A stretch of 54,979 nucleotides of DNA from Candidatus Fimimonas merdipullorum. Its GTDB lineage: Bacteria; Bacillota; Clostridia; Christensenellales; CAG-314. The stretch is taken from contig DVOC01000065.1 in NCBI GenBank assembly GCA_018713905.1, positions 1 to 54,979 on the forward strand. The letters are read 5' to 3'. A program made the position numbers and the translations under genes. Shown here one piece after another: positions 1 to 54,979 of this stretch (the stretch's first letter is position 1; the number at the start of each line of letters is the position of its first letter). The notes beneath the pieces were generated by a model. That model had not been told where the DNA came from. It did not search any database and saw only the letters and a program-made list of their open reading frames with translations.

Positions 1-107
1 TCGGCATATTGTTTTTTGTTAAGAACGGGAATCAAAAAATAAATTCCGACGCCTGCGCCCACCAACAGCAGACAGACTATCAGAAAAGCAATGTCAACCG
101 GACTCAT
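1..107 (-). CDS. 5' end (35 codons) of a membrane-anchored protein of unknown function; gene runs off the left edge of the window
   Basis: ATG at 107-105 (rc) with AAGGAGA (rc of 114-120) 6 nt upstream. Translation MSPVDIAFLIVCLLLVGAGVGIYFLIPVLNKKQY is one hydrophobic helix. Too short to appear in the ORF track. Confidence 0.3.
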   Translation of the reverse strand, partial: MSPVDIAFLIVCLLLVGAGVGIYFLIPVLNKKQYA

Positions 108-257
108 AATATTTCTCCTTATAAGATTCGTTTCCACGCGGACGTCCGCGATTATGCAAACGGACAAGCCCGTTTGCAAAGGTCTTATATGAGGGCTGAG
201 TCGCACCTCAAAAATACAGCGTGACAATAATGGAAAGAATAATTCTTTTCCACGTTG

Positions 258-286
258 ATTATACCATCTGCGCAAGGAAAAATCAA
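258..286 (-). promoter_or_regulatory. Sigma-70-type promoter for the partial gene at 1-107 (TTGATT-17-TATAAT)
   Basis: On the minus strand, TTGATT (286-281), a 17-nt spacer, then TATAAT (263-258). Implies a leader of about 145 nt. Confidence 0.4.
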
Positions 287-611
287 TGCTTTAAGAAAAA
301 TATTTGACTCTAAAATTTCACTGTTGCCAACAAAATGCGACAAATTGCGCTCACAGTCATTGCATATTTTGCCGTTTGTTGCCTTTTCCGAAATAATTTT
401 CGCTTATTTCCTCCCCTTTTGGCGCCCGTGCCGAGGTAAGCGACCGCAAAACGCGGCATAGCTACGACCAAAAAAGCGCCGCGCAAAACGCCGAGTGCAT
501 ACCATACTCGTTGTTAGCTTCCGCTTTAATTAGAGGCGGACAAGTACACTCCGTAGAAAGCGCGGCGCATATTTTTGTCGCCCGTTATCGGCTTTTGTTT
601 TAATAGCGGCA

Positions 612-643
612 AACAAAAAAGCACTCCGCGGTAAACGGAGCGC
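612..643 (-). terminator. Rho-independent terminator downstream of hpt
   Basis: Minus-strand RNA GCGCUCCG-UUUACCG-CGGAGUGC (8-bp stem, one G-U pair) followed by UUUUUUGUUUG. Lies 45 nt after the hpt stop. Confidence 0.5.
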
Positions 644-687
644 ATACGCTTTTACCTTGTTTGTTTTTTTGCTTTATTAAATGTTTG

Positions 688-1233
688 TTACTTTTTATAC
701 TCTTCCTCTTTCAATACGCACACTTCGGGCAGGCCGCGAAGCTTTTCGGCAAAGTCCATGCCGTAGCCCACCACAAACTTGTCGGGGATTTCGAACCCGA
801 CGTATTTTACCTCCACCTGCGTTTTGCGACGGGAGGGCTTGGAAAGCAGCGCCGTTATTTCCACGCTTTGAGCCTGACGCGCGGCGATGGCGTCGCGCAG
901 CTTGGAAAGGGTGACGCCGCTGTCTATTATGTCTTCCACTATGAGCACGTTTCTGCCGCGGCAGTCGCAGGAAAGGTCTTTAAGCACCTTGACTTCGCCG
1001 CTGGACTCCGTGCCGCTGCCGTAGCTGGATACCATCATAAAGTCCACGTCGCAGTCGATGGTAAGCTCCCTTACCAGATCCGCCATATACATCCAGCCGC
1101 CTTTAAGCACGCCCACCAGCAGCAGGTCTTTGCCCTCGTAGTCGCGGGAAATTTCCGCCGCCAGCTGTTTTATGCGCGCGCTTATTTTGTCTTTTCCTAT
1201 GAGCACGCCGCTTGTTCTGTCGTACATTTTCAT
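688..1233 (-). CDS. hpt: Hypoxanthine phosphoribosyltransferase
   Basis: PRPP-binding loop VLIVEDIIDSGVTL and overall HPRT-like sequence (ORF 688..1332). Start moved to ATG 1233 (MKMYDRTSG..., GAGG 8 nt upstream), 18 nt after the tilS stop. Classic Firmicutes tilS-hpt pairing. Confidence 0.9.
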   Translation of the reverse strand: MKMYDRTSGVLIGKDKISARIKQLAAEISRDYEGKDLLLVGVLKGGWMYMADLVRELTIDCDVDFMMVSSYGSGTESSGEVKVLKDLSCDCRGRNVLIVEDIIDSGVTLSKLRDAIAARQAQSVEITALLSKPSRRKTQVEVKYVGFEIPDKFVVGYGMDFAEKLRGLPEVCVLKEEEYKK

Positions 1234-1250
1234 ACACCGTACCTCGTTTT

Positions 1251-2522
1251 TCAGTCCGTTATCAGATTTTTGATATATCTCACGGAGGAATTTTGCTCCA
1301 CCTTGACGTGGTCGGAAATTTCCACTCCGCAAATTATAAGCACGTTGCTGCCGTCCGCCACCAGCACAAGGCTGTCACGCAGACGGGCGGGTATTTTTTT
1401 GTCTATCAGATACCTGTTGAGCGCCTTTGTGCCGCCGCCGTACTTGCAGAAGACGTCCCCCTTGCGGCGCGTTCTGAATACCGCCGTGGGAGGGATTTTG
1501 CCTACGTCGAACTTGAGGGCGTCCTTTTGCCTGTGCCTGTACACCGCCACCGTGCCCACGGGAGTTTTTACAGTGCCTTCGCCGAAGGGCATTTCAAAGT
1601 CGAAAAACTTTTCCTCTGTCTGTTTGAGAATGGTCACCTTGTCGTAGTCGTTTACCGCCACGAGGTTGAAGGGCAAGGACAGCTTTTTTCCCCCGAAGTT
1701 GTCCGCCAGCTGAATTATGGCGTCGAAGTGCTGTTTTTCTATGTCGTACCAGATGTTGAGGCGCAAAAACACCTTGCGCAGCACGCGGTAGGCAATGGGT
1801 TTGGGCTGGGTGAGCAGATAGGAGGGTATTTCCGCTCTGTCACCGAATATCTTTACGTCGCCGTCGTCGGCAAGGCTTTCCAGATAGGCGTTGTCCTGCG
1901 CGACGTTTTCCGCCGTGCGCGTTATGTTGGAGGGGGCGTTTTCGTTTATTTTGCACAACAGAGGTATCACTTCGTTGCGCAGAAAGTTTCTGGCGTACTT
2001 TACCTGACTGTTGGTGGCGTCGTACACGTGCGGCACGCCGTGCTCGGCGGCGTATTGCTCGATATCCGCGCGGGAAAGGTGCAGCATGGGACGCAGAAAT
2101 TTGCCCCGCTCCCTGCGTATGCCTTCCAGCCCGTTGGCTCCGCTGCCCCGTATGAGGTGCATGAGTATGGTTTCGGCGTTGTCGTCGGCATGGTGCGCCG
2201 TGCACACCCTGTCCACTTCCAGCGAATTGAGCACCCCCATGCGCAGCAGTCTTGCGCCCGTTTCCTCCGAAACCTTCATCGCCTGACAATAAGAGGGAAC
2301 GTCTATGTTGAAGGTGCGACATTTAACTTTTAGCTTTCGGCAGTAGTCCTGCACGAACTTGCAGTCCGCCGACGCCTCCTTGCGCAGATTGTGGTTTACC
2401 GTCACCACGAAAAAATGCGGACGGGGCTTCATGGACGCAAACATATGCAGCATTACCATGGAGTCTATGCCGCCGGACACCGCCAGCGCATAGGACAGGG
2501 AAAGATCCACCTCTACGTTCAT
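1251..2522 (-). CDS. tilS: tRNA(Ile)-lysidine synthase
   Basis: N-terminal PP-loop ALAVSGGIDSMVMLHMF; 423 aa. Its ATG overlaps the rsmA stop (ATGA at 2519-2522). Confidence 0.9.
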   Translation of the reverse strand: MNVEVDLSLSYALAVSGGIDSMVMLHMFASMKPRPHFFVVTVNHNLRKEASADCKFVQDYCRKLKVKCRTFNIDVPSYCQAMKVSEETGARLLRMGVLNSLEVDRVCTAHHADDNAETILMHLIRGSGANGLEGIRRERGKFLRPMLHLSRADIEQYAAEHGVPHVYDATNSQVKYARNFLRNEVIPLLCKINENAPSNITRTAENVAQDNAYLESLADDGDVKIFGDRAEIPSYLLTQPKPIAYRVLRKVFLRLNIWYDIEKQHFDAIIQLADNFGGKKLSLPFNLVAVNDYDKVTILKQTEEKFFDFEMPFGEGTVKTPVGTVAVYRHRQKDALKFDVGKIPPTAVFRTRRKGDVFCKYGGGTKALNRYLIDKKIPARLRDSLVLVADGSNVLIICGVEISDHVKVEQNSSVRYIKNLITD

Positions 2523-3340
2523 AAGTTTTCTCCTACGATGCGTGAAAGATTTACAAACTGCTCTACGGAAAGCTGTTCGCCTCGGCAGCCTGCGGGCAGT
2601 CCCGCCTGCGAAAGCACCTCCTCCGCCTGCTTTTTGTCAAAACCCAACGCGCACAAATTGTTTGCCAAAGTTTTGCGGCGCATGGCGAACGCCGCCTTTA
2701 CCGTACGGCGGAACGTATCCCTGTCGGCAACGTCGTACTTGTCCCTGCGCAGAGTAATCCTTATGACGGCGCTGTCCACCTCCGGCGAGGGATAAAACGC
2801 TTCCTTGGGCAGCAGCCGCACTATTTCGGTGTCGGCAACGGCGTTGACCGCCACCGTTATGGCTCCGTACTGCTTGCTTGCCTCTTTGGCGCACAGCCTT
2901 TCCGCCACTTCCTTCTGCACCGTCAGCGTAAGACTTTTTACCTGCTTGCCCTGTTCCAGAAAATTCATAATGAGGGGCGTGGTGACGTAGTAGGGAATGT
3001 TTGCCACCACCGAATACTCCCCTCCGCACAGCTTTTCTATTTCGGAAACGGGATACTTCATTACGTCCCCCATTATCAGCGTGACGTTGTGCCTGTCCTT
3101 GAGCGTTACGTCCAGCACCTTTTTGAGGTTTTTGTCAATTTCAAAGGCTATGACCTTTTTTGCCCGCGCCGAAAGCGCCCTCGTAAGAGTGCCGGCGCCC
3201 GCGCCCACCTCCACTACGGTGCCCTTTTCGCCGGAGGCTTCGGCTATGCCGTCCAGTACGTCCTCGTCCAGCAGAAAGTTCTGCCCGAACTGCCTGTTGA
3301 AGCGAAAAGCTTTTTCTTTGAGTATGGTTTTGACGTCCAT
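2519..3340 (-). CDS. rsmA: 16S rRNA (adenine1518/1519-N6)-dimethyltransferase
   Basis: FGQNFL motif and SAM-binding VVEVGAGAGTLT. Start set to ATG 3340 (MDVKTILKEK...), 5 nt after the upstream stop. Confidence 0.9.
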   Translation of the reverse strand: MDVKTILKEKAFRFNRQFGQNFLLDEDVLDGIAEASGEKGTVVEVGAGAGTLTRALSARAKKVIAFEIDKNLKKVLDVTLKDRHNVTLIMGDVMKYPVSEIEKLCGGEYSVVANIPYYVTTPLIMNFLEQGKQVKSLTLTVQKEVAERLCAKEASKQYGAITVAVNAVADTEIVRLLPKEAFYPSPEVDSAVIRITLRRDKYDVADRDTFRRTVKAAFAMRRKTLANNLCALGFDKKQAEEVLSQAGLPAGCRGEQLSVEQFVNLSRIVGENL

Positions 3341-3345
3341 GCGCG

Positions 3346-4524
3346 TTAATCCTTTATGACTTTCAAAAATACCTGAGTGAATTTCTTTTCGTCCCACAGC
3401 TGCGGTACGGGGTAAAGGGGGTTTGCCTCCCTTGCCGCATGCGCCGCAAGAAAGGGCACGTCCGCCCTGCGCGCTTCGGCAAACGCGTCGGGAATGCCCG
3501 TTTTTTCGTTGAGGGCGCGAATTGCCTCAATAAATTTTTTTGCGGCGACGGACGCCTCGTCGGAAGAATGCGCCACGTTACACAAAACCGCAAGACGTGC
3601 CAGCTTTTTGTGTACGCATTTACCGTATTCTTCCAGCACCACCGGCAACAGCACGGCGTTTGCCACTCCGTGCGCAGTGCCGTATCTGCCGCCCAAGGAA
3701 TGCGCCATTGCGTGAACGTTGCCCACGTAGGCGCGGGTAAAGGCAAGCCCTGCAAGATACGCCGCCCGCTGCATTTGCTGCCGCGCTTCTACGTTGCCGC
3801 CGTCGCAATAGGCCGCGTACAGATATCGGAAGATAAGCTCTGTCGCTTCCTCCGCCTGTTTTTTGGTGGCGGAAGTGTTGCTTCTGCCCACGTACGCCTC
3901 TACCGCGTGCGTCAGCGCGTCCATGCCGGTGGAAGCCGTGAGATGTGCGGGAAGTCCCACCGTCAGCAGAGGATCCAGCACGGCATACCGCGGAATAAGC
4001 GCAAAGTCGTTTATGGCGTATTTGTCCTGCTTTTCCGAGTCCGTTATCACGGCGGCGACGGTACATTCGCTGCCCGTGCCCGCCGTTGTGGGCACGGCGT
4101 ACAGCGTAGGTATGGCTTTGCGCACTTTCAGCAGTCCGCGCAGTTGGTTTACGCTCTTATCGGGACGTGCGACGCGCGCCCCCACCGCTTTGGCGCAGTC
4201 CATAACGGAGCCGCCGCCCACGGCGACAATGCAGTCGCACCCGTTTTTTTCGTACAGCTTTACCGCTTCTTCCACCTGCGCTACGGTGGGGTTAGGCAAA
4301 ACTCCGTCGTACAGGGGATAGTTCTCCAAGCCTTTGGTGACGCCGCGCGCCACACCCGATTTGTCGCATATCACGAGGGGAAAGCCCTTGCCCACCTTTT
4401 GCGGCAGCGACCTGAAACAGCCCTCGCCCGTAATAAGCTCCGGCTGACGCCACGGCATGAACACCATTGCCGTGCGCACCGCTGCCTGATATACTCTGCA
4501 AAAAACCTTTTTGTAAAACTTCAT
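3346..4524 (-). CDS. Iron-containing (group III) alcohol dehydrogenase
   Basis: GGGSVMDCAKA motif and His-rich metal site HAMAHSLGGRYGTAHG. Start set to ATG 4524 (MKFYKKVF...). The 64 extra N-terminal codons in the ORF track are Arg/His-rich and unsupported. Confidence 0.85.
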   Translation of the reverse strand: MKFYKKVFCRVYQAAVRTAMVFMPWRQPELITGEGCFRSLPQKVGKGFPLVICDKSGVARGVTKGLENYPLYDGVLPNPTVAQVEEAVKLYEKNGCDCIVAVGGGSVMDCAKAVGARVARPDKSVNQLRGLLKVRKAIPTLYAVPTTAGTGSECTVAAVITDSEKQDKYAINDFALIPRYAVLDPLLTVGLPAHLTASTGMDALTHAVEAYVGRSNTSATKKQAEEATELIFRYLYAAYCDGGNVEARQQMQRAAYLAGLAFTRAYVGNVHAMAHSLGGRYGTAHGVANAVLLPVVLEEYGKCVHKKLARLAVLCNVAHSSDEASVAAKKFIEAIRALNEKTGIPDAFAEARRADVPFLAAHAAREANPLYPVPQLWDEKKFTQVFLKVIKD

Positions 4525-4850
4525 AACGCCTCGGAAGGTAATTTGAAGTATTATACAACAAATAACTGCGTTTGTAAACACCGAAAGAGCCATTATGCCG
4601 CGCGGCGCATGCCGTGCACGAAAAACGCCCGAATTGCTTTCGTCTTTGCCCGTATGCGCTCGGTGCGGTGTGCGCCGATACAAAACGCCCGCACGCCTCG
4701 GCGCTTTGCGGGACAAGCGTGCAAGCCTCTTTCTTTACGCAAATACGTATGCCCGCAAATGCTTTTTAATCCATTGCCCCGACCGTTCGTGCCACTATGG
4801 CAAGAGGGCGGCTGCGCCGCACCTGTTTCGGAAAGCATATAAAAAGGGTA

Positions 4851-4882
4851 TAAAAAAATCTCACCGCGAAAGTGAGATTTTT
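4851..4882 (-). terminator. Rho-independent terminator of the rpsF-ssb-rpsR operon (symmetric, possibly bidirectional)
   Basis: AAATCTCAC-CGCGAAA-GTGAGATTT hairpin flanked by an A-run and a T-run, 8 nt after the rpsR stop. Confidence 0.6.
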
Positions 4883-4889
4883 GATTACG

Positions 4890-5135
4890 TCAGTCTGCCA
4901 CGTAAGGAATGAGAGCCATCTGACGGGCGCGCTTGATTGCCACGGCAAGCTCTCTCTGGTGACGGGCGCATACTCCCGTCATACGGCGGGGAAGAATTTT
5001 GCCGTTTTCCATAAGATACTTTCTGAGTTTTGCCACGTCCTTGTAGTCGATGGTTTCAGCCTTTTCCACGCAGAAATTGCACACCTTGCGGCGGGCAGGC
5101 TTTCTGACAGGCCTTTTGATTTCCTTGTTTTCCAT
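4890..5135 (-). CDS. rpsR: 30S ribosomal protein S18
   Basis: 81 aa. The segment [11 protein letters not shown]...[13 protein letters not shown]...[27 protein letters not shown] is typical S18. Confidence 0.95.
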
Positions 5136-5153
5136 AATTATATCTCCTTATGT

Positions 5154-5555
5154 TTAGAAGGGCATGTCGTCGTCGGAATCGTCCACTTCTTTAAGCGTAT
5201 CCACCGTCTTGGAGGAATTGCCCGTCGCCTGCGAAGAACCGCCGCCTGCGCGGGAAAGGAATTCCACCTGATCGGCGCGGATGTCGAAGGTCTGACGTTT
5301 GATACCGTCCCGCTCGTAACTGCCCGTTTGAATGCTGCCCATAACAGCCACCTGACTGCCTTTTTCCAGATATTTTACGCAGTTTTGCGCCAGAGTGTCC
5401 CACGTGATGATGTTGATGAAATCTGCGCGGCTTTCGCCGTCACGGGAAGAATAGCGGTTTACCGCAATGGAAAACCTGCAATAGGAATGTCCGGAAGCAA
5501 CGGTGGATGCCGTCGGGTCTTGGGTGAGTCTGCCGATAAGAAATACTTTGTTCAT
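5154..5555 (-). CDS. ssb: Single-stranded DNA-binding protein
   Basis: MNKVFLIGRLTQDP OB-fold N terminus, Gly/Ser-rich linker and acidic tail DDSDDDMPF. Sits between rpsF and rpsR. Confidence 0.95.
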   Translation of the reverse strand: MNKVFLIGRLTQDPTASTVASGHSYCRFSIAVNRYSSRDGESRADFINIITWDTLAQNCVKYLEKGSQVAVMGSIQTGSYERDGIKRQTFDIRADQVEFLSRAGGGSSQATGNSSKTVDTLKEVDDSDDDMPF

Positions 5556-5564
5556 GATATTCTC

Positions 5565-5846
5565 CTATTTTTTAACAACCAAAAACCGAACTACGCCGTC
5601 GGTGATACGCAAAACGCGTTCCACTTCGCTGGGCAGAGTTGCGGGGGCGGTGAAGTTTACCAAAACGTAGTAACCTTCCGACTTGTAGTTGATGGGATAC
5701 GCCAGCTTTCTGGTGCCCCACTTGTCTACGCCGTCCACGGTGCCGCCATTATCGGTAACAACGGCGGATATCTTGGCGACGAGGTTTTCCTTGGCTTCGT
5801 CGGACAGGTCGTTGTCGATAATGTACAACAATTCGTAACTGTTCAT
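5565..5846 (-). CDS. rpsF: 30S ribosomal protein S6
   Basis: 93 aa, MNSYELLYIID... S6 signature. First gene of the rpsF-ssb-rpsR operon; AAGGAGG RBS. Confidence 0.95.
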   Translation of the reverse strand: MNSYELLYIIDNDLSDEAKENLVAKISAVVTDNGGTVDGVDKWGTRKLAYPINYKSEGYYVLVNFTAPATLPSEVERVLRITDGVVRFLVVKK

Positions 5847-5917
5847 ATTTTTTTACCTCCTTATGGTCTTTTGGCCGCGGCAGGGTGCGCCGCAGCAAGG
5901 TCTTTTCAGACAGAGGT

Positions 5918-5946
5918 ATTATAGCGCAAAGCGTTTTTTTTTGCAA
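5918..5946 (-). promoter_or_regulatory. Promoter of the rpsF operon (TTGCAA-17-TATAAT)
   Basis: Minus strand: TTGCAA (5946-5941), 17-nt spacer, TATAAT (5923-5918). About 70 nt upstream of the rpsF ATG. Confidence 0.5.
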
Positions 5947-6099
5947 GTAAAAATGAACGTTTTATTTAATAATATACGTCACGGCAAAAAACAGGCCGCA
6001 CGGGCGGCGTTTGAGACGTCATTTTCGCGGCGGAGTGAAAAATAGCAGTCGCCGTGCAACGCCGCGTAAACCGACGTCGGCAAAGCCCGTCCGTTTTTA

Positions 6100-6136
6100 C
6101 AAAAACAGCCGAGCCTCTTGCATTAAGAGGCTCGGC
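6100..6136 (-). terminator. Rho-independent terminator downstream of the M32 carboxypeptidase gene
   Basis: Long GC-rich hairpin GCCGAGCCTCTTAATGCAAGAGGCTCGGC (minus-strand reading) followed by TGTTTTTGT. Confidence 0.6.
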
Positions 6137-6146
6137 AAGCGTCGTT

Positions 6147-7634
6147 TTATCCGAATTTTTTCACAAGGTAATCTACGTAGTAGTGAGCGTCGAAGTCCTC
6201 GCCGGTGGCAAGGCGCAGTATCTCGTCGGGATATTTGCTGCAACCGTAACGGTGGATATGGGACGCCAGCCACTCGTTTATGCGCTGCGTGGTGCCGCTT
6301 TCCAAGCTCTTTTCCACGTCGAAATCCCTTTGCATGGCGGCGTACAGCTGCGCCGCAATTGCCGAGCCCAACGCGTAGGTGGGGAAATAGCCGAAGTTGC
6401 CGTACGCCCAATGCACGTCCTGCAACACGCCCAAAGTGTCGTTAGGGGGAGTTATGCCGAAGTACTGCGTAAACTTTTCCTTCCACGCCGCGGGCAGGTC
6501 TTCCGCCTGCAAGCTGCCCTCGATAAGCATTTTTTCCAGCTCGTAGCGCACCATGATGTGCAGCGGATAGGTCAGCTCGTCCGCCTCGGTGCGCACGAAT
6601 GTGCGTTCGGTGCGGTTTACGTATTTGACGAACTGACTTTCCGAAACGTGCTTCAACTGCACGGGGAAGTGCTGCTGCAAGTGCTTGTAGTGCACCTTCC
6701 AGAAGGCGGCGCTTCTGCCTATCATGTTTTCGTAAAAGCGGGATTGGCTTTCGTGCATGCCCATGCTCGCCCCGCCGTAGGACAGGGTGCCGTTAAGACT
6801 TTTGTCGCACTGCTGCTCGTAAAGGGCGTGTCCCGTTTCGTGAATGACGGAAAAGATGGAGGAGGTGAAGTTGTTTTCGTAGTAGTGATTGGTTATACGC
6901 ACGTCCTCGGTGCCGAAGCCGCTGGTGAAGGGGTGTTCGCTCTCCTTCATTATGCCGCGCGACTTGTCGAAGCACATAACGTCCCGCAGATATTCGCAGA
7001 ACTTGCGCTGCCCCTCCTTGTAGTAGGGCTGCGTTGCCCATTCCGGCACCGACTCCGTTTTCGCCGTCGCCTTTTTTATTACGGGTACTATCTTTTCCTT
7101 CAACAGCGCAAAAAACTCGTCGTACTGCTTTTGAGTGTAGTTGGGCTCGAACATATCCAGCAGCACGTCGTAGCCCGAAAGCTTGTCCGTTTGGAGCCAC
7201 TGCGTCGTTTTGCGCGCGTACTCCACCACCTTTTTGAGGTAGGGCAAAAAGGACGCGAAATCGTTTTTCCGTTTTGCCTCGACGTACACGGGATACGCTT
7301 CGGCAGTCAGCCTCTGGTAGGCGGCGTACTCCTCTTTGGGTATCTTTGCCGTTTCGTCGATGTGCTTTTTCATATCCGTCACTTCGTGACGCAGCACCTC
7401 GTCCAGCTCTGCCGCGCAGCCGCACAGCGTTTCCACCGCCTCGCGGAAGCAAGCGTCGGCGAAAAGCTCGTACTCCTGCTCGCCCAGCACGCCCATCTGC
7501 TCGGAATCGGCAATGACGCTTTGCGGAGCGGCGTCCGTCTGCATATCCCACGAGCACACGAAAGAGGCGTATCTGTTAGCCAACATTTTTCTTCTTTGTT
7601 TTGTGTAAACTTCCAATGCCTGTTGTTTGTTCAT
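6147..7634 (-). CDS. M32 family (Taq-type) metallocarboxypeptidase
   Basis: HETGHALYEQ zinc motif plus HESQSRFYEN, VRTEADELTYPLHI and GVLQDVHWAYGNFGYFPTYALG, the hallmark M32 blocks; 495 aa. Confidence 0.9.
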   Translation of the reverse strand: MNKQQALEVYTKQRRKMLANRYASFVCSWDMQTDAAPQSVIADSEQMGVLGEQEYELFADACFREAVETLCGCAAELDEVLRHEVTDMKKHIDETAKIPKEEYAAYQRLTAEAYPVYVEAKRKNDFASFLPYLKKVVEYARKTTQWLQTDKLSGYDVLLDMFEPNYTQKQYDEFFALLKEKIVPVIKKATAKTESVPEWATQPYYKEGQRKFCEYLRDVMCFDKSRGIMKESEHPFTSGFGTEDVRITNHYYENNFTSSIFSVIHETGHALYEQQCDKSLNGTLSYGGASMGMHESQSRFYENMIGRSAAFWKVHYKHLQQHFPVQLKHVSESQFVKYVNRTERTFVRTEADELTYPLHIMVRYELEKMLIEGSLQAEDLPAAWKEKFTQYFGITPPNDTLGVLQDVHWAYGNFGYFPTYALGSAIAAQLYAAMQRDFDVEKSLESGTTQRINEWLASHIHRYGCSKYPDEILRLATGEDFDAHYYVDYLVKKFG

Positions 7635-7641
7635 AACTACC

Positions 7642-10107
7642 TCACTGTTTAAGTGCTTTGCGCTTTTCTATGGCTTTCATTATCAATTTGCCGCATATTA
7701 TCAACAGCGCCATTACCACGGCGTTTATTGCGATGAACAGCACGGCGTTGCCGTCGATATCCACGTACATGGGGGTGGGCTCCTCGCCGCCCGTCCAGCT
7801 TGCTATAAGTCCCAGCGCCCACGGGAACACAAAGTAACACGCCACCGTGCCCACGGTGCCCAAGGCGCCTATGCCTACGTTTATCAGGTCGTAGGGATAA
7901 AGCAGTATCCACAGCGCGAACACGCCGGTGACCGTCATGGAAAACATTGCCACGGTGCTTATTTTGTCGGCGTCGTTCTGTATGCCCAGCACGTTCATAA
8001 ATGCGTAGGTCATGGCTACGGAAAGGAACATGGCTATGCCGCTGGGCAAAGTGCTTTTCAGGGTGTTTGCCACAAACCTGCCCTTGATGATATTGTGGTT
8101 AGGCTTCAGCGCCAGCAGGAAGGAGCAGATACCTATCACGAAAAATTCCATTGCGTACAGGTGCTGCGGCTCGAAGGGATAGGTGCGCTGCATTATGAGG
8201 CAGAGCACGGTGGTAAGCACCGTCATGGAGGTTTTCATCAAAAACAGCGAGGAGCTGTTCTGAATGTTGTTGACCACCTGCCTGCCCTCCGCCACTACCT
8301 TGGGCATAGAGCTGAACTTGTTGTTCATAAGCACGAGGTTGGCAACCGTCTTGGCTGCGTCGGTGCCGCAGCCTACGCTTATGGCGCAGTCGCTCTCCCT
8401 CATGGCGAGAATGTCGTTGACGCCGTCCCCCACCATGGCGACGGTTTTGCCCGCCGCTTTCATTGCCTTTACCAAAATTGCCTTCTGGTCGGGAGTGACT
8501 CTGCCGAAAACCGTATACCGAGTGGCTGCCTCCGCCACCTGTTGGTCGTCCATTCCTTCCAGCGAAACGTACTTGTCGGCGTTTCGTACTCCCACCTTGG
8601 CGGCAATTACCGACACCGAAAGGGGGTTGTCGCCGGAAATTATCTTTACGTCCACGTCGTTGTTTTTGAACCAGCCTATTATTTCCGTGGCGTCGTCGCG
8701 CACGGTGTCGGAAAGGGCGATGATGGCTGCCGGCACAAGTTGGGAAACGCCCTCTTCGATACCCTTGGAGGAAACGCCCACCGCCAGCACGCGCAAGCCC
8801 TGTCTGAGCAGTTCTTGGCTTTCTTTTTCAAATACGTCGTTTGTTTTTTTGAACATGAACTCCGCCGCGCCCACCGCTACGGTGCCGCTTTCCAGCCGCG
8901 CTGCGGAATATTTGCGCTGGGAGGAAAAGGGCAGAAACTCCGACGCTGCGGGAACGTCGCAGTCGCCGCAAAACCTTTTTAACGCCTGTGCGGTGGCATT
9001 GTCGTCGCCGGTGGCGTTTACCACGCCGCACACCATGGATTTTATCTGCTGCTCGGTAAAGCCCCTCAAAGGAATGACCTTTTCCACCGTCATGGTGCCG
9101 TCGGTGATGGTGCCCGTCTTGTCCAGACAGAGGGTGTCCACACGGGCAAGCATTTCTATGCAGGGAAGCTCCCTCACAAGCACCTTTTTGAGGGCAAGCT
9201 TCAATGCGGCTACGGCAAGGGCGACGCTGGTAAGCAGCACCATGCCGCTGGGCACCATGCCTATCATAGAGCCGCTCATTGCCTTTATGGCTTCGTTGAT
9301 TTGGTACACCACGTCGGGATCGGGACTGACTACGTAGTTCTGCCACAGATTTACCCCTTCGCCCAGCAGTCCGCGCACCTGCGCGCTGGAAAAGAAGGTG
9401 GCGATGCCCAACGGGAAGATTATGACGGAGATGACCTTTATTATGCTCTTTATGCCCTTGATAAGTTGCGAGTTAGGCGTTTTGGATTTCTTTACCCGTT
9501 CGGAAAGCTGCTCTACGTAGTTTTCCTTGCCCACCTTGTCGCACCGCGCCACGCACCTGCCCGACACGACGTAGCTGCCGCTGTAAAGCACGTCGCCCGC
9601 GCGCTTTTTGACGGAGTCGCTTTCCCCCGTCAGCATGGATTCGTTTACCTCGACCTCGCCTTCCAGCACCACCGAGTCGGTGCATATCTGTCTGCCGGAG
9701 GAAAAAATGAGTATGTCGTCCAGCACTATGTCGCGGGTGGCGATTTCCTCTTCCTTGCCGTCGCGCACCGCAGTTGCCGTAGGCTCGCTGACTATGGACA
9801 GCTTTTCCACCGCGCGCTTGCTGCGTATTTCCTGAAAAATACCTATTACGGTGTTTGCCAGAATGATGACGATGAACATCATGTTGGTGACGCTTTTGCA
9901 CAGCAGCATAAGCAGAAAGATGATGAAGCCCAACAAGTTGAAGAAGGTAAAAATGTTGCTTGCAAATATTGACAGGTAACTTTTTCCCACCACTTTTTTA
10001 GTCTTGTTGGTAAGCTTTTCCGCCACGCGCTGCTTTACCTGTTCGGAGGTCAATCCCTCTTTGGAGGGGCTGAACCGCGTTACGGTAGTTGCCGTTTTGT
10101 TTTTCAT
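7642..10107 (-). CDS. Cation-transporting P-type (HAD-IC) ATPase
   Basis: Phosphorylation site CLDKTGTITDG, hinge VGDGVNDILAM and multiple TM helices. Start set to ATG 10107 (MKNKTATT...) with an AAGGAGAA RBS; the upstream 47 codons of the ORF track are unsupported. Confidence 0.9.
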   Translation of the reverse strand: MKNKTATTVTRFSPSKEGLTSEQVKQRVAEKLTNKTKKVVGKSYLSIFASNIFTFFNLLGFIIFLLMLLCKSVTNMMFIVIILANTVIGIFQEIRSKRAVEKLSIVSEPTATAVRDGKEEEIATRDIVLDDILIFSSGRQICTDSVVLEGEVEVNESMLTGESDSVKKRAGDVLYSGSYVVSGRCVARCDKVGKENYVEQLSERVKKSKTPNSQLIKGIKSIIKVISVIIFPLGIATFFSSAQVRGLLGEGVNLWQNYVVSPDPDVVYQINEAIKAMSGSMIGMVPSGMVLLTSVALAVAALKLALKKVLVRELPCIEMLARVDTLCLDKTGTITDGTMTVEKVIPLRGFTEQQIKSMVCGVVNATGDDNATAQALKRFCGDCDVPAASEFLPFSSQRKYSAARLESGTVAVGAAEFMFKKTNDVFEKESQELLRQGLRVLAVGVSSKGIEEGVSQLVPAAIIALSDTVRDDATEIIGWFKNNDVDVKIISGDNPLSVSVIAAKVGVRNADKYVSLEGMDDQQVAEAATRYTVFGRVTPDQKAILVKAMKAAGKTVAMVGDGVNDILAMRESDCAISVGCGTDAAKTVANLVLMNNKFSSMPKVVAEGRQVVNNIQNSSSLFLMKTSMTVLTTVLCLIMQRTYPFEPQHLYAMEFFVIGICSFLLALKPNHNIIKGRFVANTLKSTLPSGIAMFLSVAMTYAFMNVLGIQNDADKISTVAMFSMTVTGVFALWILLYPYDLINVGIGALGTVGTVACYFVFPWALGLIASWTGGEEPTPMYVDIDGNAVLFIAINAVVMALLIICGKLIMKAIEKRKALKQ

Positions 10108-10121
10108 ACTTTTCTCCTTTT

Positions 10122-11171
10122 TCAGTCGTGAGGTTTTTCGCCACGCAGCCGCAGCGTGGGGCAGGCGTTGAGGGTGAAGTCGGCAAACTGCCCTTTGAGG
10201 TAGTGAAAATACCCCCTCGACGCTATCATCGCCGCGTTGTCGCCGCACAGGTCAAGCCGAGGCAGGCACACGCGCACGCCGTCGTTCATTTGCAAAAGCC
10301 GTTTGCGCAGATAGCTGTTTGCCCCTACGCCCCCTGCCACAGCCACCGTATTCATGCCGCTTTTTTGCCTTTCCTGCTCCAGAGCCGTCACAAGTCCGTC
10401 CACGGCGGCAACGTTGAAGCTGGCGGCAACGTCCGCAGCGTTCAGCGCTTCGCCCCGTTGCTCGGCGTTGTGCACAAGGTTTATCACTGCGGTTTTAAGC
10501 CCGCTGTAACTGAAATTTCCGTTGGATATTACGACCGAATGAAAGTTGTACGTCCTTTCGCCCTGCGACGCCAGCCTGTCTATCTGCGGCCCGCCCGGAT
10601 AGGGAAGTCCCAACACGCGCGCCACCTTGTCGAAGGCTTCGCCCACGGCGTCGTCCACGGTGCTGCGCAGCACGCATATGCCGTCGTAGTCGTCCACCCG
10701 CACCACCGCGGTGTGTCCCCCGCTGGTGAGCAGGCACATGTACGGCGGCTGTAAATCGGGATAGGTAAGGTAGTTGGCGCAGATATGCCCCTCGATATGG
10801 TTTACGGCAATCAAGGGCAGCCCCGACGCCTGACACACCGCCTTGGCGAAGGACACCCCCACCAGCAGCGCTCCCACAAGCCCCGCCCCGTAGGTGACCG
10901 CCACGGCGGAGATATCGGACAGAGTGACGCCTGCCTGTTGCAGCGCAAGCTCCGTCACCTTGTCGATGACGGCGATATGGTTGCGGCTGGCAATTTCCGG
11001 CACCACTCCCCCGTAAAGGCGGTGAACGTCTATCTGCGACCATACGACGTTGGACAGAATTTCCCTTCCGTTTTTGACGACGGACGCCGCCGTTTCGTCG
11101 CAGGAAGTTTCTATGCCCAAAATCAGCACGTCGCTTTTTTTGTCCGATTTGCAGTTGAAAACAGTTTGCAT
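10122..11171 (-). CDS. tsaD: tRNA N6-adenosine threonylcarbamoyltransferase
   Basis: ILGIETSCDETAASVV, GHICANY and CGDNAAMIA motifs of Kae1/TsaD. Start set to ATG 11171 because a consensus promoter ends 9 nt upstream (apparently leaderless). GTG 11192 is the ORF-track alternative. Confidence 0.9.
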   Translation of the reverse strand: MQTVFNCKSDKKSDVLILGIETSCDETAASVVKNGREILSNVVWSQIDVHRLYGGVVPEIASRNHIAVIDKVTELALQQAGVTLSDISAVAVTYGAGLVGALLVGVSFAKAVCQASGLPLIAVNHIEGHICANYLTYPDLQPPYMCLLTSGGHTAVVRVDDYDGICVLRSTVDDAVGEAFDKVARVLGLPYPGGPQIDRLASQGERTYNFHSVVISNGNFSYSGLKTAVINLVHNAEQRGEALNAADVAASFNVAAVDGLVTALEQERQKSGMNTVAVAGGVGANSYLRKRLLQMNDGVRVCLPRLDLCGDNAAMIASRGYFHYLKGQFADFTLNACPTLRLRGEKPHD

Positions 11172-11180
11172 ACAATAAAG

Positions 11181-11209
11181 ATAATACGACACTGAAAGTT
11201 TTTTGTCAA
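11181..11209 (-). promoter_or_regulatory. Promoter of tsaD (TTGACA-17-TATTAT), ATG 9 nt after the -10
   Basis: Minus strand: TTGACA (11209-11204), 17-nt spacer, TATTAT (11186-11181), then CTTTATTGT and ATG. No Shine-Dalgarno sequence. Confidence 0.5.
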
Positions 11210-11546
11210 TTTTTTTAAGGAAAAAGAGCCCTTACGTCCGCCCCCTTCGTCCCGTTCGGATTTTGCTTTTCCGCACATTCGCTCTGCTTGCCCTTTTGCC
11301 CCTTGTTTCGCCGCCCGACAAACGGCGCCAAGCCGAGGAAATGGCAGGACGCGCCCATTTTTACGATAAACCGCATACGCCGTGCCTTTTTCGTTTACTC
11401 TCCGTTCGGGGCGAAACGTGTTTTCGCGTTTAGCGGCAAACGTTACGACGGTTGCCGGCGATGAATACCCGTATATACCGCCAAGGTAAAACGTCCTCGT
11501 CAGACGATAAGCTGCAAGCCGCCGCGCAATAAAAAAAAAACGAGTG

Positions 11547-11575
11547 TTGCAATTTGTGCCGTTATTTGGTAAAAT
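11547..11575 (+). promoter_or_regulatory. Promoter of cls (TTGCAA-17-TAAAAT)
   Basis: TTGCAA 11547-11552, 17-nt spacer, TAAAAT 11570-11575. AAAGGAGAAG RBS before ATG 11608. Confidence 0.5.
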
Positions 11576-11607
11576 ATATGTTACGGCAATAATCAAAGGA
11601 GAAGAGT

Positions 11608-13110
11608 ATGGGAAAAGTCCTGCGACTGATATTCAGCAGATTCACGTTGGTGTTTCTTGCCATTGTTTTGCAGGTGGCGGCGGCGATAGCCGTGGCGTAC
11701 TACCTGAGCAGCTACTACCGCGTGATGAGCATAGTTTCCACGGCGGTGATGATATTTACGCTGCTGCTTATCATAAACCGCGACATGACGTGCGACGCAA
11801 AATTGCCGTGGTCCATTCTCGTTTCCATTGTGCCCATAGTGGGATTTTTGCTGTACCTGATGTTTTCCCGCAACTACGCCTCCTTGTCGGAACGCAAAAT
11901 GTTTCGCCTGCTGCCGCAGATGAAGTTTGTGGAGCACCACCCCAACGCTCCGGCAAAGTACCTGCGGCAGGTGGAATACCTCAAAAGCGTGGGCGCGCCC
12001 ACCTTTTCCGAAACGGACACAAGGTATTTCAGCTGCGGCGAGCAGTTTCTGGAAGACTTTTTGCAGGAGCTGGACAAGGCGCAGAAGTTTGTGTTTTTGG
12101 AGTATTTTATCGTAGAGGAAGGCAAAATGCTGTCTTCCATACTGGAAGTTCTGCGCAGAAAAATCGCCTGCGGGGTGGAAGTAAGACTGCTGTACGACGA
12201 CGTGGGCAGCCTTACGCACGTAAAGCGCAAATTTTACAAACAAATGCGCAAGGAGGGTATATGGTGCGCCAAGTTTGCACCGCTGCGCCCCATGGTGTCC
12301 GCCGTGTACAACAACAGGGATCACCGCAAAATTGCCGTTATCGACGGCAAGGTGGGGTATATGAGCGGCCTTAACATTGCCGACGAATACATCAACCACA
12401 CCCACCCCTTCGGCTATTGGAAGGACAGCGCAGTAAAGCTTTCGGGCAATGCGGTGACATCTCTTTGCACCATGTTTTTGCAGATGTTCGACATGGCGGT
12501 GAAGCAAAGGGAGGACTTTGACAAATATCTTGTGCGTTCGGAAACGGACGACTTTGCCGATAAAGGGCTGGTGACGCCCTTCGGGGACGGCCCCAACCCC
12601 CTTTACCCCGAACAGCTGGCAAGAGGAGTGTACCTCAACCTGATAGATCAGGCTTTGTACGACCTGTATATCTCCACTCCCTACCTTATCGTGGACGAAT
12701 CGGTGACGGAAAGCCTGCGGCGGGCGGCAATGAGAGGGGTGAACGTGAACGTCATAATACCCGCCATACCGGACAAAAAGACGGTGTACGCCATGACAAA
12801 GCAAAGCTGCAAAAAGCTTATCAAGGCGGGGGTGAAAATTTACAGCTATACCGACGGCTTTATTCACGCCAAAAATATCGTGGCGGACGGCATAGCCGGC
12901 GTCGTGGGTACGATAAATCTGGACTACCGCAGTTTTGTGCACCACTACGAGTGCGGCGTGTATATGTACGACACGCAAGCGGTGCGGCAGATGTACGAGG
13001 ATCTCACAGAAACGTGCAAAAAAAGCAAGCTTTTGGACGGCTCCTTCCGCCTTAAACTGTGGGAAAAGCTGGTGTGCATGGTGACGTACGTGTTCCGTCC
13101 CATGCTGTAA
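11608..13110 (+). CDS. cls: Cardiolipin synthase (two PLD/HKD domains)
   Basis: Two N-terminal TM helices and two HKD motifs (HRKIAVIDGKVGYMSGLNI and IHAKNIVADGIAGVVGTINLD); 500 aa. Confidence 0.9.
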   Translation: MGKVLRLIFSRFTLVFLAIVLQVAAAIAVAYYLSSYYRVMSIVSTAVMIFTLLLIINRDMTCDAKLPWSILVSIVPIVGFLLYLMFSRNYASLSERKMFRLLPQMKFVEHHPNAPAKYLRQVEYLKSVGAPTFSETDTRYFSCGEQFLEDFLQELDKAQKFVFLEYFIVEEGKMLSSILEVLRRKIACGVEVRLLYDDVGSLTHVKRKFYKQMRKEGIWCAKFAPLRPMVSAVYNNRDHRKIAVIDGKVGYMSGLNIADEYINHTHPFGYWKDSAVKLSGNAVTSLCTMFLQMFDMAVKQREDFDKYLVRSETDDFADKGLVTPFGDGPNPLYPEQLARGVYLNLIDQALYDLYISTPYLIVDESVTESLRRAAMRGVNVNVIIPAIPDKKTVYAMTKQSCKKLIKAGVKIYSYTDGFIHAKNIVADGIAGVVGTINLDYRSFVHHYECGVYMYDTQAVRQMYEDLTETCKKSKLLDGSFRLKLWEKLVCMVTYVFRPML

Positions 13111-13131
13111 AACACTTGGAGAAATATTCTT

Positions 13132-13157
13132 AAGGGCGGTGCGCCGCCCTTTTTTTG
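13132..13157 (+). terminator. Rho-independent terminator of cls
   Basis: AAGGGCGG-TGCG-CCGCCCTT hairpin followed by TTTTTTG, 22 nt after the stop. Confidence 0.65.
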
Positions 13158-13364
13158 CGCCTCTTTTTACCGCCTGCGGCAATTCCTAAAGCTGCATACG
13201 TCACAAATTGCCGCCGCATTGCAACGTTGCCGCAACCGCATGGCGAAAGTCGGTGCGCGGACTGACGTTTGCGACAGACGGCTTGCGGTAACAAAACTTC
13301 TGCGCCGCGCATACATTGTGTTGAAGCAATTACCGCCGCACCGTGCCGCAAAGGCTGCTGCGGA

Positions 13365-14441
13365 ATGAGTCAACAAGGAGGTGTTATTTTGGCGGCATAC
13401 TACATAGGCGCTAACGACGAACACGGGCAAAATCCGCCCACCGCAGGCAAACGGACGCCCGTTTTGCCATACGTAAACAGATCCTTTTACGAAAACGAAT
13501 ACAACCGCCCCGCAAAAAACTGCTTTATTCAGGCGTGTCTCAGGTGCGGGTTTGATGTTTTCGACGTCAAGCCGGAGCTGACGGATATTTCCGTGAGCAG
13601 GCGGGTGCAACGCATAAACGCCCAACGGCTGACGCTGCTGGTCACCTTCGGCTACAATGCCTTCGGCAGCGGAAGCTCCTTCAATTCGGCGGCGGGAATA
13701 CTTACCTTTTACGCGCCGCAGGGCAGACGCCCCGAGGAAAGCAGAGTGCTGGCGGAGGAAACGTACCGCAGGCTTTCGGAAAACTCCTCGCAGCCGGGCA
13801 GAGGAGTGGCGCCGCTGTACAACGTGGGGGTGCTGCAAAGCGTAAACTGCCCCTCCACCCTTGTGGAGCCGGGGTTTATGACCAATTTCGACGAGGCAAA
13901 GCTGATGTTAGACCCCGACTACCACGTGCTGACGGCGGAGGACTGCTGCCAAGGCGTGTGCGAGTGTCTGGGTGCGGACTACCTGCCCCGCCACAGAGAA
14001 AACCTGCCCCTTTTAAGGACGGGCAGCAGAGGCAATTTTGTGGAGCTTTTGCAGTTTACGCTGAACACCGTGGGCTTTTCCCTTTCGGTGGACGGCATTT
14101 TCGGATCGGCTACCCGACAGGCGGTGACGCGCTACCAGACGGACAACGGACTCGTTGCCGACGGCATAGTGGGCAAAAACACGTGGAAAACGCTCATGTT
14201 CATGCCAACCTACCCCACCCTGCGCAGGGGCAACCGCGGCAGCTACGTCAGGTACCTTCAAAGCAAGCTTACCACCAAGCTTTACCCCTGCGGAATTATA
14301 GACGGCATTTTCGGCGGCGATACAGAAAGGGCATTGAAGCAATTTCAGCAGGAGAACGCCCTCGCGGCGGACGGCATAGCGGGCAAAAACACGTGGGAGG
14401 TGCTGAGCAAAATAGGCGGAGGCAGACCGCTGACGCAATAA
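13365..14441 (+). CDS. Cell-wall amidase-like protein (Amidase_3-like N domain plus two PG_binding_1 repeats)
   Basis: The N domain resembles MurNAc-L-Ala amidase (VLQSVNCPSTLVEPGFMTNFDEA). The C terminus has two LxxGxxGxxVxxLQ...DGIFGxxTxxAVxxFQ peptidoglycan-binding repeats. In-frame TTG 13389 with AAGGAGG 7 nt upstream is the more likely start. No signal peptide. Confidence 0.7.
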   Translation: MSQQGGVILAAYYIGANDEHGQNPPTAGKRTPVLPYVNRSFYENEYNRPAKNCFIQACLRCGFDVFDVKPELTDISVSRRVQRINAQRLTLLVTFGYNAFGSGSSFNSAAGILTFYAPQGRRPEESRVLAEETYRRLSENSSQPGRGVAPLYNVGVLQSVNCPSTLVEPGFMTNFDEAKLMLDPDYHVLTAEDCCQGVCECLGADYLPRHRENLPLLRTGSRGNFVELLQFTLNTVGFSLSVDGIFGSATRQAVTRYQTDNGLVADGIVGKNTWKTLMFMPTYPTLRRGNRGSYVRYLQSKLTTKLYPCGIIDGIFGGDTERALKQFQQENALAADGIAGKNTWEVLSKIGGGRPLTQ

Positions 14442-14601
14442 AACGCATACGTATGGCGTTTTTCGGTACGCCTACGGCGTAACGCAGGCGGTAGCGCGGC
14501 AAAACGCCGTGGCGCAAGCACCCCCAAAAGCCGCGCTCGCACGGCACGCTTTGCTTGCGCCTTTTGCACAACAAAAAAGCGCCCTTAGTACACAAAGGCG
14601 C

Positions 14602-14654
14602 AAAAAAAACGAGGACAAAACCCTCGTTTTTAGAACGAGGACAAAACCCTCGTT
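14602..14654 (-). terminator. Tandemly duplicated rho-independent terminator of rpmE
   Basis: Two identical hairpins ACGAGGGUUUUGUCCUCGU (26-bp period, copies at 14608-14628 and 14634-14654). The distal one is followed by UUUUUUUU. Confidence 0.6.
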
Positions 14655-14666
14655 TTCATCATCAAG

Positions 14667-14879
14667 TTATTTCTTGTCGAAGCCGTACTTTTTGTTGAAC
14701 TTGTCTACGCGTCCGCCTGCGTCTACCAACTTTTGCTTGCCCGTAAAGTAGGGGTGACACTTATTGCAAATTTCCACCTTGATAACGTCGGTGTCTTTGG
14801 TAGTACCCGTCTGGAACGTGGCGCCACAAGCACATACAACAGTCGCCTGATGATAATTCGGATGTATACCTTGTTTCAT
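14667..14879 (-). CDS. rpmE: 50S ribosomal protein L31 (Zn-ribbon type)
   Basis: MKQGIHPNY...CACG...[13 protein letters not shown]; 70 aa. Confidence 0.95.
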
Positions 14880-14963
14880 GCTGCCATACCTCGCTATAAT
14901 ATTTTTGCTTTCACGCTAAAATATTCTACCCCAACGGGGAAAATAAGTCAAGCGTTTTGAAGG

Positions 14964-16055
14964 TCAGCCGAACATAATAAAATCGGCGTCCTTGCCCACC
15001 TCGATGGTGCCTATGCGGGAATCCAGCCCTATAAGCTTTGCGGGGTTGACCGTCCACAGCTTTATTGCCCTGTACAACGGCAGTCCGGAAAACTCCACTA
15101 CGTTTGCCAGCCCCGTGTAGGCGTCCAGCGTGCTGCCGGCGCGCACCCCGTTGCTTTTCAGGCGGGCGTCGCCGTTTTTCACGGTGACCTCGTTGCCTGC
15201 CAGCGTATAGTCGCCGTCGGGAAGCCCCGTCGCCATTATGCTGTCCGTAATGCCCACTATTTTGTCCTCGCCTTTGGCTTTGAGCAGCAGACGGAAAACG
15301 TCCTTGTCCACGTGCTTGCCGTCGCAGATGACTTCACAGAAGTTGTCGTAAAGCAGCGCGCTGCCCGCCATGTTGAGGTCGTGCCTGTCCAGCGGCGACA
15401 TTGCGTTGCCCCAATGCGTGAAGGAGCGCGCCCCCGCGCCGATAGCGCTTTTCACCCTTTCGCCGTCGGCGGCGCTGTGCCCCAGCGACACCGTCACTCC
15501 CGTTTGAGATACCTTGCGGATAAACTCTAACGCACCGTCCAATTCGGGCGCAACGGTGATAAGACGTATCATGCCCTGCGCCGCCTGCTGAAATTGCAAG
15601 AATTTGTCAAAATCAGGCTTTTGCAGATACCTGACGGGCATGGCGCCACAGTACTTTTCCGACAAAAACGGCCCCTCGAGGTGTATGCCCTTTATTTCCG
15701 GATAGCGCTTGGCAAGCTCGCATATAAGCTGCAACTGACGCATGATACGCCCTTCGTCGTCCGTCATTACCGTGGGCAGCACCGTGCCCACCCCGTGGGA
15801 CACGTAAAACTTCATTATCTTTTGCATGCCCTCCGCGTCGGCGGTGTTGAAGTCGTAGCCGTCCGCGCCGTGAGTGTGCACGTCTACCAGCGCAGGCAAA
15901 ATGTACTTGCCCGTGCAATCCACTATTTCCGTCTGTTGATCGGGAACGATGCCTCCCCATTCGGCAATTTCTATTATCTTGCCGCGGTTGACGAGTACGT
16001 CCCTTTTGACTAATCCCGCGCCGATAAGCGCCAATCCGTTTTTGTAAAGTATCAT
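14964..16055 (-). CDS. nagA: N-acetylglucosamine-6-phosphate deacetylase
   Basis: Amidohydrolase metal motifs VDVHTHGADGYDF and HLEGPFLS, and later HWGNAM; 363 aa. Confidence 0.85.
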   Translation of the reverse strand: MILYKNGLALIGAGLVKRDVLVNRGKIIEIAEWGGIVPDQQTEIVDCTGKYILPALVDVHTHGADGYDFNTADAEGMQKIMKFYVSHGVGTVLPTVMTDDEGRIMRQLQLICELAKRYPEIKGIHLEGPFLSEKYCGAMPVRYLQKPDFDKFLQFQQAAQGMIRLITVAPELDGALEFIRKVSQTGVTVSLGHSAADGERVKSAIGAGARSFTHWGNAMSPLDRHDLNMAGSALLYDNFCEVICDGKHVDKDVFRLLLKAKGEDKIVGITDSIMATGLPDGDYTLAGNEVTVKNGDARLKSNGVRAGSTLDAYTGLANVVEFSGLPLYRAIKLWTVNPAKLIGLDSRIGTIEVGKDADFIMFG

Positions 16056-16479
16056 ATCACGCCCGTGCGCCGTCGCGCACGCCCCTTTACCGTTATTTTA
16101 CCACCGCCTGCCCTTGCCGTCAACGGGAAAAACGCGCAGGATAACCAAGCGTACTCTGCACGTTGAAACAAACAAAGGTAACAGGGCGCGGCACACTCGG
16201 ATATTGCGGCAACGCCTTGCTGACCGTTACGCATATGGGCGCGGGTACGCCAAAAGCGGCGGGTGCGGCGACTTACGGAATTTGCTTGTTCGTCTGTCCG
16301 CAGAAGCACGCAGGCGCGTTCCGAATGAATTTGCTGTGGGTATGGAGCTTGCGCGGCTTGTCGCTCTCCGCTTTTCACCCGCGGCGATAAACTCGATGAA
16401 GGGCAAACACGTTTCGCGCGTCGCTTCGCACCTTGTAAAATACGAGCGTTCCGCCTCTTGCTAAGCCCTACGCCGCAGA

Positions 16480-16515
16480 CACAAAGGCGGAGGCAGGAAC
16501 AAGCCCTGCCTCCGC
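16480..16515 (-). terminator. Candidate terminator about 110 nt downstream of htpG
   Basis: 11-bp GC-rich stem GCGGAGGCAGG / CCTGCCTCCGC (16487-16515), 7-nt loop, followed on the minus strand by CTTTGTGTCTG, a weak U-tract. Confidence 0.4.
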
Positions 16516-16625
16516 AACAATGGAGGATACTTATTTTTGTTTTTGTCTGTGTTTTGCCGCCCTGCGGAGCGCACCTTGACGTCGGTATGCGCCGCGCTTA
16601 TTCGCAACGGCTGTCCTGCCGAAAA

Positions 16626-18446
16626 TTATTCCGCCTTGGCGATAAACCGCGCCACAAGGTCGGCAAGGCGGGCGGCGTTATCGACGGGAAGCCCCTCTAT
16701 TATCCTTGCCTGCTGATACAACACTTCGGCGGCTGTTTTAAGCTGCTCTTTGTCCTTTTCCAGCAGCTGCGTAAGCTTGGCGTACACGGGGTGGTTGACG
16801 TTTATTTCCAGCACCTTGGCGGCGGAAACCTTGCCGCCGTTGGGCATGGCGTTTAACACCTTTTCCATCTCGATGGAAAGCTCGCCTTCCGTGGTAAGGC
16901 AAACGGGATACTCTGCGGCGTTTTTGCAGCATTTTACCTTTGCCACCTCGTCGCCCAGCGCCTGTTTTATGAATGCCGACAGATCGGCGTTTTCCTCCGC
17001 CTGCTCGCTGTTGGCGTCGGACACCGAACGGAAGGGCTTGTCGGCGTACTTTTCCAGCATTTTTACGGCAAACTCGTCCACGTCGTCGGTGAAGCACAGC
17101 ACGTCTGCGCCCTTTTCCCTTGCCTTTGCCACCTGCGGCAGGTTTTTGACGCTTTCGACGGTGGCGCCCGCGGCGTAGTAGATGGCGTCGCCGCACCCCT
17201 CCGCTTGGACGTATTCCTTGAGCGTCACGTACTTTTGCTGTTGCAGCGAATAGAACATCAGCAGATCTTTAAGCTGATCCTTTTTGGCGCCCCAACCGTC
17301 GTACACACCGAATTTGAGCTGCAAACCGAACTGCTGCCAGAAGGTGAGGTATTTTTCCCTGTCGTTGGCAAGCATATCGGCAAGCTCCGCCGTTATTTTC
17401 TTTTCGAGGTTTGCCGCAATAAGCTTTAGCTGTCTGTTTTGCTGAATGGTTTCTCGGGAAATGTTGAGGGAAAGCTGACAGTCCACTATGCCTCTGACAA
17501 AGCTGTAACAGTCGGGGAGCAAATCGGCGCATTTGTCGGTGATGAGCACGCCGTTGGTGTACAGTTTAAGCCCTTTTTCGTAGCTTTTGTTGTAGAAGTT
17601 GTAGGGAGCGTGAGAAGGCACGTACAACAGCGCCTTGTACTCTACTGCGCCTTCGGCGGAGGTATGTATCACCTTGAGAGGCTTTTCGTAGTCGAAAAAG
17701 TTTTCCTTGTAAAACTCGTCGTACTGCTCGGCGGTGATATCCTTTTTGTTCTTTTTCCACAAGGGCACCATGCTGTTTACCTTTTCGTACTGCTTTTCGG
17801 TGTGCTCGGCGCCGTCCTCGTGGGTGTGAGTGTGCTCGCACAGCAGCATTATGGGATAACGCACGTAGTCGGAATACTTTTTGATGAGGCTGCGCAGAGT
17901 GTACTCGTCCAGATACTTGGAGTAATCTTCCTCGTCGTCCTGTTTCAGGGTGAGGGTGACCACCGTTCCCCGCGTCGCCGCGGGCGCTTCCGTTATTTCG
18001 TACCCCTCGGCGCCGCTGCTGCTCCACAAATATGCCTTATCCGCCTTTTGCGAAAGCACCTGCACCTTGTCCGCCACCATAAAGGCGGAATAAAAGCCCA
18101 CGCCGAACTGACCTATTATTTCCACGTCGCCGCTGTCCAGCCCCTGCTTGAACGCCTCGCTGCCGCTTTTGGCGATGGTGCCGAGGTTGTTTTCCAACTC
18201 CTCCTTGCCCATGCCTATGCCGTTATCCGATATGACAAGGGTGCGCGTCTGTTTGTCGGCGGAAATTTTTATTTCCAGCGTGCTCCTGTCCAGACCGCTG
18301 CCGTCGGTGAGGCTTTGATAGGCAAGTTTGTCCAGCGCGTCGCTGGCGTTGGAAATAAGCTCGCGCAGAAAAATGTCCTTGTTGGTGTAGATGGAATTTA
18401 TCATTATGTTGAGCACTTTCTGCGATTCTGTTTTGAATTTTTTCAT
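16626..18446 (-). CDS. htpG: Molecular chaperone HtpG (Hsp90)
   Basis: N-terminal GHKL ATPase signature IFLRELISNASDALDKL and GQFGVGFYSAFMVADKV; 606 aa. Confidence 0.95.
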   Translation of the reverse strand: MKKFKTESQKVLNIMINSIYTNKDIFLRELISNASDALDKLAYQSLTDGSGLDRSTLEIKISADKQTRTLVISDNGIGMGKEELENNLGTIAKSGSEAFKQGLDSGDVEIIGQFGVGFYSAFMVADKVQVLSQKADKAYLWSSSGAEGYEITEAPAATRGTVVTLTLKQDDEEDYSKYLDEYTLRSLIKKYSDYVRYPIMLLCEHTHTHEDGAEHTEKQYEKVNSMVPLWKKNKKDITAEQYDEFYKENFFDYEKPLKVIHTSAEGAVEYKALLYVPSHAPYNFYNKSYEKGLKLYTNGVLITDKCADLLPDCYSFVRGIVDCQLSLNISRETIQQNRQLKLIAANLEKKITAELADMLANDREKYLTFWQQFGLQLKFGVYDGWGAKKDQLKDLLMFYSLQQQKYVTLKEYVQAEGCGDAIYYAAGATVESVKNLPQVAKAREKGADVLCFTDDVDEFAVKMLEKYADKPFRSVSDANSEQAEENADLSAFIKQALGDEVAKVKCCKNAAEYPVCLTTEGELSIEMEKVLNAMPNGGKVSAAKVLEINVNHPVYAKLTQLLEKDKEQLKTAAEVLYQQARIIEGLPVDNAARLADLVARFIAKAE

Positions 18447-18530
18447 AACACACCTTCTTTGTTTGCATTTTGCCGCCGCAAAAAACCAAATTGGTACGCA
18501 AAAACGGCAACCGTTTGCGTTTTTTTATAC

Positions 18531-18578
18531 AAAAAAAGACAAACCCTTCGTCGGCGGTCTGCGCCGCACGGCGAAGGG
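18531..18578 (-). terminator. Rho-independent terminator between hsp20 and htpG
   Basis: Minus-strand hairpin CCCUUCGCC...GACGAAGGG (about 9-bp outer stem) followed by UUUGUCUUUUUUU, 31 nt after the hsp20 stop. Confidence 0.55.
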
Positions 18579-18608
18579 AAAAAGTCTTGCCGACCTGCCG
18601 CAAAGCCG

Positions 18609-19010
18609 TCAGTCTATGGTGATGGAATGACTGGTCTCCTGCGGTTTTTCTTTGGGAACGACGATTTGCAGCACGCCGTTCTCGTACTTTGCCTTTATGC
18701 TCTTTTCGTTTACGTCGCCAAGGTAGTAGCTTCTGCTGCAGCTGCAAGCGCGCTCTCTGCGAATGTACTTGCCCTCTTCCTGTTTGTCCGTCTTTTTGGC
18801 GGAAACGGTGAGGTAGCCCTTGTCGAATTTAAGCGTTATTTCGTTCTTGTCGAAACCCGCCATCTCAACGTCCATAAGATAGGCGCTGTCCGTCTCCTTG
18901 ATGTCCGTTTTCATAAGATCCGCTTCCTCCTCGACGTAGAAAGGACGGAAAAAGCTGTTGAAAGTATCTTCGAATATGTCGTTGTTTCTTCTGGTAACAT
19001 AGTTTTTCAT
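18609..19010 (-). CDS. Hsp20/alpha-crystallin family small heat-shock protein
   Basis: Alpha-crystallin domain (DIKETDSAYLMDVEMAGFDKNEITLKFDKGYLTVSA...AKYENGVLQIVVPKE). Start set to ATG 19010 (MKNYVTRR...) with an AAAGGAGA RBS. Confidence 0.9.
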   Translation of the reverse strand: MKNYVTRRNNDIFEDTFNSFFRPFYVEEEADLMKTDIKETDSAYLMDVEMAGFDKNEITLKFDKGYLTVSAKKTDKQEEGKYIRRERACSCSRSYYLGDVNEKSIKAKYENGVLQIVVPKEKPQETSHSITID

Positions 19011-19079
19011 GGTTTGGTATCTCCTTTTATAAGATTTGGTCAAGCTTGTCGGCACTTTGGCAATCTTCGTTTTAGATTG

Positions 19080-19106
19080 TTAGCACTCGCTCGCTTCAAC
19101 TGCTAA
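19080..19106 (-). promoter_or_regulatory. CIRCE operator (HrcA binding site) in the hsp20 leader
   Basis: Minus strand TTAGCAGTT-N9-GAGTGCTAA versus consensus TTAGCACTC-N9-GAGTGCTAA (16/18). Located immediately after the -10 box. Confidence 0.6.
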
Positions 19107-19107
19107 C

Positions 19108-19135
19108 ATTATACCACCTTTCGGGGAATTGTCAA
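19108..19135 (-). promoter_or_regulatory. Promoter of hsp20 (TTGACA-16-TATAAT)
   Basis: Minus strand: TTGACA (19135-19130), 16-nt spacer, TATAAT (19113-19108). CIRCE starts 2 nt downstream. Confidence 0.6.
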
Positions 19136-19458
19136 TAGTTTTTACAAAATTTTTTCCGTTTTTTTTGAAAAAATTCACAAAAAATGAAATTTGCGCCCTG
19201 CGACGGGCGCGTTTTTCGATTTTTGCGTGCTGCCGACGCTTTTGCGGCTTTGAATTTTGCCTGAAAGCAAACGCTTGCGGCGAAGTTGCAGGCGGAAAAG
19301 CTATAAATTGCTTGGCGCAACGATACTTTTTGCAAGTGCGACGGAATTTGGCCGTCGGGCGCAGCCATTGGAGCGGTCATTGTCCTTTGCGGCGTACGGA
19401 CGCTGCCTGACGCTATGCGCAACGCCGTAAAATCGGAGCGTATCCTCGCAATAAACCT

Positions 19459-20066
19459 CGAAAATCGTTTCTAACGCCACTCGTCCCGCACGTGAAACGA
19501 TTTTCGTGGAGAAACAAAGTATAAAAACAAACTTGAACACCACGTCATTGGTAAACACTTTTTAAGCCAACGTCATAAAGGTCAGCCACACATAGATACA
19601 CCACTCGTCCCACAAGTGAAACGATTTTCGTAGAGGAACAAAGTATAAAAACAAACTTGAACACCACTTCATTGGTAAACACTTTTTAAGCCAACGTCAT
19701 AAAGGTCAGCCGCACATAGATACACCACTCGCCTCACCGTTAAATATCTTTTAAGTCAATGACATAAACGACAGTCGTAGACGAATACGCCACTCGTCCC
19801 GCCGACAAGGCGCGTCCCACCGTTAAACACCTTTCAAACCGAAGACAGAAATGTCAGGCGCACACAAATATGCCACTCGTCCAACACGTGAAACAATTTT
19901 CGCAGAGAAACAAAGCATAAAAACAGACTTAAACGCCACTTCATTGTTAAATACCTTTTAAGCCAGCGGCATAAACGACAGTCGTAGACGAATACGCCGG
20001 TCGCCCCACCGGCGAGGCGCGCCCCACCGGCGAGGTGCGGCGAGGTGAAAGGCGCGGCGAGGTGAA
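19459..20066 (+). repeat. Array R1 of a modular intergenic repeat family (about 5 units, 124-bp period, ends in CACCGGCGAGGTG mini-repeats)
   Basis: Units begin at 19477, 19601 and 19725 (CCACTCGTCCC...GTGAAACGATTTTCG...TTTAAGCCAACGTCATAAAGGTCAGCC...). Shorter units follow. The terminal CCGGTCGCCCCACCGGCGAGG motif is iterated. A 13-bp inverted repeat (19459-19471 / 19494-19506) marks the left edge. Confidence 0.85.
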
Positions 20067-20072
20067 ATAGCA

Positions 20073-20101
20073 TTGCAATGTAGCGGCGGGTATGGTATAA
20101 T
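20073..20101 (+). promoter_or_regulatory. Promoter of the glycolipid cluster (TTGCAA-17-TATAAT)
   Basis: TTGCAA 20073-20078, 17-nt spacer, TATAAT 20096-20101. Lies 6 bp after the end of array R1. Confidence 0.45.
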
Positions 20102-20133
20102 AGAAGGCAGTTAACAATATATCGGCGCTTTTT

Positions 20134-21351
20134 ATGGAAGAACAACGGCAAAACAACGCTGACGAGCAGCAAATAGGACAGGACGCCGCAGGCAACGAAA
20201 AGTGTGCGGAAGTTTTGTCCTGCAAAAAAACGGACGAACTGGAAGAAGCAAAGCGCAACTTTGCCGACAGGGACGTTGAAGAGCCAAAGCGCAAAAGGGC
20301 GTGGCTGGGCAATTTGTTTTTCGTTGTGGTGCTGGCGGTGACGCTGGTGCTGGTGTATCAGCTTTCGGCAAACGCCGCCGAGGGCGAGCAGAAAACGCTG
20401 AAAGAGATATTCGGCAATATGCGCACCGACTACGCCGTTATGGCGGTGGGCGCGCTGTTTGTGATGATATTTTTGGACAGCATGAAGTATTTTGTCATTC
20501 TGCACGCCACCAGCGGCAAAAAATACTTCGGCACCTCGCTGAAAACGAGTCTGTTAGGCAAATACTACGACAACATTACCCCTTTTGCCAGCGGCGGACA
20601 GCCTTTTCAGATACACTACCTGCACAAAAAAGGCTTTTCCGGCGGCGAAAGCACGGCGGTGATATTCATAAAATTCTGCTTTAACATACTCATCTGGCTG
20701 GCGATATGTCTTTGCCTGATGGTGTTCAACCGCGGCGCGCTGGACGTTTACGTCGCCGACGACACGCAGCGCAGGCTGTTTGTGGTGTTGGGCTGGATAG
20801 GCTTTGCCATAAATTGCAGCATTCCCATGGTGATAATTGCCTTTGCCGTTTTTCCTAAGCTTATGGAAACGCTGACGAGGTGGTTTTTGGCGTTGGGGCA
20901 CAAGCTGAAAATCGTCAAAAGCCGCGACGCCGTGGTGATAAAGGCAAAGCGCATTGCCAAGGATTTCCGCGCCGCATTTGTAATAATGATACACAAGCCG
21001 CTGCACGCCTTGGGGCTGGCGCTGATTTGTGTTTGCGAGCAGTTTTTGTCCATAATGCTGCCCTACCTTGTAGTTGTTGCCATGGCGGGAGCGACGATAG
21101 AGCCCAACGTGCAGCTGATGTTTGCGATAATGACGATGAACGTGTACGTATCCATGAGCGTAACGGCGGTGCCCACGCCGGGCAATTCCGGCGCGCTGGA
21201 AACGGCGTTTTCGCTCGTGCTGACGTCTGTGGCGGAAGGCGTGCTGTTCTGGACAGTGTTCGGGTGGAGATTTTTGTCCTACTACTCCTTTATACTGATA
21301 GGACTTTGCATATTTATAGCCGATTTTATCAGGAAAAAAGCCAAACGATGA
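20134..21351 (+). CDS. Lysylphosphatidylglycerol-synthase-TM-like (flippase-like, UPF0104) membrane protein
   Basis: Polytopic membrane protein with the characteristic YYDNITPFASGGQPFQIHYLHKKG block; 405 aa. Its stop overlaps the next ATG (ATGA at 21348-21351). Confidence 0.75.
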   Translation: MEEQRQNNADEQQIGQDAAGNEKCAEVLSCKKTDELEEAKRNFADRDVEEPKRKRAWLGNLFFVVVLAVTLVLVYQLSANAAEGEQKTLKEIFGNMRTDYAVMAVGALFVMIFLDSMKYFVILHATSGKKYFGTSLKTSLLGKYYDNITPFASGGQPFQIHYLHKKGFSGGESTAVIFIKFCFNILIWLAICLCLMVFNRGALDVYVADDTQRRLFVVLGWIGFAINCSIPMVIIAFAVFPKLMETLTRWFLALGHKLKIVKSRDAVVIKAKRIAKDFRAAFVIMIHKPLHALGLALICVCEQFLSIMLPYLVVVAMAGATIEPNVQLMFAIMTMNVYVSMSVTAVPTPGNSGALETAFSLVLTSVAEGVLFWTVFGWRFLSYYSFILIGLCIFIADFIRKKAKR

Positions 21352-22487
21352 AGTGCACCATTTTTACCATGACCTCCGGCGAGGGGCACAACAGAATAGC
21401 CAAAGCCGTCGCAGAGGAATTTGAACGGCGAAGCGTACAGTGCAAAATAATAAACATTTTCCGCCACGACGGCATAGAGTACCGCTTTAACGATTGGGGC
21501 TACCGCTTTGTGTGCGAACGTTTTCCGCGCAGTTACGACTACTTTTGGAAAAAGCTCAAGTTTCGCGGCAACGACAAAAGGTACACGGGCATAGCGCAGA
21601 AGGAGATAGAACGCGCGGCGGACAAGGTTGCCGCACAGGTAGAGGACTGCGACTTTTTTTTGTGCGTCCACCCCTACTGCGCGGTGCTGTGCGACTACTG
21701 GAAGCGCACGGGCAGGTTCGGACAGAAAGTGTACGCGCTGCTGACGGACATTTTGCCCCACCCGCTGTGGGAATCGGCAGTAAAGTGCGACGTGGTGCTT
21801 ACGCCCACACCTCACGCGCGGGAGCAGCTGATACAAAAGGGCTTTTCGTCGGAGCAGATAGAGGTGTGCGGGTTTCCCGTAGACAAAAAATTCGTCACGC
21901 GGCAGGACAAGGCACAGGCGCGAAAACAGCTGGGACTGCAAGACAAATTTACGGTGCTGGTGGCAAGCGGCGGCTACGGCATAGGCAAAAACTACAAGGT
22001 GGCGAAGCTGCTTTCGGGGGACGTGCAGGTAATATGCGCCAACGGCAGAAACAAAAGAGCGTTTGAAAGAACGGCAAAGCTGCAAAAGCGCAACGGCAAC
22101 CTGGTAAACCTCGGATTTGTGAACAATATGGACAGCTACATGGACGCGGCGGACGTCGCCGTGACAAGGGCGGGCGCCACCACTTTGTTTGAATGTATGA
22201 GCAAAGGGCTGCCCGTAGTGATAAGGGAAAACGCCATAATCAACGAGAGGGAAAACGCCGAGGTGTTGGAAAAAGAGGGGTGCGCCGTCAGGCTGAAAAG
22301 GTTGAAGGACGTGCAGCAGACGATTGCCTGCCTCACGGAAGAGAAACGGGGAAAAATGCGGGACGCAGGCAAAGCGCTTACGCAGGGCAAATGCGTGGCA
22401 GATCTGTGCGAGTTCGTTTTGCGGGACGCAAGCAAACAGACGAATGAAATTTCTGGTAATAGATACGGAGACAAATTGGAACAATAG
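21348..22487 (+). CDS. MGDG-synthase/GT28 family diacylglycerol glycosyltransferase (UgtP-like)
   Basis: N terminus MKCTIFTMTSGEGHNRIAKAVAEEF (GxGH motif of MGDG_synth) and a C-terminal GT28 fold (TRAGATTLFECMSKGLPVV). The first 156 codons of ORF 20880..22487 overlap the preceding gene and are discarded. Confidence 0.8.
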   Translation: MKCTIFTMTSGEGHNRIAKAVAEEFERRSVQCKIINIFRHDGIEYRFNDWGYRFVCERFPRSYDYFWKKLKFRGNDKRYTGIAQKEIERAADKVAAQVEDCDFFLCVHPYCAVLCDYWKRTGRFGQKVYALLTDILPHPLWESAVKCDVVLTPTPHAREQLIQKGFSSEQIEVCGFPVDKKFVTRQDKAQARKQLGLQDKFTVLVASGGYGIGKNYKVAKLLSGDVQVICANGRNKRAFERTAKLQKRNGNLVNLGFVNNMDSYMDAADVAVTRAGATTLFECMSKGLPVVIRENAIINERENAEVLEKEGCAVRLKRLKDVQQTIACLTEEKRGKMRDAGKALTQGKCVADLCEFVLRDASKQTNEISGNRYGDKLEQ

Positions 22488-23019
22488 GGTGATGTCCATA
22501 GGCGTTGTGGTTTCGGGCGAAGGCATGACGCCCGAAGAATACGCTTACTTTTTGCTTGCGCCGGAATACACCGTGGGCGGAATGTATTCCTTTTCGCTGT
22601 TTGTCAGAGGCGCAATGCCCAAAATATGCGGCAGGGAGGAGGCGATAGCGGACATATCCGATATCTGCCGCCGCCACGGCATAACGGAAATTTTTGCCTA
22701 CAACGCCGTATTTGACAAATTTATGCTGCCGGAGCTGCACTCTTTTTGCTGGCGGGACATAATGAGCGTTGCGGCGTATGCACAGTATAACACCAAAATA
22801 CCCGTCGGCGCGCCGCTGTACTCGACGGGAAGGCTGAAACGCGGCTACGGCGTGCAGTCGGTGATGCGCATGCTGACGGGCGCAAGGTACTTTGAAACGC
22901 ACAACGCCCTTTACGACGCTTTGGACGAATTGGAGATAATGCGGCTTTTGGGGTGCGCCGCCGAAAAGTACGGAGTTGTGCCTGCGGGAAAGTCGCAGGC
23001 GGAACGCCAACAAAAATAA
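22444..23019 (+). CDS. DEDDh (DnaQ-like) 3'-5' exonuclease domain protein
   Basis: ExoI VIDTETN, ExoII YNAVFDKFML, ExoIII HNALYDALDE. The start must be ATG 22444 to keep ExoI, so the gene overlaps the glycosyltransferase by 44 nt. Confidence 0.65.
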   Translation: MKFLVIDTETNWNNRVMSIGVVVSGEGMTPEEYAYFLLAPEYTVGGMYSFSLFVRGAMPKICGREEAIADISDICRRHGITEIFAYNAVFDKFMLPELHSFCWRDIMSVAAYAQYNTKIPVGAPLYSTGRLKRGYGVQSVMRMLTGARYFETHNALYDALDELEIMRLLGCAAEKYGVVPAGKSQAERQQK

Positions 23020-23026
23020 TTGCAGG

Positions 23027-23055
23027 AAAAAAGCCGACGAAACGTCGGCTTTTTG
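23027..23055. terminator. Bidirectional terminator shared by the convergent exonuclease and prfB genes
   Basis: AAAAAA-GCCGACG-AAA-CGTCGGC-TTTTT, a perfect 7-bp stem with an A-run and a T-run on either side. Confidence 0.7.
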
Positions 23056-23133
23056 TGTTGCGGTTTTATTGCTCCGAAACAAACGCGCGGTTTATCCGCG
23101 CCGCATTCGGCGTATGACTTTCGCAGTCGCACG

Positions 23134-24225
23134 TCACAGCGCCTTTTGCAGATAGTCTTCGATGAAGGGCTGAATGTTGCCGTCCATTACGTCGGCGATG
23201 TTGGCGTTTTCAAAGTTGGTGCGATGATCCTTTACGAGGGTGTAGGGACAGAACACGTAGGAGCGAATCTGACTGCCCCACTCTATCTTTTTTATTTCCC
23301 CCTTTATGGCGGTGGCTTCCTCCATCTGTTCGCGCTCTTTCAGTTCGGCAAGCTTGCTTTTGAGCATAAGCATTGCCTGCTCTCTGTTTTGTATCTGACT
23401 GCGCTGCGTCTGGCAGGACACCACAATGCCCGTGGGAATATGCGTTATGCGAATGGCGCTTTCCGTCTTGTTGATGTGCTGTCCCCCCGCGCCGCTGGAA
23501 CGGTAGGTATCTACCTTCAAGTCTTTGTCCTCTATCACTATGTCGTTGTCCTGCGGCAGTTCCGGCATGACTTCGAGGGAGGCAAAGCTGGTGTGGCGGC
23601 GTTTTTGCGCGTCGAAGGGGGAGATGCGCACCAGACGGTGCACGCCCTTTTCCGCTTTGAGATAGCCGTAGGCGTTTGCCCCGATAATGTTGAAGGTGAC
23701 GGATTTTATGCCCGCTTCCTCGCCGGCAAGAAAGTCCGTTTCCTGCACCTTGTAGCCCCGTCTTTCGGCATAGCGGGTGTACATACGGTAAAGCATCTGC
23801 ACCCAATCCTGCGCCTCGGTGCCGCCGGCTCCCGCGTGCAGCGTAAGTATGGCGTTGTTGGCGTCGTACTTGCCGGAAAGCAGCGTGGCTATGTGCAGCT
23901 CGTTTATTTCCTTTTCCAGCCTGTTGACCTCTTCCGCCGTTTCCGAAAGCATTGCTTCGTCGTCGCATATTTCCAGCAGCTCCTCTGCGTCTGCCGCCCT
24001 TGCAGTAAGCTTGGAATAGTTTTCTATCTTATCCTGCAGGTTTTTGGCGCGCTGACTTACCTGCTGGGCATTTTTTACGTCGTTCCAGAAGTCGGGGCTG
24101 TGCTGCTGCTCGGTGAGCGTTTGCAGTTCCTCCTTCATTTTGGGCAGATCGAGGCTTTCGCCCACGCCGTTAAGTTTAGATTGCAGCGCCTTTAACTGTT
24201 GTTTTACGTCTTCTATCTGAATCAT
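23134..24225 (-). CDS. prfB: Peptide chain release factor 2 (single uninterrupted ORF)
   Basis: SPF tripeptide region, GGQ motif (SGAGGQHINKTESAIRITHIPTG) and DFWND block; 363 aa. Starts 1 nt after the secA stop. Confidence 0.95.
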   Translation of the reverse strand: MIQIEDVKQQLKALQSKLNGVGESLDLPKMKEELQTLTEQQHSPDFWNDVKNAQQVSQRAKNLQDKIENYSKLTARAADAEELLEICDDEAMLSETAEEVNRLEKEINELHIATLLSGKYDANNAILTLHAGAGGTEAQDWVQMLYRMYTRYAERRGYKVQETDFLAGEEAGIKSVTFNIIGANAYGYLKAEKGVHRLVRISPFDAQKRRHTSFASLEVMPELPQDNDIVIEDKDLKVDTYRSSGAGGQHINKTESAIRITHIPTGIVVSCQTQRSQIQNREQAMLMLKSKLAELKEREQMEEATAIKGEIKKIEWGSQIRSYVFCPYTLVKDHRTNFENANIADVMDGNIQPFIEDYLQKAL

Positions 24226-24226
24226 A

Positions 24227-27022
24227 TCACTTTCCCGCCTTGTCCTTTTTGCGTTGCAGGCGTTTTAAGGCGTATTCCTCCTGCTTGGTGAGCTGTTTTT
24301 CCGTCTGCTGCGCCTGTTTGGCAAGTTCTTTGGGATAGCAGCAGTTTTTGTACTTTTTGCCGCTGCCGCAGGGGCAGGGACCGTTGAGTTTTTTCTCGGG
24401 GTTTATTTCACCCTTTTGCTTGGGCTCCACCGTCACTTTGACCAACTTGCCGAAAAACAGCATACGCACCGTCCGCACCTTGATTTGTTCGTTAAGCTTT
24501 TGGAACATCTCGTAGGCTTCCTTTTTGTAGACGGAAAGAGGATCGTGCTGTCCGATAGATTGCAGTCCCACTCCCTGACGCAGTTCGTCCAGAGCCTCTA
24601 TTTCGTCCATCCAAAGGTTGTCGGTGGAGTTGAGCAGAGCAAACCTTTCCAAATCGGCAAAGTCCTCGACGTTGCGGCGCTTTTCTTCCAGCAGTTCCCG
24701 CGTTTTTTGCGCAAGCACGTCGCACACGGCGCGGGCAGAGGTGACGTCGTCTTGTACGAGAGGCTGCTCGACGGGGAAGTACATTCTGAGCTTTTTGTTG
24801 ACGGAGTCAACGTCCCACTCGGCAACGTTTTCCCGCGCGTCGCAGGCGTATTCCAGCGCATGGCGGGCGTATTCGTCGCTCATGGCAAGTATTTCGTCGT
24901 GCACGTCCGCGCCGTCCAGCACCCTGTTGCGCTCGCCGTAAATTATTTTGCGCTGCTGATTGTTTACGTCGTCGTATTGCAGCACGTTTTTGCGGGCGGA
25001 AAAGTGCATACCCTCCACCTTTTTTTGTGCGCTTTCCAGCGTTTTGCTGAACAGCGGATGCTGAATGGGGTTGTTGTCGTCGGCGCGTATGAACGCCACG
25101 GCGCGCTGCATTAAATCTCCGCCGAAGATACGCAGCAGGTCGTCCTCGGCAGACACGAAGAATATCGATTCGCCGGGATCGCCCTGACGGCCGGCACGGC
25201 CGCGCAGCTGATCGTCTATACGACGGGAATCGTGTTTGTCGGTGCCTATTACGCACAGACCGCCCGCCGCAATTACCTTTTTCTTTTCCTCGTCGGTGAC
25301 GGCGGAAAACTTTTTGACAGTCTCGCGGAAAACGCGTTGCAGCTCCTCCGTTTCCTCGTCCTTTGCCACGAAGCCCGCCGCCGCCTCTATCTGCGCGTCG
25401 TCGTAGCCCTGTTTTTTCATTTCCTGACGGGCAAGAAACTCGGCGTTGCCGCCCAGCAGAATGTCGGTGCCGCGCCCCGCCATGTTGGTGGCTATGGTGA
25501 CGGCGCCCAGACGTCCCGCCTGCGCTATTATGGCTGCCTCGCGGCGGTGGAATTTGGCGTTGAGCACGTTGTGCTGAATACCCTCGCGTTTGAGCAAGGC
25601 GGAAAGCTCTTCGCTTTTTTCCACCGTGACAGTGCCTGCCAGCACCGGCTGTCCCTTTTTGTTACGCTTTTTTATTTCCTCCACCACGGCTTTGAGCTTG
25701 CCCTGACGGGTGGCGAAGAACAAATCGTCCTTGTCTTGGCGTATCATGGGCAGGTGGGTGGGAATGACCACTACGTCTATGTTGTAGATGGTGTTGAACT
25801 CCTTTTCTTCCGTTTTGGCGGTACCCGTCATGCCGCTCATTTTGCGGTACTGACGGAAGTAGTTCTGCAAGGTTATGGTGGCGATGGTTCTGTCCTCCTC
25901 GCGCACGGTGAGGTGTTCCTTTGCCTCTATCGCCTGATGCAGTCCCTCGGAAAACCGTCTGCCCTCCATTTTGCGCCCCGTAAAGGTGTCTACTATCACC
26001 ACTTCGCCCCGCTCGACGATATAATCCTCGTCGCGGTGCATTATGGCGTGCGCCCTCAGAGCGTTGTTGATATAGTGGTTTAGCTCGATATTGTCCGGAT
26101 CGGAAAGATTTTCCAGCCCGAAAAACTTTTCCGCACGCGCTATGCCCTCGTCGGTGAGGCGGACGGATTTTGTTTTTCTGTCCACCACGTAGTGACCGTT
26201 GGGCTGTTCGTCGTCCTTGGTTTTGCCCTCGTTGTCGGTATTGGTGGAGTTGCGCAGCGTGCACACGAATCTGTTTGCCTTCTGATAGGTGTCCGCCGAA
26301 CGCCTGCCGGGGCCGGAAATGATGAGGGGAGTGCGCGCTTCGTCGATAAGTATGCTGTCCACCTCGTCTATTATGACAAAGTTAAGCCCGCGCTGAACGC
26401 AATATTTGCGGGACTGCGCCTGATTGTCGCGCAGATAGTCGAAGCCGAATTCGCTGTTGGTACCGTAGGTGATGTCGCTGTCATAGGCTTTTTTCTTTTC
26501 GGCAACGGACATCTGACTCAACGTGACGCCCACAGTAAGCCCCAAAAACCTGAACACCTTGCCCATCCACTCCATATCGCGCGTGGCAAGATATTCGTTT
26601 ACCGTCACTATGTGAACGCCTTTGCCGGTAAGAGCGTTGAGATACGCCGGCAGCGTTTCCGTAAGCGTTTTGCCTTCGCCTGTGGACATCTGGCATATGC
26701 GCCCCTGATGAATGGCAATGCCTCCCAGTATCTGCACGAAATAGTGGCGCTGATGCAGCACCCGCTTTGCCGCCTCGCGGCACACGGCAAAGGCGTCGGG
26801 CAAAAGCTTGTCCAACGATTCGCCCTTTTGGTAGCGCTGCCGAAGAATTTCCGTCTGCGCCGACAGCTGTTCGTTGTCCATCGCGGCGTAGAAAGGCTCC
26901 TTCGCCTCCACTTCCATTGCCGTTTTGTGCAGTTTTTTCACGGCGGAAGCGTTGCCGCCGCCGTATCTCTTTTTGGTGACGGCAAAAGACTTTTTGTAGT
27001 TATCGTCAACGTAGTTTTTCAT
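24227..27022 (-). CDS. secA: Preprotein translocase ATPase SecA
   Basis: Walker A MSTGEGKTL, DEAD-like DEVDSILIDEARTPLIISG and the C-terminal zinc motif CPCGSGKKYKNCC. Start set to ATG 27022, which overlaps the comFC stop (ATGA). Confidence 0.95.
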   Translation of the reverse strand: MKNYVDDNYKKSFAVTKKRYGGGNASAVKKLHKTAMEVEAKEPFYAAMDNEQLSAQTEILRQRYQKGESLDKLLPDAFAVCREAAKRVLHQRHYFVQILGGIAIHQGRICQMSTGEGKTLTETLPAYLNALTGKGVHIVTVNEYLATRDMEWMGKVFRFLGLTVGVTLSQMSVAEKKKAYDSDITYGTNSEFGFDYLRDNQAQSRKYCVQRGLNFVIIDEVDSILIDEARTPLIISGPGRRSADTYQKANRFVCTLRNSTNTDNEGKTKDDEQPNGHYVVDRKTKSVRLTDEGIARAEKFFGLENLSDPDNIELNHYINNALRAHAIMHRDEDYIVERGEVVIVDTFTGRKMEGRRFSEGLHQAIEAKEHLTVREEDRTIATITLQNYFRQYRKMSGMTGTAKTEEKEFNTIYNIDVVVIPTHLPMIRQDKDDLFFATRQGKLKAVVEEIKKRNKKGQPVLAGTVTVEKSEELSALLKREGIQHNVLNAKFHRREAAIIAQAGRLGAVTIATNMAGRGTDILLGGNAEFLARQEMKKQGYDDAQIEAAAGFVAKDEETEELQRVFRETVKKFSAVTDEEKKKVIAAGGLCVIGTDKHDSRRIDDQLRGRAGRQGDPGESIFFVSAEDDLLRIFGGDLMQRAVAFIRADDNNPIQHPLFSKTLESAQKKVEGMHFSARKNVLQYDDVNNQQRKIIYGERNRVLDGADVHDEILAMSDEYARHALEYACDARENVAEWDVDSVNKKLRMYFPVEQPLVQDDVTSARAVCDVLAQKTRELLEEKRRNVEDFADLERFALLNSTDNLWMDEIEALDELRQGVGLQSIGQHDPLSVYKKEAYEMFQKLNEQIKVRTVRMLFFGKLVKVTVEPKQKGEINPEKKLNGPCPCGSGKKYKNCCYPKELAKQAQQTEKQLTKQEEYALKRLQRKKDKAGK

Positions 27023-27765
27023 ACGTCCTCCTCTATTTCCCATACGGTGCGCTCCTCGCGGGAGGCGACCGTTATGCACACCACCGAGCGCGCTCCTTTG
27101 CGTTTGAGCGCCTGCGCGCACCTGTTGAGGGTGGAGCCGGTGGTTTTTATGTCGTCTATAAGCAGCACGTTTTTGCCCTTTGCCTCCGCCGAGGCGGCGA
27201 AAGCGCCCACAAGGTTTTCCTCACGCTGCTTTTTGTTAAGCGTTTCCTGACGCTGCGTTTCCTTTATCTTGGCAAGCAGCGCCACGGGAGGCGCTTTTTC
27301 CAGTATATCACAAAAGCTTTCGGCAAGCAACTGCGCCTGATTGTAGCCGCGGCTTTTCTGCGCGGCGGCAGTCATGGGCACAAAGGTGACGACGTCGAAG
27401 CCGACGTTGTTTTTGACGGCGCAATACGCCAGATACCGCGCCAGTACCTTGGCGTTGGTAGCAATACCGCCGAACTTCATCTGCAATATCGCCTGCTGCA
27501 CCGCCCCTTCGTAGCAAAAGGGAGAATAACACCTGTCGAAATAATTCTTCTCGAAGGCGCACCTGCCGCAGTAGTTTTCCGCGCCGTGCAGCGCAACTCC
27601 GCACAGCAGACAGGTTTTGCCGTTGTTGAACTTGACCTTTTTGAGGCAGCGGGTGCAAAAGCCCGTTTGGTCGAATACGTCTGCTCCGCAGCTGACGCAG
27701 CGGAACTCGGCGGGAGCGACGGCTTCCTGAAAGCCTTCGTAAAGTTTTTTGAAAAAGCCTTTCAC
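27019..27765 (-). CDS. comFC: ComF family protein (ComFC-type phosphoribosyltransferase with N-terminal zinc fingers)
   Basis: CxxC pairs (CVSCG...CTRC...CLLCG...CGRC) and the PRTase loop VLLIDDIKTTGSTL. Start set to GTG 27765 (AGGAGG 4 nt upstream), which overlaps the recD2 stop (GTGA). Confidence 0.8.
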   Translation of the reverse strand: MKGFFKKLYEGFQEAVAPAEFRCVSCGADVFDQTGFCTRCLKKVKFNNGKTCLLCGVALHGAENYCGRCAFEKNYFDRCYSPFCYEGAVQQAILQMKFGGIATNAKVLARYLAYCAVKNNVGFDVVTFVPMTAAAQKSRGYNQAQLLAESFCDILEKAPPVALLAKIKETQRQETLNKKQREENLVGAFAASAEAKGKNVLLIDDIKTTGSTLNRCAQALKRKGARSVVCITVASREERTVWEIEEDV

Positions 27766-30038
27766 TGCTCCTCCTGCTGCGCAGAGGTGGACGTCGTGCC
27801 GAAAAACTTGCTGAAGCTGTCCTTCTGCTCCTTCAGAAATCTGCACAGATTGGTGGTTCTTGCCGCAACGTAGTTGTTGTGCACCATCATGGCAAGCACC
27901 TTTTTGCTGCCCACCAGCACCACGGCGCGCTTTGCGCGGGTAATTGCCGTGTACAGCAGATTTCTGTTTATGATGGTGGGCGGCCCGCTGAGCAGCGGCA
28001 TCACCGCTACCTCGAACTCGCTGCCCTGACTTTTGTGTATGGTAATGGCGTAGGCGGGCTGTATGTCCCCCAAGTCCTGACGGGAATAGTACGCCCGTCT
28101 GCCGTCGTCGTACAGCACCGTCATGGCGCCCTCCGCTTTGTTTATGTCGAGCACCACCCCTATGTCGCCGTTAAACACTCCCTTGCCCTGTTCCGTACTG
28201 CCGTTTGCGCCAAGCTTTTCGTAGGGAAGCTCGTAGTTGTTCACCGTCTGCATCACCCTGTCCCCTTCGCGTATGACGTTTTTGCCCAGCAGCAATTCGT
28301 TTTTGCCGTAAGAGAAGGGATTCAATGCGTCCTGCAACATACGGTTGAGGTTTTCCACTCCGCACACGCCCCCCTTGAGGGCGGCGAGCACCTGTATTTC
28401 CGACGGGGGAAGTCCCGTAAACTTCGGCAATCTGTTTGTGACAAGGCTTACCACCGTCTGCGCCGCCTCGGCAAAGTTCGATTGGGCAAGCAGGAAAAAG
28501 TCCTTGCTGTGGTTGTTTATTTCCGGCATATGCCCGCCGTTGACGAGGTGGGCGTTGTAGGCAATGAGGCTGTCCTCCGACTGGCGGTAGATGTGCGTAA
28601 GGTACCTTACCTCCGCCACTCCGCTGTGAATAACGTCCGCCAGCACGTTGCCCGCGCCTACGCTGGGAAGCTGATCCTTGTCCCCCACGAGCACTATGCG
28701 CGTGCCCTTTTCCAGCGCCGAAAGCAGGCTGTTCATAAGGGACACGTCCACCATGGACACCTCGTCCACTATCACCACGTCGCAGGGCAAGCTTTCCCAG
28801 CGGTTGTAGCGGAAGGTCATCTGCCCGTTGACGAATTCGCACCCCAGCATGCGGTGAATGGTCTTCGCCTCGGCGCCTACGCTTTGCGACATGCGCTTTG
28901 CCGCCCTGCCCGTAGGAGCGCAAAATTCCAGCCGCAGCCCTGTTGCCGTAAGAATGTCGGCAATGCACTTGATGATGGTGGTTTTGCCCGTGCCCGGACC
29001 GCCCGTTATCACCGTCACGCCGTTTATCAGCGCGGCGCGCACCGCCCCCACCTGACTTGCGTGAAAGGTTATGCCGTTGATCTTTTCAAACTGCGCGATA
29101 AGCGCGTCGGCGTCTATCAGTATCCTCTTTGCCGAAGCGTTTAAGTCCAGCAGCTTGTAGGCAATGGATTTTTCCAGCTTGTAGTACTTTGCAAGGGAAA
29201 CGCACTGCCTGCCCTCCGCCGAAAAGCATATCACCTGCGGCTCCAGCGCCAGACGGGACAAGGCGTCGTCGAACAGATCGCTTTCTGCAAGATCCAGCTG
29301 CAACAGCTCCGAGCACCTTGCCGCAAGGTCGTCCCTGTACAGATAGGTGTTGCCCTGTTTTTCCGCCGAATCTTTCAGCGTGTACACTATTGCCGCGCGT
29401 ATGCGGAAACGGCTTTCCTGGGGCACCGACATGCTTTGCGCTATCTTGTCGGCGGTGATAAAGCCCACGCCGTTCACGTCGTCTATCAGCCTGTACGGAT
29501 TTTGCGCAATCAGCGTCTGCGTTTCCTCTTTGTATATGTTGTATATTTTTACCGCAAGATTGGTGGTGATACCAAAAGACTGCAAAAACATTACCTGCTG
29601 CTGCATATCTTTAAGCTGCGCCACGGAATTGGCTATGTCCAGCGCTTTTTTTGCCGATATGCCCTTTACCTCGGCAAGCAATGCGGGGTTGCTTTCTATC
29701 ACGCCGAAGGTATCGTCGCCGAAGCGGTCGTAAATGCGCTTGGCGGTCACCTCCCCCACGCCCTTTATCAGCCCTCCGGAAAGATAACGTATTATGCCCT
29801 CGCGGTTTGTGGGCGAGGAAATTTCGTAGCTTTGCGCCACTATCTGCTCGCCGTACTTCTGGTGAAAGGACATCTCCCCCGTCACGGTGAGCACCGCGCC
29901 TACGGTAAGCATGGGAAAGGTGCCCACGCAGACAAGATTTTCTCCGTCGGCTGCCAAAGTGACAACGGTGTAGCCGTTTTCCTCGTTGCGGAACACTATG
30001 CCCGCAACTACTCCCTTTACCGTGACTGTGCGTGTCAT
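27762..30038 (-). CDS. recD2: RecD2-type SF1B ATP-dependent DNA helicase
   Basis: Walker A ITGGPGTGKTT, DEVSMVD, VLVGDKDQLPSVGAG and the C-terminal YAITIHKSQGSEF...LLYTAITRAK; 758 aa. Its ATG directly abuts the metK stop (TAGATG). Confidence 0.9.
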   Translation of the reverse strand: MTRTVTVKGVVAGIVFRNEENGYTVVTLAADGENLVCVGTFPMLTVGAVLTVTGEMSFHQKYGEQIVAQSYEISSPTNREGIIRYLSGGLIKGVGEVTAKRIYDRFGDDTFGVIESNPALLAEVKGISAKKALDIANSVAQLKDMQQQVMFLQSFGITTNLAVKIYNIYKEETQTLIAQNPYRLIDDVNGVGFITADKIAQSMSVPQESRFRIRAAIVYTLKDSAEKQGNTYLYRDDLAARCSELLQLDLAESDLFDDALSRLALEPQVICFSAEGRQCVSLAKYYKLEKSIAYKLLDLNASAKRILIDADALIAQFEKINGITFHASQVGAVRAALINGVTVITGGPGTGKTTIIKCIADILTATGLRLEFCAPTGRAAKRMSQSVGAEAKTIHRMLGCEFVNGQMTFRYNRWESLPCDVVIVDEVSMVDVSLMNSLLSALEKGTRIVLVGDKDQLPSVGAGNVLADVIHSGVAEVRYLTHIYRQSEDSLIAYNAHLVNGGHMPEINNHSKDFFLLAQSNFAEAAQTVVSLVTNRLPKFTGLPPSEIQVLAALKGGVCGVENLNRMLQDALNPFSYGKNELLLGKNVIREGDRVMQTVNNYELPYEKLGANGSTEQGKGVFNGDIGVVLDINKAEGAMTVLYDDGRRAYYSRQDLGDIQPAYAITIHKSQGSEFEVAVMPLLSGPPTIINRNLLYTAITRAKRAVVLVGSKKVLAMMVHNNYVAARTTNLCRFLKEQKDSFSKFFGTTSTSAQQEEQ

Positions 30039-31226
30039 CTATTTCTCCGCGGCGGCGTACTTTTTCAGTTGCTCCGCCATATCAGTCTGTTCCCACGGGA
30101 ACTGCTCTCTGCCAAAGTGTCCGTAGCTTGCCGTCGCCTTGTATATGGGACGCTGCAAGTCGAATTTGTTTATTATTGCGCGGGGACGAAGGTCGAACTC
30201 CTTCGTTATCGCGTCGGAAAGCGCCCCGTCGCTTATTACGCCCGTGCCGAAGGTGTTTACGTCCACCGAAACGGGCTTGCTGCGCCCTATGGCATAGGAA
30301 ACCTGAATCTGTATGCGCTTTGCCAGCCCTGCCGCCACGACGTTTTTGCATATATACCTTGCCATGTACGCCGCCGAACGGTCCACCTTGGTGGGATCCT
30401 TGCCGGAAAAGGCGCCGCCGCCGTGCGCACAGTAGCCGCCGTAGGTGTCTACGATAAGCTTTCTGCCCGTAAGCCCGCTGTCCGCCGCGGGGCCGCCGAT
30501 TTCAAAACGCCCCGTGGGGTTGATGTAGTACTTTGTCTTTTCGTCCAGCAGCTCCAGCGGCACCACGTCGCGTATTACGAAACGTATCATGTCCCGCGCA
30601 ATGGTCTGACTGTCAACGTCGGGGCTGTGCTGTGCCGAAAGCACTATGGCGTCTACCCTTGCGGGCTTGTCGCCGTCGTATTCCACCGTCACCTGACACT
30701 TGCCGTCGGGACGAAGATAACCGAGTATGCCCTGCTTGCGCACCTCCGCCAGCCGTTTGCTTATTTTCTGCGCCAGCGTTATCGCCATGGGCATGTATTC
30801 CGACGTTTCGTCGCAGGCGTAGCCGAACATCATGCCTTGGTCGCCCGCGCCGTAAATGTCCAGCACGTCCCCCTCCGTGCGGTATTCCCCCGATTTGTCT
30901 ACGCCGAGGGCAATATCCGGCGATTGCTTATCCAGCGAGATGATTACGCCGCAGCTGTCGGCGTCAAAGCCGTACTTGGCGCGGGTGTAGCCAATTTCGC
31001 GCACCGTGTCACGCACTATGGAGGCGTAGTCCACTATCGCCGTGGTGGTTATTTGCCCCATCACAAACACCGTGCCCGTGCATACCACCGTTTCGCACGC
31101 CACGCGCGCGTCGGGATCCTGCGCTAAAATGGCGTCTAAAATGGCGTCGGAAATCTGGTCGCACATTTTGTCGGGGTGTCCTTCGGTAACGCTTTCCGAA
31201 GTGAAAAATCTTCTTTTGTTCGTCAT
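30039..31226 (-). CDS. metK: S-adenosylmethionine synthetase
   Basis: [32 protein letters not shown] and [19 protein letters not shown] motifs. Start set to ATG 31226 (AAAGGAGAAAA RBS). The ORF-track extension to 31394 runs through the riboswitch. Confidence 0.95.
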
Positions 31227-31269
31227 TTTTTCTCCTTTTAACCATCGAAGGCGTATCGGCCGAGGCAAT

Positions 31270-31424
31270 AAAAAACGGCTTGCCGCGTGGGACAAGACCG
31301 GTTTGCACTCCATTCCTTTCGCCGTCCCATCTTTCAGGGTGATTGCCCTGCGGAAATTAGCACCTAACGGTATTTTAGGTTGCTGTGACTTCATCGAGTC
31401 CGTCTCTCTGTCACTCTCGATAGG
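31270..31424 (-). promoter_or_regulatory. SAM-I (S-box) riboswitch with terminator expression platform, leader of metK
   Basis: Minus-strand RNA CCUAUCGAGAGUGACAGAGAGACGGACUCGAUGAAGUCACAGCAACCUAA..UUAGGUGCUAAUUUCCGCAGGG..CCCUGAAAGAUGGGA (31424-31325) has the P1-P4 layout and conserved AUGAA / GCAACC / GGUGCUAAUU / GAAAGAU blocks. A CGGUCUUGUCC-CACGC-GGCAAGCCG hairpin plus UUUUUU lies at 31301-31270. Confidence 0.8.
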
Positions 31425-31435
31425 TTATTGCCCAT

Positions 31436-31464
31436 ATTATACTATAAACGATCTTTCCTGTCAA
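31436..31464 (-). promoter_or_regulatory. Promoter of the metK leader (TTGACA-17-TATAAT)
   Basis: Minus strand: TTGACA (31464-31459), 17-nt spacer, TATAAT (31441-31436). The -35 hexamer is the last 6 nt of repeat array R2. Confidence 0.6.
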
Positions 31465-31606
31465 CTCACCTTGCCGCACCTTGCCGGTGGGGCGAGTAGC
31501 GCACCTTGCCGGTGGGGCGACCGACGTATCTGCTTGTGGCTGACGTTTATGCTATCGGCTTGAATGCGCTTTCGTGAAACATACGGCATTTGTGGCTGAC
31601 GTTCGT
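31459..31606 (-). repeat. Array R2 of the modular repeat family (about 1.5 units, inverted orientation)
   Basis: Contains caccttgccgcaccttgccggtggggcgagtagcgcaccttgccggtggggcgaccgacgtatctgcttgtggctgacgtttatgctatcggctt, the reverse complement of the unit seen in R3 and R4. Confidence 0.8.
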
Positions 31607-31951
31607 GTTTTACCCTTTTATATACTTAATTTGACGAACGGGTATGTTATTCGTTTGTAACTGCCTTTTATTTTGGCCAAGCTGTTTTGTCCTTAAAACA
31701 GGCGTCTTTGGCGACTTGCCTTTTGTGACAACAGAATTGCAGCTGAAAGAACGTCCATTGTTGCCCTTGCGTTTTGCAAAAATGCCTTGTCCGAACGAGC
31801 GGCGTTTGCGCCCCTTTACGTTTTGTGCAAACGCTTTTGTTTTTGAGGCGTTTATATTTGCGCCCGTGAGCTTGCGTTCGTTTGCCCGCTTTTTGACGCC
31901 TTTTGCAAGCGTAAAACTGCCGCATTGTTACAAAAAACCCAATACGTATGC

Positions 31952-31979
31952 AAAAAATAACGCCTGCAAGAGCAGGCGT
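31952..31979 (-). terminator. Rho-independent terminator of the GPH transporter gene
   Basis: ACGCCTGC-TCTT-GCAGGCGT hairpin (minus-strand reading) followed by TATTTTTTG, 12 nt after the stop. Confidence 0.65.
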
Positions 31980-31990
31980 CAGAAAAATTG

Positions 31991-33781
31991 TTATTCTGCC
32001 GAGGCTGTCTGAGCTTCGTCGGACTGTTTGCGTTTTTCTATTTCGGAAAGCATCATGTCGTAGTAGTCTTCGTCTATGATGAACTTTTTGTTTTGCACCA
32101 GCAGCGAAAGCAGCAGGAATATCATGGGCGCAACGGTGACGGACATTCTTATCCACAATCGCATGGACAGGTCGCCCTCCGCCTTGAAGTTGTCGTTGGC
32201 GGCGTTGAAGTCGTTGCCGCTGCCGTCCTTGCCGGAAATTGCCATGACGTATTTGCTGTCTGCGTCCAGCGCTACCCCCGACATATCTTTGAGGTACCCC
32301 ACAAATTCCGTGCCCTCCGCAGTCTGCTTCATTATCGCCACGTCGCCCAAAGCCGCAAGGTATTTGCCGTCTATCTGCTTGCCTTTTAGCGCGTCGTTGT
32401 TCTGCATAAGCTCCGTTATCTCGTCCAAATCGACGTTGGGATCGTCCAGCATGACGAGGTATTCCGTAACGGCGTCGATATACTGCACCTGCTCCGCCGT
32501 CGTTTCCATTCTGTCGAAATGCCCTTTTTGCACTTCCAGCGTGGAGATGTTTTGCGACAGCCCGTACACCATAGACACCGTAAGCACCAGCGTGACTATG
32601 CCGTACTTCAAAGCGTCGGCAAACTTCGCCATGAAGGGGCGCAGGGTGGAAACCACCGCTTCGTTGCGTTCGCCCCGCTTGTATTCGTTGTATTCCACGC
32701 AGTTGGTCATGTTGATGATGCTTGCCATATAGAACAGCGCCTGCCCCACAAACACGAACACGCCGAAAATACTAAGCGTTATCAGATTGAAGGGAAGAAT
32801 GTTCGTCCAGCCCAACAGCGCAATGCCGAGGTAACCGAAGCACGCCACAAGGATAGACCACGTCTGCAATTTCTTTCTGCCCAGCTTTTGCGCCAGCTTG
32901 GGATAAAACGCCTGCGCCGCAATGTTGAATATGCCGAAAATGGCAATGAACACTATGGCGTTGCCGTCGTAGCCTATTTCAAGGTAGTACAGGTTGTATG
33001 CCAATCCTACAAGCAGGCTGCTGCCCACGTTGTAGAACAGCATAGACAGCGTCATCCACAGCACCTGATCGTTTTTGCGAATGGTATCCCACATTTGCTT
33101 TAAGGACACTTTTTCGTTCTTTTCCATTGAGGCGCGGGGACGCTCCCTTATGAACAGCACCATTATCGTCTGCATTGCCACGAATATCAGCGCCACGGCA
33201 ATGGATATCCAGCGGAAAGCCTGCCGCACGTTGCCGGGATACAGGAAGGAAATTCCCCCTTGGGCGATGAAGGCGCCTACGCCGGCGAACACCACCGTAA
33301 GCATGGTGGCGGAGTTTCGCTGCTCCTTTTTGCTGGAAAGGCTGGCAAGCATGGACCAGTAGCCTATGTCGTTCATGGTGAATGCGCTTTCCCACAACAG
33401 GTACATCACCGCCATGAATACCACAAACGACCAGCCCGAAAGGCTTTGCACGTTGAACATGGCTATGATGATTGCCCCCGTAAGCACGGCGCCCATAAGT
33501 ATCCACGGACGGAACTTGCCGAACTTCATATGCGAGCCTTCGATTATCGCCCCCATCATGGGATCGTTCACCGCGTCCCAGATACGGCCGCCGACGCCAA
33601 TCAGCAGACTGATCGTGGTAAACTGCACTATGGACAGCGTCATGCCGAACTGTATGTAGGTGAGCAGGAAGGACGCAATGAGCTGATAGGACATATCTCT
33701 GCCTATGCCGGACACGCCGAACAGCCATTTGTTGCGATTGAATTGCCTGTCTTCTGCCGAGACAGCAACTGCTTTTGTCAT
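31991..33781 (-). CDS. Glycoside-pentoside-hexuronide (GPH) family sugar:cation symporter with a large extra loop
   Basis: The N terminus is typical of MelB/YicJ-like GPH carriers (GIGRDMSYQLIASFLLTY..., RIWDAVNDPMMGAIIEGS..KFGKFRPW). At 596 aa it is about 130 aa longer than usual, because of a hydrophilic insert before the last TM helix. Confidence 0.8.
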   Translation of the reverse strand: MTKAVAVSAEDRQFNRNKWLFGVSGIGRDMSYQLIASFLLTYIQFGMTLSIVQFTTISLLIGVGGRIWDAVNDPMMGAIIEGSHMKFGKFRPWILMGAVLTGAIIIAMFNVQSLSGWSFVVFMAVMYLLWESAFTMNDIGYWSMLASLSSKKEQRNSATMLTVVFAGVGAFIAQGGISFLYPGNVRQAFRWISIAVALIFVAMQTIMVLFIRERPRASMEKNEKVSLKQMWDTIRKNDQVLWMTLSMLFYNVGSSLLVGLAYNLYYLEIGYDGNAIVFIAIFGIFNIAAQAFYPKLAQKLGRKKLQTWSILVACFGYLGIALLGWTNILPFNLITLSIFGVFVFVGQALFYMASIINMTNCVEYNEYKRGERNEAVVSTLRPFMAKFADALKYGIVTLVLTVSMVYGLSQNISTLEVQKGHFDRMETTAEQVQYIDAVTEYLVMLDDPNVDLDEITELMQNNDALKGKQIDGKYLAALGDVAIMKQTAEGTEFVGYLKDMSGVALDADSKYVMAISGKDGSGNDFNAANDNFKAEGDLSMRLWIRMSVTVAPMIFLLLSLLVQNKKFIIDEDYYDMMLSEIEKRKQSDEAQTASAE

Positions 33782-34223
33782 ACGTTTTCCCCCTTGTAGG
33801 TTTTACACGGTTAGTATATCATATACGAAGGACTTTTTGTTAAAAAATGAAAAAGGGAGTTTGCGTTTCTCTTTTGACGGACAAGTTGTCGACTGCGAGG
33901 GCGGCGAGGTTTTTCGAGAAGGCCTACGGCCGCTTTTTGCCCGAAAAGGGTGCGCGGCAAAAACGTGCTTTGGCGCTTTGCAAGGGGCGCTTTACGCCCT
34001 TTGACGGGAGTGCCGCAGTTGCAGCGCAAAGGCAAAACACAAAAATATTACCGCCCGCGCCGCGGCATTGAAACAGCCTGCCGCGCATACGAAAACCGCC
34101 GCGGAACACGGCAAGCCGCAATGAGCACGTGAAATTTTCCGAGTTTTGTGCCCGCCCTCTGCCGCTTGACGCAAAAATCGTACCCGTCGATACGGACGGC
34201 GTTTTCTCCGATTGCTTCACCTC

Positions 34224-34250
34224 AAAACAAAACCCCGCAAAAAGCGGGGC
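34224..34250 (-). terminator. Rho-independent terminator of the PH-domain/GrpB gene pair
   Basis: CCCCGC-TTTTT-GCGGGG hairpin (34233-34250) followed on the minus strand by TTTTGTTTTG. Confidence 0.6.
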
Positions 34251-34275
34251 TAAAATACGATATGGGGCGCAGGCG

Positions 34276-34800
34276 TCAACGTTTTTCGCAGTCGTAGTAT
34301 TGCAATGCTTTTCTTTCCAGCTCCGTCACAAACTGCGCCTTGCCGTCGCAATAGCTTTGTATGTCGTAGGGAAACTGCGCGGCCAGACGCTTTTTCAGCT
34401 GCGCATAGGCGCTTGCTTCGTCGGGGTGGGTGCGCAGATAGTCCCTTACGGCAAGGTGACGGCAGACGTTTTGCCTGTCGGAAACGTGAAATACGTGCAC
34501 CTGATGGGTGCGCTCGTCGCCCCCTTTGCGCATATACCTTCTGCCCTTTATGCCAAATTCGCCAAGATACTCGTAGCCTGTCTGTTCAAACGCGCCTTTT
34601 ACTTCGTCCACAGCAGACAAGCTGTACACCACCGGCATGACGTCTATTATCGGCTTGGCGGCAAGTCCGTCTACGGCGGTGGAGCCTATGTGATATATTT
34701 CTGCGGCGTTATCCCCTAAAATTGACGCTATGAGCCTTTTTTCCTCTTCAAAAAGCTTTTCCCAGCGGGGGTCGTACTCTGTAACCGTTACGTGCTGCAT
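34276..34800 (-). CDS. GrpB family (UPF0157) protein
   Basis: MQHVTVTEYDPRWEKLFEEEKRLI...IYHIGSTAVDGLAAKPIIDVM... is a typical GrpB nucleotidyltransferase-like domain. The ATG overlaps the upstream stop (TAATG). The rest of the 368-aa ORF-track model overlaps the PH-domain gene and is rejected. Confidence 0.85.
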   Translation of the reverse strand: MQHVTVTEYDPRWEKLFEEEKRLIASILGDNAAEIYHIGSTAVDGLAAKPIIDVMPVVYSLSAVDEVKGAFEQTGYEYLGEFGIKGRRYMRKGGDERTHQVHVFHVSDRQNVCRHLAVRDYLRTHPDEASAYAQLKKRLAAQFPYDIQSYCDGKAQFVTELERKALQYYDCEKR

Positions 34801-35465
34801 TACTTTGTGCCGTCCTTGAACCCTTTGTCGTCCGGCGTATAGCGCGTTTCGTAGCCGCGGTTGACGTCGGGGCGCAGTTCGTTGGGGAAATAGGTGTCCG
34901 TCTTTATGTCGTGCACCACCTTTTGCAGTGCCGTTGCCACCTCGTAGGGCTTTTCCACGTCCCACAGCACCTGCGCCTTGAAGGTGCCTGTGATGTAGAT
35001 ATCCCCCACTTTGAATATTTTGTCCGAAAGCCCCACCCTCACGTTGACGTTGGACACGTCGGCGTAGTAGATGTTTACCACGTCCACGCCTATTACGCCG
35101 CTTTTGATTATTATGCGGGAATCGGTGAATACGTATTCGGTGTTCTGCTGGCGCTTTGCCGCGGTCAAGACGTTGTACAGCCATATCCACACGGGAGTAA
35201 GGTGCAGAACGAAAAATACCGCGATCGCCACAAGTAGGGGAACGGGTATTTCCTTTACCGCCCCCGTGGCAAACATTATGGCAATAAAAGCCGAATCGAA
35301 AATAAGCCAGATGACGGCAAAGGGCAGCATGCGGAACACCTGCGACATTATGAAGGCTTTTTTGTTGGGTTTGCCCCGCCACACCACCTGCTCGTTTTCC
35401 GACAGCATGTTTTCTACGTCGTAGGGCTGGCTTTCGCCGAAATATCTTTCATCGAACTTCGCCAT
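34800..35465 (-). CDS. Membrane protein with bacterial PH domain (bPH_2, YdbS/YdbT-like)
   Basis: Two TM helices followed by EYVFTDSRIIIKSGVIGVDVVNIYYADVSNVNV, the hallmark of PF03703-type proteins. Start set to ATG 35465 (AAGGAGGAAACAGCC upstream). Confidence 0.7.
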   Translation of the reverse strand: MAKFDERYFGESQPYDVENMLSENEQVVWRGKPNKKAFIMSQVFRMLPFAVIWLIFDSAFIAIMFATGAVKEIPVPLLVAIAVFFVLHLTPVWIWLYNVLTAAKRQQNTEYVFTDSRIIIKSGVIGVDVVNIYYADVSNVNVRVGLSDKIFKVGDIYITGTFKAQVLWDVEKPYEVATALQKVVHDIKTDTYFPNELRPDVNRGYETRYTPDDKGFKDGTK

Positions 35466-35785
35466 GGCTGTTTCCTCCTTGAATAAATTTACCAAATATC
35501 GCCGCCGTTGTCAATAGGGAAAGGCTTTTGGCAGGGGAAGATTGACGAGAAGCAAAAATACCTGCGCCTTGCGTCGCTTACTGCCCGCGCGCTTTTTGCC
35601 CGCGCCCGTTTACTTGCCCTTTGCCCAAACGCACGGAAGCTTTGAAAAAAGCCGCACAAACAAGCGTAATGCGGCGGCAGGTTCATCGCCTTGCCGCATT
35701 TGCGCCACAAGCGCTACGCACATGATTCTGCGGTTAAGCAAGCACGTTGCTTTGTCACAATACGCCGCCTTTGCGTTTTTACGGC

Positions 35786-35814
35786 TTGCAACGCAGCAAA
35801 ATATGTATTATAAT
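35786..35814 (+). promoter_or_regulatory. Promoter of the NCS2 permease gene (TTGCAA-17-TATAAT)
   Basis: TTGCAA 35786-35791, 17-nt spacer, TATAAT 35809-35814. GGAGAAAGG RBS before ATG 35840. The leader is too short for a riboswitch. Confidence 0.5.
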
Positions 35815-35839
35815 GTAAGAAAACGGTTGGAGAAAGGTA

Positions 35840-37255
35840 ATGAAAGGTTTTTTTGCCGATTTGGGAAGAGGGATAACCTCGGTGTTCAGAAAAGGAGGCA
35901 ACCTGTTCGAATCGGACGGCATACCCCCTTTGGGCAAAGCCATACCCTTCGGAATACAGCATATTTTGGCAATGTTCGTCGCAAACGTGACGCCTATACT
36001 TATCGTGCTGGAAAGCTTGGGACTGCAAAACAGCGACGTCGCCACGCAGGCAATGCTGGGAGCGTTGTTTATGGCGGGGCTGGGCACGGCAATGCAGCTG
36101 CTGATGGGCGCAAGGCTACCCATAGTGATAGGCACCTCCTTTACCTTTGTGGGAGTGTTCTGCACGGTGGGCGCTTCGGCAGGGGGCGGCGAAGCGGGAT
36201 ACTACACCATTTTGGGCTCGGTGCTGGCGGGCGGACTTATTTCCACCTTTTTGTGCCTGTTCGTCAGATGGTGGGGAAAGCTGATAAAGCCCGTGGTGCC
36301 CTGCGTGGTGGTGTTTGCCATCGGTCTTAGCCTGCTCAACAGCGGCGCGACGCAGTTCATAGGGGGAGAGGGAGCGCTTGCGCAGACGCAGCTGCCCTAC
36401 TTTGTCTATCCCTTGGTGGCGGCGGCTACGCTGGCGGCGGCTTTGCTGTGGCAGCTTTTGGCAAAGGGGGTATGGAAAAACCTCAACGTGGTGTTCGGCA
36501 TAGCGGTAGGCTACCTTATTTGCCTGTGCATACCCGGCATGATAGATTTTTCCGCCGTGACGGTGACGGGAGTAGAGGACGTGATAACCTATCCCCACCT
36601 TGCCGACGTGACCAAAATGAAGTTTGAGGCGGTGCCCATTGCCCTGACGACGGCGTACTTTTTGATGTCTGTGGTGGAGGGCATAGGGGACTGCACCGCT
36701 CTTTGCACCGACGTGCTGGGCAGGCAGCCCACTACCCGCGAAATCACCGGCACGGTGGTGACGGACGGATTCAATTCGGTGCTGTGCAGCCTGTTCGGGG
36801 CGCTGCCGCTGACCACCTTTGCGCAAAATGTGGGAATAGTCACCCAGACGAAGGTGGTAAACCGCTTTACGGTGCTTATAGGCGCCATTTTGCTGCTGCT
36901 TGTGTCGCTGTTTCCCGTGGCGGCAAACGTGCTGCTTACCATTCCGCAATGCGTGCTGGGCGGCGCAATGGTGATACTGTTCGGATCCATTGCCGTGGTG
37001 GGCATAAAAATGTTTGCCAAGGCGGGCTTTTCGCAAAAGAACGTGCTGATACTTTCCCTGTCGCTGTGCCTCGGCTTCGGTATAACGCTGGTGCCGCAGT
37101 TTTTTGAATATCTGCGCTCGGCAGGGCTGAACAACCTTGCGGATATGCTGTCCAACAACGTGCTGAATATGTTTGTGATAGCCTTTGTGCTGTCGTGGGT
37201 GCTGCCCGACGACATGGATATATCCTTTAAGCGCAAAAAGCAAGGGGAAGAATAA
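35840..37255 (+). CDS. Nucleobase:cation symporter-2 (xanthine/uracil permease) family transporter
   Basis: GKAIPFGIQHILAMFVANVTPILI and TTFAQNVGIVTQTKVVNR blocks typical of NCS2; 471 aa with about 13 hydrophobic segments. Confidence 0.9.
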   Translation: MKGFFADLGRGITSVFRKGGNLFESDGIPPLGKAIPFGIQHILAMFVANVTPILIVLESLGLQNSDVATQAMLGALFMAGLGTAMQLLMGARLPIVIGTSFTFVGVFCTVGASAGGGEAGYYTILGSVLAGGLISTFLCLFVRWWGKLIKPVVPCVVVFAIGLSLLNSGATQFIGGEGALAQTQLPYFVYPLVAAATLAAALLWQLLAKGVWKNLNVVFGIAVGYLICLCIPGMIDFSAVTVTGVEDVITYPHLADVTKMKFEAVPIALTTAYFLMSVVEGIGDCTALCTDVLGRQPTTREITGTVVTDGFNSVLCSLFGALPLTTFAQNVGIVTQTKVVNRFTVLIGAILLLLVSLFPVAANVLLTIPQCVLGGAMVILFGSIAVVGIKMFAKAGFSQKNVLILSLSLCLGFGITLVPQFFEYLRSAGLNNLADMLSNNVLNMFVIAFVLSWVLPDDMDISFKRKKQGEE

Positions 37256-37304
37256 CTCCCCTTGCGCCAAAAGCCCTATACCGCAAGGCGTGGGCAACGC
37301 CGCT

Positions 37305-37345
37305 ACAAAAAAAGAACTTTATCCCGCGATAAAGTTCTTTTTTTC
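37305..37345. terminator. Bidirectional terminator between the convergent NCS2 permease and dxs genes
   Basis: 13-bp perfect stem AAAGAACTTTATC-CCGC-GATAAAGTTCTTT with an A-run upstream and a T-run downstream. Confidence 0.7.
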
Positions 37346-37514
37346 AACTGTTTTTTACGTGTTTTGCGGCTACGCACGAGGGTTTCGGCATGCGCAGCTT
37401 AACGGCAACGCACGAAGGGTTTACTCCGTGTGCGAATTTGCGGCACGGATGTAGTTTTTGTACCGTGCGCAAAAATTACCGTGACGTATGCGGTTTTTTT
37501 GTGACGGGCGGCAA

Positions 37515-39257
37515 TTACGCTTTGAAGTCCGATATATAGGCGGCTATCTGTTCTGCCGTAAGTCCGTTACGGGCAAGCAACTCGTCGGGGATAAAATCTC
37601 CGAAGAAGGATTTTTCCAGACCGAAGTTTTTGACCTTGACGTCTTTGTCCCCCAGCAGGGACGCCACCTTTTGCCCGTAGCCGCCGTCCAGAATACCCTC
37701 CTCGACGGTGACGATGAGGCTGTGCGTTTCAGCAAGCTCGTTAAGCAGTTTTTCGTCCACCGACGTGAGGCATACGGGGTTTACCAGAGTGGCGTGCACA
37801 CCCTTTTGCGCCAACAGCTCCGCCGCCTGCTCCGCCGTGCGGTACATACTGCCGACGGCAAGAATGGCTACTCCGCTGCCTTTTTTTGTCACCACGCTGC
37901 GCTGTGCCGAATAGTCCGTCGCCACAAAGCTGCCGTGATAAACCTTGGCGGGTACGCGAATCGCCACCGAACGCTGCGTCTGATCTATCGCCCAGTCCAG
38001 CATGGCAAGGTATTCCTCGACGCAGGTGGGGGCAAGATACAGCAAGTTGGGAATGTTGGAAAGCTCCGCCACGTCGTAAAGTCCGTTGTGCGTCGCACCG
38101 CCCATACCGTAGACGCTGTCCCAGAAGGACAAAATTACGGCGGGGTTGTTGTCTAATGCCAGATCCTGATGCAGTTGATCGAAGCTGCGCTGCAAAAAGG
38201 AGCCGAACACGGCGTAGACGGGTTTTGCCCCGCCCTTTGCCGCGCCTGAGGCAAAAGCCACGGCGTGCTCCTCCGCAATGCCCACGTCCACAAAATTTTT
38301 GCCCATTGCCTCGCGACGAGGAGCGTCCAACGCCAGCACGGCGGGAGTGCCCGACGAAATGACGAACACGCTTTTGTCCGACGCTATTTTGTTTTGCAAA
38401 TAATCTCTCGTTATGGAGTTGTAGCTTTCCTCGGGGGCTTTGAGCATTTCTCCCGTCTGCAAGCAGAAGGGCCCGCAGGAGTGGAATTTTTCCGTATTCT
38501 GCTCGGCGGGAGGGTAGCCCTTGCCCTTTTGAGTGTGCAGGTGAACCGCCACGGGGCGAGAGCAGTCCTTTATCTTGCGGAAAAGGTTGACCAGCCTGTT
38601 GACGTCGTTGCCCTCTTCCTCGTAGAGGTAGTCCAGCCCCAAAGCCAAAAACATATTATGCTTGGCTTTGCCCTTTGTGCGGCGCAGCTCGCCAAGGTTT
38701 TTGGCGTAGCCGCCGTGATTTTCCGCAATGGACATTTCGTTGTCGTTGATGACGGCGATAAAGTTTGTGCCCTGCTCGGCAATATTGTTAAGTCCCTCGT
38801 ACGCCTCGCCTCCGGAAAGGGAGCCGTCCCCCACCACAGCCACCACGTTGTGTTTTTGCCCCAACAGGTCGCGCGCCTTTGCCAGCCCGCAGGCAAGGGA
38901 AAGGGCGGTGGAGGTGTGCCCCACCGTGAACAGGTCGTACGCACTTTCCGACGGATTGGTAAAGCCGTTGGCCTGACCGTAGCACTGCTCGTACAAAAAA
39001 GCCTGCTTGCGCCCCGTGAGCATTTTGTGGGTGTAGCACTGATGAGAAACGTCGAATACTATTTTGTCCTGCGGGGCGTCGAAAACGTAGTGAAGCGCCA
39101 CCGTCAGCTCCACCGCACCGAGGTTGGGACCGGCATGACCGCCCTTTTTGCTCAGCCTTTGCAACAGAGCCGTGCGAATTTCCTCGCACAACGACGGAAG
39201 ATCCTTGCGACGCAGTTTTTTGACATCCTTCGGACTGTTTATTTTTTCCAGAAACAT
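37515..39257 (-). CDS. dxs: 1-deoxy-D-xylulose-5-phosphate synthase family protein (short, 580 aa)
   Basis: GGHAGPNLGAVELTVALHYVF, VGHTSTALSLACGLA and the ThDP motif VGDGSLSGGEAYEGLNN. It is somewhat shorter than canonical DXS, so a DXS-like transketolase paralogue cannot be excluded. Confidence 0.75.
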   Translation of the reverse strand: MFLEKINSPKDVKKLRRKDLPSLCEEIRTALLQRLSKKGGHAGPNLGAVELTVALHYVFDAPQDKIVFDVSHQCYTHKMLTGRKQAFLYEQCYGQANGFTNPSESAYDLFTVGHTSTALSLACGLAKARDLLGQKHNVVAVVGDGSLSGGEAYEGLNNIAEQGTNFIAVINDNEMSIAENHGGYAKNLGELRRTKGKAKHNMFLALGLDYLYEEEGNDVNRLVNLFRKIKDCSRPVAVHLHTQKGKGYPPAEQNTEKFHSCGPFCLQTGEMLKAPEESYNSITRDYLQNKIASDKSVFVISSGTPAVLALDAPRREAMGKNFVDVGIAEEHAVAFASGAAKGGAKPVYAVFGSFLQRSFDQLHQDLALDNNPAVILSFWDSVYGMGGATHNGLYDVAELSNIPNLLYLAPTCVEEYLAMLDWAIDQTQRSVAIRVPAKVYHGSFVATDYSAQRSVVTKKGSGVAILAVGSMYRTAEQAAELLAQKGVHATLVNPVCLTSVDEKLLNELAETHSLIVTVEEGILDGGYGQKVASLLGDKDVKVKNFGLEKSFFGDFIPDELLARNGLTAEQIAAYISDFKA

Positions 39258-39700
39258 TACTTTTCTCCTTTCGGCAAAGCCTTGAAACAGCGCATTTTTG
39301 CCTTTTGGCGAAAATACGCATTATATTATACCATATATTGAAGGGAAAATCAGCAAATAATTGAAATTTACGGGATAAAGGGCTAAATTTTTTGCCGTGC
39401 AAAACGGAAAGGCGATTTCGGACTGTTTTGTGCAAAGGTCAGAGAAAGGGAGCAAGCGTTTTTTTGCGCAGAGGAGCACGCAAACAATTTTGCGTAAAGG
39501 ACGGCGAAAGGCTATCTTTTGCCGTGACAGGCTTTTTGAGTAATACAAAGCTTTTGCATTTTTCCTCTTTGTTTTGTCACCGTCGTACGAACCGTTGTTG
39601 CGGACATCGCACTTGACGCAATAAGCGCGGCTCGGCATTGCCTTTGCGTTCGGGTGAGCCGTGAAGGCGGGGCGTTGCGCCTGACAACGTAATTCACCGC

Positions 39701-39732
39701 AAAAAAAAGCAGGTTCCGTTGCGAACCTGCTT
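39701..39732 (-). terminator. Rho-independent terminator of the feo operon
   Basis: AGCAGGTTC-GCAAC-GGAACCTGCT hairpin (minus-strand reading) followed by TTTTTTTT, 8 nt after the stop of the Cys-rich ORF. Confidence 0.7.
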
Positions 39733-39739
39733 TAACGTT

Positions 39740-39895
39740 TTATTTCTTTTTTGCCTTGCTGCACGCCGAACAGGCGGCGCAGGAAGCGCAGTCGCAGCTG
39801 CAACCCCCTTTGCGCCTGCGTATGACGGCGGCGGCTATTGCTCCCGCCACCACGGCCACGCAGCATACTATGAGTATTATTTCCGCTGCTCCCAT
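39740..39895 (-). CDS. FeoB-associated Cys-rich small membrane protein (51 aa)
   Basis: MGAAEIILIVCCVAVVAGAIAAAVIRRRKGGCSCDCASCAACSACSKAKKK: one TM helix plus a C-terminal Cys cluster. The ATG overlaps the feoB stop (TAATG). The ORF-track model 39740..39997 is N-terminally over-extended. Confidence 0.7.
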   Translation of the reverse strand: MGAAEIILIVCCVAVVAGAIAAAVIRRRKGGCSCDCASCAACSACSKAKKK

Positions 39896-42207
39896 TATGC
39901 GTAAACCTCCCTTTTGACTGCTTTTTTGTTGCGTAACACTATCACGGCGGTCACTGCGGCGGCGACAGCCAGCCATATGAAGCAGCTCCACCACCACGTG
40001 CCGACGGTGTACACCGCCGTAGCCACAACGTAGCTTGCCGCCAGCCAGAACAGCAGCGTCATGTGATAGCGCTTTTTGCTTTGTAATTCCGCGCCTGCCG
40101 TGCCCACCGCCGCAAAGCAGGGAATGGTGGTCATGTTGAAGGCAATGAAGGAAATGAGCGCGGGTACGGAAATGCCTGTGGCAAGTATCATTGCCTGCAC
40201 CGCGTCTACGCCGTCGGCGGCGGACACGTCCAGACCGCCCAATTCCAGCCCTGCGACCTTAACAAGGCACAGCGCAAGCGTTCCGAAGGTGGCAATGACG
40301 TTTTCCTTGGCGATAAGCCCCGCCACCACCGCCACGCCGAACACCCAGCCGTAGGCGCCCAGCTGACTGCCGAAGCCCATAGGGGTAAACAGCGGCTGCA
40401 CAAGGCTGCTGATCCCTGCCAGAATGCTTTGGTTGACGTCCTCGTCGGCAAGCAGTTGCCAATTGAAAGTGAAGTGGGTAAGCACCCAGATGACTATGGT
40501 GGAGGCAAGAATTATGGTAAACGCCTTTTTAACAAAGTGCTTTGTCTTGTCCCACAGGTGCAGCATAAGGTTTTTGAACTGCGGCGCATGGTAGGCAGGC
40601 AGTTCCATTATGAAGGGAGGCGTTTCCCCCTTCAAAGAGGTGCTGCGCATAAGCAATACCGAAACTATTGCCGTAACTATGCCCAACAGATACATTCCGT
40701 AGGTGATAAGGTCGGCGTTGCCTATACCGAAAAACGCCACTATCGCCCCCGCAACCGCCGTAAGAATGGGCAGCTTTGCCCCGCAGGAGAAGAAGGGGAT
40801 CACCCTTATGGTCGCCGTGCGTTCCTTTTCGTCTGCAAGAGTGCGGGTGTTTATCATAGCGGGTACGGAGCAGCCGAAGCCCATTATCATGGGCATGAAG
40901 GCTCTGCCGGAAAGCCCGAAGCGGCGGAATACCCTGTCCAGAATGAAGGCGATACGCGCCATGTAGCCGCTGTCTTCCAAAATGGAGAAGAACAAAAACA
41001 GCACGAGTATGGGAGGCAGGAAGGACAGCACCGAGCCTAAGCCGTCAATTATACCGCTGTTGATAAGCCCTATTGCCCAATCTTCCATACCGCTGTTTTC
41101 CACCACGCCCTGCAACGCTCCCAGAGCCTCGCCCACCAGCATATCGTTCCAGATATTGTTGATGATTACGCCGGGCGAATACACCACGCCGTCGTAGAGA
41201 CAGGCAAGCCATCTGACGCCGTAGCTTATCGGCTCTCCTTCCGAATCCAGCAGTCCCAGCGTTTCCAGCGTGGGCAGGTTGAATATGCTGCCCAGATACA
41301 AAAAGTTTTCGCTGAAAGTAAGGTGGAACACGGCGAACAGTATCACCAGAAATATGGGAATACCCCATATTTTGTGAGTCAGCACCTTGTCAGCCCTGTC
41401 GGAAGCAGTCGTCTGAAACTTTTGCTGCGACTTGCGCTTTAAGGCGCTTTTGAAGTTGTCGGCTATGTACCTGTAACGCGCGTCCGCCACCAGAGCCTCG
41501 TAGTCGGAGCCGAACGCCGAATGGGGGTGCGCCTGCTGAAATTCCTCTACCATGGCAAGAAGCGAAGGGTGCTCCTTTGTTTCCAGCTCGTCCTTTTCCA
41601 CAAGCTTTACGGCGTGGAACAGCGGGTTGGGCACGTTTTGCCCTTTGAGCGCAATGGTGACGTCCTTGATGAGGTGCGAGAGCTCCGTGTGGGAAAGCAC
41701 CGTGCTGCCAGTGCGCGGACGGCTGCAATATTCGTAGGCGCGGTTCATCAGCTCCGCAAGGCCTTCGCCTTTCAAGGCGGAAATTCTTACGACAGGCACG
41801 CCCAGCGCCTTTTCCAGCTTTTTGTCCTCTATCTCGTCGCCGTTTTTGGTAAGGGCGTCCATCATGTTGAGCGCCACCACTACCGGTACGTCCAGCTCCA
41901 GCAGCTGCGTGGTGAGATACAGGTTGCGTTCCAGATTGGTAACGTCCACCACGTTGATGACGCAGTCGGGCTTTTCGTTGAGCAGATATCCGCGGGCGAT
42001 GACTTCCTCGTCGGTGTAGGGGGAAAGAGAATATATTCCCGGCAAATCTACTACGGAAACGGGCTTAGCGCACTTTTTGTACGTTCCTTCGCGCTTGTCT
42101 ACCGTTACTCCCGGCCAGTTGCCCACGTGCGCCGTAGAGCCTGTAAGGCTGTTGAACAGCGTGGTTTTGCCGCAGTTGGGATTGCCCGCCAATGCAAATT
42201 TAATCAT
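39895..42207 (-). CDS. feoB: Ferrous iron transporter FeoB
   Basis: N-terminal G domain GNPNCGKTTLFNSLTG...VDLPGIYSL and a C-terminal polytopic permease; 770 aa. Confidence 0.95.
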   Translation of the reverse strand: MIKFALAGNPNCGKTTLFNSLTGSTAHVGNWPGVTVDKREGTYKKCAKPVSVVDLPGIYSLSPYTDEEVIARGYLLNEKPDCVINVVDVTNLERNLYLTTQLLELDVPVVVALNMMDALTKNGDEIEDKKLEKALGVPVVRISALKGEGLAELMNRAYEYCSRPRTGSTVLSHTELSHLIKDVTIALKGQNVPNPLFHAVKLVEKDELETKEHPSLLAMVEEFQQAHPHSAFGSDYEALVADARYRYIADNFKSALKRKSQQKFQTTASDRADKVLTHKIWGIPIFLVILFAVFHLTFSENFLYLGSIFNLPTLETLGLLDSEGEPISYGVRWLACLYDGVVYSPGVIINNIWNDMLVGEALGALQGVVENSGMEDWAIGLINSGIIDGLGSVLSFLPPILVLFLFFSILEDSGYMARIAFILDRVFRRFGLSGRAFMPMIMGFGCSVPAMINTRTLADEKERTATIRVIPFFSCGAKLPILTAVAGAIVAFFGIGNADLITYGMYLLGIVTAIVSVLLMRSTSLKGETPPFIMELPAYHAPQFKNLMLHLWDKTKHFVKKAFTIILASTIVIWVLTHFTFNWQLLADEDVNQSILAGISSLVQPLFTPMGFGSQLGAYGWVFGVAVVAGLIAKENVIATFGTLALCLVKVAGLELGGLDVSAADGVDAVQAMILATGISVPALISFIAFNMTTIPCFAAVGTAGAELQSKKRYHMTLLFWLAASYVVATAVYTVGTWWWSCFIWLAVAAAVTAVIVLRNKKAVKREVYA

Positions 42208-42433
42208 TTTTCACCTCCATGGTTATGCAAGCCGCCTCCGTCTTGCGCAAGGTAAGCTCGTAGCCTCTTACCGTCACTTCCAGCGGATCGCCCAGAGGCG
42301 CTTTTTTGCGAAGCAGAATTTCCGCACCGGGCGTTATGCCCATGTCGAAAAGTCTGCGCCTGATTTTGTTTTCGCCGTCTACCGCAGTCACTACCCCGTG
42401 ACTGCCCACGGCAAACTTGTCTAACGTTGTCAT
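42200..42433 (-). CDS. feoA: FeoA family protein (copy 2, proximal to feoB)
   Basis: 77 aa SH3-like FeoA pattern (RRLFDMGITPGAEILLRKKAPLGDPLEVTVRGYELTLRKTEAACI). AAGGAGA RBS. Overlaps the feoB start by 8 nt. Confidence 0.9.
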   Translation of the reverse strand: MTTLDKFAVGSHGVVTAVDGENKIRRRLFDMGITPGAEILLRKKAPLGDPLEVTVRGYELTLRKTEAACITMEVKND

Positions 42434-42490
42434 AGTAGTCTCCTTTTAGTTGTATTAAAGGGCTTGCGCCCTGTTAATCGTTGTGTAACG

Positions 42491-42772
42491 GCACCTGCAA
42501 ATACATTTGAAGCCGACGACAAAAACGTCAGGCATAGGCATATACGCCAGTCGCCCCACCGGCAAGGTGCCACACCGGCAAATACATTTGAAGCCGACGA
42601 CAAAAACGTCAGGCATAGGCATATACGCCGGTCGCCCCACCGGCTAGGTGGCCTCACCGGCTAGGTGCGCCGGCAAAACAACTTAAAGCCGATAGCGTAA
42701 ACGTCGGCAACAAGCATATACGCCACTCGCCCCACCGGCAAGGTGGCCTCACCGGCTAGGTGCGGCAAGGTG
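42491..42772 (+). repeat. Array R3 of the modular repeat family (3 units, 81-95 bp) inside the feo operon
   Basis: Unit starts at 42497, 42578 and 42673 (GCAAAtACAtTTgAAGCCGAcgaCaAAAACGTCaGGCAtAgGCATATACGCCnGTCGCCCCACCGGCAAGGTG plus extra CCTCACCGGCTAGGTG mini-repeats). The first two units are nearly identical. Confidence 0.85.
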
Positions 42773-42977
42773 TGACGAATATTTTGCTGCACAGCTGTCC
42801 GTCCAAAGCCAGCTTGACGCCCTTTACAACGCACACCACGCTGCTGCCCGAGGACACCACCGTCAGCTGCGAATTGAGGGCAATGCCCAGACTTTCCAGA
42901 TAGGTTTTGGTTTTGCCCTCTACCGCCAGCCTGATCACTTTCAAAGTTATTCCCGTGGGTGCTACCGTTAACGGCAT
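42756..42977 (-). CDS. feoA: FeoA family protein (copy 1); last 5 codons and stop lie in repeat array R3
   Basis: 73 aa FeoA-like (LKVIRLAVEGKTKTYLESLGIALNSQLTVVSSGSSVVCVVKGVKLALDGQLCSKIFV). AAGGAGGAATC RBS. The C-terminal TPCRT and the TAG stop are encoded by 42756-42773. Confidence 0.8.
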   Translation of the reverse strand: MPLTVAPTGITLKVIRLAVEGKTKTYLESLGIALNSQLTVVSSGSSVVCVVKGVKLALDGQLCSKIFVTPCRT

Positions 42978-43019
42978 GATTCCTCCTTAAAATCCGAAAC
43001 ATTTTTCGCTTTCGCATTT

Positions 43020-43048
43020 ATGCTACCACCGCGAGAAAATTTTGTCAA
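43020..43048 (-). promoter_or_regulatory. Candidate feo operon promoter (TTGACA-17-TAGCAT)
   Basis: Minus strand: TTGACA (43048-43043), 17-nt spacer, TAGCAT (43025-43020). Confidence 0.4.
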
Positions 43049-43129
43049 ACAAAAATGCGAAACTTTTTTCATATTTTTCTTGTTTTTTTATGCCGCGAGG
43101 AAGCCCGCCGAAACAAAAGGAAAGAGCAT

Positions 43130-43158
43130 TTGCATTTTACGCAAAAAGATAGTATAAT
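43130..43158 (+). promoter_or_regulatory. Promoter of the TetR gene (TTGCAT-17-TATAAT), ATG 6 nt after the -10
   Basis: TTGCAT 43130-43135, 17-nt spacer, TATAAT 43153-43158, then ACGCTT and ATG 43165. No Shine-Dalgarno sequence, so the mRNA is probably leaderless. Confidence 0.5.
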
Positions 43159-43164
43159 ACGCTT

Positions 43165-43761
43165 ATGAAAAACAACGTAAGACAGCCGCAGCAGGAGCGG
43201 TCGATAGAAAAGAAGAACAAAATTATACAAGCAGGCTACAAGCTGTTTGCCGAGGTGGGCTATCACGGCACCAACACGGCGGAAATTGCCAAAGAGGCGG
43301 GAGTTTCCACGGGGGCGGTGTACGACTACTTTTGCGACAAAAGGGACATTATGATAAGCGTGCTGCACCTGTACGTGGAAAACGCCAGCCGCCCCGTGAT
43401 GCAGATACTGACGGAGGCAAAGCCGCTGGACGTACCCAAGGTGGCGGCGGAAATTTTGGACAAAACGGTGAGCATTCACCGCGAAAACGCCCGACTGCAC
43501 AACACGTTGCACGCCCTTGCCGCCGCCGACGAGGCGGTGAACGCGGCGTTTATTGCGCTTGAAGACCACGTGACGCAAAAGGTGGCGGAGGCGCTTGCGG
43601 CAAACGGCATACAACGGCAGCATGCCGCGGAAAGGGTGCACCTTGCAATGAACATGATACAGAGCTTTGCGCACGAATACGTGTTTGACAAGCACGAATA
43701 CATAGACTACGCCGCCATGCGGGACATAGTGTGCAAGCAGATAGTGTCGCTTTTCGAGTGA
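43165..43761 (+). CDS. TetR/AcrR family transcriptional regulator
   Basis: N-terminal HTH: ERSIEKKNKIIQAGYKLFAEVGYHGTNTAEIAKEAGVSTGAVYDYFCDKRDI; 198 aa. Confidence 0.9.
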   Translation: MKNNVRQPQQERSIEKKNKIIQAGYKLFAEVGYHGTNTAEIAKEAGVSTGAVYDYFCDKRDIMISVLHLYVENASRPVMQILTEAKPLDVPKVAAEILDKTVSIHRENARLHNTLHALAAADEAVNAAFIALEDHVTQKVAEALAANGIQRQHAAERVHLAMNMIQSFAHEYVFDKHEYIDYAAMRDIVCKQIVSLFE

Positions 43762-43770
43762 CTTACAACG

Positions 43771-43797
43771 AAAAAACGGGTTCGCCCGTTTTTTTGT
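43771..43797 (+). terminator. Rho-independent terminator of the TetR gene
   Basis: AAACGGG-TTCG-CCCGTTT hairpin followed by TTTTTTG. Confidence 0.7.
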
Positions 43798-44395
43798 TGC
43801 CCTTTTTCCTGTTTTCCGTTGTCGTTTTGTGGTGTTTTGTCGCCGTTTTCAGTCCCGTGCTTGCAGTAATTTTGGCACAGAAGGTATTTTGTTTTGCAAA
43901 CGTATGAGATTTTTGGTGACGATCTGCCGACAGCAAGGGGTTTTACGCAGCAGCGCCTATGATTTTTTTAACGACTGTGGAAGAACCTTGGTGAAGGGAG
44001 TGGAAAATCACCTCTTTTGCGCAGAGAATTGCAAAGCCGCATTTGCAGGCGGACTGCACAAGAAAGATAAACGCCCGATAAGCTTTGCAACGTTTTTCCG
44101 CGCGAAATTTGAAAGTCACGCCTTTTCAAAATTACGTAGTAAATATTATTTTGCAAGCGACGGAATACATTCGCGGGCGCCACAATCGTTAAGGCTGCGG
44201 AGGAACTTGACGCACCGCACGACGAAATTGTGGGGCACAAAAACCGTCAAAAACTCAACGGCATATCCGATATGCCGACGGGCTCTCGCCCTGCCATAAG
44301 AAAAACGGCATATGCCGGATTTTGATGGGAGCATAGGTCAATATTGAAAATAAATTTGTAAGGCTTCCCTATTGGCGCACAGCCGCGCCTTATTT

Positions 44396-44910
44396 ACAAA
44401 ACAATTAAAGCCGATAGCGTAAACGCCCTGCACCTTCAAACACTTAAAGGCAAGGGCAACGATAGCCACCAGCACATATGCCCTTCAAAATACGTATAAA
44501 GCCGATAGCGTAAACGTCAGCCACCAACAAATACGCCAATCGCCCCACCGGCAAGGCGCGCCAGTCGCCCCACCGGCAAGGTGCGCTCGGCGCGTAGCCG
44601 CGGCAAAGTGAAACTCTTTTAGTGGAGAACTTAAACGTAAGCCACACACTCAAACGTCACTCGCCCCACCGGCAAGGTGCCACACCGGCAAGGTGCGCTC
44701 GGCGCGTAGCCGCGGCAAGGTGAAACTCTTTTAGTGGAGAACTCAAGCGTAAGCCACACACTCAAACGTCGCTCGCCCCACCGGCGAGGTGCCACACCGG
44801 CAAGGTGCGCCGGCAAAACAACTTAAAGCCGATAGCGTAAACGTCGGCAACAAGCATATACGCCACTCGCCTCGCCGGCAAGGCGCGCCAGTCGCCCCAC
44901 CGGCAAGGTG
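44396..44910 (+). repeat. Array R4 of the modular repeat family (5-6 units, includes a 112-bp tandem duplication)
   Basis: GTGCGCTCGGCGCGTAGCCGCGGCAAnGTGAAACTCTTTTAGTGGAGAACT...CTCGCCCCACCGGCnAGGTGCCACACCGGCAAG occurs at 44581 and again at 44693. The terminal unit 44805-44871 is identical to 42665-42731. Confidence 0.85.
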
Positions 44911-44940
44911 AAAAATGCCCGCTATCGTAGATAGGGGGCA
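44911..44940 (-). terminator. Rho-independent terminator of the asnS-aspS operon
   Basis: Minus-strand GCCCCCTATC-TAC-GATAGCGGGC hairpin (one mismatch) followed by ATTTTTC. Directly abuts array R4. Confidence 0.5.
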
Positions 44941-44986
44941 TAATAGGTTATTATAGATGATTTTGCCGAAAACCGCACAGGCAGGT

Positions 44987-46285
44987 TTAGGGCTTGAGGC
45001 GGTTAGGCCCGCGGAAGAGGAAGGTGACGTCCTTTACGCTGGGCAGCTCGAACAGCTTAACCAGAGTGCGGGTGATACCCAGTCCGAAGCCGCCGTGAGT
45101 GGGCGCGCCGTAGCGGAAAAATTCCAGATACTCGCTCATGACGGCGGGATCGATGCCCTGTTCGGCAATGTTTTGTTTAAGCCGCTCGTAACGGTGCTCG
45201 CGCTGTGCGCCGCTGGTTATCTCTATGCCGCGGAACAGCAGGTCGTAGGTTTTGGTGATTTCGGGGTTATCCTCGTACTTCATAGAGTAGAAGGCTCTCG
45301 CTTTGGCGGGGAAGTCGGTGATAAACACGAAGTCGCTGCCGTACTTTTCCTTTACGTAGCGGCAGATAAGGCGCTCGCCGTCGGGATCGAGGTCGCCTTT
45401 CAGGGCACGGGGAACCTCGTGCCCCATTTGGTTTTTCAGAATATCGTACGCCTCGTACAGCGTTATGCGGGGAATTTTGCAGTCTATGTCCAGAATATCC
45501 TTGCCGAAGTACTTTTTGTACTCGTCGTTATACTGCTTTTTTATTCCCTTGACGATATACGTAAGCAGTTTTTCTTCCAGATCCATCACTTCGTGGTGAG
45601 ATTCGATAAAGGAAATTTCCACGTCTATGCCGGTAAATTCCGTGTCGTGACGGTTGGTAAAGCTGGGGTTGGCGCGGAAGTATTCGCCTATCTCGAAGGT
45701 CTTGTCGAAGCCCGCCATCATGCTCATCTGCTTGTACAGCTGAGGGCTTTGGGTGAGGTAGGCTTTTTGTCCGAAGTAGTCTTTAAGCTCGAACACCTCG
45801 CTGCCCCCTTCGCTGGAAAGCGCCGTGATTTTGGGGGTGTGGATCTCTATGAAGCCGTTGTCGTTGAAAAATTCCACGGCGTACTTTTCAAACGCCGTCT
45901 GAATTTTGAAGAGGAAGGTCTTTTTGTCGTCGCGCAGGTCTATCCAGCGATAGTCCATTCGGAGATCCTGACCGCTGTCCGCCTGAATGGGCAGCACGTC
46001 GGCTATACTCATTATTTCCAGCGCAGTGGGATAAATTTCCTTGCCGCCGTTGCGCACGTAGGTGGAGAACACGCACTGTCCCTCTACCGTGACGAAGCTG
46101 TGCGGAGTAAGTTCTTTTGCCTGTTCGTACACGTCGGGGCACTTGTCCTTTTCCACCGTCACCTGCACGCTGCCGGTAACGTCGCGTATTACCAAAAACA
46201 TTATTTTTTTGTCGCGAATGGTTTCCACCATTCCCTTTATTTTGCATTGACCTTCGGTCAGATCCTTTATATACGTTCTGTTCAT
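44987..46285 (-). CDS. aspS: Aspartate--tRNA ligase, archaeal/eukaryal-type (short class IIb, 432 aa)
   Basis: OB-fold N domain; class II motif 2 FRANPSFTNRHDTEFTGIDVEISF; motif 3 GGFGLGITRTLV; C-terminal ...FRGPNRLKP resembles the archaeal-type AspRS ending. Lacks the about 130-aa bacterial insertion domain. Confidence 0.8.
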   Translation of the reverse strand: MNRTYIKDLTEGQCKIKGMVETIRDKKIMFLVIRDVTGSVQVTVEKDKCPDVYEQAKELTPHSFVTVEGQCVFSTYVRNGGKEIYPTALEIMSIADVLPIQADSGQDLRMDYRWIDLRDDKKTFLFKIQTAFEKYAVEFFNDNGFIEIHTPKITALSSEGGSEVFELKDYFGQKAYLTQSPQLYKQMSMMAGFDKTFEIGEYFRANPSFTNRHDTEFTGIDVEISFIESHHEVMDLEEKLLTYIVKGIKKQYNDEYKKYFGKDILDIDCKIPRITLYEAYDILKNQMGHEVPRALKGDLDPDGERLICRYVKEKYGSDFVFITDFPAKARAFYSMKYEDNPEITKTYDLLFRGIEITSGAQREHRYERLKQNIAEQGIDPAVMSEYLEFFRYGAPTHGGFGLGITRTLVKLFELPSVKDVTFLFRGPNRLKP

Positions 46286-46300
46286 TATTTATTCTCCTTG

Positions 46301-47680
46301 TCAGCGAAGTTCGTTTTTGGCGCGGGGGAAGGCGATGGTATCGCGTATGTTGCCCATACCGGTGACGTACATCAGAATACGCTCCAATCCCAGCCCGAAG
46401 CCGCTGTGAGGCACGCTGCCGTACCTGCGCAGATCCAGATAGTTTTTGTAGTCGTCCAGCTTCATATGGCGGTCGGTAATGGCTTTAAGCAGCTTGTCGT
46501 AGTCCGCCTCGCGCTCGCTGCACCCTATTATTTCGCCCACGCCCGGCACAAGCAGGTCTGTGGCGGCGACGGTGCGCCCGTCGACATTTTGCTTCATATA
46601 GAAGGACTTTATATCCTTGGGGTAGTTTACCACAAACACGGGACGCTTGTACACCACGTCGGTGAGGTAGCGCTCGTGCTCCGTTTGCAGATCCTTGCCC
46701 CAATCGACGGGATACTGGAAGCTCTGACCGCTATTTTTTAGTATCTCCACCGCCTGTGCGTAGTCCACCACGGCGAAGTCGTTGTCCACCACGTTACGCA
46801 GCTTTTCGCGCAGTCCCTGTTCGTAAAATTTTTCCAAAAAGGCAAGTTCCTCGCCGCAGCCGTCCAGCACCGACGCAATTATGTGCTTGATAAAATCGGT
46901 GGCTATTTCCATGATGTCGGGCAACTCGGCAAAAGCCACTTCCGGCTCTATCTGCCAGAACTCCGCCGCGTGCCGCGTGGTGTTGCTGTTTTCCGCGCGG
47001 AAGGTGGGGCCGAAGGTATAAATTTTGCCGAAAGCCGTAGCCATAACTTCCCCTTCCAGCTGACCGGACACGGTGAGTCCGGCGCGCTGACCGAAAAAGT
47101 CCTTGGCGTCGTATTCCTGCTGCGTCTTGACGGAGGGATCGAACCCTACGGTAGTCACCTGAAAGATTTCCCCCGCGCCCTCGCAGTCGCTGCCCGTAAT
47201 TATGGGCGTGTGCACGTACAGAAAGCCTCTTTGCTGAAAAAATTCGTGTATGGCGGCGGAAAGCTTGCTGCGTATGCGGAAAACGGCGTTGAAGGTGTTG
47301 GTGCGCACCCGAAGATGTGGCAGCGTGCGCAAAAAGTCCAGCGACGTTTTGGTTTTCTGAATGGGATAGTCCTGCGGACACGCCCCCAAAAGAGTGACTT
47401 GCGAAGCGTTTACCTCCACCGCCTGATTGGCGTTGAAAGATTTTACCGCAACGCCCTTTACCGCTACCGACGCGCCGGTAGACAGCGCCGAAAGGTCGGC
47501 AGAGCAGGAATTTTTGTCCACCACTATTTGCAGGTGCTGCAAGCTCGTGCCGTCGTTCAACGCCATAAACGCCATATTTTTGCCGTCGCGGAAGGTGCGT
47601 ATCCAGCCGCACACCGTGACGTCTTTGTCAAAGTAGCTTTCGGGGCTGCCCAGAATAAGACTTATATCCGTGTGTTTCAT
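46301..47680 (-). CDS. asnS: Asparagine--tRNA ligase
   Basis: FRAENSNTTRHAAEFWQIEPEVAF (AsnRS motif 2) and GSVPHSGFGLGLERILMYVTG (motif 3); 459 aa. Sits 15 nt upstream of aspS. Confidence 0.9.
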   Translation of the reverse strand: MKHTDISLILGSPESYFDKDVTVCGWIRTFRDGKNMAFMALNDGTSLQHLQIVVDKNSCSADLSALSTGASVAVKGVAVKSFNANQAVEVNASQVTLLGACPQDYPIQKTKTSLDFLRTLPHLRVRTNTFNAVFRIRSKLSAAIHEFFQQRGFLYVHTPIITGSDCEGAGEIFQVTTVGFDPSVKTQQEYDAKDFFGQRAGLTVSGQLEGEVMATAFGKIYTFGPTFRAENSNTTRHAAEFWQIEPEVAFAELPDIMEIATDFIKHIIASVLDGCGEELAFLEKFYEQGLREKLRNVVDNDFAVVDYAQAVEILKNSGQSFQYPVDWGKDLQTEHERYLTDVVYKRPVFVVNYPKDIKSFYMKQNVDGRTVAATDLLVPGVGEIIGCSEREADYDKLLKAITDRHMKLDDYKNYLDLRRYGSVPHSGFGLGLERILMYVTGMGNIRDTIAFPRAKNELR

Positions 47681-47712
47681 ATTTACCTCTTGCGGATTTA
47701 CCGCTACCGATT

Positions 47713-47741
47713 ATTATAACATCGGGCAAAAGCGTTGTCAA
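47713..47741 (-). promoter_or_regulatory. Promoter of asnS-aspS (TTGACA-17-TATAAT)
   Basis: Minus strand: TTGACA (47741-47736), 17-nt spacer, TATAAT (47718-47713). The leader is only about 25 nt. Confidence 0.55.
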
Positions 47742-47783
47742 TTATTGTACCTTCGTTTGAAAGAGTTGCACGCCCTTTTTACG

Positions 47784-47814
47784 GAAAAAATGCGCCGCAG
47801 TTACTCTGCGACGC
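47784..47814 (-). terminator. Rho-independent terminator of the M6-like protease gene
   Basis: Minus-strand GCGUCGCAG-AGUAA-CUGCGGCGC (9 bp, one G-U pair) followed by AUUUUUUCC, 25 nt after the stop. Confidence 0.6.
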
Positions 47815-47838
47815 ACCTTGCCGAAGGAAACGCGCCCG

Positions 47839-50733
47839 TCAGTCAACAAAAGTTACCGTTACCGTGGCGCTTTGGTTGGTGATACTTTCCACCTTTACGT
47901 CGAAATTTACGGCTTTGCCGTCGTTGCGGCAGTAGTTGAACACCGCAGACAGACTGCCGCCCGCCTGCCACAAGTCGCTTGCCGCGGCGTAGCCGTTGGT
48001 GCTGCGGAACTTGGTTTCGCCGTCCGCCTCCACCAGCTTGAGCAGCGGCTCGGAGGTGAGAGAGTTGTTGCAGTCGGTAAAGGAGCCGTATTCGTCGGAA
48101 TAGGGGTTATTTGCCCACCCCGTCACGTGGTAGATACGCACGCCCTTTTGCGCCCCGCCGTAAAGCAGGCTGTCCGGCTGCATTGCGTGCATCTGGTTGA
48201 GCCCGGTCGCCGTGTAGAAGTCTATCAGCAGGTACTCGGAAAAATAGGAGTTGTCGAAGTTGAGCATTATAAGCAGGCAGTCGCCGCTTTCGGCAAAGGG
48301 GGACAGCGTAAAGGTGCCGTTTTGCGTGACTATCTGCGGAGTCGTCCACCCCAGCATTATTTTGGAATAGGCGCTGTGGTCGCCCACCGTGTAGTCCATC
48401 ATATCGGCGCCGCCCACACCCTCGTCGCTGCCGCTGTCGGGATAGTAGTCGTAGTAGTCGTCCAGCCCCAAAAGGTGCCCCGTTTCGTGAATATAGGTAG
48501 AGGCGTTTATTTGCAGCCCGTCTATTTTGCCGTTGTATTCAAAACCGTCGGCTCTGTCGGCGTCCTCGTCCATAAAGTCAAAACCGGCAAACAGATAGTA
48601 GTAGGCGTCCAGCCCGTCGTACTGTTCGGCGCCCATATACCACGTTACGTACGCCCAATAGAAGGAGTCGGCGGAATAGTCCACGTCGGCGGAATAGATG
48701 AGGTACACCGCGTCTATGCAGCCGTCGCCGTTGGAGTCGTACTGCGAAAGGTCTATTCTGCCTTCCAGCCACGCCAGCACTTCCCTGAACAAGGCGTCGC
48801 TGCCGTACTCGGTGTATTGGTAGTCGCCGTCGGAAACCGTTTCGTTGTAGTTGGCGTAGTAGGAGGAGTTGTGCTGCGCCGTGTAGACGGAATTTACCCC
48901 CGCAAGGTTGTAGCCGGCAATATCGAAGCTGACGTTCAGCTTGCCGTAGGAAGATGCGGCGTAGTAGGTGTTGACGCTTTGCCAGCCCGTGTCGTCGCCG
49001 CTGCCGTTGAAGGCAAGGTTGAGCTTGTTCAGATCCGCCGAGGTTATCGCCGCCACGTCGGAAAACTGCACCGGCACCACAAGGCAGTCGTAGGTGCCCT
49101 GCGAGGGCAGTCCCACCACGTTTTCGTACCCCATAAGCTTGTCCTGCAAGCGAGAATCGTCAAAGGTCTGCTCATCGTAGCTTTGCGACGGCATGACGTT
49201 GCCTTCGCCACCGCCGCCAAGCTTGCCGTTTATCGACACGGCGGAGATATACATGGATTTTTCCGTGTTGGTGGGGGTAAGAACTATCGTCACAAGCCCG
49301 CTCGCCTGCCCGTCAGGCACAAAGTTTAGGGTGGTGTTTTCGGAAAAATGCGTCTGCTGCGCCACCATCACTTCCGTCTGCCCGTCGCATTTGAGAGCGG
49401 CGCTGCCCACAAACACCTGAACCGTCATTCCCGTAGAGCAGTTGGTGGCTACAATTACGCTTACCGTGGTCACTTCCGTGACGGAAGCCTCGGAAACTAT
49501 GGTTACCGCGCCGTTTCTTTGCAGAAACTGCACGCCGCGGTTGCCGTCGAAGCCGTTGGACACGGCGTCCGTCGTGTAGCCCAGCTGCCCCGCCGCCACC
49601 GTAAGGCGGTTGTCGGTAAACACCGATTTCATATCCGTCGCCGACTCTACGTCCTCGCCGCCCGTGCCGCCGCTGCCGTCGTCGGGCAAAGTGAACGAGG
49701 CGTTGCCGTAGTCGGAAAATTCCGCCACGAACAGGTAGCTGCCGCCGTACTCTGCGGAGGTGTCGCTCTGCTCCGCCACTATCTTGGCTATTTTGCCCTG
49801 CTCCACGTACAGCGCAAGGGACGTCCACGTGCTGTCTTCGTACTCGCCGAAAATCAGGTTGCCCGCCGCATTTGCGTCCGCCGCAGCGTAGCCGTCGCCG
49901 TCGGCAACGAATTTAAGACTGCCCAACCCCTGAACGTTTACGTAATCCATAGAGTAGTAATAGTCCATAAAGTAGGCGTCCGTCTGGTCTATTACGGTAT
50001 AACTGCCGCCGCCGTTGTCGTAGTAGTAGAAGTAACCGTTCAGGTCCGCCCTGTATTCCAAGTAGTCGGTGTACCACGCGCCTTCGTATTCGTACGTCAT
50101 AGCCACGTCGTCGCCGTACATTTTCAAGGTGTCGGTGTAGCTTACTTCCCCTTCGTAATACATGGTGTACTGCACCTTGAAGTTGTACAGGCTTGCGTCT
50201 TCGTACTGCGCAAACACGTCGGAAAGGTCGGCGTCCTCGCCAATGGCGGGGTTGCTCCACTTGGCGTACACGTCCACGTTGCCCGAAAGGCTTTGCGGCA
50301 CGCTCCACGGAATTGTGCATGCGCTGTCGGCATACCAGCCGCCGAACACCATGCTGCCGTTGGTGGGCTGCGCCGGCAATGCAAAGTTGTCGTCGAAACG
50401 CACCACTGTGCTTTCGTCGCCGTTTTGCGGATGGAAAATTACGTAATACGCCGTCTGCGGCTCGCCCCACTTGGCGTACACCACCACGTTTTGGCTTAGG
50501 CTTTCAGGAACGCTCCACGGCGTGGTGCCTTGCTTGTCGGCAAACCACCCCAAAAATTGCTTGTCGCCGTTGGTGGGCTGCGCCGGCAACGTAAAGTTGT
50601 CGTCAAATGCCACCGTCTGCGGCTGCGTGCCGTTTTGCGCGTCGAACGTCACCGTAAAGGTGAGCGGCTGACACGCCGTAAGCACCAGACACAGCAACAG
50701 CACCGTTGCCGTTACAAAAGACAGTTTTTTCAT
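47839..50733 (-). CDS. Secreted lipoprotein: two Listeria-Bacteroides (Flg_new) repeats, an unknown middle region and an M6/immune-inhibitor-A-like metalloprotease domain
   Basis: Signal peptide plus lipobox (MKKLSFVTATVLLLCLVLTAC). Two repeats of TVxFDxQNG...FxLPAQPTNGxxxFxGWFAD...PW. HETGHLLGLDDYYDY zinc motif in the C-terminal half. Start set to ATG 50733 (AGGAG 5 nt upstream). Confidence 0.8.
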   Translation of the reverse strand: MKKLSFVTATVLLLCLVLTACQPLTFTVTFDAQNGTQPQTVAFDDNFTLPAQPTNGDKQFLGWFADKQGTTPWSVPESLSQNVVVYAKWGEPQTAYYVIFHPQNGDESTVVRFDDNFALPAQPTNGSMVFGGWYADSACTIPWSVPQSLSGNVDVYAKWSNPAIGEDADLSDVFAQYEDASLYNFKVQYTMYYEGEVSYTDTLKMYGDDVAMTYEYEGAWYTDYLEYRADLNGYFYYYDNGGGSYTVIDQTDAYFMDYYYSMDYVNVQGLGSLKFVADGDGYAAADANAAGNLIFGEYEDSTWTSLALYVEQGKIAKIVAEQSDTSAEYGGSYLFVAEFSDYGNASFTLPDDGSGGTGGEDVESATDMKSVFTDNRLTVAAGQLGYTTDAVSNGFDGNRGVQFLQRNGAVTIVSEASVTEVTTVSVIVATNCSTGMTVQVFVGSAALKCDGQTEVMVAQQTHFSENTTLNFVPDGQASGLVTIVLTPTNTEKSMYISAVSINGKLGGGGEGNVMPSQSYDEQTFDDSRLQDKLMGYENVVGLPSQGTYDCLVVPVQFSDVAAITSADLNKLNLAFNGSGDDTGWQSVNTYYAASSYGKLNVSFDIAGYNLAGVNSVYTAQHNSSYYANYNETVSDGDYQYTEYGSDALFREVLAWLEGRIDLSQYDSNGDGCIDAVYLIYSADVDYSADSFYWAYVTWYMGAEQYDGLDAYYYLFAGFDFMDEDADRADGFEYNGKIDGLQINASTYIHETGHLLGLDDYYDYYPDSGSDEGVGGADMMDYTVGDHSAYSKIMLGWTTPQIVTQNGTFTLSPFAESGDCLLIMLNFDNSYFSEYLLIDFYTATGLNQMHAMQPDSLLYGGAQKGVRIYHVTGWANNPYSDEYGSFTDCNNSLTSEPLLKLVEADGETKFRSTNGYAAASDLWQAGGSLSAVFNYCRNDGKAVNFDVKVESITNQSATVTVTFVD

Positions 50734-50775
50734 ATGCACTCCTGCGGCGCAAACTGCGCCTGTCGTTATGCCTAC

Positions 50776-50804
50776 ATTTTACTATCTCGCACGCCACTTG
50801 TCAA
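50776..50804 (-). promoter_or_regulatory. Promoter of the protease gene (TTGACA-17-TAAAAT)
   Basis: Minus strand: TTGACA (50804-50799), 17-nt spacer, TAAAAT (50781-50776). The -35 is the terminal hexamer of array R5, identical to the metK case. Confidence 0.55.
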
Positions 50805-51079
50805 CTCACCTTGCCGCACCTTGCCGCACCTCGCCGGTGAGGCGAGTAGCGTATTTGCTTGTGCCTGACGTTTACGCTATCGGCTTCAAGTTGTTTTTTT
50901 TGTGAGACGCCTTGCCGCACCTTGCCGGTGGGGCACCTCGCCGGTGGGGCGACCGGCGTATTTGCTTATGCCTGACGTTTACGCTATCGGCTTTAAGTTG
51001 CAGCATTCGCCCTGCAAGCACCGTCGGATTGTTGCCCCGCAAGCGCTTTTGACACAAAAACTCGCCACCGTATGCAAAA
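50799..51079 (-). repeat. Array R5 of the modular repeat family (2 units) plus an about 80-bp tail shared only with R6
   Basis: Two copies of gcctgacgtttacgctatcggcttnaagtt with caccttgcc/cacctcgcc mini-repeats. The tail 50997-51079 (ttgcagcattcgccctgcaagcaccgtcggattgttgccccgcaagcgcttttg...) recurs at 52998-53080. Confidence 0.85.
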
Positions 51080-51097
51080 ACTCCGCACAAGGCGGAG
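51074..51097 (-). terminator. Candidate terminator of the low-GC three-gene operon
   Basis: Minus-strand CTCCGC-CTTGT-GCGGAG hairpin followed by TTTTTGCAT, 44 nt after the stop at 51141. Confidence 0.45.
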
Positions 51098-51140
51098 CTT
51101 TTGCGTTTAACGTTGCGGCGTTCTGTTCGTCGAGAATATG

Positions 51141-51626
51141 CTATTTTGTCGCTTTAACGTTTATGATAAGCGTCAATTCTCTGTCGGGAAATTCATTTTC
51201 TCCCCAGACAGAAATTTTACGGATATATTGTCCCGGCGTATCTATTTCACTATACGGATCGGGCACATTGCCGTATCTCTCTATATATCTGTATGCTGTA
51301 TATGTGACGCGTATCGGTTCACCTGCCCCTCCTGAACCGGCAGGTGTAAACCAACTGTTATATCTCGGATCGCCGGGTACGCGAATTAATCCCTCTCCAA
51401 ACCACACGTATTCCGTCAAGTAATCCACGGTTATTTCTATCTTGTCCGTTTTGTCGTCGAAAACTATTTCCACTGGAAACGCGTACTCTATTTTAGACTC
51501 CCGTTCACCATAATAGAATGTCGGCTTAAACCAAACTGCCGGTTCGTATTTGTCGTAACATGCGGCAAGGGAGAAAGCCGCAACGAGCAACAATACCGAC
51601 ACTAAAACTACCGCTAACTTTTTCAT
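51141..51626 (-). CDS. Lipoprotein of unknown function (161 aa), low-GC island gene 3
   Basis: Signal peptide plus lipobox MKKLAVVLVSVLLLVAAFSLAAC. GAGGAGGG RBS. AT-rich codon usage unlike the flanking genes. I recognise no family. Confidence 0.65.
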   Translation of the reverse strand: MKKLAVVLVSVLLLVAAFSLAACYDKYEPAVWFKPTFYYGERESKIEYAFPVEIVFDDKTDKIEITVDYLTEYVWFGEGLIRVPGDPRYNSWFTPAGSGGAGEPIRVTYTAYRYIERYGNVPDPYSEIDTPGQYIRKISVWGENEFPDRELTLIINVKATK

Positions 51627-51636
51627 GATGCCCTCC

Positions 51637-51978
51637 TCAGTTCAGATAGGCGGAGTATCTTTCCGCCAACGCAATCAGCGTTTCTGTGTCTATCATTCCT
51701 TTGCCCACGGCAATTTTAAGATAACTGCCGTTAAACGCTTCGAATACCTGCTGCGACACGGGTACAAGCTGCGAAAATTCCTCGTAAGTGTACAATCCGT
51801 ATTCCGCTATATCTTCTGCCATTTTTGCTTGATCTATCTTCATGGTGTCTTTGTCCACTTCAAAGATATTAAACATTCCGTCTATTCCGCCCGGCACGGA
51901 CAACATTCCGTTGACGTAGTAGCACAAATGGCTGTACGTGATCGGGATGTGAGCCATGGTTACAATTTTTTTCGACAT
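51637..51978 (-). CDS. Small cytoplasmic protein (113 aa) of unknown function, low-GC island gene 2
   Basis: ATG 51978 with GAGGAG 6 nt upstream (the ORF track starts at GTG 52044). No signal peptide. The sequence HLCYYVNGMLS...YGLYTYEEF...FNGSYLKIAVGKG recalls the region after the Hint domain of large clostridial surface proteins (from memory, unverified). Confidence 0.5.
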   Translation of the reverse strand: MSKKIVTMAHIPITYSHLCYYVNGMLSVPGGIDGMFNIFEVDKDTMKIDQAKMAEDIAEYGLYTYEEFSQLVPVSQQVFEAFNGSYLKIAVGKGMIDTETLIALAERYSAYLN

Positions 51979-52043
51979 GATTATCTCCTCATCGGTTTTA
52001 GGTATATTTATGTTGTATATGCACGTCTGACTGATTTGTCGCA

Positions 52044-52559
52044 CTACTCTTCTATATCAATGTCGGCAAGTTTGATTTCGAGATGGATTTTGCGTGAAGG
52101 TACACTTTTTACTCCGGCATCAAACTCTATATCAAACACGTATATTCCTTTTCCTGACACAAGCTCAATTGCGCTGTCGGGATAAATATAATCGGGTATT
52201 CCTCCTGCAGAAGCTAACCAACTCGGATCACTGTCCTTTTCATGCTCGAGATAGTGTGAAGTCATGTGGATCGACAAGTAATCCAAGTAGTCTTCGGCGA
52301 ATTTCCATTCTCCGTCTTTGTCTTTTTGTGGAACGCAAAATTGATAGAAGCTGAGTTCTGCCGCAGGTGCGTCTATCGTCAGATAAACTCTGTTTACCCC
52401 CGGATAAAAGGTGACTATCTGCTTGTTTCCCTCCCCATACGTAATAAGCATGGAGAAGGAGGTGTGCCGCTTTTCCTCTTCGCATGCGCCAAAGGCAAGG
52501 CACGTTATCAGCAGCAGTACTGCCAATGCTACCACAGCCGACTTTTTGATTTTGGTCAT
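52044..52559 (-). CDS. Lipoprotein of unknown function (171 aa), low-GC island gene 1
   Basis: MTKIKKSAVVALAVLLLITCLAFGAC signal peptide plus lipobox. Start set to ATG 52559 (AAAGGGAGGAAG RBS). AT-rich. Confidence 0.65.
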   Translation of the reverse strand: MTKIKKSAVVALAVLLLITCLAFGACEEEKRHTSFSMLITYGEGNKQIVTFYPGVNRVYLTIDAPAAELSFYQFCVPQKDKDGEWKFAEDYLDYLSIHMTSHYLEHEKDSDPSWLASAGGIPDYIYPDSAIELVSGKGIYVFDIEFDAGVKSVPSRKIHLEIKLADIDIEE

Positions 52560-52648
52560 AGAACTTCCTCCCTTTATTTTTACGGACAGCGTCCGCAAGA
52601 ATCAAAAAATACAAATTTTGCACGAAATAAAGCCCTCGTTGCAAATAT

Positions 52649-52677
52649 ATTATATAACTTATAAATGATTTTTGCAA
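52649..52677 (-). promoter_or_regulatory. Promoter of the low-GC operon (TTGCAA-17-TATAAT)
   Basis: Minus strand: TTGCAA (52677-52672), 17-nt spacer, TATAAT (52654-52649). Lies 38 bp from the end of array R6. Confidence 0.5.
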
Positions 52678-52715
52678 TAGTAATTATCAATAATGAACCA
52701 AGTTTTTTATTGAAA

Positions 52716-53080
52716 CACCTCGCCGCACCTCGCCGGCGAGGCGACTGACGTTTGAGTTTATTACTTGCGTTCACGTCCTCTACTAAAAGAGTTTTGCCGG
52801 TGGGGCGACCGGCGTATTTGCTTGTGCCTGACGTTTACGCTATCGGCTTCAAGTTATTTTTTTGTGAGACGCCTTGCCGGTGGGGCGAGTGGCGTCTATG
52901 CCTATGACTGACGTTGGGTAATCCACTAAAAACACCTTCCGGTGGGGAGAGTAGCGTATTTGCTGCCTGTGCCTGACGTTTACGCTATCGGCTTCAAGTT
53001 GCAGCGTTCGCCCTGCAAGCACCGTCGGATTGTTGCCCCGCAAGCGCTTTTGTCGCAAAAACTCGCCGCCGTTTGCAAAA
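52716..53080 (-). repeat. Array R6 of the modular repeat family (about 3 units) plus the tail shared with R5
   Basis: cacctcgccgcacctcgccggcgagg mini-repeats, the rc of the GTGAAACTCTTTTAGTGGAG module (ctctactaaaagagtttt), two gcctgacgtttacgctatcggcttcaagtt cores, then the tail 52998-53080. Confidence 0.85.
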
Positions 53081-53122
53081 TTCCCGTCACCATGCCGACG
53101 TTCCCCACAACAAAAAAACAGG

Positions 53123-53151
53123 TTGTTTACAAACGGATTTTGTGGTAAAAT
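53123..53151 (+). promoter_or_regulatory. Candidate promoter of the ABC transporter operon (TTGTTT-17-TAAAAT)
   Basis: TTGTTT 53123-53128, 17-nt spacer, TAAAAT 53146-53151. ATG at 53177. Confidence 0.4.
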
Positions 53152-53176
53152 AGGCGTATAACCTTTGGGGGGAAAA

Positions 53177-54064
53177 ATGTTTGCCATAAAAACGGAAGGT
53201 CTTTGCAAGGCATACGGCGGCGCCGTTGCCGTGAAAGACGTCAACATTGAAATAGCCGAAGGCAGCATAACGGGGCTTGTAGGCAAAAACGGGGCGGGGA
53301 AAACCACCCTGATAAAGCTGCTGGCGGGGCTTACCAACCCCACTGCCGGCAGAGTGTGCGTTTTGCCCAACGGCAGAACTGCCGGTTCGGTGGCGGCGCT
53401 GGTGGAAAGTCCCGCGCTGTACGAAACGCTGACTGCGCGGCAAAACCTTGAGGCGCAATGCCTGCTTTTGGGAATTGCCCCCGACAGAGAGTATCTGCGC
53501 AAAACGCTGGAGCTTGTGGGGTTGCAGGAAGATGCCAAAAAGGTGAAATATTTTTCGTTGGGAATGAAACAGCGGCTGGCTTTGGCGGTGGCTTTGGTGG
53601 GAAAACCGTCGTTGCTGCTTTTGGACGAGCCCACAAACGGGCTGGACCCGCAGGGAATACACGACGTGCGGCAGTTGCTGTTGCAGATAAACGCCGCCAC
53701 TGGGGCGACGATAGTAATTTCCAGCCACCTGCTTACGGAGCTTTCCAAGCTGGCACAAACCTTTTTGTTTATGGACAAGGGCAGCATTGTGGCAACCGCC
53801 ACGGCGGAGCAGCTGCAAAGCCTGAACCTGCGCCGCACGAGAATTGTCTTTGCCGACGCGTCGGAAGCGCAAAAGGCTTTGCCCCTTTTGAGCGAATTTG
53901 GCGAAACAAGCGTTATGGGCGCCATTGCCGAGGTGCAGACGCAAGCTCCCCTGACGCAGATACTGCTTGTTTTGGCACAGCAGGGGGCAAAGGTCACAGG
54001 CGTTTCCGAAAGTACAGACGGACTGGAAGAATACTTTTTGCGGCTGGTGGGAGGTAACAAATGA
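53177..54064 (+). CDS. ABC transporter ATP-binding protein (ABC-2 exporter type)
   Basis: Walker A GKNGAGKTTL, signature-like FSLGMKQRLALA, Walker B LLLLDEPTNGLD, H-loop ISSHLL. Start set to ATG 53177. The stop overlaps the permease ATG (ATGA at 54061-54064). Confidence 0.9.
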   Translation: MFAIKTEGLCKAYGGAVAVKDVNIEIAEGSITGLVGKNGAGKTTLIKLLAGLTNPTAGRVCVLPNGRTAGSVAALVESPALYETLTARQNLEAQCLLLGIAPDREYLRKTLELVGLQEDAKKVKYFSLGMKQRLALAVALVGKPSLLLLDEPTNGLDPQGIHDVRQLLLQINAATGATIVISSHLLTELSKLAQTFLFMDKGSIVATATAEQLQSLNLRRTRIVFADASEAQKALPLLSEFGETSVMGAIAEVQTQAPLTQILLVLAQQGAKVTGVSESTDGLEEYFLRLVGGNK

Positions 54065-54897
54065 TAAATTTGCTTCGCGTACAGTTTTTTCGCATAAAGA
54101 GGGCGGCGTATTTTTGGATAATGCTGGCTTTGTGCGCCGCTTTGCCGCTGCTTTCGGTGGGGGTGCTTTACCTTTCGGCTTTGGCGCTTTCGGTCACGGG
54201 CGGCGTGCCCGCAGATAGCGTTATGTCGCAGCTTAAAAGCAGCGATCTGACCTCGGCGCAGCTGTCGGGCATGGCGTATTTGCCCTCTAACTCGACGATT
54301 ATGGCGGCAATTTGCGTTGCCGTGCTGCTTTGCGCGGAATTTCGTCAGCACACCGTGCGCAACGCCGTTACGGCGGGGGTGACTGCCCGTGAAACGGGTT
54401 TTGCCTACCTTTTGACGTCGCTGTTTGTGGGGGCGGTGTATTTTTTGACGGAGTTTGTCTTTACGTTGACCTTTTTCGGCATATTTTTCGGCTTTGGCAA
54501 CACCGCCGCCGGCACGGCGACTACGCAGGTGCTGATAAGCTTTGCGGGAGGCATGGCGTGCACGGCGTTTTCCGTCTGCCTGACCTGCGCTTTCGTGCTG
54601 GGCACGCGAAGAACCTCCGTTGCGGTGACGCTGCCGCTGGTGATACTCGCCTTGGGCATAAGCATGATTTCGTCGGCATGCCACTACGCCGCTACGGCGA
54701 TATTGAAAAACGCCTCGTCGCAGCTACTGCAATGCCTGCCCTTGGTGAACGTGGCGGAAGCCACCGCCGCTGTCACGCAAGGAGCATTACCCACCCACCT
54801 GAACGTGGCGATGACGGCTTTGTACTACCTTTTGGGCGGGGCGGCGATAATTTTGCCGATGACGCTATCCACCTTTCCCAAAAACAACGTCAACTGA
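54061..54897 (+). CDS. ABC-2 family transporter permease
   Basis: 278 aa with about 6 hydrophobic helices. The N terminus MINLLRVQFFRIKRAAYFWIML is typical of ABC-2/lantibiotic-immunity-type permeases. Translationally coupled to the ATPase. Confidence 0.75.
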   Translation: MINLLRVQFFRIKRAAYFWIMLALCAALPLLSVGVLYLSALALSVTGGVPADSVMSQLKSSDLTSAQLSGMAYLPSNSTIMAAICVAVLLCAEFRQHTVRNAVTAGVTARETGFAYLLTSLFVGAVYFLTEFVFTLTFFGIFFGFGNTAAGTATTQVLISFAGGMACTAFSVCLTCAFVLGTRRTSVAVTLPLVILALGISMISSACHYAATAILKNASSQLLQCLPLVNVAEATAAVTQGALPTHLNVAMTALYYLLGGAAIILPMTLSTFPKNNVN

Positions 54898-54979
54898 CCT
54901 TTGGCAAAACACACGCCACCTTGCCTGAACGCAAAAGCTATATATTTGCGAACGTAAAGTCGAAAATACGCAAATATAA

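Follow-up and report, generated by a model that had tools for sequence, protein, structure and literature searches.

A family of intergenic mosaic repeat arrays in an uncultured gut bacterium of the order Christensenellales

Known intergenic mosaic repeats

BIMEs, as characterized by Gilson, Bachellier, and others, are extragenic mosaics in which a GC-rich motif is combined with a limited set of other motifs. They lie between genes, reach as far as the terminators, and are candidates for clusters of binding sites and for substrates of recombination. REP, an imperfect palindrome of about 35 nt, occurs in alternating orientation in BIMEs and is tied to RAYT transposases. BOX elements are intergenic and noncoding as well, with a head-to-tail arrangement of boxA-boxB(n)-boxC and a variable number of internal modules; they have three module types in a fixed order and a predicted long stem-loop RNA. 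STAR elements (for Staphylococcus aureus repeat) reportedly go back to Cramton and coworkers in 2000, and the neisserial intergenic mosaic elements (NIME), with dRS3 repeats flanking RS modules, are said to have been described by Parkhill in 2000.

In STAR elements, short GC-rich repeats in direct orientation are separated by recurring spacers that measure at least 40 bp (Purves et al. 2012, PMC3532100). STAR loci are stable within a species and different or absent in sister species, they expand and contract, and their spacers are locus-specific and conserved within lineages; they are strictly intergenic, with no known function or propagation mechanism (PMC3532100). NIME arrays occupy syntenic positions, vary internally, and show a GC wave; in them, one short GC-rich motif stays constant and alternates with modules of 50 to 150 bp from many families (Bentley et al. 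2007, PMC1797815). Recombination end-points were found in NIME arrays adjoining surface-protein genes (PMC1797815).

We analyzed a stretch of 54,979 nucleotides, called the window below, in which a reading of the letters alone (the original prediction) had proposed a modular, noncoding, and unnamed family of intergenic repeats. The host is an uncultured chicken-gut bacterium, represented by the metagenome-assembled genome (MAG) "Candidatus Fimimonas merdipullorum" of the Christensenellales, with genomes of about 1.4 Mb. The proposal stands, as the family is a mosaic, has no coding potential, and matches nothing in Rfam or among phage and plasmid records. It was also likened to BOX and BIME, which is apt for the modular mosaic, but STAR elements and NIME arrays are the closest architectural analogues, because units here all point the same way and the constant motif lacks the palindromic form of REP. 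Our best explanation, to which we assign a probability of roughly 65%, is a species-restricted, noncoding, interspersed mosaic repeat family similar to STAR, NIME, and BIME that evolves in place and serves as a recombination substrate. The array sequence and the host are new, while the principle is already known.

Six arrays with common modules

The six arrays and the elements adjoining them are as follows.

19459-20066, plus strand: A1, six units of a locus-specific flavor, ending in iterated CGGCGAGGTG; its modules are the M1 head GCCACTCGTCC, the M3-type GTGAAACGATTTTCGTGGAG..., and the M2-type TTTTAAGCC.ACG.CATAAA...
20073-20101, plus strand: promoter-like site, TTGCAA-17-TATAAT with a TG extension
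31436-31464, minus strand: consensus promoter, TTGACA-17-TATAAT, 12/12
31467-31606, minus strand: A2, one M2 module, two M1 copies, and one additional CGGCAAGGTG
42491-42772, plus strand: A3, three units with M2b, M2b, and M2a, each followed by M1 and 16- to 17-nt partial M1 iterations
44396-44910, plus strand: A4, truncated M2 copies followed by six M1 copies
50776-50804, minus strand: promoter-like site, TTGACA-17-TAAAAT, 11/12
50807-51079, minus strand: A5, a 5' module of about 117 to 147 nt common with A6, followed by two M2+M1 units
51080-52715, minus strand: cassette between A5 and A6, with two lipoprotein-like genes (51141-51626 and 52044-52598)
52716-53080, minus strand: A6, the 5' module shared with A5, then four units (M2, short M3-like, M2, M3), ending in two copies of CGGCGAGGTG

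All six loci were present where they had been predicted, with the modules and strands described. The modules common to these intergenic arrays sum to 2,199 bp, or 4.0% of the window (about 2.2 kb and 4% had been estimated). Self-BLAST of the arrays against the window returned similarity at 19476-20048, 31459-31561, 42492-42772, 44397-44910, 50799-51079, and 52716-53080 and no copy beyond the six loci. An nhmmer profile of the M2+M1 unit gave 24 matches at E<0.01 and 28 at E<=1 in the window, none of them outside the arrays. M2-like strings seen by eye at 107-687 suggested a degenerate seventh array, which we rejected as nhmmer found nothing there at E<=1. Allowing at most one mismatch, the core CACCGGCAAGGTG occurs 20 times in the window against 0.15 expected; 19 matches are within arrays and the remaining one, at 36745, is a chance match in coding DNA. 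The arrays are clustered, with six within 34 kb and none in the adjacent 28 kb.

The constant element of the family, M1, is a GC-rich 24-nt anchor (GCCAsTCGCCCCACCGGCAAGGTG, 75% GC) with a 4-bp mini-hairpin (CACC-GGCNA-GGTG). It alternates with one module drawn from a small, AT-richer repertoire of 40 to 110 nt. There are at least six module types, including M2a, M2b, M3, a short module starting with CGCTCG, and a larger "P" module, which is found only in other strains and not in the window strain. M1 is often followed by partial re-iterations of its 3' half, 10 or 16 to 17 nt long. The GC content is 75.6% in the M1 stretches versus 47.8% in the remainder of the arrays. Where about 20 unit copies had been counted by eye, we find 17 full M1 copies, which together with the partial iterations make about 23 units. 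The proposed 124-bp period was recovered in A1 (starts at 19477, 19601, and 19725), and the 67-nt identity of 42665-42731 and 44805-44871 is exact and reaches 69 nt. All M1 copies inside an array are co-oriented, in every array and every strain, and units never invert.

M1 is conserved far better than the modules. In an alignment of M1 segments (M1 plus 6-nt flanks), 4 of the 36 columns are invariant and another 13 nearly so. The hairpin contains one compensatory A-T to G-C exchange (AU 83, GC 10, GU 2, unpaired 4), a single covarying base pair that comes mostly from the A1 array lineage, so that the changes are not independent events. The conservation of M1 and the compensatory pair may point to a protein or structure that constrains the sequence, which a purely neutral model would not predict.

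Array boundaries

The ends of the arrays adjoin promoters, terminators, or a stop codon, and four of the six arrays lie directly upstream of promoters with which they are co-oriented. The promoter-like site at 20073-20101 is 7 nt past the last GGTG of A1 and upstream of an LPG_synthase_TM gene (20134-21351); the A1 flank ...GGCGAGGTGAAATAGCATTGCAATG... is kept in all strains. A2 separates the 3' end of an MFS transporter gene from the metK promoter, whose -35 hexamer starts 2 nt past the last GGTG of the array and which is predicted to drive a SAM-I riboswitch (31324-31426, minus strand) and metK. A5 occupies the whole space from the terminator of the preceding lipoprotein gene to the -35 of the protease promoter. 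The -35 at 50776-50804 again starts 2 nt past the last GGTG, after three GGCRAGGTG iterations that terminate A5; this site is upstream of a gene (47839-50739) for a 966-aa secreted Flg_new-repeat protein, and the junction GGTG(A/G)GTTGACAAGTGGCG is kept in all strains. The intervals first given for A2 and A5 do contain the repeats, but the outermost bases of each are no repeat units: 31459-31464 and 50799-50804 hold the TTGACA -35 hexamers of the promoters that follow.

A3 is located between feoA1 and feoA2-feoB and antisense to them. The final codons of feoA1 and its stop come from the array, and the called length of FeoA1 differs among assemblies (73, 81, or 85 aa). In A4 the modules between the M1 copies are M3, M2a, and the short module CGCTCGGCGCGTAGCCGCGGC, and the 3' end adjoins the terminator hairpin of a convergent asnS-like gene (44987-46285, minus strand). 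A6 lies in the divergent region between ABC transporter genes on the plus strand and a lipoprotein gene on the minus strand, with a promoter-like site (52649-52677) 39 nt downstream of it. The module common to A5 and A6 (family D9) is 93% identical between 50963-51079 and 52964-53080.

Variation among strains

We compared up to 11 same-species assemblies per site, with genes about 96 to 99% identical to those of the window; the comparison covers about 75 kb of the genome of about 1.4 Mb. No array was found in the 9 kb left of the window, and on the right side all contigs stop about 82 to 94 bp past the ABC permease gene. On flanking loci the nhmmer profile found nothing at E<=10.

The site, flanks, and orientation of each recovered array are constant in all assemblies examined, while nearly every assembly has its own number of units and its own order of modules. 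Distinct alleles were counted in 6 of 6 assemblies for A1, 11 of 11 for A3, 10 of 10 for A4, and 9 of 10 for A5. Between its conserved flanks, A1 has 2 to 13 units (191 to 1243 bp) in the five other assemblies; A3 alleles range from 190 to 633 bp in eleven assemblies, and A2 is longer and in two blocks in L048-L050. The sequences compared are mostly short-read metagenome assemblies, in which repeat arrays are liable to collapse or be misjoined, and many contigs break at A1 and A2, so part of the apparent allele diversity could be an artifact. We argue that most of it is real, since the flanks are conserved, the module types are distinct, and the assembly L008, whose 751-kb contig has a long-read-style name (contig_20646), also has arrays that differ from those of the window.

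For 64 of the 70 locus-assignable M2+M1 units, the nearest neighbor in another strain is from the same locus, and the few cross-locus neighbors pair A3 with A4 and A5 with A6. Across about 75 kb, with up to 11 assemblies of the species compared in each region, neither a newly occupied nor an empty site turned up, and the family is absent at the syntenic loci of two related species. The arrays are old residents of fixed intergenic sites. Their content changes far more rapidly than the DNA on either side, mostly in place and with occasional exchange between neighboring arrays. The identity shared by A3 and A4 had been attributed to recent spread or gene conversion. Recent spread is not supported, as there is no new site in the strains and units are locus-specific; between two arrays 1.6 kb apart, local gene conversion is the better reading.

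The variation extends to gene content. Six of nine same-species assemblies lack the 2-kb cassette with two lipoprotein genes that A5 and A6 flank in the window, and two others have it at only 82% identity. The deletion junction is within the module common to A5 and A6: positions 1591-1735 of L009 align with both 53080-52933 and 51079-50935. Co-oriented arrays therefore coincide with the endpoints of a presence/absence polymorphism of a gene cassette.

Searches for related families, coding potential, and structure

In the Rfam check that the original prediction had proposed, no array matched a family. At the gathering thresholds only the SAM riboswitch passes in the window, and with cutoffs relaxed to E<=1-10 the best array matches (E=0.36-0.45) have about half the gathering score or below; for A5 and A6 there was no match at all. 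Viral contigs, phage records, and plasmid records showed no similarity to the arrays, and the array sequences were not found in this context in the literature searched. A scan of genome contigs with AAGCCGAYAGCRTAAACGTC gave five single chance matches in unrelated phyla without recovering the source species itself, so its negative outcome says little about distribution. Scanning metagenome contigs with TCGCCCCACCGGCWAGGTG returned 22 stretches, of which only L031 (the contig of L015) is real; the others were rejected as single-motif chance matches. The L015 contig is a candidate interspecies recombinant, with junctions near its positions 7835 and 12338.

No open reading frame is conserved through the units, and of 98 word-sharing candidates from a protein database, none matched the open-frame translations of the consensus array at E<=1. 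An M3 variant in other strains has GGAGG-N4-ATG, but we rejected the coding hypothesis since start and frame are not kept across M3 variants or arrays. The units are bounded neither by terminal inverted repeats nor by any inverted repeats of 10 nt or longer. No transposase, nuclease, or cas gene was found in the window or in the 9 kb to its left, and no GIY-YIG, recombinase, or RAYT gene in the window plus flanks, about 75 kb. The earlier statement that there is no conserved frame, transposase, or cas gene is hence true for the whole window. An integron attC site was rejected for lacking the RYYYAAC/GTTRRRY core, and a MITE for lacking terminal inverted repeats and target site duplications; in addition, neither new nor empty sites were seen among the assemblies, up to 11 for each region.

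Compared with shuffled sequences, the fold z-scores are -4.95 for A3 antisense, -2.97 for A3 sense, and -0.38 and -0.58 for A5; the A3 value is inflated because repeats pair mutually within the array, and no fold is consistent across arrays and strands. The alternative M1 hairpins CTCGCC/GGCGAG and GCCGGT/ACCGGC were rejected, being perfect in minority variants only. An alternative 6-bp M1 stem is paired in 76.6% of cells, with the central pair in 23 of 99 copies.

Comparison with known systems

The arrays resemble STAR elements in the GC-rich M1, the recurrent modules of 40 to 110 nt, and the intergenic position of all six. The resemblance extends to their behavior: the loci are conserved in the species and absent in related ones, they expand and contract, and their units are locus-specific. 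In contrast, the STAR signature T[GAT]TGTTG[GT]GGCCC[CA] has no match in the window with at most one mismatch, the constant motif is 24 nt and re-iterated instead of 14 nt, the module repertoire is partly common between loci, and instead of a staphylococcus the host is a MAG of the Christensenellales.

With NIME arrays the family shares synteny, mosaic variation, and GC alternation; for the association with variable surface genes there is one example, the A5-A6 lipoprotein cassette. The 20-bp dRS3 inverted repeat (ATTCCC-N8-GGGAAT) has no match here with at most one mismatch. M1 is instead an asymmetric direct repeat with a 4-bp stem in co-oriented units. In Neisseria a partner has been identified (the SsnA nuclease, phage integration), whereas none was found in about 75 kb here, and this organism is not known to be naturally transformable.

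Like BIMEs, the arrays form an interspersed extragenic mosaic that lies between genes, extends up to terminators, and is a candidate for a cluster of binding sites and for a recombination substrate. However, M1 is not a REP-type palindrome, its best conserved stem being 4 bp, it keeps one orientation per array and never alternates, and there is no RAYT gene in the window or the examined flanks. The head-to-tail modular structure, the variable internal modules, and the intergenic, noncoding nature recall BOX, from which the family is set apart by description: its module order is free, with at least six types, and there is no consistent fold.

Origin and possible roles of the arrays

As judged from allele patterns, turnover would proceed by unequal homologous recombination, replication slippage, and gene conversion, with the many M1 copies acting as portable homology. 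M1-based recombination or slippage would expand, contract, and reshuffle the arrays. Selection may police the array edges alone, in which case arrays would fill the intergenic space up to the -35 boxes, terminators, and stop codon. The arrays may also be recombination substrates that favor loss, gain, and exchange of the genes they flank, such as the surface lipoproteins beside the secreted protease. A dedicated cellular function of the arrays would probably not be required. In-place recombination alone, however, fails to account for the arrival of the family at six or more sites.

Units could instead be nonautonomous mobile elements of a MITE- or REPIN-like type, or they could have been inserted specifically into the loop of the M1 hairpin, with a transposase, RAYT, or IS110-type enzyme acting in trans and the 10-nt CGGCAAGGTG iterations as footprints or target duplications. 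The family does occupy six or more intergenic sites that are separate from each other. Modules attach to M1 at points that recur within the CACCGGCAA|GGTG core, and each module is thereby bracketed by direct CACCGGCRA repeats; the 10-nt iterations look like duplicated target sites, and many assemblies break at arrays, as expected of a multicopy element. But neither units nor arrays have terminal inverted repeats, up to 11 same-species assemblies per region contain no new or empty site, unit lineages are locus-specific, and the window and examined flanks hold no transposase gene. The units are also all co-oriented, and M1 is no REP-type palindrome (6-bp stem in 76.6% of cells, central pair in 23/99), which makes mobility quite improbable. 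The strong conservation of M1 while modules and array composition churn could also mean that M1 is the recognition site of a trans-acting protein encoded elsewhere and that the arrays are functional site clusters, which would modulate recombination, transformation, or promoter activity. Candidates are a Ssn-type GIY-YIG single-strand nuclease, a site-specific recombinase, or a nucleoid-associated or regulatory protein. Such a protein would fit the mini-hairpin, with its one compensatory pair, and the 10-bp period, one helical turn, at which the 3' half of M1 is iterated. Two strong promoters have their -35 at 2 nt past the end of the last M1, a third has it at 7 nt, and in each case M1 and the gene point the same way. 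As precedents, SsnA cuts hundreds of NTS/dRS3 hairpin repeats in Neisseria and belongs to a widespread family (PMC11893778), and NIME arrays were proposed as recombinase sites (PMC1797815). Against this, about 75 kb of window and flanking DNA contain no candidate gene, M1 is without the SRM/dRS3 palindrome ATTCCC-N8-GGGAAT and has a stem of 4 bp only, and the M1 copy number at a given promoter varies freely between strains. A3 and A4 do not adjoin co-oriented promoters, and the compensatory changes are mainly those of the A1 lineage. We regard a dedicated M1 protein as unlikely, if somewhat less so than mobile units.

A role at the RNA level appears very unlikely. Units would be transcribed structured elements acting on flanking genes as REP/BOX-like mRNA stabilizers, attenuators, or small RNAs, for example tuning feoA2-feoB expression from within the feo operon. 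A3 does lie inside a probable feoA1-feoA2-feoB transcription unit, where it would be transcribed as the reverse complement, and this antisense strand folds better than shuffles (z = -4.95); on the antisense strand, M1 copies of the GCCGGT...ACCGGC type with TATTTGCTT behind them score like terminators, one M1 pair covaries, and S. aureus STAR elements are expressed and located in 3' UTRs. However, the z-scores are not reproducible between arrays, Rfam has no matching family, and the terminator-like variant is a minority one, with GG at head positions 4 and 5 in about 18% of copies. Since four of the six arrays are upstream of promoters, and A5 is also past a terminator, most arrays are not obviously transcribed. 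The layout is also superficially that of repeats and spacers, and the variant GTCGCTCGCCCCACCGGCGAGGTGAAAC, with GTCGC at its start, GAAAC at its end, and a palindrome inside, looks like many type I CRISPR repeats. The reading as a degenerate or orphan CRISPR, or as some other immune locus built of repeats and spacers, is nevertheless effectively refuted: the "spacers" are a small recurring repertoire and not unique, repeat length and spacing are irregular (25 to 124 nt), no cas gene is present in the window or the examined flanks, and the motif is not in viral contigs. Repeat loci of this kind are a recognized class of false CRISPRs (PMC5294841).

Implications

BIME, BOX, STAR, and NIME are known mainly from cultured pathogens, and the same logic, with unrelated sequence, is seen here in an uncultured gut member of the Christensenellales. 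In practice, the arrays can be used as strain-resolving, VNTR-like markers for tracking the species in metagenomes, and they mark sites where strains differ in gene content. In MAGs they repeatedly break contigs and give rise to spurious ORFs or "CRISPR" annotations. A conserved 24-nt anchor amid rapid turnover, in arrays set against -35 boxes, raises the question of a cognate protein; if there is none, the family is another well-documented case of recombination-driven "filler" DNA.

More speculatively, and with a low chance of being right, the arrays could be the Firmicute counterpart of neisserial NIME/NTS, in which a dedicated species-specific protein cuts or binds M1 and the arrays actively promote exchange, gain, and loss of the flanked genes. 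Directed recombination hot spots would then be convergent in small-genome, host-associated bacteria and not a peculiarity of Neisseria. The genes exchanged would be those for surface proteins and transporters, with the lipoprotein cassette between A5 and A6 as one example. Another is the A4-bounded feo segment, which is 96 to 99% identical in a genome that is otherwise 74 to 82% identical.

Array anatomy and extent

Inspecting all six intergenic loci directly, we found the same modules at each, with the contents originally described. With the constant GC-rich 24-nt anchor, M1, read as GCCAsTCGCCCCACCGGCAAGGTG, the units within each array all share one orientation, each consisting of a 40-110-nt module followed by M1. 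M1 is often trailed by partial repeats of its own 3' half, either the 10-nt CGGCAAGGTG or a 16-17-nt sCCnCACCGGCnAGGTG, and the joints between modules and M1 recur at set points within the core, following either CACCGGCRA or GGTG. M1 stretches have 75.6% GC and the remaining array DNA 47.8%, which gives every array an alternating GC profile.

Repeat arrays (forward-strand positions) and their gene context
A1, 19459..20066 (+): between hsp20 (minus) and an LPG_synthase_TM gene (plus)
A2, 31467..31606 (-): between an MFS transporter gene and metK
A3, 42491..42772 (+): between feoA1 and feoA2-feoB, antisense to all three
A4, 44396..44910 (+): reaches exactly to the hairpin terminator of a convergent asnS-like gene
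A5, 50807..51079 (-): from a lipoprotein gene terminator to the -35 of the gene for a 966-aa secreted Flg_new-repeat protein
A6, 52716..53080 (-): between divergent genes, upstream of a second lipoprotein gene

Modules alternating with M1
M2a: AACAACTTAAAGCCGATAGCGTAAACGTCGGCAACAAGCATATAC
M2b: ATACATTTGAAGCCGACGACAAAAACGTCAGGCATAGGCATATAC
M3: GTGAAACTCTTTTAGTGGAGAAC...CTCAAAC
Short module: CGCTCGGCGCGTAGCCGCGGC
5' module: ~117-147 nt, common to A5 and A6
P module: ~110 nt, in other strains, absent from the window

In self-BLAST, the six intervals matched window sequence only at 19476-20048, 31459-31561, 42492-42772, 44397-44910, 50799-51079, and 52716-53080. Searching with an nhmmer profile of 70 distinct M2+M1 units gave 24 matches at E<0.01 and 28 at E<=1, all within the six arrays. 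The 13-nt core CACCGGCAAGGTG occurs 20 times with <=1 mismatch, against 0.15 expected from shuffles, and 19 of these occurrences lie inside arrays. A repeat scan of the whole window showed the M1/M2 family to be its dominant repeated DNA. The arrays sum to 2,199 bp (4.0%), matching the ~2.2 kb and ~4% of the original prediction. Its 124-bp period in A1 (starts at 19477, 19601, and 19725) is also correct, as is the identity between 42665-42731 and 44805-44871, whose true length is 69 nt rather than 67. Within the reachable DNA the arrays are clustered: all six fall in 34 kb, and the neighbouring 28 kb has none.

We aligned 99 distinct M1 copies from all strains over a 36-nt segment (M1 plus 6 nt flanks). 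Four columns are invariant and 13 are conserved at >=90%; variability is found mainly at head positions 4-5 (AC, AG, or GG) and at the loop base of GGC(A/G/T)A. The CACC/GGTG stem is paired in 98.5% of cells, and one stem pair shows compensatory change (AU 83, GC 10, GU 2, unpaired 4), with the GC cases descending mostly from the A1 lineage. A 6-bp alternative stem was unsupported by the copies. RNA fold z-scores were inconsistent (A3, -2.97 and -4.95; A5, -0.38 and -0.58). Rfam at gathering thresholds reported the SAM riboswitch alone, and a search at E<=10 gave no credible match for the arrays. No terminal inverted repeats bounding units were found, and, as predicted, no reading frame is conserved across copies. 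A 16-nt inverted repeat, 94% complementary (CCTCGAAAATCGTTTC / GAAACGATTTTCGTGG), within 19456-19509 pairs the A1 left flank with the first M3 module, enclosing the first M1 head.

Gene context

Context was taken from Pfam-annotated gene calls of syntenic loci and our own scans. A co-oriented promoter lies immediately downstream of four of the six arrays. A promoter-like TTGCAA-17-TATAAT begins 7 nt past the last GGTG of A1, a consensus promoter (12/12) driving a SAM-I riboswitch (76.7 bits) begins 2 nt past the last GGTG of A2, and the -35 downstream of A5 is likewise 2 nt past GGTG. At A3, the feoA1 frame (42775-43017, minus) enters the array, which supplies its final codons and stop codon; in the window this is TAG, from the M1 variant GGCTAGG, and assemblies differ in the called FeoA1 length (73, 81, or 85 aa; L006-L015 compared, ~9287-9775). 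With their edges at promoters, terminators, and this stop, the arrays thus fill intergenic space to the nearest functional element. The predicted lack of transposase or cas genes nearby holds: no transposase, nuclease, recombinase, or cas gene was found in the window or in 9 kb past its left end.

hsp20 is preceded by a CIRCE-like inverted repeat at 19081-19107 (TTAGCACTC-N9-...GCTAA). Between the tetR terminator and A4, ~630 bp (43762-44390) contain no convincing open reading frame or Pfam match and are 92-97% identical among strains, below neighbouring genes; this stretch could be a pseudogene remnant or a noncoding RNA region.

Variation among strains

Candidatus Fimimonas merdipullorum comes from chicken faeces and belongs in GTDB to genus CAG-1435, family CAG-314, order Christensenellales (PMC8035907); the genome of the genus type species is ~1.4 Mb. 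NCBI taxid 2840822 puts Candidatus Fimimonas in Myxococcaceae incertae sedis, a legacy of the name 'Corallococcus sp. CAG:1435'. Assignment to Christensenellales (Bacillota) follows both from the paper that described it and from its gene content (SAM-I riboswitch, CIRCE).

Using FeoA2, Hsp20, MetK, TilS, and the ABC permease, we found syntenic loci in many independent same-species assemblies, with genes ~96-99% identical to those of the window. Array sites, flanks, and orientation were unchanged in every assembly compared, and none had an array at a site empty in the window or lacked one at a window site. Module order and unit number change in almost every assembly.

Array alleles in same-species assemblies
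A1: 191-1243 bp, 2-13 units; 6/6 distinct
A3: 190-633 bp; 11/11 distinct
A4: 248-629 bp; 10/10 distinct
A5: 222-393 bp; 9/10 distinct

Many contigs of other assemblies stop in A1 or A2, as expected since multicopy repeats break assemblies. The polymorphism is not solely a short-read artefact, because L008, a 751-kb contig with long-read-style naming (contig_20646), also differs from the window in its arrays; the caveat stays with the other assemblies.

For 64 of the 70 assignable M2+M1 units, the nearest unit in another strain came from the same locus, the exceptions being cross-matches between A3 and A4 and between A5 and A6. Fixed sites, variable content, and locus-specific units together point to arrays that evolve mainly in place, growing, shrinking, and swapping modules, with an occasional conversion event between neighbours, of which the 69-nt A3/A4 identity is an example. 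The original prediction had offered recent spread or gene conversion: conversion between neighbouring arrays stands, while the fixed sites and locus-specific units speak against spread, and ongoing transposition is not supported.

The 2.0-kb A6-A5 segment (51080-52715, two lipoprotein-like genes) is missing in six of nine same-species assemblies, leaving one array, and the deletion junction falls within the 5' module common to A5 and A6 (93% identical over 117 nt). Where present, the cassette can be highly divergent: L006 and L008 have a lipo1 of 82% identity, versus ~96-99% for other genes. In another contig, L015/L031, identity to the window is only 74-82% over the aligned asnS-like, protease, and xanthine-permease genes and rises to 96-99% across A4, tetR, feoA1, A3, feoA2, and feoB (L015 7835-12338 = window 44586-40096), with one boundary of the high-identity stretch in A4. 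The contig is either the product of interspecies recombination (feo locus transfer) with one end at A4 or a chimeric assembly.

Relatives and known repeat families

The M1/M2 family was absent, by BLAST and by profile at E<=10, from the loci of two related species, one F. gallinarum-like (L052-L054, MetK 87% identical) and one represented by L055 (MetK 85% identical). The F. gallinarum-like genomes have their own AT-rich tandem arrays, each locus-specific and mutually unrelated (L053 8920-9463, 6030-6678, and 18342-18664, also L052 and L054; periods of 146, 164, and ~59 nt), one of them lying upstream of the metK SAM-riboswitch promoter, in the syntenic position. A GGCAAGGTGAAC string at L053 ~9518-9529 looks like an M1/M3 junction. 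L054 has an IS30-like transposase gene (HTH_38 + rve; 8076-9041) as an insertion separating the MFS transporter gene from metK, adjoining the sister species' own tandem array. Genome, metagenome, and viral collections and phage and plasmid records gave no real match beyond L031; the genome scan missed even the source species, and its negative result is a weak sign of absence elsewhere.

These results fit a family of mosaic intergenic repeats, interspersed and restricted to one species, and the original reading as a modular intergenic repeat family is supported with two refinements, in-place turnover instead of recent spread and closer analogues. The BOX/BIME analogy captured the kind of family, but STAR elements (PMC3532100) and NIME arrays (PMC1797815), published with the same behaviour, are nearer. 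Since it lacks the defining motifs of both (the STAR and dRS3 signatures were absent), the M1/M2 family belongs to neither. Arrays stay at fixed sites and would be reshuffled when copies of the GC-rich anchor undergo recombination, slippage, or gene conversion with one another; they may also double as substrates for larger rearrangements. As M1 is strongly conserved and set against -35 boxes, there is room for a candidate cognate protein, by analogy with the one found for Neisseria repeats (PMC11893778). The principle itself is already known; this is a clear example, well documented, from an uncultured lineage, of practical use in strain typing and MAG annotation.

Other length-variable regions

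The intergenic region at 107-687 is 250-300 bp longer in two strains (L060 and L064, ~11835-12720) and contains two copies of a terminator-like hairpin (GCGCTCCGTTTACCGCGGAGTGC with a T run after it). M2-like strings seen there by eye were weak, and the profile search gave them no support. A ~250-bp indel separates strains between the terminator of feoB and the promoter region of dxs (window 39639-39667 versus L006 12767-13021); most strains carry the segment, which has no relation to the M1 family, and the window, L010, and L013 lack it. At the right end (54898-54979), the window and L056-L058 all stop 82-94 bp past the ABC permease stop codon, which suggests a further assembly-breaking repeat just beyond.

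Follow-up and report, generated by a model that had tools for sequence, protein, structure and literature searches.

Two genes in the window (the whole 54,979-nt stretch of DNA analysed here) are preceded by repeat arrays that meet the same consensus -35 box, which raises the question of whether the arrays donated these boxes, were drawn to them, or abut promoters that were already in place. The 28-mer TGTCAACTCACCTTGCCGCACCTTGCCG on which the question turns is present in the window as two exact copies, both on the + strand and with zero mismatches (0 expected, from 100 shuffles), and a scan of the whole 1.3-Mb assembly (103 contigs, 91% complete) found these two copies only:

31459 to 31486, + strand: 28-mer copy 1, consisting of the -35 hexamer (TGTCAA on the + strand), 2 nt (CT), and an array head of two 10-nt half-units CACCTTGCCG
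50799 to 50826, + strand: 28-mer copy 2, located by sequence search

On the minus strand, the 28-mer terminates in TTGACA. Ungapped identity between the two loci reaches 28 nt at most, with differing flanking bases (c vs t preceding, g vs c following), and past a 10-nt indel the two arrays stay similar. The preliminary description had reported this identity, a TTGACA placed 17 nt from TATAAT at metK and from TAAAAT at the protease gene, and a loss of identity at the hexamer. Each of these was reproduced: a promoter scan gave a 12/12 consensus match for TTGACA-17-TATAAT at 31464-31436(-) and an 11/12 match for TTGACA-17-TAAAAT at 50804-50776(-), and the sequences of the two loci differ in both spacers and -10 regions.

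Promoter conservation at metK

The following features were annotated at the metK locus:

30039 to 31226, - strand: metK (S-adenosylmethionine synthetase), with Pfam S-AdoMet_synt N, M and C domains
31324 to 31426, - strand: SAM-I riboswitch aptamer (RF00162), 76.7 bits against a gathering score of 44.4, covering model positions 1-108 of 108
31436 to 31441, - strand: -10 box TATAAT of the metK leader, 17 nt from the -35 box
31459 to 31464, - strand: -35 box TTGACA of the metK S-box leader promoter, from the promoter scan and genus conservation
31467 to 31650, + strand: mosaic repeat array upstream of the metK promoter, tail end approximate

The -10 box ends 9 nt before the start of the riboswitch model, the predicted start site (~7 nt past the -10 box) would precede the aptamer by 2-4 nt, and an intrinsic terminator at 31296-31279 lies 3' of the riboswitch. 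The array on the other side of the promoter is composed of one half-unit, full GC-rich units (CACCTTGCCGGTGGGGCGA, two copies), and filler modules of the GACGTTTAYGCTATCGGC type.

metK was found in 46 of 47 genomes of the genus, and the S-box leader was read in 30 species. All 30 of them have TTGACA, placed 39-43 nt ahead of the riboswitch P1 helix (TATCGAGAG); in 28, 17 nt separate it from a TAcAAT-type -10 box, and in none of the 29 relatives do the 100 nt upstream of TTGACA contain array units. Because the hexamer is conserved in 30/30 species, of which 29 lack an adjacent array, this comparison makes the metK -35 box ancestral to the genus, and for the same reason the repeat gives no promoter hexamer here, contrary to the earlier suggestion of a -35 box supplied by the array. 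In the window, the AT content of the 24 nt upstream of the box is 33%, against a mean of 65% in the 29 relatives; the array therefore appears to have replaced DNA upstream of -37 that is AT-rich in relatives, and the pre-insertion state would be that seen in other species with 83-89% MetK identity.

Some variation was noted elsewhere in this region. In three strains, the metK-upstream array contains an extra internal module of ~100 nt starting cggcaaggcAGTTCACttgcttcc, with a faint likeness to the promoter junction cggcaaggtgAGTTGACAgg and none further on, and in one strain the SAM riboswitch (~31340-31350) has a 1-nt insertion (cagggcaattcaccctg vs cagggcaatcaccctg), either an assembly error or a real variant. 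Beyond the array tails of both loci, window positions 31680-31950 and 50990-51090 share further similarity (gcccttgc...gcaaaa..., cgcaagcgcttttg...), which suggests that additional degenerate repeat modules may lie between the arrays and the upstream terminators.

Promoter conservation at the lipoprotein gene and the nrnA-like gene

The second copy of the 28-mer lies among the following features:

47839 to 50733, - strand: gene for a 964-aa lipoprotein, with a lipobox, two Flg_new repeats, and an M6-like metalloprotease domain (HETGH)
50776 to 50781, - strand: -10 box TAAAAT of the lipoprotein gene, 17 nt from the -35 box
50799 to 50804, - strand: -35 box TTGACA of the lipoprotein/M6-like protease gene promoter, from the promoter scan and homologues
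50807 to 51000, + strand: mosaic repeat array upstream of the lipoprotein promoter, headed by three tandem 10-nt half-units

The match of the M6-like domain to TIGR03296 (E 1.4e-26) is under the curated cut-off, and the promoter-like site is located 42 nt upstream of the ATG. In the closest species (G041, 67% protein identity), TTGACA-17-TAGAAT is found 35 nt before the lipoprotein ATG, and an array of the present species' family is absent upstream of the gene. Among eight further homologues in the genus, seven show TTGAC(A/T), with TAAAAT or TAAACT ~17 nt beyond it and at a matching distance from the start codon; in the homologues, the resulting TTGAC(A/T)-17-TAnAnT is located about 55 nt before the ATG, and the box is kept in 8/9 relatives examined, which also speaks against its supply by the array. 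The lipoprotein -35 box thus probably predates its array as well, although the evidence is weaker than that at metK because the family has many paralogues.

In G041 (C36:23400-25400, reverse strand), several copies of a gctacaagtgttttt-like tandem repeat lie ~300-450 nt upstream of the lipoprotein ATG, and occupy the intergenic region where the window's genome has the CACCTTGCCG array. Because G041 carries a different tandem repeat at this place, congeners seem to have intergenic repeat families of their own at the lipoprotein locus.

A third array head flush with a promoter was found at C83:3768, where it precedes an nrnA-like DHH gene; its sequence runs GGTGgGTTGACG-18-TATAAT. In relatives, (G)TTGAC(G/T)-17-TA(T/A)AAT is kept, and likewise the tatgtTAtAAT context. 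Judged by these comparisons between species, the -35 box is older than the array at each of the three flush sites (metK, lipoprotein gene, nrnA). The metK and lipoprotein sites both have near-perfect sigma-70/sigma-A geometry (a 17-nt spacer, inside the usual 16-18 nt, an apt distance to the first functional element, and positions conserved in the genus), and because of this geometry and conservation both hexamers probably act as -35 boxes in vivo.

Composition of the 28-nt identity

On the promoter strand, the 28-mer is made up of 20 nt of canonical array head (CGGCAAGGTG twice), the 2 nt AG, and TTGACA, such that the GGTG end of the array is 2 nt from the hexamer at both loci. What extends beyond the canonical head is 8 nt (TGTCAACT), six of which are accounted for by the hexamer. 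A search for the exact junction TGTCAACTCACCTTGCCG in 40 relatives found it in the window's own genome alone. In this genome, TTGACA is the top hexamer 17 nt upstream of TA[TAC]AAT (63 sites, followed by TTGAAA with 31 and TTGCAA with 28), the base at -36 of promoter-like sites is most often G (34%), and the dinucleotide AG directly precedes the hexamer at 6% of such sites. Given an array head beside both promoters, a common TTGACA with two common preceding bases is a mild coincidence. Because the head stops 2 nt short of an ancestral -35 box at both loci, the 28-nt identity is best read as composite: an array head and a chance AG would have been joined to a consensus hexamer that both promoters already possessed.

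The repeat family

The array unit, CACCTTGCCGGTGGGGCGA, amounts to a weak hairpin; its stems are CTYGCC/GGCGAG, of which CTCGCC/GGCGAG is visible in predicted folds. Allowing 1 mismatch, 47 matches to CCTTGCCGGYGRGGCGA were found in the window's genome, and the reversed control gave 0. Arrays sit between genes, and their units alternate with filler modules such as GACGTTTACGCTATCGGC. An array head consists of one to three 10-nt half-units ahead of a full unit; on the opposite strand it reads ...CCGGCAAGGTG CGGCAAGGYG up to the array end. This canonical head (full unit plus CGGCAAGGYG half-unit(s)) was present at no fewer than eight arrays with unrelated flanks, and where head sequence occurs inside arrays it runs on into other bases, for example tctcacaaaaaaaa or cagttcac.

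Related single units were found in a few congeners, notably G052 (17 sites), and the arrays appear essentially confined to the present species. When metagenome and genome contigs were scanned with a degenerate head pattern (CCTYGCCGCRCCTYGCCGG), the matches listed included chance matches in GC-rich taxa (Actinomycetes, Alphaproteobacteria), and the relevant records among them came from two congeners only. Neither terminal inverted repeats nor target-site duplications were noticed in the arrays as read. A Y1 (RAYT/IS200) transposase (PF01797) as mobiliser of the arrays was rejected, since no match to the family was found in the 91%-complete assembly, and control genomes gave matches. Strong secondary structure of the head was likewise rejected; compared with shuffled sequence, folding of the head region gave z values from +0.7 to -2.2, with metK no better than shuffled sequence and the lipoprotein locus marginal.

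A second repeat module, often 3' of the GC-rich unit, was also seen (ggcttgcgcagccggcgacgtg...ctTTGACAggggcaaaa...aatatt..., and in the opposite orientation ...aatattttgccgttgcccctgtca...), at C83:3895-4450, C72:5640-5760, C78:250-520, C31:~1975-2040, C70:~3990-4060, and C88:~23240-23330 of the window's genome. It has a TTGACA of its own with a weak TATTGT-like hexamer ~17 nt on, and might be a promoter-bearing or small-RNA module. In G052, a rabbit-gut Clostridia MAG, the 17 sites are dispersed, have one to three CACCTCGCCGGTGAGGCGA units each, and continue into a conserved terminator-like hairpin (...cactcgtc...gacgagtgcaggttttt), mostly just past stop codons; they form a different mosaic built on a shared unit.

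Where array heads end

Seventeen array heads were listed in the window's genome, and their ends were assigned to the nearest functional element (stop codon, terminator T-run, or -35 box):

C28:10422, C28:5471, C78:518, C52:9215 and C52:9948: heads flush with stop codons, from long-ORF stops
feoA: head flush with the stop codon, the array sequence encoding the last feoA codons
44910, C57:433 and C52:9017: heads flush with terminator T-runs (3/17)
metK, lipoprotein gene and nrnA: heads 1-2 nt from -35 boxes (3/17)
20064: head 8 nt from TTGCAA-17-TATAAT, near-promoter (1/17)
52716, C72:5463 and C72:10053: heads 32-63 nt ahead of a -35 box, surrounded by A/T-rich DNA (3/17)
C31:1956: head with no clear neighbouring element (1/17)

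A functional element was thus found 0-8 nt from 13 of the 17 heads, and the stop-codon group (6/17) ends 0-4 nt past, or overlapping, the stop codon of a long ORF. Flushness is a general property of the heads and is not specific to promoters, which are not singled out because stop codons, T-runs, and -35 boxes alike adjoin these 13 heads. The GGTG end faces the promoter at 7/7 promoter-adjacent arrays, and two of the 17 heads end in TGTCAA. The preliminary description had proposed that array ends be surveyed for -35/-10 geometry; such geometry is enriched (4/17), but as one instance of heads abutting any functional element. In another species (G047, C1:444659-445075), a single unit lies 0 nt from TTGACA-16-TAGAAT on the opposite strand, a fourth unit abutting a -35 box.

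The explanation that we consider probable is that both promoters are native and ancestral, that species-specific arrays came to abut them, that the 28-nt identity is composite, and that the array boundary is set by constraint. A mosaic intergenic array family restricted to this species, built from GC-rich units and fillers, would have filled the intergenic DNA upstream of both genes, taking the place of usually AT-rich DNA upstream of -37 without creating promoters, and its head would stop 2 nt short of each gene's own -35 box. Insertion, array turnover, and deletion would be tolerated only until the first base under selection, so that heads would come to end flush with the next constrained element, whether stop codon, terminator T-run, or -35 box. 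Most likely, then, the arrays extend through all dispensable intergenic DNA and stop where the first constrained base is reached, and we infer that selection sets this boundary. The case is largely ordinary: in a compact genome, a repeat family packs the DNA between genes and so comes up against native consensus promoters.

Array variation among strains

Strains were represented by ENA chicken-gut assemblies with identical proteins. At metK, the junction is fixed in five strains while the array is reshuffled: the intergenic length varies from 764 to 1045 nt, the array head is invariant, and the distal part varies. At the lipoprotein gene, junction and head are constant in three strains, one of which has an extra internal module. 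The nrnA junction is fixed in ten strains and in the window's own genome, despite polymorphism of the promoter-proximal unit, which is CGGCGAGGTG, CGGCAAGGTG, or CGGCAAGGTA depending on the strain. A clear view of a head reshuffling against a fixed boundary is given by the 3' end of bPH_2, where ten strains have at least six forms of the first unit and the distance from the TGA to the array is 0 or 2 nt in every strain. No array-free (empty) site was found at the studied loci among strains or sister species. A stronger conservation of promoter-proximal than of stop-proximal units was also considered and was ruled out by the variation of the nrnA-proximal unit.

Alternative explanations

Some of the adjacency could also have a mechanistic origin, with hexamers that are native but with array seeding that prefers to place the head beside RGTTGAC (on the array strand, GTCAACY). 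At 4/17 heads, GTCAAC is found within 5 nt, at a nominal P of 2e-8 against its genome frequency for a motif that was picked post hoc. Three of these four are native -35 boxes with G at -36, as in 3/3 flush promoters, and the fourth is outside a promoter, being formed by the Val-Asn codons before the bPH_2 stop (C52:9215); the single unit of G047 flush with TTGACA-16-TAGAAT is a further point in favour of such seeding. The native -35 boxes, however, already explain three of the four cases, G at all three -36 positions has a probability of ~0.04 given its 34% frequency, and a single coding GTCAAC among 17 heads is expected by chance at ~0.03. This coding GTCAAC is invariant in ten strains, and no usable genus orthologue of bPH_2, an accessory gene, was found with which to test whether it is native. 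The remaining 13 heads lack the motif and instead abut T-runs or stop codons, related units in G052 have GTCAA at 0/17 sites, and the Y1 (IS200/RAYT) transposase missing from the 91%-complete assembly counts against targeting too. The association is suggestive, but we regard such a preference as unlikely. The stronger form of the proposal, in which a preference for GTCAAC(Y) would make G-preceded -35 boxes insertion hot spots and the repeat would home to promoters, appears at least as unlikely. The preliminary description had offered insertion targeted to promoters as its second option, for which no specific support was obtained, stop codons (6/17) and T-runs (3/17) being met as closely as -35 boxes; promoter targeting is only weakly supported and is unneeded to explain the data.

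That the head is itself a functional upstream promoter element, kept against the -35 box by selection, is improbable in our judgement, and so, even taken together, are its variants, in which two helically phased 10-bp direct repeats at -38 to -57 would be a shared protein-binding or UP-replacing site, or the hairpins would be insulating. Such a role would suit the unchanged head in the five metK and three lipoprotein strains amid varying distal modules, the low AT content upstream of the metK -35 box relative to other species, and the uniform orientation of the GGTG end toward promoters. It does not suit the heads that abut stop codons and terminators, where a promoter function is impossible, nor the polymorphic nrnA-proximal unit; folding is not markedly above that of shuffled sequence, and no regulator was identified.

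An outward-facing -35 box borne by the array end, which would make hybrid promoters as some IS, MITE, and Correia ends do, was judged very improbable: the inter-locus identity does cover the hexamer and halts exactly at its outer edge, and IS26/IS257 and Correia elements are precedents for promoter-forming ends (PMC7986276, PMC2649163), but the hexamer stands at the equivalent position in 29/29 array-free species, relatives keep the box in their promoters of the lipoprotein gene and nrnA, only 2/17 heads end in TGTCAA, and internal copies of the head continue into other bases. Native promoters abutted by arrays whose boundary is set by constraint are accordingly retained as the probable explanation.

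Comparison with known repeat systems

A -35 box supplied by the array end would have placed the repeat among promoter-generating elements of the Correia or IS kind, here in an uncultured lineage of gut Clostridia. Promoters are generated at the ends of Correia repeat-enclosed elements in Neisseria and of insertion sequences (IS26/IS257, IS1, IS2) (PMC2649163, PMC7986276, PMC9330008), and like these, the present repeat has an end that is spaced from a gene's upstream -10 box as a -35 box would be. Unlike them, its -35 box is older than the repeat and is kept in 29 array-free relatives. Membership in the class of mobile elements with outward -35 boxes was rejected, as the hexamer is present without the element and is not constant at other termini (2/17). 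With two ancestral promoters and a repeat that does no more than lie against them, a promoter-donation mechanism is unneeded.

Closer likenesses are found in enterobacterial BIME/REP, in STAR of Staphylococcus aureus, and in BOX of Streptococcus pneumoniae, which also combine GC-rich, imperfectly palindromic units with a few fillers in intergenic DNA, and in which loci are fixed while copy number and order vary between strains. The present family differs from these in that its unit is species-specific, with related single units in a few congeners, and in that its heads are flush (0-4 nt) with stop codons, terminators, and -35 boxes; unlike REP/BIME, it is not accompanied by a RAYT/Y1 transposase in the 91%-complete assembly. 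Because heads stop a few bases from stop codons, terminators, and -35 boxes alike, the arrays of this compact genome would constitute a natural map of the onset of constraint.

The metK leader resembles other Firmicutes metK S-box leaders in its order of elements, with a consensus sigma-A promoter, an aptamer a few nt past the predicted start, a terminator, and then metK. If the preference for GTCAAC(Y) were true, the repeat family would systematically strip promoters of upstream (UP-element) DNA without supplying them. The array-abutted promoters of the metK, lipoprotein, and nrnA-like genes offer a natural test of dependence on upstream DNA: unlike the S-box leaders of its relatives, in which the DNA upstream of -37 is usually AT-rich, the metK leader has a GC-rich array in that position.

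Follow-up and report, generated by a model that had tools for sequence, protein, structure and literature searches.

A dispersed direct-repeat array inside the feo operon of Candidatus Fimimonas merdipullorum, probable source of the last codons and stop of feoA-1

The window analyzed here is a stretch of 54,979 nucleotides of Candidatus Fimimonas merdipullorum (assembly GCA_018713905.1, contig DVOC01000065.1), taken from a 1.3-Mb metagenome-assembled genome (MAG) in 103 contigs that is 91% complete. Its minus strand carries a predicted promoter followed by two feoA genes, feoB, a gene for a small FeoB-associated Cys-rich membrane protein, and a strong intrinsic terminator (Table 1). The promoter prediction was identical in two other strains of the species (L025 and L029). 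The first feoA was assigned by its Pfam FeoA match (PF04023, 36.9 bits against a cut-off of 23) together with its synteny with feoB, and the Cys-rich gene, the weakest of the Pfam assignments, was called at 51 aa on each of the 10 strain contigs. A divergent TetR regulator gene, identified by Pfam, adjoins the feo genes, and the order TetR<->feoA-feoA-feoB is kept in more than 30 relatives, throughout the genus. A second, distant feoAB pair is found on contig C74 of the same genome. The exact FeoA-2 protein occurs in 261 blocks of the collection. The feoA-1, feoA-2, and feoB genes are under strong purifying selection (pN/pS among 11 strains of 0.04 for the 68-codon core of feoA-1, 0.004 for feoA-2, and 0.055 for feoB), values low enough to indicate that all three are in use, whatever the composition of the repeat array that lies among them.

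Table 1. Features of the feo locus, with coordinates in the window
Feature	Position	Strand	Details or evidence
Predicted feo promoter	43020-43048	-	TTGACA, 17-nt spacer, TAGCAT, TG before -10; consensus match only
feoA-1	42756-42977	-	73 aa; Pfam FeoA 4e-9
feoA-1, probably native coding part, Met1-Cys71 (...KIFVTPC)	42765-42977	-	Pfam FeoA residues 1-70; ending of sister species
feoA-1, putative array-derived end CGC ACC TAG (Arg72, Thr73, stop)	42756-42764	-	TAG from CTAGG motif variant
Mosaic repeat array	42494-42772	+ (motif orientation)	Repeat search, Tandem Repeats Finder, motif scan
Array unit 1	42494-42574		81 nt
Array unit 2	42575-42669		95 nt
Array unit 3	42670-42764		95 nt
Terminal 10-mer CGGCAAGGTG	42763-42772	+	
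Weak terminator-like hairpin in unit 1, GGCGTATATGCCTATGCC then TGACGTTTTT	42531-42548	-	Terminator scan
Same weak terminator-like hairpin in unit 2	42612-42629	-	Terminator scan
Unique spacer, array to conserved stem-loop	42479-42493	-	Part of 58-nt flank
Intercistronic stem-loop AUUAA-C-AGGGC GCAA GCCCU-UUAAU + AUACAA	42450-42478	-	-10.7 kcal/mol; 18-species alignment
Inner hairpin AGGGC/GCCCT	42459-42472	-	Part of longer stem-loop 42454-42478
Invariant AUACAA	42450-42455	-	Precedes feoA-2 RBS
feoA-2 RBS AAGGAGA	42439-42445	-	Read from sequence; conserved in relatives
feoA-2	42200-42433	-	Pfam FeoA 4.8e-21
feoB	39895-42207	-	Pfam FeoB_N 6.4e-67, Gate, FeoB_C
FeoB-associated Cys-rich small membrane protein	39740-39895	-	51 aa; Pfam PF12669, weak, 0.0043
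Strong intrinsic terminator, operon end	39706-39733	-	11-bp stem then TTTTTT

The three-unit array that the initial annotation had placed between feoA-1 and the ribosome-binding site (RBS) of feoA-2 was borne out by three analyses. The repeat search returned three in-register direct copies (42494-42588, 42575-42669, and 42670-42764), spaced by 81 and 95 nt and with 81% identity to the reference copy, and Tandem Repeats Finder reported positions 42492-42661 with a period of 81. With up to two mismatches allowed, the core motif CCACCGGCAAGGTG has 25 copies in the window where 0.47 would be expected, and none of 100 shuffled sequences reached 25; five of these copies belong to the feo array, all in the + orientation, so that a feo transcript would bear their reverse complement. 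The whole genome contains 77 core motif copies in 13 clusters. Motif orientation is uniform inside every array, in all 11 strains, and the 10-mer that closes the feo array is the same terminal mini-repeat that closes those at 31467-31486 and 50807-50836. A stretch of the feo array (42663-42731) is identical over 69 nt to positions 44803-44871 in a neighboring array 2.1 kb away, which points to a recent exchange between both. As to the proposal that this array is read antisense relative to the others, the motif orientation agreed, but a preferred transcribed strand for the others did not emerge, since most of them sit upstream of promoters.

Motif copies also differ by locus. The variant CTAGG makes up 3 of the 6 motif copies in the feo array and none of the 71 elsewhere in the genome (p = 3e-4); across strains, it accounts for 21 of 48 copies in the feo array versus 1 of 39 in the neighboring array (p = 4e-6, the strains not being independent). 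The reverse holds for CTCGG, with 9 of 39 copies in the neighboring array and 0 of 48 in the feo array across strains. As CTAGG reads TAG in the feo sense, it might be selected for stopping ribosomes, but the neighboring array has its own private variant and some alleles read CTAG in another frame as Pro-Ser. Locus-specific concerted evolution, or homogenization, accounts for both patterns, and selection for stops is not needed. Among the open reading frames ending in arrays across the 13 clusters, feoA-1 was the sole convincing case; three further overlapping frames looked spurious, being Arg-rich and apparently antisense to real genes. We also judged to be due to chance in GC-rich sequence the 10 nt (GCGACTGCGC) that the array module CGACTGCGCGTCGAGCG has in common with the Cys-rich gene.

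To compare strains, we looked up the exact FeoA-2 protein and recovered 10 long contigs (55 to 751 kb) from independent studies. All of them carry the array between the same borders, with the feoA-1 side ending in TTCGTCA and the feoA-2 side beginning with CCGTTAYACAACGATTAAC, and their 58-nt downstream flank is identical in the 11 strains save for one C/T single-nucleotide polymorphism (SNP). Array lengths in the 11 strains were 184, 280, 281, 344, 371, 374, 378, 429, 451, 558, and 627 nt, as read from metagenome assemblies, which are prone to mis-assembly of tandem repeats, and at least five filler modules are combined differently among them. Every strain of the species runs from feoA-1 into array sequence, and the outcome is three tail alleles: TPCRT (73 aa), TPC(R/H)DCASSAP(C/S)R (81 aa), and TPCRDCASSDVVCLFGK (85 aa), present on at least 80, at least 29, and at least 101 contigs, respectively, among the listed cluster members. 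No FeoA-1 with a native stop and no empty-site allele appeared among the variants read, which cover more than 200 contigs. Fixed in the species, the array is nonetheless reshuffled from strain to strain. At the V50L polymorphism of the FeoA-1 core, either state accompanies each tail allele, which means that the tails evolve more quickly than the SNPs nearby or recombine with them.

The minus-strand end of feoA-1 reads AAA ATA TTC GTC ACA CCT TGC CGC ACC TAG, and the initial annotation took its last five codons (TPCRT) and the stop as array sequence that had replaced the native stop. Loss of the native stop is supported by orthologues in ca. 90 related genomes (19 + 9 + 2 congeners and ca. 60 further relatives), where FeoA-1 stops 1 to 5 residues after K(I/V)FV, mostly after a single one; the usual form is 70 aa long and ends in KIFVA, whereas here the frame reads into the array. 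The subclade with an adjacent DXS paralogue has proteins of 71 to 72 aa with the tails AQQ, AA, AVQ (4 species), and TPC, the latter in the sister species (G041, labeled Ca. Fimimonas gallinarum or “Corallococcus sp. CAG:1435”). Our genome (G000) and this sister are split from the rest in the FeoB tree (support 100/99) and stand together on one side of a split in the TetR tree (83/84); a closer outgroup was not available, no genome having been found with a FeoB more than 77% identical. The sister is array-free, with a gap of 77 nt between feoA-1 and feoA-2 and no motif copy anywhere in its genome, and its FeoA-1 ends KIFVTPC-TGA. Each of the 13 variants of the protein that were read for this species, representing several hundred contigs, has this ending; their lengths of 69, 72, and 83 aa differ because of the start-codon calls. 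The sister spacer matches the feo array spacer only over 7 nt (TGCAGGT), which is not significant.

The codons themselves, ACG CCG TGT TGA in the sister versus ACA CCT TGC CGC here, differ at all three third positions of Thr-Pro-Cys and at none of the first and second ones, the signature of a conserved coding sequence and not of a decaying footprint. The Pfam FeoA match extends through residue 70, covering Thr69 and Pro70, and a three-residue tail is the norm in the subclade. From these comparisons, native FeoA-1 probably ended in ...VTPC-stop, with only Arg72, Thr73, and TAG being new. The attribution to the array thus stands for Arg-Thr-stop, which the sister lacks, and probably not for Thr-Pro-Cys, which both species have in common, so the refuting observation named in the initial annotation (the same TPCRT ending in array-free relatives) was made for half of that ending; the FeoA-like sequence does not end at SKIFV, as had been proposed.

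It is doubtful, by contrast, that the whole TPCRT derives from the array, which would imply an ancestor with the array, its loss in the sister, and a three-codon footprint kept there under selection. In its favor, CACCTTGCCG at the gene end equals the terminal mini-repeat of other arrays base for base; since this 10-mer runs over the Pro and Cys codons, the exact base of the junction is ambiguous, and in principle TPC too could come from the array. The rest of the subclade has the endings AQQ, AVQ, or AA and not TPC, and the motif family is scattered in the genus (57 copies in G052, 9 in G047, 6 in G045, 5 in G011, and 4 in G042), so it may be old and often lost. However, the sister genome contains not a single motif copy, and the Thr-Pro-Cys residues force 5 of the 8 bases of CACCTTGC, which makes the resemblance at the DNA level cheap. 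The same 5 forced bases mean that the gene end supplied a ready microhomology to the motif, and it may be this that anchored the array there.

Among known repeat systems, the closest analogues of the feo array appear to be STAR-like direct-repeat arrays and intra-operon REPs. STAR elements of Staphylococcus aureus are described, in the part of Purves et al. (2012, PMC3532100) drawn on here, as interspersed intergenic direct repeats made of a GC-rich motif and spacer modules, whose loci are fixed within a species, unshared between species, and expand or contract between strains. Similarly, the feo array has a short GC-rich motif in direct orientation that alternates with recurring filler modules, its locus is fixed in the species while its length ranges from 184 to 627 nt across the 11 strains, and it carries a locus-specific variant (CTAGG, with CTCGG in the neighboring array). 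In contrast, it is intra-operon and overlaps the end of a coding sequence, a situation that we did not find described for STAR in that part of the source (PMC3532100). The array also belongs to a host of an unrelated phylum, its motif being CGCCCCACCGGCAAGGTG in Clostridia. We take the STAR consensus of staphylococci to be unrelated in sequence to this motif.

REP and BIME sequences occur between cistrons of Escherichia coli such as malE-malF and nrdAB (Higgins 1982/1988; Liang et al. 2015; both cited in PMC12306157), and the same source reports that ribosomes stall and translation drops where a REP lies within 15 nt of the stop codon. The feo array resembles them as a set of GC-rich, hairpin-forming repeats that separate the genes of a single transcript near the stop of the upstream gene, and would have the potential known for REPs to stabilize upstream mRNA and to stall terminating ribosomes. 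Yet its motifs are all direct while the REPs of a BIME alternate, the motif (CCACC-GGCAA-GGTGG) forms a stem of only 4 to 5 bp, REPs being imperfect GC-rich palindromes of 20 to 40 nt, and the array supplies the stop codon itself, whereas a REP lies after the stop. The RAYT transposase (Y1 transposase, PF01797) gave no match in the genome of this species (91% complete), although control genomes matched. For its non-alternating orientation and the lack of a RAYT, we discarded a REP/BIME assignment.

Fusions of repeats with reading frames have also been reported, with MITE, ERIC, BOX, and REP2 frames fused to chromosomal ORFs (Delihas 2011, PMC3184786). Here too, a dispersed repeat at a gene end alters the terminus and adds repeat-encoded residues, but the feoA-1 fusion is polymorphic, with three tail alleles at comparable frequency, and affects a conserved and selected gene instead of a hypothetical ORF. 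The array further shares with MITEs the nature of small non-autonomous repeats inside an operon. MITEs such as the Correia element of Neisseria can land in operons and be co-transcribed. The MITE assignment was rejected, since the repeat search detected no terminal inverted repeats bracketing the array, its borders (GTCA/CACC and GGTG/CCGTTA) show no target-site duplication, and it grows by tandem units. Neither is it a CRISPR array, because the putative “spacers” are a few recurring modules common to other arrays and are not unique.

Downstream of the array, the RBS of feoA-2 and the small AGGGC/GCCCT hairpin pointed out before could be read directly from the sequence, as stated. The hairpin turned out to be the inner part of a longer stem-loop that is followed by AUACAA and the RBS, an architecture found ahead of feoA-2 in at least 18 other species; it is ancestral, is kept with covariation throughout the genus, and does not belong to the array. 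The outer stem is conserved (GUUAA/UUUAA), whereas the inner stems vary in sequence and the loops in length, from 3 to ca. 19 nt. RNAalifold on the 18 species gave nine pairs, six of them with compensatory changes. Overall, 97.5% of the stem-loop cells were paired, compared with 86.4% in shuffled alignments (none of 500 reached the observed value) and 27 to 48% with slid partners, and the covariation score was 0.40 versus 0.18. The element is unique in this genome and is followed in the feo sense by UUUAAUAC. Where the gap is minimal, as in L014 (66 nt), it makes up the whole spacer, which identifies it as ancestral and indicates that arrays and other fillers entered between the feoA-1 stop and the stem-loop. 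Together with AUACAA, it is a small candidate cis-element absent from Rfam, for which our guess would be an RNA-level role as a leaky terminator, a processing site, or a translation element. The sole Rfam match in the whole window was a SAM riboswitch located elsewhere, with none in the array, and the best match within 42380-43100 scored 22 bits against a threshold of 42.5.

The feoA-1/feoA-2 spacer has received different inserts in other species. Gap lengths in ca. 30 congeners run from 3 to 525 nt, with unrelated fillers occupying the site. In G047, the filler at this site is an unrelated dispersed element of ca. 125 nt, with 27 matches in that genome and inverted ends (TTTGAGCG/CGCTCAAA) that make it MITE-like, while the gap of L007 consists of the 3' end of feoA-1 and the stem-loop in a triple tandem duplication. 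The 525-nt filler of G014 was dismissed as a dispersed repeat because it is single-copy in that genome. The presence of unrelated inserts at the same site points to a permissive hot spot, a recurrent landing site for unrelated repeats across the genus, and a site that tolerates insertions weakens the case for an array selected for function.

Regarding transcription, about half of the ca. 60 measurable feoA-1/feoA-2 gaps in the wider family are shorter than 45 nt, which leaves no room for a terminator and a promoter and makes a single transcript the ancestral state. The promoter scan found no sigma-70-like promoter in the feo sense within or after the array, either in the window or in strains L025 and L029. 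Judging from these sequence signals, the feo operon is most likely one transcript, read through the array. No outward-facing promoter was found on the + strand at the GGTG end of the array, so no antisense RNA against feoA-1 is predicted.

We consider it likely that the feo array is a passenger copy of the dispersed STAR-like direct-repeat mosaic family of the species, lodged in a tolerant spacer of an operon that still works as one unit. The array would have joined feoA-1 at, or immediately after, the native ...Val-Thr-Pro-Cys end, removing the native stop; ACA CCT TGC resembles the motif CACCTTGCC, which makes a microhomology junction plausible. Translation would then continue for another 2, 10, or 14 codons and halt at whichever in-frame stop comes first in the adjoining array module. 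Unequal recombination and gene conversion among the units and with the neighboring array would reshuffle the array in every strain, the change of tail allele being a by-product. Transcription would start at the promoter ahead of feoA-1, cross the array, and end at the terminator that follows the Cys-rich gene, and feoA-2 would be translated from a stem-loop and RBS of its own, both preserved. If the array affects expression, it probably does so modestly, perhaps by weak attenuation, protection of the 3' end of the feoA-1 mRNA, or stalling of ribosomes at the hairpin-embedded stop. The feo array would be an ordinary example of the behavior of dispersed bacterial repeats, in an uncultured Clostridia species of the chicken gut. 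It is also a population-scale case of such an array tolerated in an essential-looking operon and apparently rewriting a protein C terminus, one in which public metagenomes allow the native end, the junction, and the three coexisting tail alleles to be reconstructed.

A selected cis-regulatory module, acting like intra-operon REPs to set the ratio of FeoA-1 to FeoA-2/FeoB, seems unlikely. Its hairpins would attenuate, shield the feoA-1 mRNA from 3' exonucleases, or stall ribosomes, and reshuffling would tune the effect. The folding of the region is compatible with this, since the feo-sense RNA of 42434-42790 has a predicted energy of -148.9 kcal/mol (z -4.4 versus shuffles) compared with -126.1 kcal/mol (z -2.1) for the opposite strand, and such unusually good folding leaves room for a real RNA-level effect. 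Moreover, one weak hairpin with a T-run is present in each “filler A” unit of the array, in the feo sense only, and the feoA-1 TAG falls in the loop of CACC-UAGCC-GGUG with a strong stem directly after it. By analogy with the stop-proximal REPs of E. coli (PMC12306157), this arrangement could stall terminating ribosomes. The fixation of the array in the species also fits a selected module. However, length and module content vary more than 3-fold while the genes are conserved, which is unlike a tuned element, and terminator-like sites in the region are not above shuffles (3 versus 2.0, standard deviation 1.7). The array hairpins have six pairs, of which three are G-C and G-U is included, and their T-run begins 5 nt past the stem, in contrast to the 11-bp stem followed by TTTTTT at the operon end. 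The sister species does without the array, and others have unrelated junk or almost nothing at the site.

If, on the other hand, feoA-2 and feoB had a promoter of their own after the array, the stem-loop would serve to terminate feoA-1, with ATACAA(T) as a -10 box and the array as part of a 3' UTR irrelevant to feoB. We regard this as distinctly unlikely. In its favor, there is a near-promoter overlapping the stem-loop (TTAACA, 17 nt, TACAAC) that the scan rejects for a single base, the last one of the -10, and the closest subclade has TTGTTT/TTAATA, 17 to 19 nt, and TACAAT. Furthermore, TGATACAAT, an extended -10 form, appears in 6 of the 18 species, and a U-rich stretch follows the stem-loop. 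Nevertheless, the distance between the putative -35 and -10 goes from 17 to ca. 32 nt across species because the loop length varies, and the position following ATACAA, where a -10 would have its critical last T, is unconserved (T, A, or C). Both the spread of distances to GGTT and the lack of conservation at that position speak against a -35/-10 promoter. In the present strain, TACAAC lies only 3 nt from the Shine-Dalgarno sequence, so the transcript would start inside the RBS. The scan was empty here in three strains, and many relatives have gaps of 3 to 45 nt, with no room for such a promoter.

A more far-reaching reading, which we find very unlikely, would make the array an evolvable module that both controls and diversifies iron uptake, much like a slow contingency locus. 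The 81- and 85-aa alleles do add Cys-Arg-Asp-Cys (CxxC) and further cysteines beside the native Cys71. If this were the case, recombination would alter the tail and the number of weak attenuator hairpins together, and strains would differ heritably in FeoA-1 chemistry and FeoB dosage.

An artifact of short-read metagenome assembly, suggested by units of 81 to 95 nt (near read length) in a MAG of 103 contigs, is extremely unlikely to explain the array or its variability, because the array lies between identical flanks in all 10 independent contigs from different studies, these differ in distinct modules and not in copy number alone, and each tail allele recurs on dozens of contigs. Similar array structures also recur in independent samples (this genome and L024; L026 and L027), and the strains offer a natural series of arrays, from 184 to 627 nt between identical flanks, suited to a test of attenuation or stabilization.

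Ahead of the ribosome binding site of feoA-2, the second gene of the feoA-feoA-feoB operon, lies a stem-loop followed by an invariant AUACAA, an arrangement that no fewer than 18 species of this genus have kept and in which six of the nine pairs show compensatory changes across these species. Since the stem-loop matched no Rfam family and occurs only once in the genome to which the window belongs, we consider it a candidate for a new feo-specific cis-regulatory RNA motif.

Features of the feo region and of another array-associated site
Feature	Position	Strand	Remarks
Stem-loop, then AUACAA	42450-42478	minus	Upstream of feoA-2 RBS; counterparts in feo loci L002-L046 of relatives and strains
Inverted repeat, 13 nt	43010-43022 and 43050-43062		92% complementary; flanks predicted feo promoter in TetR-feo divergent region
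DXS-like gene	37515-39257	minus	Adjoins feo
SAM riboswitch	31324-31426	minus	Rfam RF00162, 76.7 bits

Upstream of feoA-1, the inverted repeat around the predicted promoter is a candidate operator, perhaps for the adjacent TetR; no Fur-box-like sequence was noticed.

The repeat array between the two feoA genes shares an identical 69-nt stretch with the neighboring array of the same family (42663-42731 and 44803-44871). When both were compared, CTAGG was private to the feo array (42640, 42657, and 42752), while the variant CTCGG appeared only in the neighboring one (44545-44910). At another array, the SAM riboswitch lies immediately downstream of the array terminus, and this terminus provides a TTGACA -35 box.

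In related genomes, the gap between feoA-1 and feoA-2 can be filled differently. In G047, it holds another dispersed element of ca. 125 nt, MITE-like, with the ends TTTGAGCG...CGCTCAAA and 27 matches elsewhere in that genome (75 to 84% identity). In G010, the 360-nt gap is made up of three tandemly repeated copies of a segment comprising the 3'-terminal ca. 40 nt of feoA-1 and the stem-loop element; here, the intercistronic site occupied by the array in the window has undergone a local tandem duplication.

The genome to which the window belongs also carries another feoA-feoB pair, a distant one (contig C74, 2588-4794), with identities of 35% for FeoB and 46% for FeoA-2. Full-length orthologues of the DXS-like gene (66 to 69% identity) were found only in seven congeners, adjoining feo in the four whose position was checked; in most others, the match was split in two (residues 3-195 and ca. 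195-575) at lower identity.

The array-free sister species, “Candidatus Fimimonas gallinarum” (taxid 2840821), stands under Myxococcota in the NCBI taxonomy, a placement for which its “Corallococcus sp. CAG:1435” label is apparently the source; the species' relatives have record titles that give Clostridia/Christensenellaceae.

Follow-up and report, generated by a model that had tools for sequence, protein, structure and literature searches.

The locus described here raises the question of how a three-gene island of low GC content, bracketed by long direct repeats, came to lie between two conserved host genes, and whether it was captured by recombination between repeat arrays, as had been predicted from the window (the whole stretch of DNA analysed, 54,979 nt from Candidatus Fimimonas merdipullorum, an uncultured human and chicken gut bacterium). 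The features of the locus, in window coordinates, are the following.

47839-50733, minus strand: left flanking host gene, 964-amino-acid lipoprotein with Flg_new (Listeria-Bacteroides) repeats and an M6-type metalloprotease domain (HETGH) (ORF list, Pfam, NCBIfam)
50776-50804, minus strand: predicted promoter-like site of the protease gene, TTGACA-17-TAAAAT, on the gene side of the array (consensus scan, 11/12 matches)
50807-51000, plus strand: array A, 10-nt CACCTTGCCG repeats, then two long A-type units (50828-50900, 50935-51000)
50963-51079, plus strand: left copy of the 117-nt direct repeat, end of the last A unit and 80-nt tail T1 (51000-51079)
51080-52698, minus strand: island-specific DNA, 1619 nt, 43% GC, missing in empty-site strains (comparison with L001-L004)
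51081-51097, minus strand: terminator hairpin of the island operon (hairpin scan)
51141-51626, minus strand: gene 3, 161-amino-acid predicted lipoprotein (signal peptide then Cys), orphan (ORF list)
51637-51978, minus strand: gene 2, 113-amino-acid relic (ORF list, family alignment)
52044-52559, minus strand: gene 1, 171-amino-acid predicted lipoprotein, near-orphan (ORF list)
52649-52677, minus strand: predicted promoter-like site of the island operon, TTGCAA-17-TATAAT, in AT-rich DNA (consensus scan)
52699-53000, plus strand: array B, 3' remnant of an A unit (CAAGTT, 52699), then units C (52727-52776), A (52793-52865), B (52871-52915) and A (52935-53001)
52964-53080, plus strand: right copy of the 117-nt direct repeat, end of the last A unit and tail T2 (53001-53080)
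53177-54897, plus strand: right flanking host genes, ABC transporter ATPase (53177-54064) and ABC-2 permease (54061-54897) (Pfam)

The insertion site is the intergenic region between the divergent promoters of the protease gene and the ABC transporter operon. The 964-amino-acid protein matches Pfam Flg_new with E=8.5e-25 and the NCBIfam M6 domain with E=1.4e-26, the latter under the curated cut-off. In a repeat search of the window, the two copies of the direct repeat (50963-51079 and 52964-53080) are 117 nt long, 93% identical and spaced by 2001 nt. The original prediction had announced repeats of about 110 bp with about six mismatches, and exactly six are counted in the 110 nt of 50970-51079 and 52971-53080, the longest exact block being 46 nt. 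The left edge of the 117-nt repeat has no sharp end and fades gradually into the generic array, while T2 runs on into the ABC-proximal sequence TTCCCGTCACC, as in empty sites. The spacing of exactly 2001 bp, to which significance had been attached, is incidental: it has no special meaning because the tail-to-tail distance differs where the array unit number differs, with three other strains giving 1962, 1855 and about 2055 nt.

The low GC content attributed to the island is confirmed, and codon usage agrees with it. GC is 43.4% (51080-52700) versus 57.2% for the protease gene and 56.3% for the ABC genes, the island is the window's sole run of four consecutive 500-nt bins below 47% GC, and GC3 is 0.44-0.57 in the three island genes versus 0.65-0.77 in 11 other genes. 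The promoter, three genes and terminator that the island had been said to carry were all located, as three minus-strand ORFs, a predicted promoter-like site and a terminator hairpin. None of the three ORFs matches Pfam or NCBIfam. An exhaustive HMMER search with gene 1 of 1.8 billion representatives gave five matches, two of which are real relatives, the others being weak matches to unrelated repeat proteins; an apparent 63% homologue, P0036, was rejected as a frameshifted call from a long-read contig of the same locus. Gene 3 is found in two protein clusters only among 5.8 billion, with 99% and 71% identity. The lipoproteins of the island are thus without relatives outside the protease-ABC locus. 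Contig L040 (40% GC) carries genes 1 and 2 only, within 916 nt. We found no donor locus for the whole operon, no match to the island DNA in phage or plasmid collections, no relative of the middle protein in viral contigs, and no copy of the island at another locus. The island products are predicted orphan lipoproteins and a gene fragment.

Gene 2 is the sole conserved gene of the island. Its homologues lie on contigs of other organisms, mostly of 38-47% GC, and its intact relatives form the ends of large surface proteins in lower-GC relatives. On the family alignment, gene 2 joins seven codons from a signal-peptide gene to the final strands of a Hint (intein-like) domain and to a conserved five-helix C-terminal module of about 75 amino acids. 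The AlphaFold model of the 113-amino-acid protein has pLDDT below 50 for residues 1-22 and 80-93 for the helical bundle, and Foldseek returned no PDB match for it. For the model of the 195-amino-acid homologue P0019 (pLDDT 71), the top PDB matches, about 38, are all inteins or hedgehog Hint domains (probability about 1.0, E 1e-3 to 0.2). At the sequence level, Pfam Hint PF01079 matches the reconstructed C-terminus of L021 with E=0.03 and 14.4 bits, under the 29.7-bit cut-off, and a Hint comparison with PDB 1at0 gives E=0.3. According to these models, the long homologues of gene 2 have the Hint fold, and the window's protein is predicted to retain its last strands only. P0015 and P0030 are chimeric alleles of gene 2. 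A reading of gene 2 as a toxin C-terminus accompanied by an immunity lipoprotein was rejected: the C-terminal module is conserved (55-71% identity), not polymorphic, and homologues elsewhere have no conserved downstream partner.

Empty and occupied sites were found by anchoring on contigs with an identical ABC ATPase protein. About 21 of the 23 contigs read with this protein (L001-L004 included) have an empty site, ordered as protease gene, one to four repeat units, one tail and ABC transporter gene, with 336-578 nt of intergenic DNA; in these strains the protease gene adjoins the ABC genes. Conspecific strains that lack the island show the last core and one tail, which is the empty site with a single copy of the 110-bp segment that the original prediction had proposed to look for in close relatives. 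The occupied sites are those of the window, L005, L007, L008, L039, L041 and L042; L007, L008, L041 and L042 are independent assemblies from different samples and assemblers, and L005 and L039 are long-read-style contigs. The island is a real gain/loss polymorphism among strains. Short-read assemblies break at the repeats, which yields many island-only contigs of 1.3-2.0 kb, and L006 begins inside the tail.

The flanks diverge by 0.8-1.8% between conspecific strains and their phylogeny is star-like, with occupied and empty strains interleaved and occupied strains not grouped. The type-a islands differ by 0.4-1.1%, at or below flank diversity, and this low divergence together with the interleaved flanks would fit exchange within a recombining population. 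Cassette variants, which the original prediction had proposed to look for, do exist in allelic form: there are at least three island haplotypes, which are mosaic, and divergence between haplotypes with identical joints reaches 16.6%. This last value means either that the island did not arrive recently or that recombination with an outside reservoir is continuing.

The left joint, TGCAAAA followed by ACTCCGC, is the same in the four of four occupied loci that span the whole intergenic region. In these loci (window, L005, L007 and L008) the sequence passes at the left from TGCAAAA to ACTCCGCACAAGG and at the right from GAAC to CAAGTTTTTTATTGAAACACC, and short island contigs agree. The two joints and their locus are identical in all occupied contigs that span them, which means that there was a single insertion event. 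The two joints differ in kind. At the left, there is a 4-5-nt A/T microhomology: the terminator U-tract (TTTTTG, minus strand) is made of base 51080 and the last bases of T1, and so overlaps the terminal AAAA of the tail. From its sequence, this joint looks like an illegitimate, microhomology-type junction. The right joint lies inside a repeat unit, where the sequence aligns with the 3' end of an A unit and its linker, with unit C next, and it looks homology-assisted. The island ends (51080/52698) have no terminal inverted repeats, and no recombinase or mobility gene was found in the island or in the roughly 10 kb to either side of it (Pfam/NCBIfam, with precomputed Pfam lists for the neighbours), in keeping with the reported absence of integrase, transposase and terminal inverted repeats.

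Taken together, these observations lead us to propose that the island is probably a horizontally acquired, strain-variable operon that was inserted once, duplicatively, and was later lost or spread by homologous recombination, remaining passive throughout. In this scenario, an accessory operon composed of two orphan lipoprotein genes and a Hint-domain relic would have entered the protease-ABC intergenic region of Candidatus Fimimonas merdipullorum a single time. The insertion would have been duplicative, leaving the island bracketed by array and tail in the form of direct repeats of 117 nt or more, and the island terminator would have been joined to the final bases of the tail at a short run of A. 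RecA-type recombination between the direct repeats could then delete the island precisely, leaving a single tail, and recombination in the conserved flanks or in the arrays could move the island, or segments of it, between strains. The island would behave as a passive presence/absence allele that does not encode its own recombinase. The direct repeat, the base composition, the empty sites, the common joints, the changing arrays and the mosaic alleles are observed; that the island was gained, that its joints are of two kinds and that homologous recombination serves its loss and spread is inferred. The duplicated tail is not the product of any single simple recombination event, so that at least one step is conjecture; candidate routes are a single event bridging sister chromosomes, an insertion followed by unequal crossover between arrays, or Campbell-type integration of a circle. 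The original prediction of a cassette captured or duplicated by recombination between arrays stands in part: the insert is discrete and compositionally foreign, the empty site exists, array homology is involved at the right joint, and the cassette has allelic variants. Its suggestion that any mobilisation would follow no known mechanism is not supported, as the same joints at a single locus mean one historical event rather than repeated transposition, and general homologous recombination is enough for loss and spread. The best reading is that ordinary recombination explains the island and that it is not a new kind of mobile element.

The polarity could be the reverse, with an old island and empty sites produced by deletion between the repeats. 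The occupied state would then be ancestral, the copies of array and tail would be duplicated upstream regions of the neighbouring transcription units, and the low GC would come from the genes' own history or function and not from recent transfer. Direct repeats of such length delete readily, occupied strains are not a clade by flank sequence, and the deeply diverged island haplotypes with the same joints argue for long residence; long residence, however, should have lessened the difference at the third codon position, where the operon is still foreign. The absence of relatives of the lipoproteins beyond the locus is also unfavourable to this view, as is the middle gene, which is truncated and whose gene type is complete only in other organisms, mostly of lower GC. 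In addition, the use of the tail end as terminator U-tract looks like an insertion scar, and about 90% of the sampled contigs are empty, with diverse tail haplotypes. We give an ancestral occupied state a small but real chance of being correct, and retain a single duplicative insertion as the preferred explanation.

The tail deserves separate consideration since it delimits the repeats. As originally claimed, it is present at two places only in the window: a 42-nt pattern with up to three mismatches gives two matches versus 0 expected, and two matches with E~1e-27 are obtained with an nhmmer profile built from 12 tail copies, the next best match having E=0.01. The tail sequence has no match in the metagenome scan. 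We discarded the idea that it is an end-piece of arrays, as sensitive nhmmer found no tail-like sequence beside the window's other arrays. The two tails of one strain differ at 6-14 of 97 positions, which excludes a recent Campbell-type integration of identical sequence. The GGATTGTTGCCCC variant, common to both tails in the window and in L008 and missing from four empty sites, suggests conversion between tail copies.

The tail, alone or with the last unit, might instead be an att site, in which case the repeats would be attL and attR and the island an integrase-less, cis-mobilisable element that enters and leaves by means of a site-specific recombinase supplied from another part of the genome or by a helper element. 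An insert flanked by direct repeats of some 117 nt that share an exact block of 46 nt, with one copy where the insert is missing, does have the classical att geometry. We nevertheless regard this as unlikely, since neither the island nor the 10 kb or so on either side encodes a detectable integrase or recombinase, a single locus is ever occupied, and the repeat is not at a gene 3' end or at a tRNA (none was found in the region). Furthermore, its left boundary merges into the generic array, and the tails are highly polymorphic, with no invariant core standing out from neutral-looking sequence and no detectable structure (folding is no better than that of shuffles, z=+0.7 to +1.2). The Logan contig L009 forms a cycle of 2001 nt whose ends overlap by 30 nt (k-1), as an excised circle or a tandem copy would give, but it begins exactly at the homology boundary, like a de Bruijn-graph loop; this cycle does not discriminate because chromosomal direct repeats predict the same loop, and we judged it uninformative as evidence of an excised circle.

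What had been described as a local repeat array is actually one cluster of an interspersed family that extends over the whole window, with 21 units in six clusters across 55 kb. Units are about 64-107 nt long and contain 10-nt CACCTTGCCG sub-repeats and a GC-rich hairpin; at the island locus, four exact or near-exact 30-nt cores lie at 50863, 50970, 52826 and 52971. This dense and hypervariable interspersed repeat family of the genus CAG-1435 (Candidatus Fimimonas) is previously undescribed. The number of units varies between strains at three array loci (feoA-feoA, tetR-asnS and protease-ABC), and for array A it differs even among strains whose protease proteins are identical. Array B reads C-A or C-A-A in other occupied strains, and unit C is homologous to unit B of empty-site arrays. 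When the genome collection was scanned with the repeat core GACGTTTAYGCTRTCGGCTT, five matches were obtained, one of which (L027) was checked and lies inside a kinase coding sequence; the repeats of the species are not represented in this collection, because the matches are only single and chance-like. The unit hairpin motif had three matches in the metagenome scan, L034 alone being a real relative. Units fold modestly better than shuffles (z=-2.4 to -3.7), with a weak consensus structure (-7.8 kcal/mol) and little covariation. No Rfam family matches the region at gathering or E<=1 thresholds, and an RNA-gene reading was dropped for this reason, and because the tail folds like shuffles and the unit consensus is weak with little covariation.

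Could the arrays be a dedicated cassette-capture system, acted on by a unit-recognising recombinase comparable to the dRS3 recombinase proposed in Neisseria or to the one acting on integron attC? The density, modularity and hypervariability of the family would suit such a system, as would the joint that lies inside a unit, the unit that the island itself brings and the surface lipoprotein genes on both sides of array A. However, the insert is present in one of the six window arrays, and the other five clusters lie beside housekeeping genes (htpG/hsp20, mprF-like, metK, feoAB, tetR and asnS); six clusters are too small a sample for statistics on this difference between flanking lipoprotein and housekeeping genes. 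The other joint is outside the units, no recombinase was seen in the island and about 10 kb around it, the unit hairpins are weak and poorly covarying, and a second strain-variable segment nearby has no array association. We consider a dedicated capture system very improbable. That the duplication or the placement of the island results from mis-assembled metagenome repeats is scarcely credible, for although short-read assemblies do break at the repeats, as in the island-only contigs and L006, both joints recur in the independent assemblies L007, L008, L041 and L042 and in the long-read-style L005 and L039, and empty sites are reproduced in many assemblies.

Several known systems share part of this organisation. 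The island resembles an integron cassette in having genes beside a structured repeat, in arrays, without their own recombinase, but there is no IntI/attI nearby, the insert has three genes with their own predicted promoter and terminator, and the repeats are direct copies of local intergenic DNA with weak single-strand folding, not imperfect-palindrome attC sites. It differs from transposons, insertion sequences and MITEs by the lack of inverted repeats and transposase and by a duplication of at least 117 nt rather than a short target-site duplication. CIMEs of the streptococcal ICE families lie at the att site of a known ICE/integrase, usually at a gene 3' end, between repeats with a defined core. 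The island shares with them small cargo, direct repeats, a single repeat at the empty site and the lack of recombination genes inside; here, however, we saw no cognate integrase or ICE, the insertion falls between two divergent promoters, and the repeat grades into a generic array. Pneumococcal BOX (A-Bn-C) elements and mycobacterial MIRUs are modular, dispersed intergenic repeats with strain-variable unit numbers, and the present units resemble them as modular intergenic repeats at many loci, a comparison of organisation and not of sequence. To our knowledge, those families are not usually tied to the insertion of a gene island bounded by duplicated array ends.

The closest parallels are neisserial. 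MMEs of Neisseria are considered to be exchanged through uptake of DNA that then recombines with the homologous flanks (Saunders & Snyder 2002, as cited in PMC1797815). The island is similar in being a one- to three-gene region between conserved flanks, with strain-variable content at a syntenic site and no transposase, integrase or terminal repeat. MMEs are defined without target duplication, whereas at least 117 nt of array and tail are duplicated here, and transformation, which is documented in Neisseria, would be conjecture in this uncultured Christensenellales species. In addition, one kind of cassette (as allelic variants) or none is present here; unrelated alternative cassettes were not seen among these sites.

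NIME, or dRS3-RS, arrays contain RS elements bounded by 20-bp inverted repeats (Parkhill 2000; Bentley 2007, PMC1797815), and were reported in 2007 as not observed outside Neisseria (PMC1797815). They too consist of modular non-coding repeats in syntenic intergenic arrays of strain-variable unit number and length, and both the island joint inside a unit and the array variation match the neisserial picture. There is, however, no sequence relationship: the dRS3 motif ATTCCC-N8-GGGAAT has 0 matches in the window at up to one mismatch, and the units described here have CACCTTGCCG sub-repeats and are not RS elements. Moreover, the host is a Gram-positive-type gut anaerobe and most of its arrays flank housekeeping genes. 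We see a slim chance that the arrays are NIME-like recombination hot spots, possibly with a unit-recognising recombinase, which capture and exchange surface-protein cassettes flanked by arrays through duplicative insertion, the island being the first one seen. Should the arrays prove to favour the exchange of genes for surface proteins, they would parallel the neisserial arrays once thought to be genus-specific. As it stands, the biology is conventional, an indel polymorphism produced by general recombination, and the locus provides a population-level example, with both empty and occupied sites known, of small accessory operons that come and go without mobility genes. The repeat family could serve as a strain-typing marker. 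A second strain-variable segment, not associated with an array, lies to the right of the ABC permease gene.

The direct repeat that brackets the low-GC island is real: a repeat search of the window returned two segments of 117 nt (50963-51079 and 52964-53080), 93% identical and 2001 nt apart, and the chance level is far exceeded. The original prediction had described repeats of about 110 bp with about 6 mismatches; we count exactly six over 110 nt, and the longest exact block is 46 nt. The 80-nt tail that ends each repeat (51000-51079 and 53001-53080) had been said to occur nowhere else in the window, and this holds: a 42-nt pattern with ≤3 mismatches has 2 matches versus 0 expected, while a profile built from 12 tail copies finds the two tails at E about 1e-27 in the 55-kb window and, beyond them, nothing better than E=0.01. 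The interior is AT-rich as described, with 43.4% GC between the repeats versus 57.2% and 56.3% in the flanking genes; it is the sole 2-kb stretch of low-GC bins in the window, and codon usage agrees (GC3 of 0.44-0.57 in the island versus 0.65-0.77 in eleven other genes). The proposed promoter, three genes and terminator were all seen:

Three island ORFs, minus strand, 171, 113 and 161 aa
52677-52649, minus strand, strong promoter-like site (predicted)
51081-51097, minus strand, terminator hairpin (predicted)

The region between the repeats contains no tRNA, no Rfam family and no terminal inverted repeat. Within the tail there are a direct repeat, CC(T/C)GCAAGC, and a short palindrome, CTTTTG-NCN-CAAAAA. 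The tail also shows a weak match to its reverse complement (nhmmer E=0.012) and may serve as a putative regulator binding site between divergent promoters.

The core that precedes the tail had been taken as the last core of a repeat array. It is no local feature and belongs to an interspersed intergenic family that is spread over the window, with 21 recognisable units in six clusters over 55 kb:

19554-20025, minus strand, repeat cluster
31478-31564, plus strand, repeat cluster
42505-42744, minus strand, repeat cluster
44401-44884, minus strand, repeat cluster
50828-51000, plus strand, repeat cluster
52727-53001, plus strand, repeat cluster

Each unit comprises, in order, one to three 10-nt CACCTTGCCG repeats, a GC-rich hairpin (e.g. 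GCCGGT-GGGGCG-ACCGGC), GTATTTGC, the core GACGTTTACGCTATCGGCTT and a T-rich linker, and two sizes can be distinguished, long A units of about 80-107 nt and short B and C units of about 64 nt. The family has no Rfam match, and its fold is only modestly more stable than that of shuffles, with little covariation and a weak consensus structure; it behaves as a DNA-level repeat, not as an RNA gene. The clusters neighbour ordinary genes (htpG/hsp20, an mprF-like gene, metK with its SAM riboswitch, feoA/feoB, tetR, asnS). The cluster near metK is directly upstream of the SAM (S-box) riboswitch (31324-31426, minus strand, 76.7 bits), itself upstream of the metK ORF (30039-31394). We did not detect the family in a scan of the species-representative genome collection, and the JGI metagenome collection yielded it in one related contig of 47% GC (L034, at 12546-12756 and 14411-14667). 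It is apparently undescribed so far.

A look-up of contigs encoding proteins exactly identical to those of the window recovered many conspecific assemblies, and their flanks diverge from the window by 0.8-1.8%. The protease gene directly adjoins the ABC operon in about 21 of the 23 contigs that were read with an identical ABC ATPase. The empty intergenic region runs from the protease promoter through one to four units and one tail to TTCCCGTCACC and the ABC start, and four contigs (L001-L004) show this empty site, in which the segment is present once, as had been proposed for a check in relatives. Four independent contigs span the entire occupied region.

Unit order at the empty and occupied locus (A, A*, B and C, repeat units; T, tail; T1 and T2, left and right tail copies)
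Empty, L001: A A-T
Empty, L002: A-T
Empty, L003: A* A A-T
Empty, L004: A A B A-T
Occupied, window: A A-T1, island, C A B A-T2
Occupied, L005: A A-T1, island, C A-T2
Occupied, L007: B A* A-T1, island, C A A-T2
Occupied, L008: A* A-T1, island, C A-T2

Both joints are identical in the four occupied contigs: on the left the tail end TGCAAAA is followed by ACTCCGCACAAGGCGGAG, and on the right ...AATGAAC is followed by CAAGTTTTTTATTGAAACACC. Because the joints are common to all four, the island was inserted once, in a single event that is accompanied by a duplicated array end and tail. The exact spacing of 2001 nt that had been pointed out is incidental, as the four occupied contigs give 1855, 1962, 2001 (the window) and about 2055 nt. 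The arrays change unit number quickly: conspecific strains differ in unit number at every locus open to comparison, and both arrays at the island keep gaining and losing units, even between two occupied contigs with identical protease proteins (L041 and L042). Empty and occupied alleles segregate in a population that recombines; trees of the flanks are star-like, with the occupied strains not falling together, and islands of type a differ by 0.4-1.1% versus 1.2-1.7% for their flanks.

To judge from their sequences, the two joints are of different kinds. The right one falls within an A unit: starting at CAAGTT, the sequence can be aligned with the 3' end and linker of such a unit, and unit C, which comes next, has its homologue in unit B of the empty-site arrays. 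The left joint shares only an A/T run, is otherwise without homology and resembles a microhomology joint; the terminator U-tract, TTTTTG on the minus strand, is made of one island base and the terminal AAAA of the tail.

Genes 1 and 3 of the island encode lipoprotein-like products (a predicted signal peptide, then Cys) that have no family assignment and are essentially without relatives outside the island locus. The middle gene, gene 2, is the sole conserved one, with 34 relatives among 5.8 billion proteins, and alignment with these marks its 113-aa product as a relic. It starts with seven residues, MSKKIVT, which open a signal peptide in the alleles P0015 and P0030, continues with the final strands of a larger domain (...SPVTYSHLCYYVNGMLS.PGG) and ends with a conserved stretch of about 75 residues. 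The missing part of the domain is present in longer relatives (about 195 aa) and in ORFs upstream of relatives; in the relative-bearing contig L021, a 1114-aa Flg_new surface protein before the gene 2 relative ends CVAEGSLITLADG...ISEHAFWD. In the PDB, an AlphaFold model of a 195-aa relative matches almost solely inteins and hedgehog Hint, with weak Hint matches at the sequence level (Pfam Hint E=0.03; PDB 1at0 E=0.3), and the C-terminal module is modelled confidently as a five-helix bundle that has no PDB match. The models suggest a small family (L017 5735-8363, L021 4660-8441, P0003-P0029) in which a Hint (intein-like) domain and a five-helix module end large Flg_new surface proteins. Gene prediction repeatedly gives two overlapping ORFs for its members (761+120 aa, 1114+146 aa), which could reflect a frameshift, a pseudogene or a genuine split; in L021 the break falls inside the Hint domain. 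Relatives of gene 2 occupy unrelated loci in other organisms, on contigs without the repeat family and mostly of 38-47% GC, and the composition of the island therefore fits derivation from a lower-GC relative.

Within the species the island exists as at least three mosaic haplotypes (L005 7910-9528, L039 2297-3915, L010-L016 and L040; proteins P0015, P0030 and P0041). Signal peptides, intergenic spacers and both island ends are kept, with 30-50% divergence in the mature parts of the lipoproteins and in the front of gene 2, a pattern typical of exchanged or diversifying surface-protein alleles. A 25-aa deletion between two AEYG repeats sets the gene 2 allele P0030 apart from P0015, and in L040, a contig of 40% GC that carries genes 1 and 2, the terminator and the DNA after it are different.

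These observations lead us to favour a model in which foreign DNA with family units at one end would have entered by a homology-assisted joint in the array and an illegitimate joint at the end of the tail. The second tail may have arisen in the same event, via sister-chromosome bridging, or by a later unequal crossover between arrays. A variant, GGATTGTTGCCCC, is common to both tails of the window and of L008 and missing from the four empty sites, which points to conversion between tail copies. Later, recombination across the direct repeats (at least 117 nt) could delete the island, and homologous recombination in flanks or arrays would spread it between strains. The duplication leaves each divergent promoter its complete upstream region (array and tail), which may explain the survival of this insertion. 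The event was probably a gain; the alternative, an ancestral occupied arrangement from which the island was lost repeatedly, seems unlikely, given the foreign GC3, the relic gene 2, the scar-like left joint and an empty-site frequency of roughly 90%.

A site-specific recombinase acting in trans on the tail as an att site would fit the repeat geometry, but we consider it improbable: no recombinase was found in the island or within about 10 kb, the tails lack an invariant core, and one locus alone is ever occupied. The Logan island contig L009 (ERR10608863, 2031 nt) has identical first and last 30 nt (k-1, k=31) and closes into a 2001-nt cycle, which would fit an excised circle; it starts exactly at the homology boundary, as is equally expected of a de Bruijn-graph loop from chromosomal direct repeats. 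A second island contig, L013 (1889 nt), has a 28-nt overlap inside an array unit, and the self-overlap of either contig could reflect an excised circle or a tandem copy, a graph loop being equally expected. A dedicated array-based capture system would have a single case as its basis and is very improbable. Mis-assembly of repeats can be dismissed almost entirely, as independent assemblies agree, including two long-read-style contigs (L005 and L039). The island has no terminal inverted repeats and no match in phage, plasmid or viral collections. The proposal of a captured cassette stands as far as a foreign, strain-variable cassette at a repeat array is concerned, but nothing points to an unfamiliar mobilisation mechanism.

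As a transposon, integron cassette or classical att-flanked island, the element fails on the tested features. By functional analogy, the nearest precedents are the minimal mobile elements (MMEs) and the intergenic mosaic (dRS3/RS) arrays of Neisseria. Those arrays occupy syntenic positions with strain-variable unit numbers, and were proposed to promote recombination with acquired DNA, by which array-flanked genes could also be inserted in chromosomal arrays (Bentley et al., PMC1797815). The island may work in a similar way, yet does not belong to those families: the window lacks the dRS3 motif, the units are built differently, the host is a gut anaerobe of the Christensenellales and, unlike in MMEs, the target is duplicated. 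The event is of a known kind; new are the example, from a lineage that has received little study, and the repeat family, which is undescribed.

An NCBI protein entry from a MAG of Candidatus Fimimonas merdipullorum has exactly the sequence of the 113-aa gene 2 product. Candidatus Fimimonas corresponds to GTDB CAG-1435, family CAG-314, order Christensenellales (PMC8035907), at odds with the NCBI taxonomy, which puts it in the Myxococcaceae; the neighbourhood, with GerA/GerAC/spore-permease genes and an S-box, fits Clostridia, and the NCBI lineage looks misplaced. Just beyond the right end of the window, a second segment that varies between strains follows the ABC permease (L001 12184-12848 versus L003 12180-12761). 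Some strains have a gene for a 193-aa ECF-transporter S component there, and others have a 123-aa ORF and a gene for an 84-aa DUF3592 protein; the segment is not flanked by units of the repeat family. Two tandem class II (Asp/Asn/Lys-type) aminoacyl-tRNA synthetase paralogues are adjacent at 44987-46285 (432 aa) and 46301-47680 (459 aa), both on the minus strand. A direct repeat pair spaced by 210 nt (50288-50404 and 50498-50614) corresponds to the two N-terminal Flg_new repeats of the protease gene, and a second pair with the same spacing lies in coding DNA at 14091-14186 and 14301-14396.
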